A DNA stretch of 61,252 bases, from NCBI GenBank assembly GCA_032718475.1, contig JAUCBJ010007574.1, positions 1 through 61,252 on the forward strand. Direction: 5' to 3'. This document shows, in pieces, positions 1 to 61,252 of this stretch (positions are counted from its first letter, which is position 1; the number at the start of each line of letters is the position of its first letter). Source of the DNA: Nemertoderma westbladi (Eukaryota; Animalia; Xenacoelomorpha). The notes under the pieces are model-generated. The model had not been told where the DNA came from. It saw nothing but the letters and a program-made list of their open reading frames with translations, and ran no database searches. A program made the translations under genes and the position numbers.

Positions 1-622
1 ATTAGTTGATTAGCGTGGGTGGTTTGGTTAGTTGGTTAGGTGTGTGATGTTGCAGGTTATGATGCTGTTGGTGTTGGATAGGAGTCTTTAGTGGTATTAC
101 GCAGTGGTACCGCCATACTATCATGAAGCTATTATTTGTCAGATTGAGGCCCATGTTAGCAGGGAGAGGTAGGTAGGGTACACCATATCTTAGCCAAGCC
201 TTATGTATATTTATCCACCCCCCCCCCCCCCCCCCCCCCCCCTCCTCCTCCTCCAATCACAGGCATTGCTTGCGCTTACGTCCTGATCCATTAGCTGAAC
301 AGCCTATAAGAGTATCTAAGCTGTGGAACCAGCCTGCTCACAGAGCAGTATTGCCATATTATTATATATATAGCCGTCTCTCGTTGGGCGTTGTCCCTCA
401 CAACACAACCCACCATCACTGGCAACTCGGTAAGTGGGCAGGCAGAGATATAAGATTAACTTCTGAACTGCATATAATACGATACTGAATTCATGTTATT
501 TCACAGTTATTAGCCTACCCTACAGTAATTATTTTCATTGATTTGGTTAATTTTTCACCGGTAGGCTTTCAGAACTTAACGGTACTTTCTGACCTATCAA
601 TTTCTATTGTCAAACTTAGTAA

Positions 623-772
<150 letters not shown>

Positions 773-1696
773 TCCTTTAGACTTGGCAATCTATGTAACT
801 CCGTCCGTCCGTACCTTCGACATGTAATTTTCTTACTTACAACTTTATGTACGCGGTACTTAAAGAAAGTCTTATTAGCCAGTTAATTTGGATGATATTG
901 GTTTATAGGCGTTGTTTTATCAGCTTTGTTCATTCTTACAGTCTGCATACCGATATTTTTACTCTCCCAACCCTTCAGTCGGCCTATACCTGTATACACC
1001 TTGAGTGGAAAAAATCTGGATTTTTTTTAAATAAAAAACTTTTAGGTTTTCTGCCTAGGTTTTTTAAAAAAAACCTTAAGTCATGTGATGCTCTTATTTC
1101 CGAGTAAGCGTGATAAGATGGAGACCTGCTAGGCTAATAGATCGTTTTTATTTGGCCTGGGCTGGTGGGCAAAAATATCGGTAGGTAAACTGCGTTGGTA
1201 TACCGGTACTGGTATCACATTTGATCACATTACCACCCTTTTCGCGTTTTCGGTTTGGTTGATCATCACTGGGAAATAAATTATTTTGCTATTCTGTATA
1301 ATAAATCTATGCTGGGAAGGACACTTTAAGGATATCATCGGTTTTTATTATTGTGTTCCCATTGATAGAAAGCAAAACCCCTACAACAATTCCCTCGCGT
1401 TGCTAGGGGAATAGTGTTTTGTTGCAGATAAATAATAAAGTAATCTTGATCCATTCAGCTATTGTTCTCCTTTCCGGTTGTGATGCGCACACACATTTTT
1501 CAGATATTTTGAGTAGGTGGTAATAATGATCAAATGTGAATTAATTGCTCTTTGTGCTGATTCTTATATGTTTGCGGTGGTTGTATTTTATGTTATACTA
1601 GATTGAACATGTTGTTATAAATTAATTATTTATATAATAGTACGTCTACTCAAACATTTCTTTCAGTTTTACACTATAACTCCCCTGCTCCCTGGT

Positions 1697-1930
1697 GGGT
1701 GAGTACAAAACAAAGACCCAAGACTTTACTGCCTGTTCTGTACAAAACAAAGAGGTAAAGTCGCGTTAGGTCACAAAAAACGTTAGGTCCCATTGCCATT
1801 TAAAGGAGCAGGTTAGTAAAGAAGCAGGTTACAGAGGCGTGTTGGGGGAACCAAAACAATAAACGAAAGTTAATACAAGCTACAAGATTATTCAGATCTT
1901 TATAATTGGGTCTTTGTTTTGTACTCACCC
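1697..1930. mobile_element. MITE, Mutator-like (10-bp TSD), copy 1
   Basis: TIR GGGTGAGTACAAAACAAAGACCCAA...TTGGGTCTTTGTTTTGTACTCACCC flanked by the direct repeat GCTCCCTGGT (1687-1696 and 1931-1940). Confidence 0.9.
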
Positions 1931-3105
1931 GCTCCCTGGTCACTCATCTTGACCCCGCATTTCTATCACAGTTGCCATTTGTCCTAATTTTGCGCAGAAA
2001 TGATAATCATTGAGTAACTACAGTACTACAGTACATGAAAAAAGTCTTTGCGCATCCCGCATCAAGACTCGAGCTGCCAATTTTGCATATTTTCAAAAAG
2101 TGTGCTATTTCCTATTTCCTCAATTTTTCATTAAATTTGTCTAAAATTCGATGGGATGTTTAAAAAATTTTAGTAGGGAGATTACGACTTACACTTCGCG
2201 CAGCACGTGAAAAACTGTGTTCTTATTTATTTTATATAATAATTAGGCATTCTTTCTGAAAGTCATGTAAATTGTATTGCAACACACTGTATATAGAATA
2301 TACATACCAGAATACAATGCTCAGGGAAAATGGGATGTTTCACCACAACCTACTTATAGCACATCAGCATTTCATATTTCCACCACTGCGTTATTTTAAC
2401 GCGTCGCGCTTTATCCAAATTTTTCGTTATTAGACTTTGCAAATATTTAACATACGTAGTTGTGACTGCAATTCAGTACCGGGGCGATATAACTAGGTTG
2501 TTTAAGTGGCAAATGTTCCTTATGGTATCTTTAATTCTATATTTAAAAACATTAAAATTTATACAGGCCACAGGCGTCCAGACGACGCTCAATATTCACC
2601 CCACATCCACCTATAACAATACATTATAGGCTGAATAATGTAATATTTAGCGTTTTATTGGTGCTTAAGTGGGGTTGGGAGGGGGTTGCGACCCCAAATA
2701 CAACGTTTTCATTGTGATGTTTTCATCCTAAAATTAAATCGTCTGGAGAGTTTAGGTGGCCAATCCAATTTTTTTCCAAAAAGGCTACAAAATATCAGTT
2801 CAATTTTGGTAAATCGGTTCTAATCATGGTTGCATTGAATGCCATCGAGCACTTTTTACAATTGAAATCGAGCTATTTTGTACACAAAATGACCCCCGTT
2901 TTGGGGGTCATTTCTCTCTAAAATTGCTTCAAAGCATTTTTAGCCAGAATTAGCCTTTGAGACAACCATATTTTGAATACCTGTTCCAAATTTCAACTGA
3001 TTTAATCAAGAATTGTTCGGGAAGACTTCTTCGTGTAAAAAAATGCATTATGAGAGTATAGGTATAAAATTTAAGGAAAAATTCAAGCTTTCCCGCTATT
3101 TTAGG

Positions 3106-3277
3106 CAATACAGTACCTAGATCAGTACAATACAGTACCTAGATCAGTACAATACAGTACCTAGATCAGTACAATACAGTACCTAGATCAGTACAATACA
3201 GTACCTAGATCAGTACAATACAGTACCTAGATCAGTACAATACAGTACCTAGATCAGTACAATACAGTACCTAGATC
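3106..3277. repeat. 22-bp minisatellite, about 7.8 identical copies
   Basis: Unit CAATACAGTACCTAGATCAGTA repeated perfectly. Confidence 0.95.
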
Positions 3278-5316
3278 TTCACTATTTCGTTGTTAGACAT
3301 TAGGCATACCTAAAAAATAAAAATCAATGTAATTGAACGAAATTTGTCATCATTTCTAGAAATACAGAAAACCTACTGCAATAAAACAAGCTTTTAACAA
3401 TATTTTCATTACCTTCGGATGCTTTCTGATTTCCTCATTCAATTCTAAAATATTGATCTGCTCGAAGCCTTGTAACATACAGACTAGCTCCACCTTTTAA
3501 CCAATAATTCGAGTTTGCGAAACGATATGAGAAATATATTTGTTGAAATCTCCTTAAATTCGGCACAGCAATGGAATCTCTGCGTCCTTTTCAAAAGAAA
3601 TTCATCAAACTCTTAAGACTTCGACGGTGAACACTAAAGCTGCTGTCGTCCTTAAGTAGGTTTTCTCAGGTAAGGCTTGAGGAGCGATGGAATTTATGGT
3701 CAGTTTTATTTAATCTTATTTTGAAACATCTTATTTAGTTTGGAATATGTTTACCACAAGGTAGACACTTGCCTTAACAGTGTGTAGAAAGTCGGAATGA
3801 AAAGTCGTCTCCATTGGATTACTATGAAGGCATTGGTACACGGGTCGAACTGCTGCGTTCAGGAGAGTTTGTCGAAATAGTTCGATCACATTTCGCTTCT
3901 TGGTAGTAGTACCCGAGAACATACCGGTACCACATTATTTAATTAAATAAGTTCAATTAAAAAACATATGGTTGGTTATCTATCAATTACAGGAAAATGG
4001 TTTTAGTAGTGCGGTAAAGTAGTATTGTATGATGGTTGTACATCACGGAGACGGAAAAGCAATTTCAAATTTAATAGCATTGTAAATAATTAAAAGTACT
4101 CTTCTACGTTATAGTTGCAATGTACTAAAAACATCAAGTTGCAGCTAATACCATGGGCAATGTTTATGAGATTTTGGAATTATCGTGGCTTTATTCACGT
4201 TCATCAATTGACGTTGTTCGTATAACAGACCACTTGGATAAGAACACTTTAAAGTGTTACCGGTGCTTTATAGGTATATAGGCTTTATAGGATTTCCACA
4301 ATCAACAATCACTTTACTTGACTTTTACCGGTACTTGACATACATCCTGAGAGGCGTTTTAAAATCCGAGCATCAGCGGGGATTGTATTAGAGACGATGA
4401 GATGGAATCTTATCGCGACTTGGGTTACCTAATTTTATTTTATTTCGTAATAATTGCGCTCCCACGCCGGGCAATTGGTCGTAATCACATGTTTAAATAT
4501 AAATAGTCATAAATAAATAGAAGCTTAACAAAGGGGGGGGGGGGGGGGGGGGGGGTGGGTAGCGCCCCCCTATTTTGTTCACAAAAAACTTTATTTATCC
4601 TATCATGTGCCGAATTTAATGGACATTTCAAATCTGCAAACAGCTTTCTCATATCTTTTCTCAAACTCAAGTTATTACCCAAAACGTAAGAGCTAGTCTG
4701 ATTTTTGACAAGCCTTCGAGCAGCACTATATTTTACAATTCAATAAGCAATTTTCATAAAAAAGGCTCTCGCGGTTTAGTTATGAATAAAATTGCTAAAA
4801 GTGGTTTTATTAGTTTTATTTTTAGCAAAGATGAAATATTTCGTAGAATTTCATTCATTTTTGACAAAGTAATTGTTGAACAATGAAAAATGGCATTATC
4901 TAAAAGTAGCGGGAAGGTTTGAATTGTACTTTCATAAACTTTAAACACCTGTATCTCACTCAGAAAGACGTTTTTTAATGAAAAAGGCTATTTAGCAGCC
5001 AATTTTAACTGAAATGAGTTAAATTGTTGTTTATATTTTATTATATATTATTGAAACCGTTGAAGTTGGAAATGCCCTGGAGCCTTTTTATATCAAAAAG
5101 GCCAAGAAAACCTTTTTGGGCCTTTTTGTTCTAAAAAGGCTACAGAGCATTTGATGCAAAATTTGTTCAGAAGAATTGGATGCAGGGTTCTTCTGAACTT
5201 ATATTCTAAATTTCGACAAATATTAGTAGAGAAATAGCCCTTGGCGCAAGAAAGCACTTTTGGCCATTACGGAGTTTTTTAGAGTCAGTGAATCGAGACA
5301 CAATCGTAATATAGAT

Positions 5317-5533
5317 GGGTGAGTACAAAACAAAGACCCAAGACCATCTGTATACAAAACAAAGAGGTAAAGTCACGTTAGGTCCCAAAGAGTGTTAGGT
5401 CCCATTGCATTTTAAAGGAGTAGTAGGTTAGAAAAGGAGCAGGTTACATAGGCCTGTTGGGGGAACCAAAACATTAAGCGAAAGTTAACACATGTGTTTT
5501 GTACAGGTCTGAGTCTTGGTTTTGTACTCACCC
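5317..5533. mobile_element. MITE, Mutator-like (10-bp TSD), copy 2 of the 1697-1930 family
   Basis: Same GGGTGAGTACAAAAC termini and internal sequence; TSD TAATATAGAT (5307-5316 and 5534-5543). Confidence 0.9.
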
Positions 5534-6577
5534 TAATATAGATCCCAGTTGTAGCAAGTTAAATAATATAACTATCTCGGTTATTATTTAATTACAACAG
5601 CACAAGGAAATAATAAATTAGCTAAACCAAAGATGGTATTTGAGGAACTAGAAGTTGTGGATGGATCAACGTACTGAGCAAAGTCCTACGATCGGTTTAC
5701 ACGTGGCAACATTTTGGGCAACTTGGTGTAACCCGCTTAAAAATTGTTCGGCTAGAATTCTAGAAACAATTGAGTAAGGGATACCTTGAATCGGGCGATG
5801 GTGTGTTTTTTGTTAAATCGCGAAAAATTGCAGAACAAACAGGTATTATTTAGCGCGTATAAAGGAAATTTAGGCCCCTATATAATCTACTAACAAGGAA
5901 CACGTAACATAATATTATGCGGGCTAAAAATGGTTTTTTATGCCTTCAAATACACAATTTATCACTAATATTCTCAAACGTGGTTTATTTCTTGCAAAAG
6001 CGAAGTTTCTTACACTAAATTAATTAATTTCGAAAAGTTTTTTTGCAACTCATATTTAGAGTAAATAAAGTATCTATTACGACGGCATAATGTGTATGGA
6101 TATACAAATTAAATATAGGACAACGTCCTGAAACGGATTGGCCCACGCACTTACCAGCCAGAGCCTCAAAAATAAAGAATCCGAACTGTCCAGCCTGGAA
6201 ATCGCTTTAATGTCGGTGTCATTCTGCACCCTCTTTTTTTTAACATAACATATTTATTTCTTGCCTATTGCTCCCATCACTAATTTTAACTATAATTATG
6301 TTGATTTCCAGTATTTTTGAAATAATGTAATACCTTTTGAATATCCCTTCAGACGTTCATGATGGATGGAGGGAGGGGGGGGGGGGGGGGGGGGGAACTC
6401 TAGTTCCCTTGGAACCTTCCTAGTTGGGGGGAACTGTATGGGGATTTACAAGGCTATAACGGAGTAGACCCAGACCTACATCTTAAACAACCAGCCATTC
6501 GATTCAAAGCCACGAAATCGATATTGTATTTTCATTTCCAACAAATAAAATTGATTGCAAATGAACTCTGTCAGTAT

Positions 6578-6787
6578 GGGTCAGTAAAACGCGGATCCGG
6601 ATTCTACATTTAACATTGTCCCTACGGAAGTCGATTTTTTTTACATTTTTATAACTCCCAAAAATAAAACTATAAACTGTTCTATTGACTTTAGTTTATT
6701 GTTTTGGTTAAAATAACGTGCCACTGTAACCTGCTCCTTTCCCTTAATTGATAATTTTGGAATCCGGATCCGCGTTTTACACCTACA
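6578..6787. mobile_element. MITE related to the Mutator-like family
   Basis: Inverted repeat TAAAACGCGGATCCGGATTC...GAATCCGGATCCGCGTTTTA; near-identical 10-bp flanks CTGTCAGTAT/CTATCAGTAT; internal GTTTATTGTTTTGGTT...TGTAACCTGCT shared (reverse complement) with copy 1. Confidence 0.7.
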
Positions 6788-6943
6788 CTATCAGTATGTA
6801 TTTGAATGTATAAAAAAATAATTAAAATTTAATGAAATGGAATTGCGTTGAAGAAATGCAACTGCAATAAATTATATTTTTAATATGATTTTGTTCAAAA
6901 ATTGAGGAAGCCCGTAACCAGGGCTCAGGGCAGGGGTTGAAAC

Positions 6944-6989
6944 AGCGCGATACGCGCGTTTCTGACAATTCGTCTTTATCAGAAGCGCT
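6944..6989 (-). ncRNA. Degenerate minimal type-I hammerhead ribozyme-like motif (Penelope/retrozyme type)
   Basis: Minus strand reads agcgctt-CTGATAA-a-GAC gaatt GTC-a-GAAAC GCGC GTA-tcgcgct: core CUGANGA with G8>A, short helix II, palindromic helix III and a GUA cleavage triplet; helix I is imperfect next to the core. Confidence 0.45.
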
Positions 6990-7110
6990 AACCAGATCCC
7001 TGACACATGCCTTGCTGGTAGGACTAGCATATGCAAATTAAAACTGCCTGCTCAATGGAAGTCGACTAAATAGGAAAGCAAGTGTCATGGAAAAATGGCT
7101 GAACTGGTTA

Positions 7111-7158
7111 GTGCTACTAATGAGGCCTGATAGGCCAAAACGCGGATGGCGGTGGCAC
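7111..7158 (+). ncRNA. Degenerate hammerhead ribozyme-like motif
   Basis: GTGCTA-CTAATGA-GGCC tgata GGCC-AAAAC...TGGCAC: helix I (GTGCTA/TGGCAC) and helix II pair, but two core G residues are A and there is no clean NUH triplet. Confidence 0.4.
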
Positions 7159-7299
7159 AACCACCCAGTGATGTGCTTCCACATTTTTACCACTTTTGAA
7201 CAAAATCATATAGAAATTGCATAAATTTATGCATATTAATTACTTTTCATAATTAATTGTATTTGATTACTCAATAAGGGCGGTCACAAAGGTTAAGAT

Positions 7300-7800
7300 A
7301 TTGGATACACCGCAGAAGTAGCAGATATCCGCTAAATACAGTCACAGACACCGCCTTTGCGGATGTTATCGCCCTGCTCTCTAATACGCTAGCAGATGCA
7401 CAGCATCTACTGAATAAAGTGGAGAGGGCTGCTAAGGAGGTTGGATTGCATATAAATGCTACTAAGACCAAATACATGCCTATTAATGTTAAGGGAAAGG
7501 AAACTTGACCACAACTACAAGACAAACGCCGAGCTTTATGGTACAATACCACCTTTATCAAACACTCCACGTGAACCCAGTCTACGATTCAGTGGTCACT
7601 GCTGCGGAGAAGTAAAGACGAGGTCATACCAGATCTACTTCTCTGGCAACCAACTCATGGGAAGCATAGTCGTGGACGACCAGCCATAACATATATAGAT
7701 CAACTTGAAAGGGATACTGAACTTAGGAGAAACGAAATTGGGACAACTATGGAGAATCGGGAAGCCTGAAAGGATCTCATTTCCACTGTCCGAGTTCGGT
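7300..7800 (+). pseudogene. RTE-clade non-LTR retrotransposon reverse-transcriptase 3' fragment
   Basis: Translates RRSSRYPLNTVTDTAFADVIALLSNTLADAQHLLNKVERAAKEVGLHINATKTKYM (FADD>FADV), then after an internal deletion TNAELYGTIPPLS...LRFSGHC, typical of the RTE RT C-terminus. Confidence 0.85.
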
Positions 7801-8077
7801 CTACTTATAGTGCATAGTAGCAGTAATAACAAAAAACACACCCATCACTCATGTTTCGTTGTGTAGCGATTGTTTCGCAAACGAACCCTATTCCATAGGT
7901 CGCCCATAAAAGTACTAAATGTTAAGCCGTAAAATAAACATTTTGCTTCACCTCTTGCAGAATAGCTTAATATAATTTGATCAAATTGCCAATGCTATTT
8001 TTATAAGGCTTTGCCATTCTTCACACGTTGTGTTCGTCCCCACTCACATGTTGTACAAAAGCTAAAATTATTGCGGG

Positions 8078-9486
8078 TCATAGCTCTCGATGCCTTTCGG
8101 AATCAAGACCAATGTCTGATGTTCTTAAATCGATAGGGGTTCCCTTCACCACAGTGTGTTTGCGAAAATCAGCAAGTTCCACACTCGATTCGAGTACATG
8201 CTTCACTTCTTCGTCCAAAGCGAGCCATTCTTCAACCTGACGAACTGCTCGGTTGAGCTTGGGTTCTTTAGTCTTAGGGTTATTACACAAATCAATTACC
8301 TTAGCATTAGCTTTTTCCGTCTCAGAACACCAAGTCTCGCACCAGAGCCACTCTTGGGGCAGCGACTTGATGCCGACCTGGTGGATCATGTTGTTCGGAA
8401 GATCCTGATCGAGGTTAGCCAACGAGTTTGGGTCCTGACTGAGACCCTGATACTGCCCGCGGAGACGGTCGCCAGCAGCAACCAACCGGAAGCGAGCCAA
8501 GTCCACTACGTACAGCGCAGATATATGATACTTCCGGTGACCCAAATGACTTCTCCAGTAGCCCTTCTTCCAGAACATAAAGTTCTCCATGTCAGGCCGG
8601 GAGTCGCAGAATGGAGTATATCCGTAGGGGTTACCGTTCAACGGAAGATCCCGTAGTTCCGTTAGATCAGCTCGAACGATCGCGTCAGCGTCAACAAAGA
8701 TTACCTTTTTAACGCTCAATGGGAAAAGGACATCGAAGAAAAGGATCTTATATCCCCAAATAACCCGTTGTTTATCCCGCTGTGCGAACAACCACTGAGG
8801 CCACTTGTACTGCACAAATTCGTAGGTGAAACCGTAAGAATTAGCCATTGAAGCAATAGTGGCCTTAAATGTAGGAGAAAGAAAATTCTTCAAGAACCAG
8901 AATTTAACCGGGGTCTTGGTGTTCTTTAACACAGACAGTACCATAATGCGCATGAAACGCTCATAGAGATGGCCACTGGCTACGGAGAATATATTTATAA
9001 CGTCGTCATCATCGGCTAAAACAGCAGCAGTCTCAGTCCCCTTGGGGGTTCCGGTGAATGTCGACGTTATAGAATCCCAGATCCCGCCAGAGCGTTCCTC
9101 CACCGGGTCTCTGTCGTCACTAAGAAGCTCTTCCTCCAGTTTCCCTGGCTTCTTTTCAACGAGGATTCGAACGAGATTCTTCGCGAAGGAATCAACAACG
9201 ACGAGTATGTCCGACGGGTGGTCGTACAACTGGTCCGAGGAGCCCGAGTGACTCTTCACGGAGTAGATGTCGGCGGAGCGGCCACCCCGTAGTCGCAGGA
9301 GAAAGGCGCCCGGCTGGGCCTTGAGTTGGAAGTAGCCGAGGTTGGCCATCACTATTGTGTCGTGTCGCAAGGGGTCGGCAGGGGGTCCCAGTGTGAACTG
9401 GAGACCACGTGTTGGGTGTCCCGTCCGGGAATCGTGACAATGTCCTTCTACAAGAACGTACTCCAACTCATACGTAGCCTGGATTC
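8078..9486 (-). CDS. UGGT: UDP-glucose:glycoprotein glucosyltransferase, exon 4 (GT24 catalytic domain, C-terminal HREL)
   Basis: Motifs INIFSVASGHLYERF, IFVDAD (DxD), NSLANLDQDLPN, WLWCETWC, IDLCNNPKTKEPKL; ER-retrieval signal HREL; acceptor ttttccAG at 9487-9488, phase 1. Confidence 0.97.
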
Positions 9487-10164
9487 CTGGAAAATAAATG
9501 TTTGTTAGTGATAGTAATTTACACTTAACGATTGTTATAAATATTTGTATTCGTGTCCGTTATATAAAATTAATACAAAAATAAAAACTCGTAACGGGTA
9601 AGAAATAAACTAAAATTCAGTAAATATTACCACAAATCTATAATAAAGTATATAATAATTCTGCATTATGATATTGTACGAAAAAAAATGTATACGAAAA
9701 TGAAAGTACAAGATATATACCGTAATAATTGAATTAAATTGGTAAAGTTACATAAAGATAGAATAGTATTTAAATATACGAGACACTAATATAAAAAAAA
9801 CATGTACGATTAAAATATATACATATTAATATAATATTAGATTCATATACATTTTCTGTGGCAAATAGATCATTTATAAATATTAGGGATGTGAACACTC
9901 AACACTGAACTTCCCGATGTAATTAACCTCACTCACCCGGGGATATAGTATACATATCGAGGTCATAAGGGATATAAGCTGATAAAGCTACTGAATTTTC
10001 ATGTATAATACGTAACTATATTCAAAGTGCTGGTTGTAGCTGTGTAGATAGATTGCTTACGTTGGCGCATAACGGAATTTTCTCGATCTGATAAAAGCGA
10101 GAGATCGTTTTAAAATCCCAGTCTGTTTTTCATCTGTTTTAGTTTTCCAATGTAAAAATTTTTT

Positions 10165-10760
10165 TTGGTTGGTGTTTCCGAATCTGAAATCAGTATTTCG
10201 ATAACTTGTTTCGTTCTAGACCTAGAGTTATGACAACATTTGTAATTTTCACCCAAAATTTGTAATTTTCGTGCAGCACCACATTTTACACCCAAAAAGA
10301 CCACCAAACACCCAAAAAATTTCGCAATATTTTGCCATTTTCAGAATCAGCACGGAAGATAACCCTATACGTAATGCGTATCAAAACCATACAGGAAGAT
10401 CATTTTTGAAAAAAATTTGAAAAGTATTGTTCACTTTTGGTGCGTTTGGTTAGTTGTAGTCAGAGGGAAATTTGATATCGTTTTTCTCGAGTTGGCTTTT
10501 TGGGACACTTTCTCTATATTTACTTTTTCATTCAGAAAATTGCAAAATATTTCGAAATTTTTTGGTGTTTGATGGTCTTTTTTAATGTCAAAAGTGGTGC
10601 TGCATTTTTAAATTTTGGATGAAAATTACAAGTGTTGCCATAACTCGAGTACGAAACTACTCAAATCAAAAACTAATTTCAGATCCGGAATTACCATAAA
10701 ATTTAACAACGGAATACTCTTTAAAAAAAATAAAAAAATATTGGGCGTAACCCGACTAGC
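10165..10760. mobile_element. Foldback/non-autonomous DNA element with long imperfect inverted arms (UGGT intron 3)
   Basis: About 10170-10350 is the reverse complement of about 10530-10700 (e.g. GTGCAGCACCAC...AAAAAGACCACCAAACAC vs GTGTTTGATGGTCTTTTT...GTGGTGCTGCA); ends in a small hairpin plus CTAG reminiscent of a Helitron 3' end. Confidence 0.65.
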
Positions 10761-11197
10761 TAAATGAGTACGGTACGATACTACGGTACCTGGAGTTTCC
10801 TCTGGGGAGTATATATAGTTCTGTGGGGACCGCACGGGAAATAAGTCGTCAGACTATCGTGTAATCCCTGGCGTAGCGGCCGAAGAAAACTTTACTTTTA
10901 TTTAAGAACACAAGTGATACAACTCAATCACTGAGCTCGACCTCGTGCGCTACTAAGTAAGGTTAACAAAACACTACCGATACTAAAAAAAACACTACCG
11001 GTACTTCTCTTTAAACTACACCCTTTAGTCATACCAACCCAACGCCGTCCAGGAGTGATTCAATTAATACCGTTAAACATGATAGAACATACGTACGAAG
11101 TCACCCAGCCATTTACGAAATCTCAGGTAGACATAGACCAGCCGCCCACATTCCGTACATTTCTATTTCCACCAAATAAAATAAAAAATAATCGTAC

Positions 11198-12916
11198 CTT
11201 TAGGGTCAGTGACGTCACGAAGTCTTATGTTATCCAGATCGTAGGGAGTGCGAGAAAGAGAGACCATCCAGGACTCTGGGGTCTCCAGTGTCATCGTCAA
11301 CAACGACTTCTCTGGGAGGCCAACAAACCGAGCAGACGGACCAGCTGAAGCAGCACCGTCGTCACGGAAACGTAACTCCGACTCCAACACGTAGCGGTAG
11401 AAGGTCTTTAACGGAATCTCCGACCATTTCTCGGCGGGGTTGAGAACGAGAATGATGTCGATGTTAATCACGTCATGGAGAGCCTCGAGGATGGGAACAA
11501 CCCTCTGGGCGTCCCGGGACAGCGGGTCCAATACCAGGACCACATCGTGAGCCGGAGATGCGGCATCGCGTCGGGGGATAGGGATCGCGGCGGGGATCAA
11601 CTCCCGGGAGAAGCGGACGGACTCCCGGAGGTCGGCGCGTTGGTGACGGGATAGCAACGCGCACGCCGCCATAACGGCGTCGCTGCGGGCGGCGGGGTCC
11701 GCTAACGAGGGTAGACCCGCGAGGGACTCCGACACCGCGCCGCCACACGAACCCAGCGAGAGCTTCTCCAATAGCATAAAATCTTGAGTGAGGAATGGCC
11801 GCAACAGGGGACCCAACTTCCAGCCGTTAACCACAACAGCCGACTCGCCTGGGTTCAACCCCATAACAGTGGAAGAAAAGTCCATATGCAGCTGGAATGC
11901 AGCGGATAATTCCAAACTCGACAACATTTCGACAACAGAATCTTTACTTATTGCACTGGGTAGGATGTCAAACAGCTGTTTACTCTGTGAATGAATCTCC
12001 AGTAGATTATCTTCGTTCATAAGTTTCTGTATAGCGATTCTCGACGCGCTCTGTCCCGCAACTCCACCAGTTTTTACTCTCAGCAAACTCTCGCAGACGG
12101 CAGCTACACTGCTAATCCCCCGAGGGACCACACCAGCTCCGGGGTTGTGGATTACAGCAAGCCGCGCCATCCGCGACGACTTTATATGAGCGAGCGCGGC
12201 GGCTAGCACAGCGCGGCCCTCCGCCGCGTCCAGGTCTGCGACCACCCACAAGGTGACGGGTCGCACTGCGTCCGCTCCCTTGGCGAGGTACCGCAGACTC
12301 GACCGCAGTGCGGCATGCTGCTGCCCCTCCCCCAGGTACTCCCGTGTCCCGCGCAGGATCACCTCGTTGAGTCGGGGCACCACATTGTTCTGCTCCATCA
12401 GGTGATCCAACAGGTTGGTTGAGTCAGTGACGTCGCCAGCCACCACCCACTGCTGCCACGAGTTGGTAGAGGTAAACACACTTCCTACTATTGACTGTTC
12501 TAGAAGGTCAGAATTCCCCAATGTTTCTGCCTCCACTGGAACTCCATTAAATAGAACTTGAGGAGTGGATTCCAATCCCGAAGTAGCAATGAATTCCGCA
12601 GCTGACTCCAACTCGGGCCATTGTGAACCGTCAATGTCTCCAAGATCGTCGCTGTATTGAGTAGCAAACGTAGTTTCCAAAAATGTAGCATCGGAGTGGA
12701 CAGATTTAAGAATGCGATGGAGTTTATGTAAAGCTGGCAATCCGCCCTTTTCGCGATACTCTTTCATTACGATTCGGGGAATACCGATAGATGGATCTAC
12801 GGTTGCTTGTACGCTAGCTCCGCTGTTACTGTCGCTTGTTGCTAGAACTATTCCTAATCGTATTGGAATGTTGTTGTTGGCTAGAGACATCATAAAGTCC
12901 ACTAATTCGTAAGCCC
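11198..12916 (-). CDS. UGGT: UGGT exon 3 (thioredoxin-like and beta-sandwich domains)
   Basis: Acceptor ttattcAG (12917-12918), donor GTACG (11197); PIRLGIV, PVTLWVVAD, SEIPLKTFYRYVL, PESWMV, YDLDNIRL motifs; phases join exons 2 and 4 in frame. Confidence 0.95.
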
Positions 12917-13582
12917 CTGAATAAAATTAGATTATGATTATTTTATGGCCATCATCAATTTTATTGTTAAAAGAAAGGAACACAAAACAAAAAAACGTTG
13001 TAGCAAGTTTGTATTGATTAGTGTGTTCAAATTGGATTACAATTGCAAATAATGGGATCCCGCAGAATAAAAACAACAAAGATGCATATCATAATTATTG
13101 TGTCTGAGTCTCGCAGTTAGAATGGTGAACGGATATTGACAATGATTTCATCCTTAAATGGAAGCTAATTGAGTATCAGTTTCATCTCGGGGGTGGGGGC
13201 TGGCAATAAGTCGTCATAATGTGCTTAATTTAATAACTGACATAACGGCCCAAGAAAACTCACTGTTTTGGCTTTTACTTAACAATTTATATCCATGTAA
13301 AGGATCCAATAATTCACTATCTATTAATTGACCTCAATATCATTTCGTTCACATATTGAATGATTATATTCACATAACACCAATATTTCTGTGAAATAAA
13401 GTGACATGAAATCAAACTAAAACAGCTACAACTGTAGGCTGTTTATGACCGTTTAATCGAGTAAAAAAAGTTCTTGAATCTTGAAAAAAAATAACATCCA
13501 ACTCTTGAATTATTGTAACAATGATGAACCTATTACTTAGGAAAATGAACGCCAGGGCAATCCCCTTGAAATGCATTGGTTA

Positions 13583-13760
13583 TAGGTTCAGCCCCACCCG
13601 GGTCCACTCAGCCTTTCATCCCATGGGGTGGACAAATTGAGGACCAGTTTAATTACTGGGTGCAAAACAAGGGATAGGGGTAGCGCCAATCGGGTAGCAA
13701 CCTACAACCTACCGAGAGAGGAGCCTTCGAGTCGCCTCCGGTTTCGGCCGATTGCTTTTG
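13583..13760 (+). mobile_element. SINE fragment with Nin/Deu-type conserved central domain (UGGT intron 2)
   Basis: GGTCCACTCAGCCTTTCATCC...AAATTGAGGACCAG resembles the recalled Nin/Deu SINE core consensus. Confidence 0.65.
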
Positions 13761-13887
13761 CTTAGGTCTAATGATAATTGATAATCATGATATGTATAAT
13801 GGTGTGGGTGGACAATGTTATAAAATAAAATTAAAAAATTAAGGCAAATTGAAAATAAAGCCAGTTGAAAACTAAGCGATAAATTAC

Positions 13888-14467
13888 CTTTATCGTTAGT
13901 CGGGTTAACAAGTAGAACGAGGTGGTGGAGATTCTTGCGAATGTGTCGTAGCACTCCGGGGAAGGTTGGTCGCAGGAGATCCCGCACCGAGGAAGGCCAA
14001 TCCCGGTACAGGCGATCCGTCTCGAGATCATTGATCCACAGGATCCCCGGCTGTCGGATATCCAGTGCGTATTCGAATCCCTGCGAGACTACCGGGACCC
14101 GTAGCAGAGTCTGCAGCAATGCTGACTGGTCTACCGTGAGTCCCAGCAGGTTGGTTAGTCCGTGGATTAATTTAGTCTCGTCGTTGAGTAGAGACAACAA
14201 TACGAACGGATCCAGTGTGTCTATGTTAATGGCCAACCCGTTAATGAACAGAGCCGAGGATGAGTGAGGTTGGAGGAGGTTCTCGTAACTTTTAAACGTC
14301 TTTTTTATCTTTTCGACGAAGGAGTTTTCAAGGCGAATATCAGCTAGAGAGTGAGAGAGGCGGGGGAAGTTGCCGCTGATATTTTTGAGTGTGGCCAAGG
14401 CTATGGAGGCATCAACGCCAACTACAAACTGAGAAGCTTGATAGCTCAGACTCTGTATTTGCCACAC
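13888..14467 (-). CDS. UGGT: UGGT exon 2
   Basis: Acceptor cacTAG before GTG TGG CAA gives KPLK|VWQIQSLSYQA; WINDLETD..Y..WP, LLRPTFPG motifs; donor GTAATT at 13887. Confidence 0.95.
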
Positions 14468-15646
14468 CTAGTGTTAAATATATAAGAAGAAATACAATGA
14501 TTATATTTGTTTACCCAAACTACTAGTAGTACAAGTCAAGGACACAACACACATAGTTCAAATAGTAGAATTAATATAAATAGTAGAAATTCGCGAAATG
14601 CAAAAGTTAATAGGGCAATCTTTGAATCTCAGAGCCATTGTATATTTTGGGTATATTTGTTTATTATTTTGGTTAGGATTAGTTGGTCAAGCCTTAACCC
14701 TAATTAAAACTGTCATATAACCCTAACCCTAAGTCATAATCTAAGAAATTTAGTGGAATTTATTGCCATAAGGCCTTAGCCAATGAGGAGAGCTTATTAA
14801 AGGAACAGACAATTAGAAGCCCAGAAATACTCCCATAGGCACCCCAATTGGAAATATGCGCACTGGTTTCAGTTTCATTTCCACGCCTAACTCATTGATT
14901 GATGAAGTTTATTTATTGATTAAATTACTTTTGATTTGATTTGATTAAATTCCAGAATTGTAATACTGTACTGTAATTACAATTACTTGTAGGCCTACTG
15001 AAATAAAGCAACAAGTTCCTTTTAAAGTAATTTAATCTCAAGGAGGCCTGGCCTACTCTGCTACCCGTTTCATAAATTTCTGTTTCAGATCGTAAGGTTT
15101 TTTTCCAATTTGTAAATATTTTTAACTTGATAAATTTTTAAGACAAATTACAAATGTATTAACTATTAAGTAATGCATTACACCACGTCAACATATCAGC
15201 GCTCAGTGGTTTATATTCATCACGTTGCGAAATACCGCAATATCCATGTAACCGGACTATTTACGCATAGGCGGATATTCTTAGATTTGCCATTGGCCAT
15301 CATTGCCAGTACAATTGGATTGGCGTATTAAACTAAACTAAAGAAATATCTTACCGGTATCTTATCTTATCTTAATAAATATCTTATTCTATTAACATCC
15401 ATAGATTGTATAAATTATTTATCCTGCTTAAATTACTTAATAATAAATCAATATATATTTAATACTACTTTAACTATAATTACGCGTTCTGCCCATAGTA
15501 GTTTTATTTGTAAATTTACTTTGAATGCGCAATGCGCATACGGACATAAACTCTTTTTATTAATATACGTGGCAAGACCCTCTTCCCAGTTCTTCCCTCC
15601 AGCCCCCTGGAGGCTCAGCATGAAATATCTTATAATAAAGATTTAC

Positions 15647-16570
15647 CTTTAGGGGTTTCATTTCATCCGAAGTATCTTTGAGATGCTGTCGGAAAGTTGT
15701 TAACTCCACTTTCAATTTGGGGTGCAGATCTGTTAGCTTTCCGAATAGGAAGCCCTGGATATCAGCCACATTATCGACATCATCTCCGTTATCACTACCA
15801 GCTGTTTCATCTATCACTTTATATTCCGTTGATTTTAGAGCCAATTCTACGCCGAAACCACTCAACCTTACGGGAACCGCACGCACATCGAGATCACTCA
15901 CGTAATGACGCACCAGGTAAACTATTCGGCCTTCTTCAGCCAAATTAATTAAATACGTGTAAAGTTGGTTGAAAGCTTTGGTCGCCAATTCGCCATAGTG
16001 TATGACCAGAGGTAAAGAATTGCGTGAAAAGTTATTATTAATCGGATAAGTATGATCAAAAGAAAACACCGTGGATTTAAGTTGAGTAAAGGTTGACTTA
16101 GAAGGTTCTTTTAGTTTCCGCAGTTCTAATTCAACTTCGTTCACAGAACACAGAGTTTCATTATTTATAATAACGAAGGAATTGCACGGGGGAATAGTGG
16201 GAATATTCTCGACCAACTGATAATGAAGTTGAACAGCAGGAGAATAAGCCCTTAACGATAAGGCGAATCGGAGTAAAGGTATTTGCAAGTCTTTGAGGGC
16301 CCCGGATATTAATGATAATTCAAGTACTTTGTTATAATAATCTAGGTCGGTATAGTCCGCATCAAACTCAAAAGAAGAAACGCTCCGCAAAAAACTCCAA
16401 AAGCCATTTTCGTCATTTACTCTGGCAATAAACTCGCTGGTTTCAAGAAGTAATGGAGTATTACCCCAGTTGGATTCGAGAATTGTATTTACAGGTTTCG
16501 CTTGAGAACCGTAAACATGTTCTTGTGACACTATAGACATAAGGATGAAACTCCGCAAAAATAAGTACAT
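15647..16570 (-). CDS. UGGT: UGGT exon 1 (signal peptide and TRXL1); alternative upstream ATG at 16615
   Basis: MYLFLRSFILMSIV signal-like start; TPLLLETSEF, LSLRAYSPAV, VRLSGFGVELALKSTEYK motifs; donor GTAAAT at 15646. The four exons sum to 4632 nt = 1543 aa plus stop. Confidence 0.93.
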
Positions 16571-16899
16571 TGCTCGAGATGTTGAGGTGCTGAAGGTGAA
16601 CGGCGATAATGCCATGATGAACCAAACCAACAACTGAACAAACCCTAATCTTCAGTTGATAAACCGGCCACTCTTCCCGTACCGCCGTACGACCAGCCTT
16701 ATACTGTTATATCGGTAGACGGTAGCAGAGAGGCCGAGCCGAGGCCTATCTCTGTATCTAGAACAGTAATAGCAGAATAGAAATTAATAGGCCTAATACT
16801 GTAATAGATCACTACCACCAGGTGTAGGCCTAAATAGGCCTACACTACAGAAATATTTTTATAACTATTTACATAGGCCTATTTAGCTGCCTAGGGTAC

Positions 16900-17260
16900 T
16901 TGTGTGTAAAGTAGCACTTTACAGGGTGATGATCAGATCTGAGTGATTTGTTACACGAACGAACGTTAGTGAGTGAGTGAGTGAAAATAAAGCCACGAGG
17001 ATTAGAACACTGTAAAGTACTTTGTAACAAGTATGTATGTAGTTTTATTCCAAAATTGTAACATTCTGACATTACGAAATGATTGTATATATATTATAAT
17101 ACAGTAATAAGTGATAGAAACTGCACAAATTAAATTAGTTGCTGTATAAATAAATGTAAAAATAACATAAATGTAACGCTGTAAGCATATCTGGCTGTCA
17201 GGCAATTAATCATCAATGCCACCTATTGTTTACGTGGTAAGTGGTAACCAATGACGCCGT
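16900..17260. repeat. Dispersed repeat, inverted copy at about 39270-39705
   Basis: e.g. GTTACACGAACGAACGTTAGTGAGTGAGTG...AAAATAAAGCCACGAGGA here vs TCCTCGTGGCTTTATTTTCACTCACTCACTAACGTTCGTTCGTGTAAC at about 39606. Confidence 0.85.
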
Positions 17261-20200
17261 AACTTTACAGCTCGCCGTCATTCAGTCATTGGCAATTGGT
17301 TACCACACACTGACACAGCCACATACTGACTGACTGACATAACAGCATACTAACGGCTGAACGGCGTTGAGTACAGGAGTAGTTACAATTTTGGAATAAT
17401 AATTATTTCGGTATTTATTGACAAAATGACCAAAAAAACAAAATAACTGCTGACAAAATGACCAAAAAAACAAAATAACTGCTGAACTGTAAAATAATAA
17501 CACCATAGATCTCAATTGTCCAACAACACTCAGTCAGACACGATATCGAAAGCATGTAACTGTGTAACATAGGCATAAATTAATAAATTACCGGACCGGG
17601 GAATATCAAACATCAAACACAAACTGACAAACAACAATAACCTACAGGTTGGCAGTTGGGCGTGGGCGCGGCAGTTAGACTCATCTGCTAATGGCTGAAT
17701 CTGTGAATGGCAAATGGAAGGAAGACAATTGAGATAGTATTCTGTGATCTGTATCGTATGCCATGTACTGATGTAGTATAAACGTAAATTGCACTTTATT
17801 GCTTGTTTTGTTCAGTTGTTAGGCCTCCGTACCGTACAGCCGTACTGTAGTACTGCTGGTTCTTTTTCAGATGTGCAATTGTGCAACAGTATTCAGGTAT
17901 TACTGCTGTACTGTATTACTGTAATACCAGACCAGTCAGCCAATTCTCTTACAGTCTGGCAGTACAGCAGACCCGCAGTATAAAGGTATAAAGCAATATG
18001 AAGTGAAATAAGTAGGCCTAATACAATCTGACAATAGGTACTGCATACTGCCGTACTGGGAGACTATTATTGCGAGCGAAGAAGGTGTCTCCTTGAAATA
18101 CACACCACCCAACCGCACAACCGCTCAATAACAAATCAATGGGAAGCATCAGCACTGCGACGTTACGACTTGTGATTGGTTGACTAATTTGTACTGTATT
18201 GTACTAACACTCTCCATAACATATATAATTAAATTGTATATTGATACTTGATAGACACTTAAATGTAAATAAACAGTAAAAGTAGCAGATATTAGTTGTG
18301 TTTGTGTATATGAGGGAGAAGACCGCCAATGGCATGCAGAAGCAATTGGACCTACTAATTTTGGTCCCAAAGTGAAACTAAAATATTATCATATTTAAAA
18401 TAATCTCCAAAAATAAAAATGGCGGAAAGCACTGTTTTTAAAACAATAGAAGGTTTGACTTTTCTATAGGTAGTGTGTATTTGGCAAGACATAATTAATA
18501 ATATTTATATTATAAAATGACTAAAATCAACACTCTTAAATGCGTAAATTGATAGGCCTACTGTAGTTCGCTTGGCCTGCCTGCCTGCAGTGGTCGTAGG
18601 TGGGTGTATGAAAGGAAAGTCACCTTTTAAATAAACTAAAGTAAAGCTGCGCCCGACATGGACGACTTTGAACGAAAGACTTTTCAAAGTCAAAGTACTG
18701 TAAAATCACATCGAAATCTTTACGTCTATACGAAATCTTAAACCATTCATTTGTGAACTCAAGTTATTGTGAGTTGAGGTTGATGTGTGTTTTAGAAATA
18801 ACAGGATTAGCGATTAGCCTTTTAGGCGTACCTTGTAGATCAGTTTATTGTTTAATTTTTGAAAATACAAGGTTGTTTCTAGGCCAGAATTTCATGGCGA
18901 ATTTTTTTTAAACAAATCATCCTTATATCCATTCGACCCCATGAGAAGGGTGCTATGCAATTTAAGATTCATGTAATATTGTTGGACATACCACACCAAC
19001 CAGGGATGGCATGGCCACCCCACTGTAAAAGCTTTTGCGGACATAACAAGTCATTTTTACGCAATGCGCAGAATACTCTAAAATAGCCCTAAATTTATCC
19101 AACTACGCGACGGGAAGGAATTAGAACCAAGATGACGACATCTGTCAGCTGATTCTTTGTGGACGTGGAGGTTCTTTGTTCTGTCTTATTCAGCCAATCA
19201 GAGCAATTTTCACTTTATGTCTAACAGAAACCTATGGAAACTCGCGCAATGCTTTACGGTCTTTGTTTACTATTTTCTGAGCATCAGAACCAACTCAGAA
19301 TTTTCTGTGCTTCTGTGCGGAAGTTTCAGACTTTGGCCTAGGAACATCAGATGGCCTTGATTATAAGAACGTAAATCTATTAACTCTATTTACTATTAAA
19401 CACCATTGAACATTTACTTTACTATTTTCTGATAACACATACTGACTGCTCACCGCATTATTTTACTTCTGTTTATAGTATTAATCGTTGTTATATTAAT
19501 GGATACTGATGTTATATTTGGAGAATACCGATAAATAATCATAAACCCCTCAATCTTATTGATTACTGAGGTAAGAGGAATAGAGTTTACCGGTAACAAC
19601 TGCGACTTAAATTATAGTGGTTTTGTGTGAATTAAATGATATTTCATAATCCCTACGTGTGTCAGTTGCGATCCTCCTTATATATGATCAAATTCAGTGA
19701 CGGTCGGCAGATTAGTGCGAACTAGTGTGAAGTAGTGTGAAGTCGTGTGAAGTAGTGTGAAGGTTAATAAAGCATCTCATAAAGAATGCGATATTTACGA
19801 AACTCAGTAGCCATCTAGTTGTGATTAGTATAAGTCATAACTCTGTTTTTATACTTAAAGCGCCACGTCCTAAAGGAACTGTTAATATTTCCCCGAAAGT
19901 AAATATATTTGTCAGAGATTATATAGTAGCGATCAATCGAATAATACAGTAGGTCTACACCGCAATCACTCTCAAGGAATCCGAATCCAGTCTCCCACAC
20001 CGTGGGTCATACGCCGCGCACGGACTGGCTTCGGCTGATGTAACTTCAGTACACTAGGTAATTGGCAAAGGCTAAAGTCGATTTATAAACAAGAGGACAA
20101 CTAAAATTGGCAGGTTAAACTGCTAAAGGTCTAAAAGCGCGAACACCCACCTTCATTATAAAACAAACGCGAAATCGAGCAAAGGTCCGGGTCTTCTAAC

Positions 20201-20265
20201 GTATGAACTGTCTCCTTTAATGGCTCACTAGGGGGTACCAATTTTACTATCCAAAAAATTCACCG

Positions 20266-20333
20266 GGAAGGGGGATTGAACTCGGTACCTAGCGATTCCA
20301 AATCCCGTGCTCTACCAACTTCGTCATTGCGCC
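20266..20333 (-). mobile_element. tRNA-derived SINE head
   Basis: Reverse complement contains an A-box-like GTTGGTAGAGC and a B-box GAGTTCAATCCCC but no intact cloverleaf; a similar head at 22680-22699/24103-24175 is split by a TIR element. Confidence 0.55.
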
Positions 20334-21319
20334 GTATAAAGCCTTATAAAACCAAAACCCAACTGGAAATTAACAACACCACCAACAAAAATAACAACAA
20401 CAACAACAACAACGGAGTGTATATGGTCTCGCTGCGGTAAGCAATATAAAAATAAAAGAGCATTGAATACCCATAATAATAAATACCATTCAGGTAATGT
20501 AAAGGACAAGGTGCATATACCCATACGTATAATGGAGGAGAAAATGTAGAGGTCAACTTAAATAATATGACAGAGTTTGAAAATTAGAAACCGACGTTTG
20601 AAATTAACACAAAGTCATAGCAATAAATATTATTTTAATCCTATTTTAATTTTTTTAATATGTAATATTCTTAATTCAAAACTTAAATACTAGCGGTGAA
20701 TGTGTTAACGCCATCTAGCGGCCGAAGCTGATGTTTTGGGTTTCTGACCTTACCTAATAATTAATAGAGCAGGTTATTCAAAATCAATGAAGTGTTTCAA
20801 AAGTTATTAAGCCTAGACTAAGTGATATTTAGCCTCCTAGATGCGGACCCTTTAAATGGACGACGCCAAAATTCTGAAAACTTTCTAAACTTTGATATAC
20901 TTACTACGTGTGTACCACGTTTGGTTTTAATTTCATCACAAAGATTCGCTGAATTACTGTTAGCATTCAAAGATTAGACGGACCGACTAACCAACCGCCT
21001 GGCAGACCGACAGATAGACGCGACGCGAGGTGGAGTTTGGTACCCGTATTTTAAGCTCGCTCATTTTCGTGGCGCGCCCCACAGTTTTAGTCAATGTTAC
21101 CGGGTAGTGCCTCTGGTTGTTTTAATGGCTTCCGAAATAGTGACTCTAGTATTTTTAAGGCCCTTAAAAATAGTCCTTAAAATTACTAGAATCACTATTT
21201 CCTGTCGCCATATCAGCAATATGGCCTTTTGAAATCAGCTGATGGCGTTGCTAGGTACCCAGTTTGAAACCAATCAGGAAATAGTGATTCTAGTAAACGG
21301 CTCAGTCCGGGACCTGACA

Positions 21320-22419
21320 ATACGGGGAGACAAAGATACGACGTTACTAAGTCTCAACTTGAATACCTCAAAGAGGCGGGATTTAACTGGACTCAGATTG
21401 CTGTGATATTTGGAGTGAGTCGATCAACTATTATGGACCGAGTTCGTCAATTTGGTTTGGGAGTTCGAAACGGTTTGGGAATTCGAGTTTGGGAGTTTTT
21501 CATTGTGAAATAACTAAAACTGAAGTGAAATAGCAAAATAGGTAATATAGACCGTGTTATGATATTATATATATTCTAGAATATTAAATGTTGATGGAAT
21601 TTTAAAATTTAAATGTTGATGGAAACCGCAAGTTCATGATTGTTTACAATTGGATTTTTTCGCTAATTCGACTGTACTAGGTGGGATTGATGGATTTTCC
21701 TGTCTGATTACATACCTTTATGCATCGGGTAACAACTGTGCTGCAACTGTTTTGCCATTGTTCGAGGAAGCTGTTGGGAAATACAGCCTCCCTTCAAGGG
21801 TGAGAGGAGATAAGGGAGGGGAAAATAGACTGGTCGCCGAATATATGATAAGTCATCGAGGCACAAATCGAGGAACTTTATTGCAGGTAAAAGTACTCAC
21901 AATCAAAGGATAGAACGCTTATGGAGAGATGTATTCCGTACTGTTGTTATTGTTTATTATGAGCTGTTTTTTTGGCTAGAATACAACTCCCATTTAGAAA
22001 CCTCCTCTGTCGATGATATATATTGTTTGCACATTACTTACAAGAAACAAATAAACGAGGCTCTAGAAAAATTTGTAATTGGTTGGAATGCGCATGGGTT
22101 ACGCACGGAACGCTACTGGACCCCCCATAAGATTTTCATCAATAGCCGATTAACATCGACTTGTGACATCGACAACGTACCAGATGAGATGAACAATATT
22201 AACCTAGATAATTACGGAGTAGATTGGTCAGGTCCGATTGTTGAGGATCAAGAGACAGTTGTTGATGTTACCAATATTGAACGTCCTATATCCGAAGAAT
22301 CTGAAAGACAGTTACTCAGTGAAATTAATCACCGATTTGGGTCTGATAATTCCGATAATAAATACGGTGTTGACTGCTATTTATATTGCAAGCAATTTGT
22401 ATTTAATTATCAAGAATAA
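21320..22419 (+). pseudogene. Decayed eukaryotic integrase-core DDE transposase (IS3EU-like; family assignment tentative)
   Basis: N-terminal HTH GRQRYDVTKSQLEYLKEAGFNWTQIAVIFGVSRSTI; core [28 protein letters not shown], frameshift near 21877, then [19 protein letters not shown]...WNAHGLRTE. Confidence 0.85.
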
Positions 22420-22699
22420 CGATACTAGTTATTTTTTGAATCGATTTTTAGTTTATAATAATTTTATATTATTTCCAGCAACCAATTTCGCAACCAATTT
22501 TCTGCTATTACCTCATGGGACGGACGGGTATAAATGTAGGTAAAAGGGACGCGGCAAACTTCTCCCTCAATAATGTTTCGACCAAGTCAAACCTTCGCCC
22601 GTGAAATAATTATAATTTATATATAATGTAATAGAACAATATGATAATGCCCTCCGTAGCGAAAAATGTCAACCGACCCTATTGGGGCTTGAACCCGGT

Positions 22700-24102
22700 G
22701 GTAGCGTATTCCCAATCCTTACACGACTAGGAACATATCTTGCATTAACACCTGGGATTGGTTAATAAGCTATTATTTGATTGGACGTTGAAATCATGCA
22801 AGGAATGGGGAGAGGGGTCGAACTAGTGTAAGGCTTTTATACTTAGTTGGCAGGTAGAAAGTGTTTCAAACGCTGTAAGGAATGGAGAAATTGGGTGAAA
22901 TCATGTAAGGGTTATCTACCTATTAAACTGTTCATTGTCAGGTGACAGTAAAAAATATATACGAATAGCAGTTGTTACTGTATATTTAGAGTGGAAATAA
23001 TGTTGTATAAGGAATCGTTTTACACACCATTTTCTCCTTGATTTTTCCGATCGAATAGATTATAATAATAAAGTAGTTTTATTTGTAGTATTAAATATTG
23101 AAATTCATTCATTTTAAATTGATATTTAAAAGCATTTCACAATTTGTAAACATAAAAGAGCTCCAATGAAATAAACTCTTAATTTTTGTAATGTCCTTTA
23201 GCATTTGTTCGATTTGCATTTACGTTTCTAGAGTGTTTTTTTTTAGCGCGTCAAGTTTTATCAGCACTGCATGAGGTTGGCCAGCGACGCTGCACGCATC
23301 CGTTTGCTTCTTAATGTAAGAGCTACTCGTCCTCGCGCTAGTGCAGTTTGATGCACACGAATAGCAGACCGACTATTCCTAAGCAACTACTACTGTACAG
23401 TTCTATAATCGGCCTGCTGCATTGAAACTGCACATTGTGATGCTATGCCAGCTTAACAAAAACATTTTGTCACCTCCATGCAATCCACAATTGGCAAGCA
23501 ATCCGCAATGCTTAGCATCCTTAAGGATGCTATGCCGGCTTATCAACAATCAATCAACAATCAACAAAGTTGTATCCCCCATGACTTTCACGAGATTATC
23601 CGCATCTTCAAGCCCAGTGTCCTGTAGGAGAAGTGTCACGAAAGTCATGGGCTTTCCATCATGCTTATTTTCTCCATGGTGCTGCCAAAGCACAAGATTA
23701 TGCACTGGCTGGTCCTCACGGCTAAAACAATGTCCAGCAAAGGAATGTATCCTTAGACACTATAGTAGCCAATCGTTTTAGCTTACTGATGCAGCCCTGT
23801 AAAGCCTAAACCATAACCCAATGTTCTACTGCCTAAAATAATATCACATGTTAGTCTTAGTCTGCTCTTCTAATACTGATGGTATAATAACCCTTACATG
23901 AATTCACCCAATTTTTCCATTCCGTACAGCGTTTGGAACACTTTCTATCTGCAAACTGAGTACAATATATTTACACTAGTTCGACCCCTTTCCCCATTCC
24001 TTACATGATTTCAACGTCCAATCAAATAATAGTTCATTAACCAATCCTAGGCTACAATTCAATATGTGTTCCTACTAGTGTAAGGATTGGGAATACGCAA
24101 CC
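22700..24102. mobile_element. Non-autonomous DNA transposon with about 210-bp TIRs, inserted in a tRNA-SINE
   Basis: GGTAGCGTATTCCCAATCCTTACAC... vs ...GTGTAAGGATTGGGAATACGCAACC; the flanks rejoin to GGGGCTTGAACCCGGTACCTAGG (a SINE B-box region). Confidence 0.85.
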
Positions 24103-25122
24103 GGGTACCTAGGTTTCAAACTTCTGGTTATCATCAGCCGGGTGTGTGTGTCCTAAGGCAACTGAGCTACCAGGATGGATGAATAATTTTATTCGCTATT
24201 GAGTGGGATAACATAATTTGGCCTTTAACTAATATATATATATTTAACTAATACTTTTAATTGATTATTGATGATTATCAATGAAAATTGATTATGGAAG
24301 TTTAACCTGTGCTATTGACTCCCGTTTATTGTTTTGGTTAGAAATGCATGCCACTATAACCTGTTTCTCTCCAATAATTGGTAATTATTGGGCGAAGATT
24401 GGAAAAGCATAAAGTACAATAGGAACACACGGGCCTAAAACGTAAGGAGCCTTCATCTTGATAGTAAATTAAAAAAGTAAATTTAATAAATTAATATGTC
24501 AATTTCAATTAACTTAAATTATTAAGAAGGGGGGATGATTGGTTGTGGATATCCATTCAATCCCAATGTTGCAACAATGAAAATGGTGAAGTTGGTGTGA
24601 TATTATTTATACAGGTGACATATTTTATTACTGCCCACAGCGCAATATACACATTGTACAAGGATGCATGTATAAGGATGCTAAGTTTACTATAACACCT
24701 CAAATTTCACAGAACAAAACTCAACAACATAAAATGTTATCTACTAATAACTAAAGTACACTAATAATATAGGCCTACTTGGTAATCGATTAAACAATTC
24801 AAAAGTTTGAATTCTAAAATTAAAAGAATTAAATTCTAGAATTAAAAATGATATGGAAAATTGCAATAACGAGATGGTAATTAATTATTAATTGTCTGAT
24901 TTTTTAACAAAGCCAAAGCGAAATAGGATTCCACTAAAAGCCGCTTCACTTCTTGTTCTGAATCGATATTAATAGGGATGGTGAGTTGCATTGCACACCA
25001 TAGTCGGCGGGGATGAGCCACATAGCCAGTTAAGAATATTAGATTTGGTCAATGTGTGTTGTTGCCAAACTAATGACCCACAGTCATCTAAACCGCCAGC
25101 CCTCCCAGCCAAAAAAATCGAG

Positions 25123-25298
25123 AAAAAAAAGGAAAAAAGGATTTTATATGTTCAAAAAAAAAGGAAAAAAAGGATCGGATGCAGTTAAAAAAAAGGAAAA
25201 AAAGATAGGATGCAGTTCAAAAAAAAGGAAAAAAGATAGGATGCAGTTCAGAAAAAAAGGAAAAAAAGGATCGGATACAGTTAAAAAAAAGGGAAAAA
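25123..25298. repeat. A-rich tandem repeat of about 30 bp
   Basis: AAAAAAAGGAAAAAAAGGATCGGATGCAGTT-like unit, about 5-6 copies. Confidence 0.8.
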
Positions 25299-26411
25299 CT
25301 GAATATATATTATCTTTACAAAAGTAATAGTAAACATTATGTCTTTAGTGCTGTTTCTTGATTCTATTTCGCTAACCTTACTTTTTATACTATGAAGAAT
25401 CCCATTAAGAAACGTCACTGTAGTAGTATACAATACTATGACACGGGCACATGGTCACCCGTAGCCCATCATTACCATCCATTTCTGGTACTGCAGCCAA
25501 TCAGAAGCCACCATTTCAACCTTTTGCGGTGGTCGTTATTATTTCAACCAATCAGATGTCAGCATTTCATCCGTAACCATGGTAACTTCTCAAGTTCCCG
25601 CTTATTCCGCTAGAGGCGTTATTAGTCACCCAACTCTAGTACTGCATCCAATCATAAGCCTTTATTTTACAGGTGTTCGAGTGTCTACACTTAGCATCAG
25701 GTAACTTCTACTATTTTTCAAATCGCAATTTTTCAGCAACCAGTATTTTCATATTTACCAACCTTTATTTTACAGACGCTAGAGGTGTCTACAGGTAACT
25801 TCTACTATTTTTCAAATCGCTATTTTTCAGCAACCAGTTGCTGTCGGTCCACAAGTAGCCTGCCGAGGATTTGTGTTAGACCCCGGAATCAGTGTAACAA
25901 AATGAGAGGGTTCGGTTTGACTTGCAGTATAATGGCATTTACTAGGCAATAACTAATATATCTCACCAATAATAGCTATTGCACGTACGGTGCGAAGTAG
26001 CGTAATACCAATAACACATTGTAAATACTACTGAATAAGCAAGGTGAGTAATAGGATAGAGTAGAGAGAGAGGTGACATTTAATGTAGGAATGCACCTAA
26101 GGAATGAAGTACTTTAACCCAAAACACAATATTATATACACCGCAATATTGACAATAATCACTACCAACATCTGATTAATCTCTAATAATCCAGATAACA
26201 TCTTCACCTGTTATGCACACATTGTTCGCTACCCTTCCTAAGCCGTGAGTGACCCCTGGTATTTCCCTCTATGTAATAACAGTTCCCTTTATACCGTAAC
26301 AAATATCTAGAAGCATTGTTCCTACTGTATTATATTCCTACAGTACTTTATTGCATCATTGTTCGGTCTGCCAATACATAATGTTTAACACTCGATTTGG
26401 GCCTCGGTATG

Positions 26412-26828
26412 TGTACAAAATATTATTTCATTGTGTATTTTGTTATATAAGAAAGCGTTTGTTTTTGAATCTCGCTCTTCTTTTAAGTTATTTTTAGTAT
26501 GACGTAAGTAATTATCCGATTACAGTCATTCTGATATGAAGTGGGTACCGGTTTATGTTATTATTATTATTTTAACTTGCTTATGACTACGTTGATTTCT
26601 GCTGTGTATGTCTGCCATGGTGTCAGTAAATAGGCCTAAACATGTATGTATGCTATACCTGTATACCCTTAATTCAGTAATTGAATAAATGAATCAGGAA
26701 GTATCTTTACTTAAACCCTTATTATAAATCGCTCTCCCAAATGCTATCAAACACATACGCGGTAACAACAAACCATCGCGTTTATTTTAAGTCTGGAAAT
26801 CGCAACTACCCTATGTTATTTCGGGACA
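26412..26828 (+). repeat. 5' LTR (417 bp)
   Basis: TGTACAAAATATT...TTTCGGGACA; differs from the 3' LTR by one substitution and two 8-bp insertions (by-eye alignment). Confidence 0.97.
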
Positions 26829-26914
26829 AAATTGGTGCGGTGACCCGGGATCACTGGACAGCCGGAACTTTCTGACACACATTAGGCCTAACTGTATTCT
26901 ACTATTAACCAGCT

Positions 26915-27862
26915 ATGGAAGATTTAATATTTCTAAAAAATCAACGTCGTGGTCATCGATCCGTAGTTACTCGTTTACTCGACCAACTAAATGGACTGAT
27001 GTTCGCAACGTCAGGAGAGTTGGTAGCTGATCCAGACATTGACTCTATACGTGACGTCATTGCTGGAACGGCGAGACAAAGGACGAGGTTGGCGGATTTG
27101 AGCGAAAGAATTCAACAGGTATTGGATCCCAATGACGAGGACGGTATAATTACCGAGATTGATACGTCTTCCAAAGAAGATTTGCGTATCTATTCGGCTA
27201 TTCGACGAGCCGAACAGTTTGTAGACGAGAAGGGTCGCGCCGAGTTGCTACCGGGTAGTAACGTTCACCCACCAAACGTGGAATCCCATATCGGTATCGG
27301 GATGAAACCGCAGAAACTTCCCGTGTTGAAGCTGCCATCATTCTCAGGGAATCCAGTCGATTGGCCAAATTTTTGGGATCGTTTCAATGACGCTGTTCAC
27401 TCACGAACAGAGATCGCTGGGGCTACGAAGTTCTCGTATTTAGAAGGGCAACTTTCGGGAAACGCTGCCAAACTCGTAGCAAACTTCCAGCGAACCAACG
27501 AAGATTACGAGGAAGCCATTGAGTTACTCCGAGAAACCTTTGGTAAACCTCAATTAATCCTCCGGGCTCGTTTACATATAATTCTCGACATCGATGAGCC
27601 GAAGCCTACGGCTCGTGATTTAGCCACTTTCCGAGCGACATATGAAGCCCAACTAAGAGGAATTCGAAATTTAGGAGGAAACGTGGAAGAAGCCGGATAC
27701 GTGTTCGCTGAAATCCTCCTCCGAAAACTCCCTACCAAGATTCGCGACAATATAAATCGCGCTGCACGAACAACTTATTGGAATATTGAAGACCTTCGGA
27801 AAGCGCTTCAAGAGGAAATTGAACAATTATCAGCCTTTGATACGGACCTTTTGCTTCAATAA
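26915..27862 (+). CDS. gag: BEL/Pao Gag N-terminal part (DUF1759-like)
   Basis: KLPVLKLPSFSGNPVDWPNFWDRF...KFSYL..L.G.AAKLV...YEEAIELLRETFG motif typical of Pao Gag. Confidence 0.9.
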   Translation: MEDLIFLKNQRRGHRSVVTRLLDQLNGLMFATSGELVADPDIDSIRDVIAGTARQRTRLADLSERIQQVLDPNDEDGIITEIDTSSKEDLRIYSAIRRAEQFVDEKGRAELLPGSNVHPPNVESHIGIGMKPQKLPVLKLPSFSGNPVDWPNFWDRFNDAVHSRTEIAGATKFSYLEGQLSGNAAKLVANFQRTNEDYEEAIELLRETFGKPQLILRARLHIILDIDEPKPTARDLATFRATYEAQLRGIRNLGGNVEEAGYVFAEILLRKLPTKIRDNINRAARTTYWNIEDLRKALQEEIEQLSAFDTDLLLQ

Positions 27863-30800
27863 AAGTAAACCAAATAATACTTCAAAGAAACACAATGACT
27901 TCGGTAGTCATTCGGAATCGTCTCCACAGGGCGGCTCGGTCGGTTCATTTGGTTCGAGTGTAATGAATTCTACAAAACCAAAACCGAGATACAAAATCCG
28001 TTGTTATTTCTGCAATAGCGATCACAGTGTCCGTTATTGCGATCGTTATAAAACTAGTGATGAACGGAAGTCTCGCACTGATGAATTGAATCTATGCGCA
28101 AACTGTTTACGGTCTGGCCATTCTACGAACGAATGCCCAAGACCTAGTCGGTGTTACGTTTGCGGAGGATTGCATCACTCGGTTTTACACGCACATTATT
28201 CCAGTAGTTCGTCATCAGATCGGTTACCAAAGAAAAAATCGAATCCATCTGTTTCTAGTTCAGTTTGCACTGAACATTCCTCACTATTACCAACGGCCAT
28301 AATGCCTATTGAATATTATAATCATGGATCTCGAACCTATAACGTTCGGACGTTATTAGATCCAGGATCGCAACGAACTTTTATATTACGGAGTATCGTC
28401 GAGTTATTGGGTTTAACCATAATATCTCGCACATACTTAGCTATCGATAGTTTTACACATTGTGGCGAAATGGATCCTTATGATATTACTAAATTTTCAG
28501 TGGTTACATCAGACGGATTGATCGAAGTTTCTGCAGCAGTGGTAGACTCGCTACCAATGCGTTTAGCGACGCCGGGACGATCGGATCTCGTCGACCGCTT
28601 AATATTTCGTGGCGTTAACTTAGCTGATCCGATCCGCGGTGATAACGTACCCGATCTTGGATTAGTTTTAGGAGTTGACCAATGTTATTATTTCATAAAA
28701 ATTCCTTCCATAGAAGAGGGTGTGTCTTTACTTCGATCTAATTTAGGGGATGTAATATTGGGCCAAATTGACTCAACCCAATCCGAGGATAAAGAGTGCA
28801 CTACATCAGTTGTTACAGCTCTTCATATTGGGACATCGAGACCTTTTTACGAATATGAAGACGATCTCTCAGCGAGTATGGAGAGGTTATGGAGTCTGGA
28901 TTCAATCGGAATTCGTTACGACGCACCCAAGGACGTTTCTAACGATTCCACATTAATCGAATTCGAAAATAGTATCCAGTTCGACGGATATAAATACACG
29001 GCAAGTTTACCGTGGAAGTCAAATCACCCAATCTTACCAATTAATTATTCATTAGCTGCAAAATGTTTGCAAAGTATATTATCTAAATTACGTAAATCAC
29101 GCGAATTATTATCTTGTTATGATAATATTATTAGGGAACAATTAAACCGAAAATTTATTGAGCCCGCGGAATTTGTCGATTTTCGTAGGTTTACCGATAA
29201 TGTGCTAGGTGATAATAATAATGTTAAATTTCATTATTTGCCTCATCACGGTGTTATCAAACCGACTTCATCAACTACTCCATTGAGAATAGTTTTCAAT
29301 TGTAGTTCGAAGGCAAATTCGAAATCTCCAAGTTTAAATGATTGTTTACATACCGGTTCTAGTCTAAACCAAATGCTATGTGATGCTTTATTACGCTTTC
29401 GAATGAACAAATATTGTTCTATCAGTGATATTGAGAAAGAGTTTTTACAAATAGGTCTCGATCCATCTGATCGAGATGTAACAAGATTTTTATGGCCTAA
29501 GGATCCCTTTGATCCAAGTAGTCCAATACTTACATATCGGTTTAGAGTAGTTTTATTCGGTGCTACTTGTAGTCAATTTTTATTAAATGCTACTGTTAGA
29601 CACCATTTGAAACTAAGTGACTCGCCGATAGCTGACATAATTATTCGTAATTTATATGTTGATAACTTACATGGTATGTCAGATAACGAGAACGATTTAA
29701 TTGATTATTATTTACAAAGTAGCAAATTATTACAACAGGGTGGATTCCCTTTAAGGGAATGGATAACTAACTCTCCAAAGTTAAATGAACTTATACAATC
29801 TAATAACGATGGACCTAAAGTAGTTACTAATGAACCGGCTATTTTAGGCATGAAATGGTTTATCGAAAACGATAAATTGGGTTATCCATCCAGCGAAATT
29901 AAAACACCCGATGCTTATTTTACTAAGCGAGGTATTGTTAGTTCAGCTGGTAAATTATTTGACCCGTTAGGTTTATTATTACCCGTGACTATTGGTATGC
30001 GTATATTAATTCAACAATTGTGGAAATTAAATATCGGTTGGGATAAAGTTATCCCAGACGATATTGCAACACAGTGGTCAAAACAAGTTTCTGATATCAA
30101 TTTACTTTCATCATTTTCAGTCGAACGTCAATTGACTTTAAGTAATGGTGCATGTTTACATTGTTTTTGCGATGCCTCTAAAACGGCATATGGTGCAGTT
30201 GTTTATTGTGTGAACAACCAAAACTCTGACTTAGTCATAGCTAGAGCTAAAGTTGTCCCCGTTAAGTGTAAAGCCCCTTCCCTTCCCAAACTCGAACTCA
30301 CTGCATTATCCATTGGCGCAAGACTTTTGGTGTACATTACACAGGTATTTAGTTTCCAATTCATTCCAGCCAATATCTTTTTATGGTCAGATAGTGAAAT
30401 AGCTCTACACTGGACAATGAATGGTTGTGTTAATAACGTCTATGTAAAGAATCGTGTAGATGAAATTCACCAACTATGTCCTAATGCAATATTTCGCTAT
30501 GTACCAACTAAGGACAATCCGGCAGACATGCTAACTAGAGGTATTACTGCTATCAAATTATTGTCCTCCGATTTTTGGACTTGTGGGCCGGTCTGGTTGA
30601 TGTGCGTTTCTGATTGGCCAATTCAAAAAATTGTTTTCAAGGAAGAAACGGTTGCTATGGATACCACGGTTAGCTCTTTACCTACGTTGGATGAAACAGG
30701 TTCTGATGTTGATGACGTCATCAACATATCAGATTATAGTGACTATAATAAACTCTTACGTGTTACTGCATTGGTATTGCGTTTTGTTCGCCGCCTAAAG

Positions 30801-32426
30801 GATAGTGTTACTAATAACAGTCACAAACGTGTATATCCCACAATTGCGCCGGTCGGAAGAGGGAAAGTTCTTTCTAGTCCACTTACAGTAAACGATATCG
30901 TATCAGCAGAGATATTCCTATTGCGACGTGTACAAAGCAATATATTTAGTAAAGAGAGCAATTATTTACTATCTCTTAATTATTCTAGTACCGAGAAAGG
31001 TAAAATACCTCCGTTAGTGCGTCAGTTACGGTTATTCCTAGATGACGACAATATTATATGTTCTAGAGGTCGTATTGAACATTCTAATATTCCTTGGCAA
31101 ACTAAGTTCCCCGCGATACTTCAAAGCAAACATATTTTCACTGAACTGATTATATTATCCACTCATAAGTTTAATTTCCATTGCGGTCTGTCTGACACCA
31201 TCGTTCAGTTACGCCAGCATTGGTGGATTCCACAGATAAGACAGAGAGTTCGTTCTATTATTCGTCCGTGTGCGACGTGTAATCGTGTTATTGGTCGACC
31301 TTATCCAGTACCGCCACCTCCACCACTTCCTGAGTTTCGGGTTTCAGGTTCCGTTCCATTCGAAACTACTGGCTTAGACTACACTGGTCATATATTACTC
31401 AGAGATCGCACCAAAGCCTACATAGCTTTGTTTACTTGCACTACTGTTAGAGCTGTACGATTAGAAGTAGTGCCAGATAATTCTACTAAATCATTCTTGT
31501 TCGCATTACGATGTTTTACCGCTCGTTCTGGTTGTCCGTCTCGGTTGCTAAGCGACAACCAATCCGCCTTTATTTCAGCTGATTTAGATCTAAAGACTGT
31601 ACATACTACAGCAACTGTTCAAAATTATTTATTATCACGACGTATGATTTGGACTTTTATTCCAGTTGCCTCACCTTGGATGGGAGGATTCTGGGAACGG
31701 TTGATCGGTATTGCTAAGATTGTACTAAAGAAAGTGTTAGGTCGAGCTTATATTACTTATCAAGAGTTGGTTACTGTAGCCTATGAAGTTGAAGCTTACA
31801 TGAATGACAGACCCCTTACTTACGTTACTGCGGATAGGGACGAGCCCTTACCCCTGACACCTTCTCAACTCCTATATGGTCGTCATCTAACTGGGTTGCC
31901 TTTACCCCTCATCGATAAGGATTTTAATAAAGATCCTTCTTATGGTGAGTGACGATCCCTTACTAAACGTCATCAGCGTGTTATCACACTTATTTCTGAT
32001 TGCTGGTCACGTTGGAACCATGAGTATTTAACTTCTTTACGAGAGTTCCATCGATGGAATTCTTCTGAACCCAAACATATCCCAAAAGTAGGAGATATCG
32101 TCCTAGTTGGTTCCCGTAGACCCCGCATGCAATGGCCTCTCGGCAAGGTCATTGAACTCTTTCCTAGTAAAGACGGATGGATACGTTCTGTATCCGTAAA
32201 GACCCAAACTGGACTCTCTAAACGTCCTATCAAACTCTTGTACCCTCTAGAGTGTCCCGTTTCACCATTAGTGGATCTATCGGATGTCCCAATTGTCCCA
32301 CCGATTCGTTCACCGCAAGTTAACACTACAAAACCCCATCGTGTAGCCGCAATACGATCCCGTGAGAAACTGAAAGAATATTACGAGGATGTTTCGAATA
32401 GCGATTCATCAGTCTCAGAGATATAG
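27786..32426 (+). pseudogene. pol: BEL/Pao zinc knuckles-protease-RT-RNaseH-integrase, in the +1 frame relative to gag, with a premature TGA at 31950-31952
   Basis: Three Cys/His knuckles, LLDPGSQRTF protease, YLPHHGV, SLNDCL, LYVDN RT, FCDASKTAYGAV RNase H, GLDYTG/SDN/GGFWERL integrase; reading continues in frame past the TGA (WSRWNHEYLTSLRE...WPLGKV...RPIKLLYPLE). Confidence 0.93.
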
Positions 32427-32644
32427 ATTTATATTTTCTATGTAAACTATTTTAGTTGATATATTGTGCTATGTTTCAAAGTTTATTAGTATATGTTATG
32501 CAATTTGAGTTATTTTCTGTATGTGTTATTTTCTTACAATGAGTTTTTGGGGGAATTATTGAGTTATTTACTGTATGTGTTAAATTTCTTATGATTAGTT
32601 TATTGAGGAAATATTTACTTCGTTTATTCCTTGGCTGGCGGGAA

Positions 32645-33045
32645 TGTACAAAATATTATTTCATTGTGTATTTTGTTATATAAGAAAGCGTTTGTTTTTG
32701 AATCTCGCTCTTCTTTTAAGTTATTTTTAGTATGACGTAAGTAATTATCCGATTACAGTCATTCTGATATGAAGTGGGTACCGGTTTATGTTATTATTAT
32801 TCTTTTAACTTGCTTATGACTACGTTGATTTCTGCTGTGTATGTCTGCCATGGTGTCAGTAAATAGGCCTAAACATGTATGTATGCTATACCCTTAATTG
32901 AATAAATGAATCAGGAAGTATCTTTACTTAAACCCTTATTATAAATCGCTCTCCCAAATGCTATCAAACACATACGCGGTAACAACAAACCATCGCGTTT
33001 ATTTTAAGTCTGGAAATCGCAACTACCCTATGTTATTTCGGGACA
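32645..33045 (+). repeat. 3' LTR (401 bp)
   Basis: Near-identical to 26412-26828. Confidence 0.97.
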
Positions 33046-33199
33046 GTATGCGTTCACACCTTTCTTAATGGCTTTGTAACCATGTCATACCATCACTCAC
33101 GCTATAGCCAATATCTCGTCCTCAGTTTTTACTCTCTTAATTATGTCGCTTATTGGTTTGGGAATACTTCAAAAAACAATCTTTTCACGGATCTGAGAC

Positions 33200-35830
33200 C
33201 GAGACTCTTCTGACTCTGGCCCAGGAAGAACAGCTCACTCTTCCCGGGGTTTATCGACAGCCCACATCTCCCCTTACTCTGATGATTTCCTTCAAGTCAT
33301 CCAAGACAATGGGGAAGTTGTCTGCCAGGTTCCCGTCGTCCAAGTAACAAACATTGAAAGAAGATGTCAATGGCTGGATGATGGGGTTTAGCGTATCACC
33401 AAAGAGCGGCGGCCATTGGGATCACTCTGCTTAACTCCCTCACTGGAGAGGAGGCACTTGGTTGCCATGGAGGAGAAAGGTCGCAACACCATTTTTTCAG
33501 CAACACCATTCCATGCTGATTAACCACTGTCACTGGCATCCTTACACCATGCGGTGCTGCCTCTACACACAACTTACACCCGATACCAAGCTGGACAGAG
33601 AGATAGGAGTTTGTAGGGTCATCCACCACTAATAAACAGGCAAACTTTGAGCATAAATGCCAAAGAGGTACTCCTACTGCTATGAGCCTGATTCCTACAC
33701 TTGTCTTCTTAAATGCAAAGAGGTTCGCCCCAAAGAAAAAGGGTGGATGACAAGTGGCACTTCGCCAGCAATGGTGACATCAACAAAGCGTGACAGAAAA
33801 GTAAGAAGCGATCAGCTGCCTCACTGTTAGTTGGACTGACCAGGTCCTTTAGTATCTGGGGCTACATCCCATCTGGTCCTCTGGCACAGTCACAGGGAAA
33901 CAAAGCTATCAACATTTGGGTGACAGTAAGTAAACACTGTCTAGCGGAATGATGTAATTCTGGAGATGGGTCTCTCCTATCTGTGGGTCTCATGGGTGTT
34001 TCCCCTTTATAATTTGTAAGGCGACTGGTGCAATGGTATCCTTATAGTCAGGTGGCTTAGGGTTAAAAAATATCCATATCACGACAAAGGTGAGGAAAGC
34101 ACCATTTTTTCACTATATATGTAAAATTTTACGTAGAATCCATTTCGAAGGGTATCCAAAGCTGTAGTAGAGTGGATGACATTGATATCGATGGATTAAA
34201 AGAGTGAGAAAATGTAATTTAACGATTATAATATTTATGTTTATTCACAGAAAACATACATGACACTGCGTATTATTATAAGCTTATTATACTAGTTATG
34301 TTAAAACGTTTTAGAAAGGTTTGTTTCGCAGATAGATATGATGAACTTGATGATGTTTCGGATACAGTACTCAACATATCATCAAATATATTTCTGTTGT
34401 TCACACCAGAGAGAGGCCTTACAGCTTATTAAATTGTTTTAGTTAATCGACTTGGAATGTACCGGTACAGGTAACCATAGCCCCATATACGGGAGTTGAC
34501 AATGATAGAAAAGAATACATACATTTTTTTATATGTCTCCGTCCATTTTACAGCTCAGCTATAATAATTGTAAATAGTTAAAGGGTTTACATGTATTGCA
34601 CTCGATTTGCCATCCATGGGTTCCACTATAAATATTGTACTGTAAGAACTCCTTTATCATTCTACATTATCCTTTATCATTTACATATATTTACATTATC
34701 CTTTATCATTTACATATATTTACATTATCCTTTATCATTTACATATATAGTGAAAAAATGGTGCTTTCCTCACCTTTGTCGTGATTTTTTCCCTAAGCCA
34801 CCTGACTACAGTATTAGAGGTGGCCAACTGAATAGGCACCTTTATGTCACCATCCTCAATCTGCACCGATTCCATCTGCACTGATTCAGATGATGCAGTC
34901 TGACGAGTTGAGGCTGGAGGGCGTGACTGCAGTAGAGAACTTCTCTCTGAACCAACCAAAGTTTGCGATCAACAGGTTTATTTGGGTTGCAAGAGAGTGG
35001 AATCAGTGATGGTGAAACAAAAACATATCAGCCAAATTAGACGCAGCTGTCGTGTCCCATGCATGCCATGCCATGTCGCATGCGCTGTCATCTGGACCAG
35101 AATATCCCACTCATTCTACAGCTGGTGGTAACTGGTCAGATAGTCCAAGAGAGTTCAGAGAGAGGAGAGGGAACACCTCCAGGCAACTATCAGATCGTAA
35201 TCTACCATTGGATTTGGTCGTTGTTAACTCACTCTGGGCACACTTCTCCAGTGTACCCGGGAACAAGACGGAGCACCAACTGGGACTGGAGGAATTGACC
35301 TACCTAAACTGACCCTAAGTGGAACTGACTGACTGTCTGACACCAATGCTGGGTACGGTAGGGACCAACAAACTGACCCAGACCTGGTAGGTATCATCTG
35401 ACCAACACCCGGACTGACAAACCGACATCCGGAGTTGCAGTAACCGACAAACTGACATCTGGACTGGGAATTACCATCTGACTGGCACATGGACTGATAG
35501 TGATCAACAAGCTGACACCCAACCTGACATGTTGTCAGGTTGGCAAACCGGACAAACCGGTACCCAGACTAGTCAGAACTGAAAAACCGATACCTGAACT
35601 GGCAGTAACGGACTGGCCAACACCCAGACTGGTAGGAACCAACTCATCTCTACCCTTAGTGGGAGGGGTCGACAGGTAGGACCAGGCTCGACTATTACTG
35701 GAGGACTTCAAAACCTTGTGAGGATATCGTCAGCCCACAATCGACCCTCACAAGGTTGCCCAGCAAAGACTATGATCGCAATACTTCGGTGAGGTGAGAC
35801 CACAATAGGCGCTAAACTGTCAGCATGTTG
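33200..35830 (-). pseudogene. Decayed CRE-clade non-LTR retrotransposon (RT region), interrupted by a MITE
   Basis: Minus-strand fragments FFFGANLFAFKKTSVGIRLIAVG, QLGIGCKLCVEAAPHGVR and SSFNVCYLDDGNLA resemble CRE RT motifs (GGIRPIAVG, QLG.G...G.EAA.H, YLDDG); many frameshifts; upstream boundary approximate. Confidence 0.75.
34045..34808. mobile_element. MITE with TAG...CTA termini and about 75-bp TIRs
   Basis: TAGTCAGGTGGCTTAGGG...ATCACGACAAAGGTGAGGAAAGCACCATTTTTT vs its reverse complement at 34738-34808; probable TTA TSD. Confidence 0.85.
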
Positions 35831-35937
35831 TATTTGTACTGGAGTTAGGAACGGTCCGATAAAAAAAAATTTACAATTATAATATAAATATATAAATAAA
35901 CAATCTGCAATTAATTACACATTAATTATTGTTTTAG

Positions 35938-38217
35938 GATATTAATGACCAAGAAAAGGAATTTAGAAAACTTTTTACAGACTTTAAGGACTCTCCATTT
36001 TATCAAGACAGTAAAATTGCAAAGTTAACTGATACTGATACAATACGCAACATACATGATTTCGACGTTACAATGTTGAAAAAACATAATATGTTGTTGA
36101 AAGAACATGTTATAGAGAGGCTTGCAGAGGTTAAAGGACAGGTTGAAGAACATAATATATTGTTGAAAGAACAGGATACAGAGTTCAAAGAACATGTGAC
36201 AGAGTTGAAAGAACAGAATACATTGTTGAAAGAACAGGATACAGAGATCAAAGAACATGTGACAGAGTTGAAAGAACAGAATACATTGTTGAAAGAACAT
36301 GATACAGAGATCAAAGAACATGTGACAGAGTTGAAAGAACAGAATACATTGTTGAAAGAACATGATACACAGATCAAAGAACATGTGACAGAGTTGAAAG
36401 AACAGAATACATTGTTGAAAGAACAGGATGCAGAGATAAAAGGTCAGGTTATAGAGTTGGACGAGCAGAACTCATTATTGAAAGAACAGAATTCATTGTT
36501 GAAAGAACAGGATGCAGAGATAAAAGGTCAGGTTATAGAGTTGGACGAGCAGAACTCATTATTGAAAGAACAGAATTCATTGTTGAAAGAACAGGATGCA
36601 GAGATGAAAGGTCAGGTTATAGAGTTGGACGAGCAAAACTCAATATTGAAAGAACAGAATTCATTGTTGAAAGAACATGATAGAGAGATAAAAGGTCAGG
36701 TTATAGAGTTGAACGAGCAGAACTCATTATTGAAAGAACAGAATTCATTGTTGAAAGAACAGGATAGAGAGATAAAAGGTCAGGTTATAGAGTTGGACGA
36801 GCAGAACTCATTATTGAAAGAACAGAATTCATTGTTGAAAGAACAGGATAGAGAGATAAAGGGTCAGGTTATAGAGTTGGAGGAGCAGAACTTATTGTTG
36901 AAAGAACAGGATACATTGTTGAAAAAACAGGTTAAATTGTTAAAGGAGCAGTTAACAGAGTTGAACGAACAGAAAACATTTTTGAAAGAACAGGATATAG
37001 AGATAAAAAAACATGTTACAGTGTTGCAAAAACATAATACAGTGTTGAGAGAACAGGATACATTATTGAAAGAGCAGCTTACAGAATTGAAAGAACAGAA
37101 TACAGTGTTGAAAGAACAGGATACAGTGTTGAAAGAACATAATACATTGTTGAAAGAACAGGATGCAGAGTTGAAAGAACAGAATACATTGTTGAAAGAA
37201 CAGGTTACAGAGTTGAAAGAACAGAATACATTGTTGAAAGAACAGGATACAGAGTTGAAAGAACATAATACATTGTTGAAAGAACATGATACACAGATCA
37301 AAGAACATGTGACAGCGTTGAAAGAACAGAATACATTGTTGAAAGAACAGGATGCAGAGATAAAAGGTCAGGTTATAGAGTTGGACGAGCAGAACTCATT
37401 ATTGAAAGAACAGAATTCATTGTTGAAAGAACAGGATGCAGAGATGAAAGGTCAGGTTATAGAGTTGGACGAGCAGAACTCATTGTTGAAAGAACAGGAT
37501 ACAGAGATCAAAAAAAATGTTACAGTGTTGAGAGAACAGGATACATTATTGAAAGAGCAGCTTACAGAGTTGAAAGACCAGGATACGGAGTTTAAAGAAG
37601 CAATGTCCAATCACGACAACATAATTGCGAATCTAACTGGAGTGCTAAATAACTTCCGCATTTACAACAATCTAATACCCAACCCACCGCCTAGTAAAAT
37701 GTTGCTAATACCAAGTCAGTGGGTAAAGATTCAGCAAAGGCTTGATGGATCTGTTGATTTCTATCGTAACTGGAACATCTATATGCACAGGTTTGGTGAC
37801 CCGAATACAAACTTTTGGTTGGGGTTGGAGACCATCTACAAGGTCAGTAAAGATGGAGTGAAGTTAAGAATCGATCTGTGGTATAATAATAAACACAAAT
37901 ATGCGGAATACAACAAATTCTATCTCGGATCAGAATCAACTAATTACCGCCTACATGTAACCGGTTATCAGGGCACTGCCGGTGACGATTTGGTTTATCA
38001 CAATGGTCACCCGTTCTCTACCAAGGACCGCGATCATGATGGCAAATCAAAGCACAACTGCGCTGTAGACTATAAAGGAGGGTGGTGGTACAATAAGTGT
38101 CACCGTACCAACCTGAATGGAATCTATGGTAGTCTGGAAAATAAAGGACCTAGTTGGAAGACGTTTACTGGAAACAATCCGGTTTCTCGCGTTGAAATGA
38201 AGATTTGGATTGAATGA
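35938..38217 (+). CDS. Fibrinogen-related protein (FReD; angiopoietin-like architecture), terminal exon: long heptad coiled coil plus C-terminal fibrinogen domain
   Basis: Acceptor gttttAG at 35936-35937 in frame with the ORF; WVKIQQRLDGSVDFYRNW, FWLGLE, FSTKDRDHD, NCA..YKGGWWYNKCHRTNLNG motifs; AATAAA near 38305; upstream exon(s) not identified. Confidence 0.9.
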   Translation, partial: DINDQEKEFRKLFTDFKDSPFYQDSKIAKLTDTDTIRNIHDFDVTMLKKHNMLLKEHVIERLAEVKGQVEEHNILLKEQDTEFKEHVTELKEQNTLLKEQDTEIKEHVTELKEQNTLLKEHDTEIKEHVTELKEQNTLLKEHDTQIKEHVTELKEQNTLLKEQDAEIKGQVIELDEQNSLLKEQNSLLKEQDAEIKGQVIELDEQNSLLKEQNSLLKEQDAEMKGQVIELDEQNSILKEQNSLLKEHDREIKGQVIELNEQNSLLKEQNSLLKEQDREIKGQVIELDEQNSLLKEQNSLLKEQDREIKGQVIELEEQNLLLKEQDTLLKKQVKLLKEQLTELNEQKTFLKEQDIEIKKHVTVLQKHNTVLREQDTLLKEQLTELKEQNTVLKEQDTVLKEHNTLLKEQDAELKEQNTLLKEQVTELKEQNTLLKEQDTELKEHNTLLKEHDTQIKEHVTALKEQNTLLKEQDAEIKGQVIELDEQNSLLKEQNSLLKEQDAEMKGQVIELDEQNSLLKEQDTEIKKNVTVLREQDTLLKEQLTELKDQDTEFKEAMSNHDNIIANLTGVLNNFRIYNNLIPNPPPSKMLLIPSQWVKIQQRLDGSVDFYRNWNIYMHRFGDPNTNFWLGLETIYKVSKDGVKLRIDLWYNNKHKYAEYNKFYLGSESTNYRLHVTGYQGTAGDDLVYHNGHPFSTKDRDHDGKSKHNCAVDYKGGWWYNKCHRTNLNGIYGSLENKGPSWKTFTGNNPVSRVEMKIWIE

Positions 38218-39269
38218 AACTGTAAGTTTTATAAAGATCGATGTAAATAATTTGTATGATGTATTTTGGGGAACGAACTGTTACATTTAATTATAACTTT
38301 TTAAATAAAAAGTTTTAATTTTTATTTTTTCCTATTCTTTATTGTCCACAAAAGTGCGGACAATAAGGAGTTTAATGTTCGCATGCATTTGCAGACAATA
38401 AAGTAATAATTATCCAATCAATCTTCCAAAAACCGAAATCAACCCACATTTGGAATATTATACTAATATTAATTTATGAATATATTAAATTCAAATTATT
38501 GGAAGTTGAAGGTACATTGAGTACCATTCTAGCTGCCCCTTAATCTTTCCTTAAAATATTATCTTTTGAATTACCGTAGGAGTAACAAAGTTATCGCAAA
38601 TTTGATGTGTCAATTAGGCACCTATGCACCATTGTGTAATTAAATAATTCAAGGGGTGCGTGTAATATTGCTTCCATAGTTACTGCAATTCAAATAACTG
38701 CACTCTTCAACTCCTGATATTTGTTACGTTAACTAGAGAGCCGCTTAACAACATATAAATCAATAATGGATATATTGAGTTCCGTTATGGAGTACGCCTC
38801 GCAGACACCAAATTTCCTTAACTTTTGAGTGCATGCATGGTTTTTGCACAAATTACGTGCAAACCTTTTCTACGTCAATGCTCTTTCAACATATTTAATA
38901 CAATTTAAGATATACCGTCAAAAACTTTTTATTTTACTATTTTCGTAGAAATCAATGCAATCCCATGCGTTACTTTTATTCCCTAGGGATAAAAAGAGCA
39001 ACATTTTCTCCCGACTTTGGTCTTAATTCTAGCGAAAAAGTAACAATTTAAGAATAAAAGTTAATTATTAAAAGAAAAAATATTTTTTTCAAAAATTGTA
39101 ACATTACTCAACGCCGTTAGTATTAACAGCGAGTTGTTATTTAGCACTTTACAACTTTAGAGGACATTACAGCATTGTATTGGCCTGTACATTTAGTATT
39201 GTATTTGGTGTTATTGTTTACGTGGTAACCCATGACGGCGTTAAGTAATGTCCACTAAGGGGACATTAC

Positions 39270-39705
39270 TTAACGCCGTCATTGGATACCACGTAAACAA
39301 TAGGTGGAAATTTGCCTGACAGCCAGATAGGCCTACTGCATTACCTACCGGTAGGCGGGGTATAGCTATTAATAACCAGTAGGGCCTAGCTATATTATTA
39401 TAACATGGCTCCAAACGCCACCATAAATATAAGCTAACTTATTTATAACATAATTTATGTCATTTTTACATTTATTTATACAGCAACTAATATAATTTGT
39501 GCAGTTTCTATCACTTATAATGTATATATACAATCATTTCGTAATGTTAAAATTTTGGAATAAAACTACATACATACTTGTTGCAAAGTACTTTACAGTG
39601 TTCTGATCCTCGTGGCTTTATTTTCACTCACTCACTAACGTTCGTTCGTGTAACAAAGCCATTCGGATCATCACACTGTAAAGTGCTACTGTACTTTAAA
39701 CACAA
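39270..39705. repeat. Inverted copy of the 16900-17260 dispersed repeat, preceded by a palindromic junction (39212-39302)
   Basis: TATTGTTTACGTGGTAACCCATGACGGCGTTAAGTAATGTCC-actaagg-GGACATTACTTAACGCCGTCATTGGATACCACGTAAACAATA. Confidence 0.8.
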
Positions 39706-40190
39706 GTATGTAAATAGTTATATCCAATAAATAATCTAGAAGTTATTAGCTATTATATAGCTATTAGATAGTATTACGCTAAACTACTAATTAAAAAGTG
39801 AACATTTAAAAGAAACCCACATCTTTTACAAAATAAAGTATTTTTTGTATAGTTATTAATAACGATTTCCCGTTAGTCACAAATCATCATCACTAACCTA
39901 ATTTCCATAAACACCGCTCAATAATATATGAAGCTAATGTACAATATCCTTCAGTCACCTTGGTTATACCTTTTGGAATATTTGTTTCTAAAAACTTCAA
40001 ATAATATATGATTTCTAAAATATGGAATGTCATTCATGATAAATTTAATAAATTTAGCACCCATTCCATAAAGTACATTATATACTTACTTATACAAGTT
40101 AATATATTAATATTATTATTTATTATGCAGATTGTATTCTATGTGGGAGAAGAAGATTACCGGTACAAACACAATTATAATAACAGAAAC

Positions 40191-41176
40191 TTATATATGT
40201 TACCGGTATTTATGTTACTGGGTATATATGTTAATAATGTATATGTTACTAATATATATGTTACTGGTATATATGTTACCGGTATTTATGTTACTGGGTA
40301 TATATGTTACTGGGTATATATGTTACTGGGTATTTATGTTACTGGGTATTTATGTTACCGGTATTTATGTTACTGGGTATATATGTTACTGGGTATATAT
40401 GTTACTGGTATATATGTTACTAATATATATGTTACTGGTATATATGTTACTAATATATATGTTACTGGTATATATGTTACTAATATATATGTTACTGGTA
40501 TATATGTTACTAATATATATGTTACTGGTATATATGTTACTGGGTATATATGTTACTGGGTATATATGTTAATAATATATATGTTACTGGTATATATGTT
40601 ACCGGTATTTATGTTACTGGGTATATATGTTAATAATGTATATGTTACTAATATATATGTTACCGGTATTTATGTTACTGGGTATATATGTTAATAATGT
40701 ATATGTTACTAATATATATGTTACTGGTATATATGTTACTGGGTATATATGTTAATAATGTATATGTTACTAATATATATGTTACCGGTATTTATGTTAC
40801 TGGGTATATATGTTACTGGGTATATATGTTAATAATATATATGTTACTGGTATATATGTTACCGGTATTTATGTTACTGGGTATATATGTTAATAATGTA
40901 TATGTTACTAATATATATGTTACTGGTATATATGTTACTGGGTATATATGTTAATAATGTATATGTTACTAATATATATGTTACTGGTATATATGTTACT
41001 GGGTATATATGTTAATAATGTATATGTTACTAATATATATGTTACTGGTATATATGTTACTGGTATATATGTTACTGGTATATATGTTACTGGTATATAT
41101 GTTACTAATGTATATGTTACTAATATAAATGTTACTGGTATATATGTTACCGGTATTTATGTTACCGGTATATATG
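40191..41176. repeat. 15-16-bp AT-rich minisatellite with higher-order structure
   Basis: Units TATATATGTTACTGG(G), TATATATGTTACTAA and TATTTATGTTACCGG. Confidence 0.95.
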
Positions 41177-43242
41177 TCACTCACTGGTTTACTGTATATG
41201 GTTATATGATATTGGTTATATGTTATTGGTTAATAAGCGATTATTGGAGCTGGTTAATATTTTACAATAATTTTATATTTCAAATTGAAACATCTTGTCT
41301 AGATTGACTTAACTTTATGTTAAACAAATTTCGACCACACCAACGCCAACCACACCTCATATATTTTCAAAAGATAATGTATTTATATAATTTCCACAAA
41401 AAACAATTATATTTAGTTTACTAATCCAACTAATCCAATACCGAATAACGTAAAGTTGGTATGAAGGGCTGTTTTTTTGCTGAAAATCATTATGAATTAT
41501 TATCTAAAATTGGCGCATTCAACTGTTAGTTATAGACCTTTATTTTGGTAATCTTGATTCTAAGACACTCAGACTGCACTATTGGATGGGTATTTTGATA
41601 ATATCATTGCCAATTTTTGGTTAAATTTAAAACGGTTTTCCGATTCGGAATCTACAGACGAAAGCGGTTCTAATGATATCTAGATTACATTTCAAAGACG
41701 TAAAATAAAGTCTACGGAGGTGGTTAAACATTGCTAAATATACATTTTTAAGGACTTGTTGTATAGAAATACAGTACGTAACTGAGAAATATAAAAATCC
41801 GCCCAGGCCACCAGTAAGAAAAGGTGTCGATCTATCATCATACCAAATTTCCTAGCATTTTATTTAAATTTGAAACAAATTAGGGGGCGGGGGTGGGGGG
41901 GGGGGGGGGGGGGCTCCGAACATGGTTGTTGTATTAAGGGAGATGGTGTAGTCTTATACTGTATCAGGTCGTCATTTATATTGATCATAATATCATTCTT
42001 ATTTACGTTTTGAATCATTCAAGATTGAACACTCTCTTACCACTAAACAAATTGAAATCGATTACATTGAATTTCGATTATTCATAATTATTATTAAACA
42101 TTTTCACGATACCACCGATTAGAATAGGGTTAGTGCGCGATATCTGTAGCAGCCAATCATCACGGCCGATTTTCAAAATTGGCTTACTTAAACCCGCCAT
42201 TTCGACCGTTTCCTTGAGTTTTTTTTACAAAAAACATACCCGACACCCGATTCAGGGCACCTTGTAACTAACTAGTTTCTAGCCACCATTTTTTGCACAC
42301 ATACCCTATTATTAATACAGTAGTTAGGCCTCTATTATTAATACAGTAGTTAGGCCTATTATATTATGAAAATAATTAAATAAAGTTAAATTTAGACCAT
42401 TAATTAATTATTAATATTGATTCAGTAAATTATTGATCCTAACAATTAAATTAAGTATTAATTAAATTAGCAACGACACAGCAGCAAAATACTAACGTGT
42501 GGGAAATATAGGCCTACATAGGCCGCTAAACGTAAACGAAAATGCAAAATGTGCACAGTAAGTAAGTAGTGTGCTCGATGCCCTGTGGTTTCATACTGAC
42601 AATTAATTGTTAGATATTAATTACATTATGTTTATTTAATTAATATGATATATTATATATCAGGTCATTTAATTAGCACAACATTCATATTTGCGTTTAG
42701 AATTCAATTATACAAGATTGACACCAAACAAATTGAAATAGTAATTTTGGTTTATTTAATTTATTTTTAAAATTTGACTGGTCAGGAGGATGGAAATGAT
42801 TATAAATCTCCACCCACCCGCCGAAGTCACTAAAATTTTATTTAAATTTTTGAAAACTACTGAAAGTAAATATCTAAAATAATAAACTCAGAGTAATTAA
42901 ATGAAATTCTAAACTAGAATTTCAGGAATTCGCTGAAATAAAATTGGTGTGATTTCATTAACTCATTAATTACACGGACTTTGTCTGAGACAGATAGGTC
43001 GTCCGTTATATTGGACCTGTCAATCATATTCAATATCGATACACTGTTATCCTACTTGTGTGTTATCTTCATGTTGATCCATTATGCTTGTGTTAGTATT
43101 ACCTACCATTGTCCTACAGATATATGCATGCAGTCCTATTACATACAATACACTACAGTAAGTAGGTCTGGTGCAGTTCATGCGGTATCATAACATAACG
43201 CAGTTTATTATTATCCGTTTTCATGAAACAACTAATAGTTAT

Positions 43243-43460
43243 TATGGTGGGCCTGAGCGGTCAGTTTTGTAATCTTTTCTTTTGTTTCCCCTACTTCGGC
43301 AAACTCGTTCGAACGACTTTACAAAACTCAGGAAAACAAAAGTTTGTTATTTGTAATCTTATTTTATTTACCCGAGTTTTGTAAAGTCGTTCGAACGAGT
43401 TTGCAAAAGTAGGGGAAACAAAAGAAGATATTACAAAACTGGCCACTCTGAACCACTATA
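43243..43460. mobile_element. Hairpin MITE
   Basis: TTTGTTTCCCCTACTT..CAAACTCGTTCGAACGACTTTACAAAACTC vs GAGTTTTGTAAAGTCGTTCGAACGAGTTTG..AAGTAGGGGAAACAAA. Confidence 0.85.
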
Positions 43461-44310
43461 GTTTTGTGTAATTGTAAATATTTCATTGTTATACGGTATT
43501 GTTTTTTATCGCCTATTGTATATGATAGACAACGGAATGTTCTTTCGCGTATCTATATTATATTGGTGAGTTCTAGATGGGTTTACTAGCTATAGTATTC
43601 TGGTTCATAGTGCACTGGGTGAATTAGTTTATTATTTTCTAGGCCACAACTCAAGATAAAATTACCGACATTATTCATGAACCTATTTATTTATGAGCTT
43701 TTCATAAGCCTGTTGACTTGTTGTCTGTTTTTGGAGTATACAGTATGTACAGTATAAACCTTATCACTGAATGATATAATGATTTTGTAGCCATTTTATT
43801 CTTGAGTTATCGCACTTCCCGTGAACTTTCTAATACTACTAGTACCGCAACCCTAACGGAACTGTTTGTATAAAAGTCTGTAGGTTTAATTATTTTCAGA
43901 TATCAATTATTATAAGTATCGATCGACCACTGCACTTGAGGGACAGAGCGACCTACTGTAGTTGTGTTATTACTTTCCCATTGGGTCGCGCACTATTACA
44001 CACTATTTTGCCACACTACTATATCATTCTGTCTCTATTTGTATGAAGTATAACTAAAATTCTGGAATTGTAGTGTTGTCCAGTTTCAGTTTACAGCTAC
44101 CAATATCTAGCGTCTGTCGTTTCGTATCGAGATAAATATCTTTTACATATCGTAAGTGCTCCCACAAAGACTGTGGGTAAGGGAGGCAACCATACTTTAT
44201 AACCAGATCTATTCAATTTGTCGTACAAATTTGTGTTTAGCTACCGAACTTTAACCATTGATATATTGCTAATTTGTTAGTCAATGAATTAATGCCGTGG
44301 CACGGCAATA

Positions 44311-44540
44311 AATAGTGCAGAATAGGATAAAAGTACCTACAGGTTATATTTAATATAACTGCCAAGAAAAACATGGTTGAAAAAATAGAAATTCAATTAA
44401 TTCAAACAATTGAGTTATACTAGGCCTACTGTAATCTGGATACCATATGTTTCTATTCTTGGCAGAGTTATGTTAAATTTTACCTGTAGGTGCTTACCGG
44501 ACCGGTAGGCCTACTGCTTATATCCTATTCTGTACTATTG
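44311..44540. mobile_element. Degenerate hairpin MITE
   Basis: AATAGTGCAGAATAGGATA...ACCTACAGGT...CTGCCAAGA vs TCTTGGCAG...ACCTGTAGGT...TATCCTATTCTGTACTATT. Confidence 0.7.
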
Positions 44541-45320
44541 CCTAACTGTATTCAGTAGGTCATCCTGATCGCGAATAATATTTTTGAAACGCGTTGTGTT
44601 TTAGTCGGTTTAAGGTTTTATTATCTATTAATTATTGTTGGTACTACAAAAATAATACTTAATAATCCGCAAAAGTATAGTAAATACTTTTTCGTATCGA
44701 CTATATACTGTATTTCACTCCAGTATTAATTTATCACCAGACAGTAATTCCAATACTAATTTGGACAAGGGAGGGCACAGAAATCAACATTATTCTTGAA
44801 TTTTGTAAACTACACAGACATTGCATTAATATTTTTGCGGTCAATTATATTCCAGAAAATTTTCTGACGTTAATCAAGTGACTAACTATAATTTTTTTTA
44901 AAGAAACAGCGATCTACCTGTATTATAAAGACGATCTAGAATATTTTATTATCTATGAAAAATAAATAAAATAAGTCCGTCTATATGGCCCCCTAACACG
45001 GAGCAACTTGTTTCTGTAACTTGTTGCTGGACTCCTCACACGTGGGAATCTTGTTGCTGCTAACTTGTTTCCGAAACTTGTTTTTGCAACTTTGTAGCTG
45101 GCCGGAGTGTAACTTGAACGAAGAGGTGGACAGTTGAACAGTCGTCTGAAGCTAGAGAGCTCCTTTCGCGGTGCGCAAGCACCGCCAGCTAGTTAATAGA
45201 TGGCCTTCCGTTAGCTGTTGAACTCGGCCTAATAATTTGCGATTTGATGTTGTGGTTGTAGTTTGGTAGGTAGTGGAGTGAGACCCGATCTCCACAGAGC
45301 AGACAAGCACAGTAGTAGGG

Positions 45321-45627
45321 TCTTGGTCCTCTCTGCGACAGTTAGACCACACTGACACCCATTGGGTGTCATATGACACCCAATTATCACCCTATGGGTG
45401 TCATTGGGTGTCATTGGCGCCAGACTGTCTGGGTGACACCTCCCAATTAGGCTAATTAGACCCTAATTGACAGGTGTCATCAATTAATTAGTACAATTAA
45501 ACCCTAACAGGTGTCATATGACTCCTAATTAGGGTTTAATTGATTATCCTAATTAATCAGACTGATTAGCGCCCTGACACACAATGGGTCATCAGTGTTG
45601 TCTAACTGTCGCAGAGAGGAGCAAGAG
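45321..45627. mobile_element. MITE with TIRs
   Basis: TCTTGGTCCTCTCTGCGACAGTTAGAC...GTCTAACTGTCGCAGAGAGGAGCAAGA; internal GGGTGTCA/TGACACCC sub-repeats. Confidence 0.8.
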
Positions 45628-46394
45628 GGTGTCATAAGTGACACCGCAGCTCTTTTATTTATTAATACTTATTTATTTGTACCTAATTTTAATTAATTAT
45701 TTGTATTCTATTTTACTTTATTTATTCATTTGTACTTTATTTTAAATTAATTAATTATTTGTATTCTATTTTACTTTATTTATTCATTTGTACTTTATTT
45801 TAAATTAATTAATTGTATTACTTTTACTTTATACATTGATTTCTATTTTTAGATTAAGTAGTTTTTATATTACCAATGAGATCACTATGACATAATGTCT
45901 ATATTTATCTTTATAATGGCTATGGTATACGGCTCCCTACTGGCAACTATCAACTACGTTCATCGGCGGGGGACCCTCCTCGCCGTCGCTATTCATTAAC
46001 TAGATACAACAGGCAGTGAATCTATACGTATACCCCCCAGGCAAATATAAATCAGCGATCCCGGCTGTTAGCAGCCCCCCTCGATGACTCACTAATAATC
46101 CCAATGCGGCCTTGACTATACCAAATCGTATATCGCCCAAGGCTAATGCTCTAGCGGCCCTCCTTTGTTCTCACTATGGCATCACTTGGGTCCTTTACTA
46201 TATCCAGGCAGCCCATATCATAACAATGAAGCGTCTCTAAACACGCAATCCTCTCTACTAATCCCATTCCTATGCACCAGACCTGCTTCTGTTATACAGT
46301 CAACTCAACATAATTAGTCAAGATGCCTACAGGAGTTTTCTAATAGATTCATCAACACGAGAAGTTGCCCTGGTTACCGCTTATGCATGAACAT

Positions 46395-46516
46395 CCAATC
46401 AGCGGGCTTCATTTCTACTGCTGCGTTCTGATTGGCTCATTTAAGAGACAAGGGCCTCCCTTAATAACCGAATTGCTATTTAATACGTCCCCACCAATAT
46501 ATTAGGTCATCATTTC
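46395..46516 (+). promoter_or_regulatory. Putative Pol II promoter of the pPolB unit
   Basis: CCAAT (46395), inverted ATTGG (46431), TATTTAATA (46477) and an Inr-like TCATTTC (46510) at roughly canonical spacing. Confidence 0.4.
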
Positions 46517-46635
46517 AATTGCAAGTTACGATTAACATCATTTACCATTATTTTGTTTTCGAATTTAATATTATTTATTTAAGAATATTTATTTGTTATC
46601 GTCAGTCAACTATCCAGTTGTATAGTTGTATTATT

Positions 46636-47445
46636 GTCATTTCGCCGCGTTATCGCTCATCGTCGACAACAAACTTTCCGTGTATCCGTCGCGTAATATT
46701 CTTCCGATACCATTCCGTTCTATCGCTGTATCGGTAAATAAATTCTCTCGTCGTCCACGTCAACCAACTTCCTCATCGCCAACAAACTTCCAAACTTCTT
46801 CTTTCCGTGAATATTTACTAACACCGTAAGTAAAATCTGCCTTCCACCATCTGACGGTACTATCGATGCCGCTAGCAAACAATTTACATTTATTATCTAC
46901 CGGTACAACAGTATTGCAGTAAGCTCACTATTAATTACTATCAGACTGCGGTGATACCGATAGCCTAAACCGTGATCGAAGCACTCGATCAATAGGCCTA
47001 CATCTGTTTATCTGCTTACAGTATTTTTTATCTTTTTACAAATAATCAACTTATTTTTCTAGTGTAATTTCACCGCGTTAACGCTCATTGTCAACATCGA
47101 ACTTTCCGCTTAGCCGTCGCGTAATATTCCAATATTTCTAATTTCCGATACCATTCCGTTCTATCGGTTAATAAACTCTCTCGTCGTCCACGTCAACCAA
47201 CTTCCTCACGAGCTTCCAAACTTCATCTTTCCGTGAATATTTACTAACACCGTAAGTAAAATCTGCCTTCCACCATCTGACTGTACTATCGATGCCAGTA
47301 GCAAACAATTTACATTTATTATCTACCGGTACAACAGTATTGCAGTAGACTCATTATTAATTACTGTCAGACTGCGGTGGTACCGATAGCCTAAACCGTG
47401 ATCGAAGCACTCGATCAATAGGCCTACATCTGTCTATCTGCTTGT
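46636..47445 (+). repeat. Tandem duplication (period about 426 bp) of an exon-intron-like leader unit
   Basis: Two copies with donor-like CC|GTAAGT at 46826 and 47252; the acceptor block CAGTATTTTTTATCTTTTTACAAATAATCAAC.TATTTTTCTAG ends at 47062 and recurs ending at 47963. Confidence 0.85.
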
Positions 47446-47970
47446 CTACCCAACTACCGCTACCGGATCATTCGAGTAAGCCTACTGCTACTATAGTAGC
47501 GATATAGACCCTACTGAACAACAATGAATACTGCAGTTTTCACTATATAACATACTGACTAACTGAGTTCTCACACAGCGATTAGCTAGGCCTATTGTTG
47601 ATTTGTATTGGTTAACGCTACCGGTACGTCTGACTTCTAGCAGACTTTTCACTAGCACTATTGCACTGACTGACTGTTGACTGCTGTTTATAGACCCTCT
47701 TTCCACGAATAATAACTGCCATCGCTATTATGTCTTGGTTATCGCCACTATCTAACCGCTGGTACACTAACACTACCACACTAGACACTACCGACCGTCT
47801 GCTTTATGTTTCACTGACTGATTGTTACAATACAGCAATAGGCCTAACTGTACAAACACAGTATTGTTGCCTAGTAACCAATTAATATCTACTGTTTTAC
47901 TTTATTTTTAGCAAGTATACAGTATTTTTTATCTTTTTACAAATAATCAACGTATTTTTCTAGATTCAAG

Positions 47971-50900
47971 ATGCCTATGTCTAGCAATAAAGTTAGCTTC
48001 CCCATCTGCGACAAAGAGATGCGGAGCGATACTTTATCCCGCCATATTAAAATTCATTTCGCGCAATATCGATGCGACTGCTGTCCGACTTGGTCCTCGG
48101 AAAAGAAGACGCTGGTTGGCCATCTTGTTTCGTGTCCTCAGGGGGGAACAGGATTTAGTTACGTAAACGAGCCAGCCGATTGCCACTGCGGGGATTCGCT
48201 CACCCTATCTTCCTTCACTGAGCATGAATGCTACACTCGACTTTTTTCGCGGAAACGCAAAACTCCGACTACCTCCCACTCATCCCCCATCAACTCTACT
48301 CCAGAACAAGTCGGCGGCGGCGACTCCAATAACGAACCTTCAACTTCGCGAGATTCTATTTCCCCAAACAATCCATTTCAACCACCCTCTAACGGAAGCG
48401 CACACGGACGACTGTTTACCTATAACAACGACCTCGCAGAAACAAGACTCGACGCTGAATTAACATTAAACGAAAATTTTCCACACATTCAAGAACACGT
48501 TAGTAGCCATCTACAAAGTGCTTTGGGAACTTTTTTAAGAGTCTGGCTTACAATCAATATCGTAATGGAGCGTGAAACCAGCGAGGATTTTCAAATTGAA
48601 TCATTCTGTTTTAAATCTAGCGGTAACAATAATCAAATTCTAAGTAATAGCGACTTTAATAACTGGTTTTCTAGCGCCGTCAATCGTATCGATCAGCTGT
48701 TAAGCGTGTTTCTCTGCCTCGGCTCGGGTTGGCGCATAATAGCCATCGAGCGAATAACTATTGAGATTGCGCGGTCCCAACGCAACCCCTATTTAAAGGG
48801 TCAAGGCTTCAATAATTCTAAATTATTATTAAATAAAAAATGTTCCGTAAGCGTAGACTGCCCGCTGGGGGAATGCTTTAAATACGCAGTATTGGCCGCC
48901 GCAAATTATAAGAAAATTGATAGAAAAAATAATAATATTAGTAGAATTTCAACGTATACTCCTTTCCTAAACATGTTTGATTTTTCCAATTTAAGTTTCC
49001 CGGTGGACAGAGTAACTGGTATTCCCCAGTTTCTGAAAGCCAACCCTATATACTGTATAAACCTTCTTTATTGGAGTAATATGGAAGAACTCTCCATTCT
49101 AAGTCAACCAGATAGCGCGCACTGTTCCGGTAAAACTGTACTAAACTTATTATTTATCGAAGCCACAAGCAAAAACCCCGCCCACTACGTAGCTATTACT
49201 AACATAAATAGACTAATAAATTCAAAAGATTCTAACGGTAACAAGACGCACTGCGAACGATGTCTCAGAGGCTTTTACACTGACAAATCATTGGAAGAAC
49301 ATCGAGAGCGGTGCTATACGGGTAAACGCCAACTCGAGTATATGCCCGAAAATCTCTTGGTTAAATTTGACAGATACGATAAGACTCTATCCCCTCCTTT
49401 CTGTATATACGCCGACATTGAAACTATTCTAGAACCTACAAACAATATTAAACTCCCACAGAAACATATAGCTAGCGCGGCAGCCTTTTATACAGTACCA
49501 AATCAGAAATTCATTAACCCTCCTAAAACAGATGTTCAAATTTTCCGTGATGATGGCAGTAACCACGTAATGCGCGACTTTCTAACCGCTATGGAAAGTC
49601 ATTGTAGGGAGTTATACGATTGGTCCATTTCTAGCACAAACACGCACGCCCCCATGCAACTCATTACTAGCCAACAAACCGACTTTAATAACGCTACACA
49701 ATGCTACGTTTGCAACTGTAATTTAACCCCCGATTCTCATAATTTAAACCTCAATGACAATCTCAGCACCAAAGTCCGCGATCATGATCATTATAGCGGG
49801 GAGTATCGAGGGGCTGCTTGCGTCAGCTGCAACAGGAAACTTTCCCTAAAACGGAATAATTTTTATATTATATTTCATAACTTGAGGAAATTCGATATGC
49901 ATTTACTACTAAAAGAAGGAATGACCGATAGTTCTAGAACACACTGGAAAATGACTGTAATACCAAAAAACACTGAAACTTATATTCACCTTAAAGTTAG
50001 CTTTCCAATCGATCCGAGTACACCAACAGCCAACGCTAAAGAAAGTATCTCCATTAATTTTCTAGATTCCTATCAATTTATGACTGCCAGCCTAGATAAT
50101 CTTAGTAGTTATCTCACTAAAAAGAATAGTAACCTAGCAACAGCCATACCCCATACACTAGCTCAAATGACCCAACTCTATCCCAACATTAGCGATAACA
50201 CAATAAAAAACAAGGGCGTATTCCCATATTCCTACATTCAAAATATTTCAAACCTACACGAAACTACACTCCCCCCAATAGAAAGCTTCTATAATGATCT
50301 CAAATTGGATCAATGTAGCGCAGACAACTATCAGCGCGCGCTTACTACTTGGGATGAATTAAACTGCGCAACAATCTTCGACTATATGATTGGCTATTTG
50401 GTTCTAGACGTTACCCTATTGGCTGATACTTTCGAGCAGTTCCGATCCCTCCTCTGTCTTACTAATTATGGACTCGAGCCCGTAATGTACTTCACTGCCC
50501 CAGGATTAACTTACGACGCGGCGCTGAAATTTACGCAATCAGAAATTCAATTACTATCAGACGCTTCCATCTACTCGGACTTTGAAACAAATATTAGGGG
50601 TGGTCTAGTTTTCTTGAATACACATTCCGTAGACGCAAATATTCCCGATAAACCCGACTACGACTCCAGTCTCCCCAAGAAATATCTAATTCCCATCGAT
50701 GCGAATAACCTTTACGGCTGCGCCCTGAGCCAGAAACTTCCCTACGCTAATATTAAACTCGTAACTACCCCCATAGACCTAGCTACAGTAGACGCGAGTG
50801 GGGACACTGGTTATTATTGCATAGTTGATCTACATTACCCGAAAGAAATTCATGATTTGACCGCCGATCTGCCTCTAGGAGCGGAGAAGATGTCAGTCCC

Positions 50901-52026
50901 TAAATCCTTTCTTAGCGAATACATGGAAGATCTTTGGGAGCATTACAATCTCACCGATACGGCTACCTGTAGACCATACAACGATACCTGTACTAAGCTA
51001 CTACTACATCAGTTTAATAAGGTTGAATACGGTATCCATATTAAGCTACTTCAGCTCTATTTGAAGCTCGGTCTTAAACTTACACAAGTACATAGGGTCT
51101 ACTCTTTCTCACAAAAATATATTTTCAAGGACTACATTAGTTTTAATACGAATAAAAGACAGTCGGCAAATAACCCATTCGAGGTTCTATTTTATAAGTT
51201 GATGAACAATGCCTTGTATGGGAAATGCCTCCAAAAGGTTAGAGACCGCGTTTCGTTCAGGTTATGCAATAGCGACGAACAATGCGATTTGCTCTTAGCC
51301 AAGCCCAATCATGAATCGTTTGTTGTCTTTACCCCCAACTTGAGTGGTCATACTTTCACTAAAGAGGCTGTTTGCCTAAATCAGGGCGTGTTCATCGGTT
51401 GCACTATACTAGATCTATCTAAGCTACAGATGTACGACCTATTTTACAACAAACTGAAGCCTCTAGAACAAAAACTGGATTGTCAGATTCGCTGTCTAGC
51501 CGGTGACACGGATTCTCTAATGCTAAGCGTAACTAATGCACCACAGCTAACCTTTCTACGGGCAATGTTTGAGGGTGGTTTCCTAGATACTTCCAACTAC
51601 AGTACAACACATCCACTCTATACCATTAAACACAAAGCGGCTCTCGGCTTCGTAAAAGATGAGAGCTGCGGTCTGCAGTATAAACAGTGGGTTTTCCTTA
51701 AACCAAAGGTCTATAGTTTTCAATCCTATGATGCCCCAATCAAGAAAACCGCCAAAGGTGTATCTAGATCTGTTGTCGCTAAGCAACTAACACATGAGGA
51801 TTATGCAGACTGTTTTGAAAACGAGGCAATGCTCTTCCGCTATAACTCTACCTTCACTTCTAGAAAGCATCAAATTTTTACTGGTCATGTCTATAAGAAG
51901 GCACTAACGCTCTGGGATACGAAATCATATTGGAGTAGTAAATATAGCAGCAAACCATACGGGCACTATAGCACTAAGCTTGTTAGACCGGCGAAACGAG
52001 TAGTAATCCCCCCTACTAGGATTTAA
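47971..52026 (+). CDS. polB: Protein-primed DNA polymerase B (Polinton/adintovirus-type pPolB) with N-terminal Zn fingers and an embedded endonuclease-VII-like motif
   Basis: Uninterrupted 1351 aa; ExoI YADIE, ExoII FHNLRKFD, FLDSYQF, KGVFPY, ExoIII YLVLDV, IRGG, motif A DANNLYG, motif B KLMNNALYGK, motif C GDTDS, KVY, KGV; CYVC...RDHDHYSGEYRGAACVSCN. Confidence 0.95.
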   Translation: MPMSSNKVSFPICDKEMRSDTLSRHIKIHFAQYRCDCCPTWSSEKKTLVGHLVSCPQGGTGFSYVNEPADCHCGDSLTLSSFTEHECYTRLFSRKRKTPTTSHSSPINSTPEQVGGGDSNNEPSTSRDSISPNNPFQPPSNGSAHGRLFTYNNDLAETRLDAELTLNENFPHIQEHVSSHLQSALGTFLRVWLTINIVMERETSEDFQIESFCFKSSGNNNQILSNSDFNNWFSSAVNRIDQLLSVFLCLGSGWRIIAIERITIEIARSQRNPYLKGQGFNNSKLLLNKKCSVSVDCPLGECFKYAVLAAANYKKIDRKNNNISRISTYTPFLNMFDFSNLSFPVDRVTGIPQFLKANPIYCINLLYWSNMEELSILSQPDSAHCSGKTVLNLLFIEATSKNPAHYVAITNINRLINSKDSNGNKTHCERCLRGFYTDKSLEEHRERCYTGKRQLEYMPENLLVKFDRYDKTLSPPFCIYADIETILEPTNNIKLPQKHIASAAAFYTVPNQKFINPPKTDVQIFRDDGSNHVMRDFLTAMESHCRELYDWSISSTNTHAPMQLITSQQTDFNNATQCYVCNCNLTPDSHNLNLNDNLSTKVRDHDHYSGEYRGAACVSCNRKLSLKRNNFYIIFHNLRKFDMHLLLKEGMTDSSRTHWKMTVIPKNTETYIHLKVSFPIDPSTPTANAKESISINFLDSYQFMTASLDNLSSYLTKKNSNLATAIPHTLAQMTQLYPNISDNTIKNKGVFPYSYIQNISNLHETTLPPIESFYNDLKLDQCSADNYQRALTTWDELNCATIFDYMIGYLVLDVTLLADTFEQFRSLLCLTNYGLEPVMYFTAPGLTYDAALKFTQSEIQLLSDASIYSDFETNIRGGLVFLNTHSVDANIPDKPDYDSSLPKKYLIPIDANNLYGCALSQKLPYANIKLVTTPIDLATVDASGDTGYYCIVDLHYPKEIHDLTADLPLGAEKMSVPKSFLSEYMEDLWEHYNLTDTATCRPYNDTCTKLLLHQFNKVEYGIHIKLLQLYLKLGLKLTQVHRVYSFSQKYIFKDYISFNTNKRQSANNPFEVLFYKLMNNALYGKCLQKVRDRVSFRLCNSDEQCDLLLAKPNHESFVVFTPNLSGHTFTKEAVCLNQGVFIGCTILDLSKLQMYDLFYNKLKPLEQKLDCQIRCLAGDTDSLMLSVTNAPQLTFLRAMFEGGFLDTSNYSTTHPLYTIKHKAALGFVKDESCGLQYKQWVFLKPKVYSFQSYDAPIKKTAKGVSRSVVAKQLTHEDYADCFENEAMLFRYNSTFTSRKHQIFTGHVYKKALTLWDTKSYWSSKYSSKPYGHYSTKLVRPAKRVVIPPTRI

Positions 52027-52040
52027 ATTTATTTTTCTAG

Positions 52041-52556
52041 AATAAGAAATTGAACAACAAAATAGAAATAACCAATAAACAGTTTACCGGAAAAAACATT
52101 GCCAAATTTGAACTAGAGAAAATTTCACAGCAAATTACAGGTCAAAGTTGCTTAAAACCAAACATGTTTATCTACAAAGGTGACGATTCAACTTTAATGC
52201 TATTTCCCAGCGGCGCAGTAACAATTGTAGGCCTATGCAATAATTTAGCTAGTGAATTGCTTTATTTAAAACAAACTATTGGTATGCAAGTGCAAAATTT
52301 GAAACTTAATACCGAAACACGAACTATTATTTTTCCAAGTGTTAATTTTAAATTATTAATGAAAAAATGTGGACATCATACAATTAATAATAAAGCAATA
52401 TTTATTAGCTATACCCCCGAATTATTTTGCGCGATTAGAATATATATAGGACGTGCATATTTCAGTGTATTTCATAGTAATAAAATCGTTTCCATGTGTC
52501 CTGCCGGTGAATTCCCCGGATCATTATCTATTTTACAAACTTTATTATTAAATTAG
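52041..52556 (+). CDS. Divergent TATA-binding protein (TBP)-fold protein
   Basis: About 170 aa with two TBP-like repeats: ITNKQFT..KFELEKI...TLMLFPSGAVTIVG (cf. LQNIVST..LDLKTI...TALIFSSGKMVCTG) and SYTPELFCAIRI...FSVFHSNKIV (cf. SYEPELFPGLIYR...LLIFVSGKVV); no N-terminal ATG; preceded by acceptor-like tttttctAG (52039-52040). Confidence 0.8.
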   Translation, partial: NKKLNNKIEITNKQFTGKNIAKFELEKISQQITGQSCLKPNMFIYKGDDSTLMLFPSGAVTIVGLCNNLASELLYLKQTIGMQVQNLKLNTETRTIIFPSVNFKLLMKKCGHHTINNKAIFISYTPELFCAIRIYIGRAYFSVFHSNKIVSMCPAGEFPGSLSILQTLLLN

Positions 52557-54856
52557 TTTATTTACTATGGTATACATGAAAGTTTACTATATTATTTATT
52601 TTGTGTTGGTTTTTATTTCTCCATGAGTGGGGTTTGAATCCGTGACCATCCGTGTTACCTACTTTTTATAATTGCATTAGTAGGACTCGAACCCTGGTTT
52701 AACTTATTTTGTGTTGGTTTTATAATGGTCGCGAGTAGGGCTTGAACCCGTGACCAGCTGTTTTTCCTATTTTGTGTTTACTTTTTATAATTCCCATAAA
52801 ACGGGATATGAATAGGGATCGAACCCGTGACCATATGTTTTTCCTATTTTATGTTTAGTTTAGTCTAGTTATTCTATGTTTACTTTTTATATTTTCATGA
52901 CTAGGATTCGAACCCTGGTTTAACTTATTTTGTGTTGGATTTATAATGGTCGCGAGTAGGGAATGAACCTATGACCTCCTGTTTATTTTCCATAAAACGG
53001 GATACGAATAGGGATTGAACCTGTGACCATATGTTTATCCTATTTTGTGTTTAGTTTAGGTACTCTAGTTATTCTATGTTTACTTTTTATATTTTCATGA
53101 TTAGGATTCTAACCCTGGTTTAACTTATTTTGTGTTGGATTTATAATGGTCGTGAGTAGGGATTGAACCCATGACCATCTGTTTATCCTATTTTGTGTTT
53201 ACTTTTTATATTTTTCCATAAAACAGGATACGAGAAGGGGTCGAACATGTGACCACCTGTTTATCCTATTTTATGTTTAGTTTAGTTACTCTAGTTATTC
53301 TATGTTTACTTTTTATATTTTTTATAAAACGGACACGAGTAGGGATTGAACCCGTGACCATATGTTTTCCTAATTTATGTTTAGTTTAGTCTAGTTATTC
53401 TATGTTTACTTTTATATTTTCATCTCTAGGATTCGAACCCTGGTTTAACTTATTTTATGTTGGTTTTTTAATGGTCGCGAGTAGGGATTGAACCTATGAC
53501 CTCCTGTTTATTTTCCATTGGTTGTTTTATATTTAATATGTCACGCTCATCTCTCTTTTTCTTTTCATCTTCACTAAAAATATCTTCGGATTTTTTAAAT
53601 TTTTTGGTAACGGAGCCATTAGTTTTCCTTTCTATGTGTTTCCATATGACGAGATAAATTGTCTTGTCTCATTTCTTTATTACAAACCAAACAACTTTTA
53701 TGTCTATGCATTATAAAGCAATGTCAATTGATAATATTGAATTTTCACATTATATTTATGTTAAATTATAAATTTATGCTACAATTATTATTTATATTAT
53801 AAAAAACAGAAATATTCGAGTTATATTGCATATTGTGGAATACTTTAGATGTTGGGGGGAATCTGGTTTGCGAGGGATATTTGAATGGTGAGTATAACTA
53901 TCCTTGAGAGCTAGTGCAACGCTATCTCACTATGGATGGGCTTTACCATTGTACTCGCATCTGCTCTCTCATTGGCTGCTCGATGCCTCCGATTAAGGGT
54001 CTAAGACCTTCAAGCTGACCTTTTGCTTAGTTTTCTAATTAGAAGGTCGTGAGTTTGCACCCTAGAAGAGCATTATTCTTTTTCCTAGCTCTCGGCTAAC
54101 TCTAGTACACTCTAGCTTTGACTTTCCCGGCTATAGTGATAGTATGCAACCTTGGGAGTTAATGTGAGTACATATTTCAGTGTATTTCATAGTAATAAAA
54201 TCGTTTCCATGTGTCCTACCGGTGAATTCCCCGGATCATTATCTATTTTACAAACTGTATTATTAAATTAGTTTATTTACTATGGTATGCATGAAAGTTT
54301 ACTATATTATTAATTTTGTGTTGGTTTTTATTTTTCCGTGAGTAGGGTTTGAATCCGTGACCATCTGTTTATCCTATTTTGTGTTTAGTTTAGTTACTCT
54401 ATGTTAAAGTGAATTTTCACATTATATTTATGTTAAATTATAAATTTATGCTACAATTATTATTTATATTATAAAAACAGAAATATTCGAGTTATATTGC
54501 ATTATATATTTTACATTGAAGAGGAATACTTTAGATGTGGGGGGGAATCTGGTTTGCGAGGGATATTTGAATGGTGAGTATAACTATCCTTGAGAGCTAG
54601 TGCAACGCTATCTCACTATGGATGGGCTTTACCATTGTACTCGCATCTGCTCTCTCATTGGCTGCTCGATGGCTCCGATTAAGGGTCTAAGACCTTCAAG
54701 CTGATTATTTGCTTAGTTTTCTAATTGGAGGGATGTGAGTTTGCACCCTAGAAGAGCTTTATTCTTTTTCCTAGCTCTCGGCTAACTCTAGTACACTCTA
54801 GCTTTGACTTTCCCGGAGATAGTGATAGTATGCAACCTTGGGAGTTAATGTGAGTA
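52456..54856 (+). repeat. Tandem duplication: 52456-54170 repeated as 54171-54856, with most of the B-box array missing from copy 2
   Basis: CATATTTCAGTGTATTTCATAG (TBP-like 3' end) recurs at 54171; block about 53739-54170 recurs at about 54410-54856; both copies end GGAGTTAATGTGAGTA. Confidence 0.9.
52625..53502 (-). repeat. Array of about 13 tRNA T-arm/B-box motifs in T-rich spacers (higher-order tandem repeat)
   Basis: Plus strand GAGTAGGGATTGAACCCGTGACC and TAGGATTCGAACCCTGG read on the minus strand as GGTCACGGGTTCAATCCCTACTC and CCAGGGTTCGAATCCTA (B-box GGTTCRANNCC); motifs near 52625, 52678, 52733, 52810, 52899, 52954, 53006, 53099, 53154, 53232, 53337, 53425, 53479. Confidence 0.8.
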
Positions 54857-57158
54857 AAGACCAAGAGATTAAACTTCAGGCTCTGGGTTGGTGTAGTGGC
54901 GTAAATATCACGTAATGATGAGTTCCCCACTGAACCGCCCAAATCAGGTAACCCGCCCGTCCGGTGGAAAGGAAACTGATAACTAAACGCTCCAGTGTGG
55001 TGTCTGTGCAGGCCGATCCCTACACAGCACCATAGTAATACAGAATATAGACAGAATATAAACAGATAACAAACAATAAATCAGATGCATTTACAAAAGA
55101 TAAAATAATATAAGTGAATACGTAAAATGAATAAGGAATCTGTACTACTAAAGAACTGTGCCATAAAACAACGATATCACCTTCCACTCTTGTCACCAAA
55201 CCAACTGAACCAATATTGCTAATCTGTGTCTAATGTACCCCGGTAGCGCGGATGAATATTCCCTAGTAATGAGCCAGACTGGGGTTTAAGACCCCAGCCT
55301 GGCACCCGTACGTAGCAAAAACCCTAATTAAGTACATAATCCTACTACCTAAAACTAAAACCTACTGAAACCCCCCCAATATAACAATAAATACGTACTA
55401 CATAATGTAGTACATATTGACCGCCTAATTGTACATTCCTATCTCTGGCAAGGCTAATATCCCATCTCCCTGCTACCTCTGTCTTGCTACAGGTGTGGCC
55501 TGGCGGCCAACCTGTCCCCAATCACGTGCTCTTTGTATACCTCGTTTGTAATCCACCTAGTCCCATGTCTGTATTGATACCTTGAGAGTTGACTTGGTGG
55601 AAGGCGTACGTAGTAACCTAATACTAACATTCCTGGAAATCACTGCAGCCCAGTCCCCCCCCCCCCCCCCCCGTGTGCCCTGTAACTAGTCAGTTCCGTA
55701 GTCCTACCTACACCTACAGTACAAACGCTACAGTAATTACCCCTACAGTACAAACATTAGGCTTGGGTGGGAAACCCGTGGTACTCGTATAATATATGTG
55801 TGGGTTTGGGAAGGGTAAGGTTCCGGTTGTCGGACACACTCCCCCTTGGGAGTGTAAATGATTTACACTCCCATATCTAAAGGCACGAGCCAGTAGACAC
55901 CCTGTGAACGTCAGGAAAGGTAGGCGACTCCTAAACAATCCGTCGGTTGTCGGTAAAAAAAAATTGTGGTAAAAAATGGATAAAAATAATGGTGGGTACT
56001 GTTGACCCGGAGTATGGTTTTAAAAACGGGAGTTGATAGTCCCTTTACCAATTCGCTGTGAGTCAGCACACTAGACGAGTTTCCGCTGACCCCACAGACG
56101 ATTGACATCAACACCCATCTGGGTGTTGATATCGTGAAACGGTTTAAGCCCCGTAACGCGCTGTTCAGTGCCATCCACTGTCGGATATAGGCAATGGTAT
56201 CACACCATAAAGGATTCATGATACGAAATAATGTAAATAAATTAATTAAAAAACACATTTTGTTCGTTGTGCCACGCACACACACTCATTCACTCGTATG
56301 TACTTTGGGTGACCCCTGCACCACTTATTGGTGATGGGCACACCCATGGACACCACATCGCTACGCTCTCTGACGTTTTTTACGATCCTTTGGGCACCCA
56401 TTTAAATATTTATAATCTCTCCGAACGCGCTATCGGTTACTTTCTCCAGGTCCGGCTCTATGGCACGGCGAGCCCCCAAATGTGGGATCGACCCCCTGCA
56501 TCCTGGCCAACCCAGGGTGCTACCCATCCGCCCAGCTGCGCTCCAACCAGCTACTCTGTGTCATTCGTTAACTTCCAACTTACATTCTCATTCCTGTCTC
56601 AATCACTGCACACGGTGCTATCTCATTCCAAACAACCTCAAATTGTTGTGGCCGTCCGTATCGGGCCACCCCCAATGTGCGCACGTACCTGTGATAAGGT
56701 AGGTGGGCCCCATTGGTGGTACCTACTTGTTCGGTACCGTCAGTTGTGAATGGGAGCGTCCACAGCGACGAACCCCACTCGTGGGTGGCGTCTTCTGCTT
56801 CACCCACTGCTGTGTGACTGTTATACGTAACTTTCATACACACGTACGTACACACATACACTCTAAATACTAAGTTAACCAAATCACACCACTCTGTAAA
56901 CTGTGTTGAACTATCCACCCGTAATAACGCATACACACTCGCACACCCCCCCCCCCCCCCCCCCCCCCCCTTTGAGCTCCCCGAAACAGCCAATGGTGGA
57001 TACTTATAGACGGTTTACTCCATAAACATTGTAATCATTCAGTGGTGCGTACCTACATGGATCAAATGGAACAAAAAAATGCAAGTATTGCATCGGGCAT
57101 TGCAAGGTGTGGCTTGTAAATATGTACAGCGTGACGTATAGTCTCGGTTCTCTCGTGA

Positions 57159-57352
57159 GGTGCAGTCAAATAACTCTCGTAAAATACAGTTAAATCTCCC
57201 GTAAGGTGCAGTCAAATAACTCTCGTAAAAATGCAGTTAAATCTCCCGTAAGGTGCAGTCAAATAACTCTCGTAAAATGCAGTTAAATCTCCCGTAAGGT
57301 GCAGTCAAATAACTCTCGTAAAATGCAGTTAAATCTCCCGTAAGGTGCAGTC
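57159..57352. repeat. 46-bp tandem repeat (about 4.2 copies, dimeric sub-units of about 23 bp) abutting the stop codon of the CCHC ORF
   Basis: Unit GGTGCAGTCAAATAACTCTCGTAAAATGCAGTTAAATCTCCCGTAA starting at 57159, 57205, 57252, 57298 and 57344. Confidence 0.95.
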
Positions 57353-59308
57353 CTACTTGATTCGCCGTCTTTTACGGTCATTGATATCCTCCTCCTTCTG
57401 GTCCTCCACCTCCCTGTGGTATTTTACCACGTGTTCGAGGTAGTAGGTCCCGGTGTAGTGGTCCAGGAACCCTTCGAGGTGTCCCGGGTGTCCCGGCCGC
57501 CACTCGTCTAGTCTGTCCTGTATCCTCTGCACGCCTATTGTCATGGCGACGTGCAGGATATGGGTGTATTGCACGGTTTCCTCGCGCCTCGATATCGCGA
57601 GCACGAAATCCGGCTTCATGCGGAAGAAACCCATGGCAATCCCCCGCCTGAGGAGGCGACGCCTGGTCTCCACCCCCATGTTGGCGTTGCACTCGAATCG
57701 CTCTAAGTGCCCCCTCGGCTCCCTCTGGTCACAGTCGCTGTTCCGGTGTCCCCGGAAGCCGCACCGTCCGCACAGTCGGTGCAGTACCTGGCAGGCCGCC
57801 AGGAAGTGTCCCCGTTCGCCGCAGTACGAGCACGGATCCCCGAGAAGTTTGTCCGGGGGGCCGAACGTACACCTGTCCTGGATATGACTCAGGGCTCCGC
57901 AGGTATAACAGGCCGGTAGCTGAAATTCGTACCCAGCATTGTCCTGTATCGGTCTACGTTTCACGTAGTAAACGTGTTTCCTCTCCCTCACCACGTTTGC
58001 TGCGCCCTGATCCTTCGTAAGTCCGTCCGCCTGTAACGGCGGTTCTTGTATGGTAGGTTCTTCCCGGCGATCCACCTGTCTCCTGACTGCAGACCGCGTC
58101 TCCCTTTGTGCCGGTCTCCATATTGGTTCCAGGGGCGGCATTTCTCCCCCAAAGTTATCGCGTTCCTCCTGCCCGCTGTCATTTTCGGCGTTGGCACTCG
58201 TTCGTCCTGTGTATGGGCGACGTAGTTCCCCCGGCCGACGCCCCAGCATCCTCGACGGTCCCTCCGTTGGGCGACGCCCCCCGCGACCCTGGGCGAGGAG
58301 CCCCCGAGTGCTACGGACGGGTGAGTTCCTTCGGTCTATCGTCTCTCCGGAGTACACAACCCAGTCCCGTGTTCTCCCGTCTACGACCATCCTCTCCACC
58401 GCCTGGTCAAACGGTCTCCTCTGGTCCCGTATATGTCCCGCCACCGAAGCCGTCCCGCGGGAGATCCTTCTACGGCTCTTCCCCAAAGACCCGCGGTTGC
58501 CACGGCTCCCGGTAGCCGCTCCGTTTCGGAAGTGGGTGGCGCCCGAGGTCAGTTGGCGTCCTCGTTCCTCTTGGAACCCCCACTCCTCCTCGAACTGTGG
58601 CTGGGGTTTGTCCCCGCCCTCACGTCCATCCCAGACTTTGGAGCTGGTAGATGGCTGTGCTCGGTCGTCCTGTCCTCTTCGGCAGACTCTTTTCGGCTCG
58701 TATCGGTAATCCCAGTCGTCGTAAGCCGCCATCTTGGCTGCCGGGATTTGGCCGCTACCTTCGTCGTCGCTATGGGTCTCGACGTCCGGAGCTGGTTGTA
58801 GGGAGTAGCCTCCCTCGTAGGTACTGTCGGGTCCCTTTCCCGTCTGTGGATTTGTCTCCTCCCGTGGTACCTTACTCTCCCCTAGGCGGCGAATTCTGTC
58901 GATTTGCCGGGGAGACGGTGTGGTTTCTTTATCCATCAGGTAGTTCGCGTTATAAATGACCTCGGTCCGGTTCTGATCCCTTGGGAAGTCCACAAGGGGC
59001 CACAATACCCTACGGATAGCCTCTCGGTCCGAGAGGATCCTGCCTCCACTATCGCGGAAGGCTCGGGGAACCAGGCCCACCATGTGGGCTGTCAATAGGA
59101 GGGGGATTGACGCCGCTGCGTAATCCTCCTGTAGGATGTATTGTTCTTGAACCGCGTCTAGTCGTCGGTTCCTCGATGGGAAGGTATACAGTCGTGGGGG
59201 CCATCTGGGCCTCGCCTTAAACTGTTCCGTTGTCAGTCGTGTGGCCCCTGCCTGTCGGTCGTACTTCTCTCTGGACATGGGTTTGAAGTTGACCAGCCCG
59301 GTCTCTCT
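57353..59308 (-). CDS. GC-rich Gag-like/nucleic-acid-binding ORF with three CCHC zinc knuckles (retroelement-derived), C-terminal part of a chimeric ORF
   Basis: CYTCGALSHIQDRC, CSYCGERGHFLAAC, CGRCGFRGHRNSDC; long R/G/E-rich low-complexity region upstream. Confidence 0.65.
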   Translation of the reverse strand, partial: RETGLVNFKPMSREKYDRQAGATRLTTEQFKARPRWPPRLYTFPSRNRRLDAVQEQYILQEDYAAASIPLLLTAHMVGLVPRAFRDSGGRILSDREAIRRVLWPLVDFPRDQNRTEVIYNANYLMDKETTPSPRQIDRIRRLGESKVPREETNPQTGKGPDSTYEGGYSLQPAPDVETHSDDEGSGQIPAAKMAAYDDWDYRYEPKRVCRRGQDDRAQPSTSSKVWDGREGGDKPQPQFEEEWGFQEERGRQLTSGATHFRNGAATGSRGNRGSLGKSRRRISRGTASVAGHIRDQRRPFDQAVERMVVDGRTRDWVVYSGETIDRRNSPVRSTRGLLAQGRGGRRPTEGPSRMLGRRPGELRRPYTGRTSANAENDSGQEERDNFGGEMPPLEPIWRPAQRETRSAVRRQVDRREEPTIQEPPLQADGLTKDQGAANVVRERKHVYYVKRRPIQDNAGYEFQLPACYTCGALSHIQDRCTFGPPDKLLGDPCSYCGERGHFLAACQVLHRLCGRCGFRGHRNSDCDQREPRGHLERFECNANMGVETRRRLLRRGIAMGFFRMKPDFVLAISRREETVQYTHILHVAMTIGVQRIQDRLDEWRPGHPGHLEGFLDHYTGTYYLEHVVKYHREVEDQKEEDINDRKRRRIK

Positions 59309-60300
59309 GGCAAATGAGAAGTGGCAACGGATGATGCGGTTAGAGATTTGGTCTATTTTGTCCAATGCTGCATGTGCAGTTGGATTCATCAATAGACCAA
59401 TTCCACCATTGCCACTATCATCTGCTGAAGCGAGGGTGAGTCGCCAACTGCCCCCCATGTCCTTAATCAGAACCTCATCAGTCTGTCCAGTCTGCATTCG
59501 ATGCTCTTGAACACGCACTGCACTAAGAGAAAGCTTATCTGCCAAGGCAGTCAGCTCACCTTGTCGCATTGGGGACCCGAGTGTTAGGGTGTTTACTGAG
59601 GCTAGTCTAGTGACTTGCCTCAGATTCACCAATGGCTTTGTTGGTCGGGGTGGAACATGAAAGTAGCCTCCAACTCCAGAATCCCTCTCCCCCTCGCAAT
59701 CTGGCCTCCCTGGTGACCCAGGGTTTGGGCCAGAAAGGTGATCAGGAAAGGCACTCAAAGAATTGTTTGCCGCTCTCTCTCCAGTAGGGGGTGAGACAGG
59801 CAGCCGGTCAGGAGATAACTGACGCCTGTGGGGCCGATTGTGTCCAGTTATTCCACTGGCCTCTAGTGGCTGGACCTCCGCATTACTAATGTAATCCATA
59901 GTGGGGGTTGGGGGGTGCTTTTTTGCCGAGTCAGCTCTCGGGGCAAATACCACACCCTGGTTTGCCATTCCACAGGGTGGGTGTCGCAGTGGAGTCAGAT
60001 ATGAAGCCCATCACCCATATCTACTCTGGCGCACATGACCCACCATTGGCTGTGCAGCTCATCTGCTGGGTCATGCCCTGTACCCCTGTTGCCAGGTGTA
60101 GGTCGCAGTGAAGTGCACTCAGAGTGGACATGAGAACACTCTACTCCTGACCAGCCATTGGTAGATCACCATCTGCCTGGCCAGGCCATATAACCCTGCA
60201 GCCAAGTATATGGGTCCTTAATCCAGGACCAAGGGCGTCCTTATCCCAGAACGAAGGGGGTCCTAGTTACAGGACCAGATTTTCCCTCTACAGGTGGCAC
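59309..60300 (-). mobile_element. 5' portion of an RTE-like non-LTR retrotransposon (probable 5' UTR plus truncated APE endonuclease)
   Basis: RLASVNTLTL...LSAVRVQEHR...SWRLTLASADDSGNGGIGLLM...ISNRII matches the N-terminal APE motifs (NxxT, QE, GVG); homology stops near 59309. Confidence 0.75.
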
Positions 60301-60365
60301 CTCCTTTATGCTACATGGAGGTGGCAAGTTTTCTTGATCAATGACCTAGAATACCTGACCTGACC

Positions 60366-61182
60366 TACAAGGGATGTATTCAGAAACGAGACCACAAGGG
60401 ATGTATCCAGAAACGAGACCACAAGGGATGTACCAAGAAACGAGACCACAAGGGATGTATCCAGAAACGAGACCACAAGGGATGTATCCAGAAACGAGAC
60501 CACAAGGGATGTATCTAGAAACGCGACCACAAGGGATGTACCCAGAAACGAGACCACAAGGGATGTACCCAGAAACGAGACCACAAGGGATGTATCCAGA
60601 AACGAGACCACAAGGGATGTATCCAAAAACGAGACTACAATGGATGTATCGAGAAACGAGACCGCAAGGGATGTATCCAGAAACGAGATCACAAGGGATG
60701 TATCCAGAAACGAGACCACAAGGGATGTATCCAGAAACGAGACTACAAGGGATGATTCCAGAAACGAGACCACAAGGGATGTATCCAGAAACGAGACCAC
60801 AAGGGATGTATCCAGAAACGAGACTACAAGGGATGTATCCAGAAACGAGACCACAAGGGATGTATCCAGAAACGAGACCACAAGGGATGTATCTAGAAAC
60901 GCGACCACAAGGGATGTACCCAGAAACGAGACCACAAGGGATGTATCCAGAAACGAGACCACAAGGGATGTATCCAAAAACGAGACTACATGGGATGTAT
61001 CGAGAAACGAGACCACAAGGGATGTATCCAGAAACGAGATCACAAGGGATGTACCACAAGGGATGTATCCAGAAACGAGACCACAAGGGATGTACCCAGA
61101 AACGAGACCACAAGGGATGTACCCAGAAACGAGACCACAAGGGATGTACCCAGAAACGAGACCACAAGGGATGTACCCAGAA
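60366..61182. repeat. 27-bp minisatellite, about 30 copies
   Basis: Unit ACCACAAGGGATGTATCCAGAAACGAG; explains the 9-aa-periodic ORFs on both strands. Confidence 0.97.
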
Positions 61183-61252
61183 AGTGTAGAGGTGTAGAGT
61201 AGATTTAATTTAACGTGGTTAGAGGATTCAATCTTACAAAAAATAAATAAAA

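Follow-up and report, generated by a model that had tools for sequence, protein, structure and literature searches.

In a stretch of 61,252 nucleotides from Nemertoderma westbladi (contig JAUCBJ010007574.1; the whole stretch is called the window), we have found a reading frame with a TBP fold directly behind a pPolB polymerase gene. With a probability of about 0.78, the region from 45311 to ~54860 is the left arm, 9.5 kb long, of a Polinton/adintovirus-type element that exists in many copies and carries a TBP. The missing right part, which by prediction would hold the integrase, the virion genes and the second terminus, has likely either been deleted or been pushed aside by other repeats. The region contains both genes, a tandem array and an end motif, and has the high depth of a repeat; deleted derivatives occur in other samples, and within this polymerase clade TBP is carried by elements that also have genes for integrase, ATPase and capsid. 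Because close relatives pair the same two genes with integrase and capsid genes that are absent here, we read the locus as likely a cut-off left Polinton arm, and most likely an ordinary broken Polinton copy. Its features are the following:

45305-45310: candidate target-site copy, the 6 bases preceding the left terminus
45311..45320, + strand: likely left terminus with the end motif AGTAGTAG, a Polinton-type AGTAGT end; contig junction
45321..45860, no strand assigned: subterminal region, putatively part of the left TIR, with a nested palindrome (45321-45626) and AT-rich 29/58-nt repeats
46395..46500, + strand: promoter-like block (inverted CCAAT, AT-rich box), its function predicted
46500..47963, + strand: non-coding leader, putatively spliced, with a tandem duplication (46632-47017 / 47060-47443)
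47971-52026, + strand: pPolB open reading frame, 1351 aa, no stop
52041-52556, + strand: TBP-fold reading frame, 171 aa stop-to-stop, 14 nt past the pPolB stop; acceptor-like site at 52040
52600..53560, - strand: tandem array of 13 units of 52-105 nt, with a tRNA T-arm/B-box motif at the end of every unit; A box absent
53738..54170, + strand: block B, a second, putative promoter-like block with donor- and acceptor-like sites
54168..54380, + strand: duplicate A' (TBP 3' end and first array unit), 93.9% to 52453-52665
54410..54856, + strand: duplicate B', 93.5% to block B, with a donor-like site at 54850 and no gene behind it

The polymerase and the TBP-like protein

The preliminary description of this locus had reported an uninterrupted pPolB with all its catalytic motifs and, on the same strand just downstream, a TBP-fold frame, and both stand. 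The polymerase matches Pfam DNA_pol_B_2 (E=5.4e-17) and, with a score just under its cut-off, Endonuclease_7 (E=8.7e-5); the vOTU Cys/His, Exo I-III, Pol A-C and KxY motifs were all located. Among the 40 of 681 rows listed, the 17 differences that fall inside the gene are distributed 4/7/6 over codon positions 1/2/3, a pattern to be expected if the gene has drifted since it was inserted.

On its own, the TBP-like frame scores 19.9 bits against Pfam TBP, for which the cut-off is 22.9, and its single-sequence fold has a pLDDT of 33; single-sequence searches gave 0 matches in a word-indexed search, 0 in PDB sequences and 1 in a representative library. A profile of 122 homologues, built without the window frame, picks it out as the sole match among the 1438 frames of the window (E=1.9e-17), and a model built on the alignment of TBP-like proteins reaches a pLDDT of 91, with a TM score of 0.77 to human TBP (E=1.8e-8). 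As modelled, the frame is a complete two-repeat saddle with a true TBP fold. The first ATG comes no earlier than codon 42, a point that the preliminary description had passed over. The window protein retains three aromatic DNA-contact positions, F55, F129 and F144, and the YxPELF stirrup. Only three of the four intercalating phenylalanines are kept, the first position, as mapped by repeat symmetry, probably being the one occupied by Pro in 122 of 122 homologues. Pro40 and the short size of the protein are family-specific traits, common to the Polinton-linked TBPs; at many conserved family columns the window protein deviates, and it forms a very long branch whose placement is unsure. Its likeness to cellular TBP (PF00352; PDB 4rod_B) and to the giant-virus TBPs among the BFVD matches lies in the two-repeat saddle, whereas identity to them is 16-19%, the N-terminal extension is missing and the first intercalating Phe has become Pro. 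Scans of IMG/VR and GTDB genomes with the TBP alignments gave no locus; these scans are weak, and their confirmation step uses the divergent window sequence. Another viral TBP is that of herpesviruses.

Related loci

TBP was found in 4 of 85 pPolB loci, and all four fall inside a 26-row clade (SH-like 100) that also holds the window polymerase, in a midpoint-rooted FastTree phylogeny that left out 14 of the 85 loci (<560 aligned residues) and 53 of 120 database proteins. Within the clade, four of the five loci with at least 1.5 kb of downstream sequence carry TBP; clade locus L058 has none within 1.7 kb downstream. Elsewhere the count is 0 of 70, 16 of these having a flank of at least 5 kb, and five polymerase loci from IMG/VR are ordinary Polinton-like elements without TBP. 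That this type of element carries its own homologue of a basal factor, as had been proposed, is thus borne out by these loci and by other copies in the host. Both TBP relatives with long flanks, L025 and L085, have an rve-chromo integrase above the Pfam cut-off together with an ATPase. L025 also has a double-jelly-roll capsid protein, and L085 gave no capsid, penton or protease match in the 19.0 of 23.0 kb searched; PHROGs did not name virion genes. These relatives are distant, with polymerases 35-40% and TBPs 20-27% identical and a different gene order. A TATAAG/TAAGA late box is not enriched in the four TBP loci (1/20 and 3/20 upstream regions, against a background of 0.04 and 0.15) and occurs in 2 and 11 of 44 in the TBP-less ones. 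By analogy with the relatives, complete members of the family in N. westbladi would carry integrase and capsid genes, and the element in this host would derive from an ordinary Polinton.

Copies elsewhere in the host

In three runs the depth of the element exceeds that of its flanks 50- to 400-fold: values of 5-6, 29 and 41-46 rise to thousands, in polymerase, TBP and array alike, contig depth not being the same as copy number (X2 and X3, from the same sample, lie sixfold apart). Contigs range from under 90% to over 99% alike, and the depth steps and this spread of divergence, over three studies, identify dispersed integrated copies. The linkage of pPolB with TBP is seen in other copies in the host: the joint that connects the polymerase to the TBP acceptor is present in two studies, and a contig of run X4 spans TBP to array (52285-52716). 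Deleted derivatives, such as 48804->52034, also occur in two studies.

The ends of the element

The preliminary description had placed the element at 46395..54856; its likely left start lies 1.1 kb further left, at 45311. The end motif there is the only + strand match from 42000 onward, and it sits exactly where a contig of single-copy depth from another sample departs (run X3 record 18, 689 nt, depth 39.8 against a flank of 41-46, which aligns over 45002-45311). In the available text of PMC8097293, AGT-type ends are the commonest Maverick end motif, and most Maverick elements are described as degraded and without TIRs. The subterminal region is deeper than the coding part, and in run X3 a joint, 45652->47352, connects it to the interior in other copies. 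The palindrome at 45321-45626 was also considered as an independent MITE, a reading disfavoured by the junction at 45311 and by this joint. Further in, the leader has donor-like sites at 46826 and 47252 and acceptor-like sites at 47062 and 47963, its repeats being 86.7% and 97.8%; 46500-46825 contains 0 ATG against 9 CAT. Splice-site patterns are equally common on the minus strand (17 donors/10 acceptors versus 14/6).

At the right, the element breaks off at 54856 or at most 40 nt beyond, and depth changes after 54900, in run X4 going up and not down. In the window, the left end does not recur in inverted form, any ACT end lies inside the polymerase gene, and the candidate left copy of a 6-bp target-site duplication lacks a partner further right. 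Integrase, ATPase, protease, penton and capsid, searched with references from related loci, gave no match in the 1438 window frames (best E 0.35). Of the earlier claim that the companion genes and TIRs are absent, the first half therefore holds, whereas a Polinton-type end motif does exist, outside the coordinates then considered. The sequence also suggested a possible LTR with its start near 54892, for which neither a partner nor a target duplication was found. To the right of the element lies a nest of repeat fragments.

The B-box array

The approximately 13 B boxes noted earlier were confirmed: there are 13 on the minus strand between 52630 and 53495, with one more at 54345 inside the duplicate. 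Seven of the nine perfect matches in the entire window lie within the array. Allowing two mismatches or fewer, there are 61 matches against 34.8 +/- 6.2 by chance, a number reached by 0 of 100 shuffles, the array copies being tandem and non-independent. TATAAA stands 29-69 nt upstream in 11 of the 13 units and a T-run is present in 4 (52801, 52997, 53223 and 53329); no A-box match was found inside the array, and the units vary in folding, with z below -2 for 2 of 6. A tRNA search of the array gave 0 tRNAs and Rfam no match of note, which rules out tRNA genes or a known RNA. The array resembles a SINE fragment.

B boxes are sites for TFIIIC, not for TBP. That the array is the cis counterpart of the TBP-like protein is a conjecture: none of the TBP-bearing relatives has an array, yet the TATAAA boxes upstream in 11 of 13 units speak for it. 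The sequence pattern fits an extra-TFIIIC boundary element, putatively of the kind represented by the fission yeast IR-L/IR-R boundaries, where TFIIIC binds clusters of B boxes in the absence of Pol III (available text of PMC7474672). The likeness lies in consecutive B boxes, unaccompanied by tRNA genes, at a domain border; in contrast, the array here consists of 13 tandem units in a mobile element, with TATAAA and, in 4 units, a T-run, and its binding is a prediction.

Alternative explanations

The host family might instead be reduced, a capsid-less or non-autonomous Polinton that keeps polymerase, TBP and array and has a short right arm, with the integrase acting in trans or lying further right. 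We think this unlikely, given that one nearly whole TBP relative carries a full virion set and that a promoter-like block and a donor site left hanging at 53738-54856 suggest additional genes; in its favour are the absence of virion genes from the window, the very high depth across the whole unit, the deleted derivatives (48804->52034) in two studies and the combination of integrase, ATPase and TBP in L085 with no capsid match in 19 kb. The right end, however, is missing from the copy here whatever the family type. Quite unlikely, in our judgement, is the further proposal that such a capsid-less Polinton, in hundreds of copies and with only polymerase and TBP kept, uses the TATAAA and B-box array as hybrid promoters, where its own TBP would join host TFIIIC to yield short Pol III RNAs or a shield from silencing, a transposon-encoded TFIIIB-like switch.

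It is very improbable that 46395-54856 is a self-contained linear replicon or an endogenised minimal virus, in need of no integrase and with a TBP acting on its own array, as the preliminary description had suggested. The polymerase is intact, the TBP fold is there, 11 of 13 array units have TATAAA and the depth would suffice for free copies; the left boundary, however, is 45311, the relatives have no array, and the presence of contigs at all levels of divergence, several of them with the depth of a single copy, indicates many integrated copies. Moreover, a capsid-less linear protein-primed replicon needs two terminal origins; only one end was found, and no second terminus means no second origin for protein priming. 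Nor do the relatives with long flanks speak for a minimal element, both having integrase and ATPase and one a capsid, and the copy here is single-ended. If a stray piece of polymerase, a retrocopy of the host TBP and a tRNA-derived satellite of other origin had come to lie side by side by chance, this would agree with the repeat nest at the right and the SINE-like array. Such a coincidence is scarcely credible, and refuted in the main by the other host copies and the TBP linkage in related loci: depth is unbroken over polymerase, TBP and array, the bridging X4 contig and the polymerase-TBP acceptor joint hold the parts together, and Pro40 and the short size match the Polinton-linked TBPs.

Relation to known systems and implications

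The broken Polinton copy that we favour can be compared with two described systems: (i) With Polintons/Mavericks of the alpha-adintovirus type, in the available text of PMC8502044 (Starrett et al. 2021) and PMC8097293 (Barreat and Katzourakis 2021), the locus has in common a PF03175-type polymerase with vOTU, the AGT end motif and many integrated, part-decayed copies, and its same-clade relatives have integrase, ATPase and capsid. In contrast to an intact element, the copy here is without integrase, ATPase, protease, capsid, right TIR and a verifiable target duplication, and while intact vertebrate elements are described there as intronless, this one is predicted to have spliced leaders and includes a TBP-like gene. 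We file it as a truncated derivative and not as an intact Polinton member because the left AGTAGT end has junction support and the right end is absent from the window. (ii) The MELD virus of Starrett 2021 likewise carries a TBP homologue alongside an adintovirus-like PolB, according to the Figure 5 legend of PMC8502044. There, TBP is a label in the section on non-animal datasets, without analysis in the accompanying text, and one supplement gave 0 matches for TBP/TATA; here, it marks a polymerase clade and lies in an animal-like genome. In the literature searched, as far as its available text goes, TBP beside a Polinton-type polymerase was found only as this figure label, and a search on flatworms and Polintons gave nothing relevant among the papers listed. 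The novelty first proposed for the locus is thereby largely undercut, by its probable derivation from an ordinary Polinton, judged by relatives, and by that label, although the linkage of TBP with pPolB does recur elsewhere.

Complete members of the family would insert via an rve integrase acting on AGT-ended TIRs and would be copied by terminal-protein priming. From a single early promoter, splicing could yield the messages of both the polymerase and the TBP-like protein. The latter would presumably serve as a viral factor for recognising promoters and direct host RNA polymerase to the element's own genes. The array may be a tandemly amplified, tRNA- or SINE-derived spacer between two transcription units, and may bind host TFIIIC. 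The one-ended copy described here would neither replicate nor move by itself.

The locus extends a clade of Polinton polymerases with its own TBP-fold protein, in the absence of any RNA polymerase. The TATA/B-box array beside the gene, with no counterpart in the relatives, offers a concrete candidate site for the binding of TFIIIC or TBP, and a TBP of its own would let a small nuclear DNA virus redirect host transcription.

Polymerase and TBP-like genes

The candidate Polinton/adintovirus-type element, whose left 9.5 kb extend from 45311 to about 54860, carries the following features:

47971-52026 (+): polymerase ORF, 1351 aa, no interruption
52041-52556 (+): TBP-like frame, 171 codons, beginning 14 bases past the polymerase stop
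Array (-): 13 B-box units of 52-105 nt, each closed by a T-arm-like motif

The polymerase ORF matches DNA_pol_B_2 in Pfam (a match to Endonuclease_7 is weak). It contains the Cys and the His of the vOTU domain, motifs Exo I-III and Pol A-C, and KxY; the pPolB is intact, as initially claimed. Polinton polymerases have the layout TP-vOTU-EXO-PALM, according to PMC11161782. Among the 120 matches listed, relatives share 27-38% identity with the window enzyme and include uncharacterised proteins from corals, spiders, mites, abalone, a beetle and Macrostomum. In the 40 of 681 difference rows listed, codon positions 1, 2 and 3 of the gene hold 4, 7 and 6 differences (n=17), a spread that would fit a young copy drifting without selection.

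By itself, the TBP-like frame scores 19.9 bits against Pfam TBP (cut-off 22.9); one sequence search gave no match and another a single one, folding without an alignment reached a pLDDT of 33, and all 30 matches of a language-model search were TBP clusters, with a recognition value rated weak. TBP homologues adjoining related polymerases score 46-66 bits against the same Pfam family. From these polymerase-linked TBPs 533 proteins were reached, 120 of which are listed, and a profile of 122 homologues, with the window protein left out, detects the frame at E=1.9e-17. An alignment-based model (pLDDT 91) matches TBP structures over the entire saddle (top TM 0.77), with viral TBPs scoring lower than the best TBP structures; the profile and the model together uphold the TBP fold that had been proposed for this ORF. 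The protein retains F55, F129, F144 and the YxPELF stirrup, whereas position 40, Pro in 122/122 homologues, would map to the first intercalating Phe of cellular TBP. In 66 of the 122 homologues the protein starts 5 residues upstream of a conserved Asn. No ATG occurs in this part of the window frame (its earliest is codon 42), so the start may lie in a spliced exon, may be non-AUG, or may have been lost in this copy. Proteins P0123-P0242 form a stand-alone TBP-like family, metagenomic, mostly of 150-200 aa and named at source simply TBP; many may be Polinton genes.

TBP in a clade of Polinton polymerases

Scans with a polymerase alignment provided 5 viral and 80 metagenomic loci, the latter being the best 80 of 513 confirmed, with about half of the collection covered. 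A TBP gene is present in 4 of the 85 (L007, L025, L082 and L085; E <=1e-31, next match E=0.48), and the pPolB-TBP linkage thus recurs. A tree built from 139 polymerases places all four and the window polymerase in a single clade of 26 rows (SH-like 100), with a protein of Macrostomum lignano as the sister row of the window enzyme (support 92). Fifteen loci fall inside the clade; TBP is found in 4 of the 5 with at least 1.5 kb downstream, and in 0 of the 70 loci outside, most of them short and only 16 with a flank of at least 5 kb. Among these loci, TBP is carried by one Polinton clade. Starrett et al. (PMC8502044, Figure 5 legend) label a TBP gene in a MELD virus whose PolB is adintovirus-like. 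No publication devoted to TBP, viral TBP or TFIIIC in Polintons was found in the portion of the literature searched.

Both long TBP loci, L025 and L085, encode an rve-chromo integrase and a packaging-type ATPase. One L025 protein, a putative capsid protein, shares 30% identity with the ORF in the capsid position of L004, a TIR-bounded element, and groups with double-jelly-roll capsid clusters; further ORFs in L025, which have no library match, are read as a putative protease and pentons. No virion gene was found in L085, of which 19.0 of 23.0 kb were examined. Besides its TBP gene, L085 has KilA-N and phospholipase-A2-like genes (L085:11675-14128). The clade relative L058, with no TBP in the portion examined, contains nested palindromes with CCAAT repeats (L058:6491-6724) resembling the window's subterminal palindrome.

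Repeat depth and termini

Contigs from four DNA runs (X1-X4; one organism, three studies, X2 and X3 from one sample) were compared with window 42500-56800. Expressed as contig depths, not copy numbers, the flanks have 5-6 (X1), 29 (X2) and 41-46 (X3), and position 51673 has 1975, 1489 and 13524, about 330-420, 50 and 290-330 times as much. Depth is equal over the TBP frame and the polymerase, and a single contig runs from TBP into the array. A joint from 48804 to 52034, present in two studies, identifies copies with an internal deletion. Contigs aligned to the element region range from <90% to >99% alike.

The element is repeated and has a single end. A separate high-depth repeat with palindromic units inside begins near 45005 (45005-45310), and the element appears to have inserted into it. 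Record 18 of X3, at single-copy depth, matches 45002-45311 and departs there. AGTAGTAG starts at 45311 and is the sole such + strand match from 42000 on. In PMC8097293, ends of the AGTAGTAG type are the commonest vertebrate Maverick end motif. We infer that 45311 is probably the left terminus and record 18 an empty-site allele.

To the right, within the window, the left 1.1 kb does not recur in inverted orientation, the sequence outside the polymerase gene contains no ACT end, and the candidate target site has no second copy. The TBP 3' end, the array start and block B (53738-54170) are duplicated there, and the second block (B', 54410-54856) closes with a donor-like site at 54850 that no gene follows. 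Past 54900, X1-X3 show a drop in depth by a factor of 4 to 10 and X4 an increase, which fits the onset of another repeat family.

The B-box array

Four of the 13 units reach CCA, 4 have TTTT behind them and 11 carry TATAAA 29-69 nt upstream. The array has 12 TATAAA and shuffled sequence a mean of 2.5 (0/300 shuffles reach 12); the tandem copies are non-independent, and other A-rich hexamers equal TATAAA in frequency. The array contains no A box, tRNA or Rfam family; related loci have no array, with at most 3 scattered B-box matches each, and the variant TATA box (TATAAG/TAAGA) is not enriched upstream of genes in the four TBP loci. On a plain reading, the array would be a captured tRNA or SINE fragment amplified into the spacer between two transcription units. 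In fission yeast, B-box clusters occupied by TFIIIC but not by Pol III serve as boundaries (PMC7474672), so the array may have a boundary role too.

Other features of the window

A host UDP-glucose:glycoprotein glucosyltransferase gene with few long exons occupies 8078-16651 (-; Pfam Glyco_transf_24, UDP-g_GGTase, Thioredoxin_12/14/15). At 21829-22419 (+), 23 kb from the element, lies an integrase-core fragment (Pfam rva_4, E=9e-30) with no similarity to reference Polinton integrases. A BEL/Pao retrotransposon at 26412-33045 (+), with gag, protease, RT and integrase matches, a stop near 31952 and terminal repeat pieces 100% identical, is likely a recent insertion. An intronless 714-aa protein (36073-38217, +) combines a long coiled-coil repeat of 21-nt period with a C-terminal fibrinogen domain. 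The 871-aa open frame at 57353-59968 (-) apparently combines a putative endonuclease-like start with a middle part of low complexity and with CCHC zinc knuckles; it would be a gag-like gene or a chimera assembled from pieces of repeats. Tandem arrays lie at 40192-41181 (15 nt), 57149-57352 (46 nt) and 60362-61183 (27 nt).

Discussion

We consider the locus a truncated Polinton derivative from a clade that bears TBP, with a probability of roughly 0.78. The preliminary description was right in what it described, since the polymerase ORF, the TBP frame, the roughly 13 B boxes and the missing integrase and virion genes are all confirmed: no relative of integrase, ATPase, protease, penton or capsid was detected in 1438 window frames or by tblastn. 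Its interpretation is supported in part: the pPolB-TBP association recurs in other loci, and a minimal self-replicating element is not supported, the window copy having no second origin and probably being a truncated Polinton derivative. A capsid-less Polinton family in Nemertoderma westbladi would agree with the virion genes missing from the window and from the examined part of L085, and we hold it improbable, since L025, in the same polymerase clade, has a putative capsid protein. The truncated derivative does not qualify as an intact Polinton; without any insertion or virion gene, this copy is most likely a recent fossil, which might still be transcribed.

In Polintons, replication is primed by a terminal protein and the integrase inserts the element, acting on its AGT-ended TIRs; complete members of the present family would share both. 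A promoter near 46430-46490 would produce an ATG-free leader (46500-46825 contains 0 ATG), predicted to be spliced to acceptors just ahead of each gene, at 47963 for the polymerase and 52040 for the TBP-like gene; this splicing is placed by position only, because splice patterns show no strand bias. Like the viral TBP of herpesviruses, the TBP-like protein may recognise promoters of its own element and bring host factors to them.
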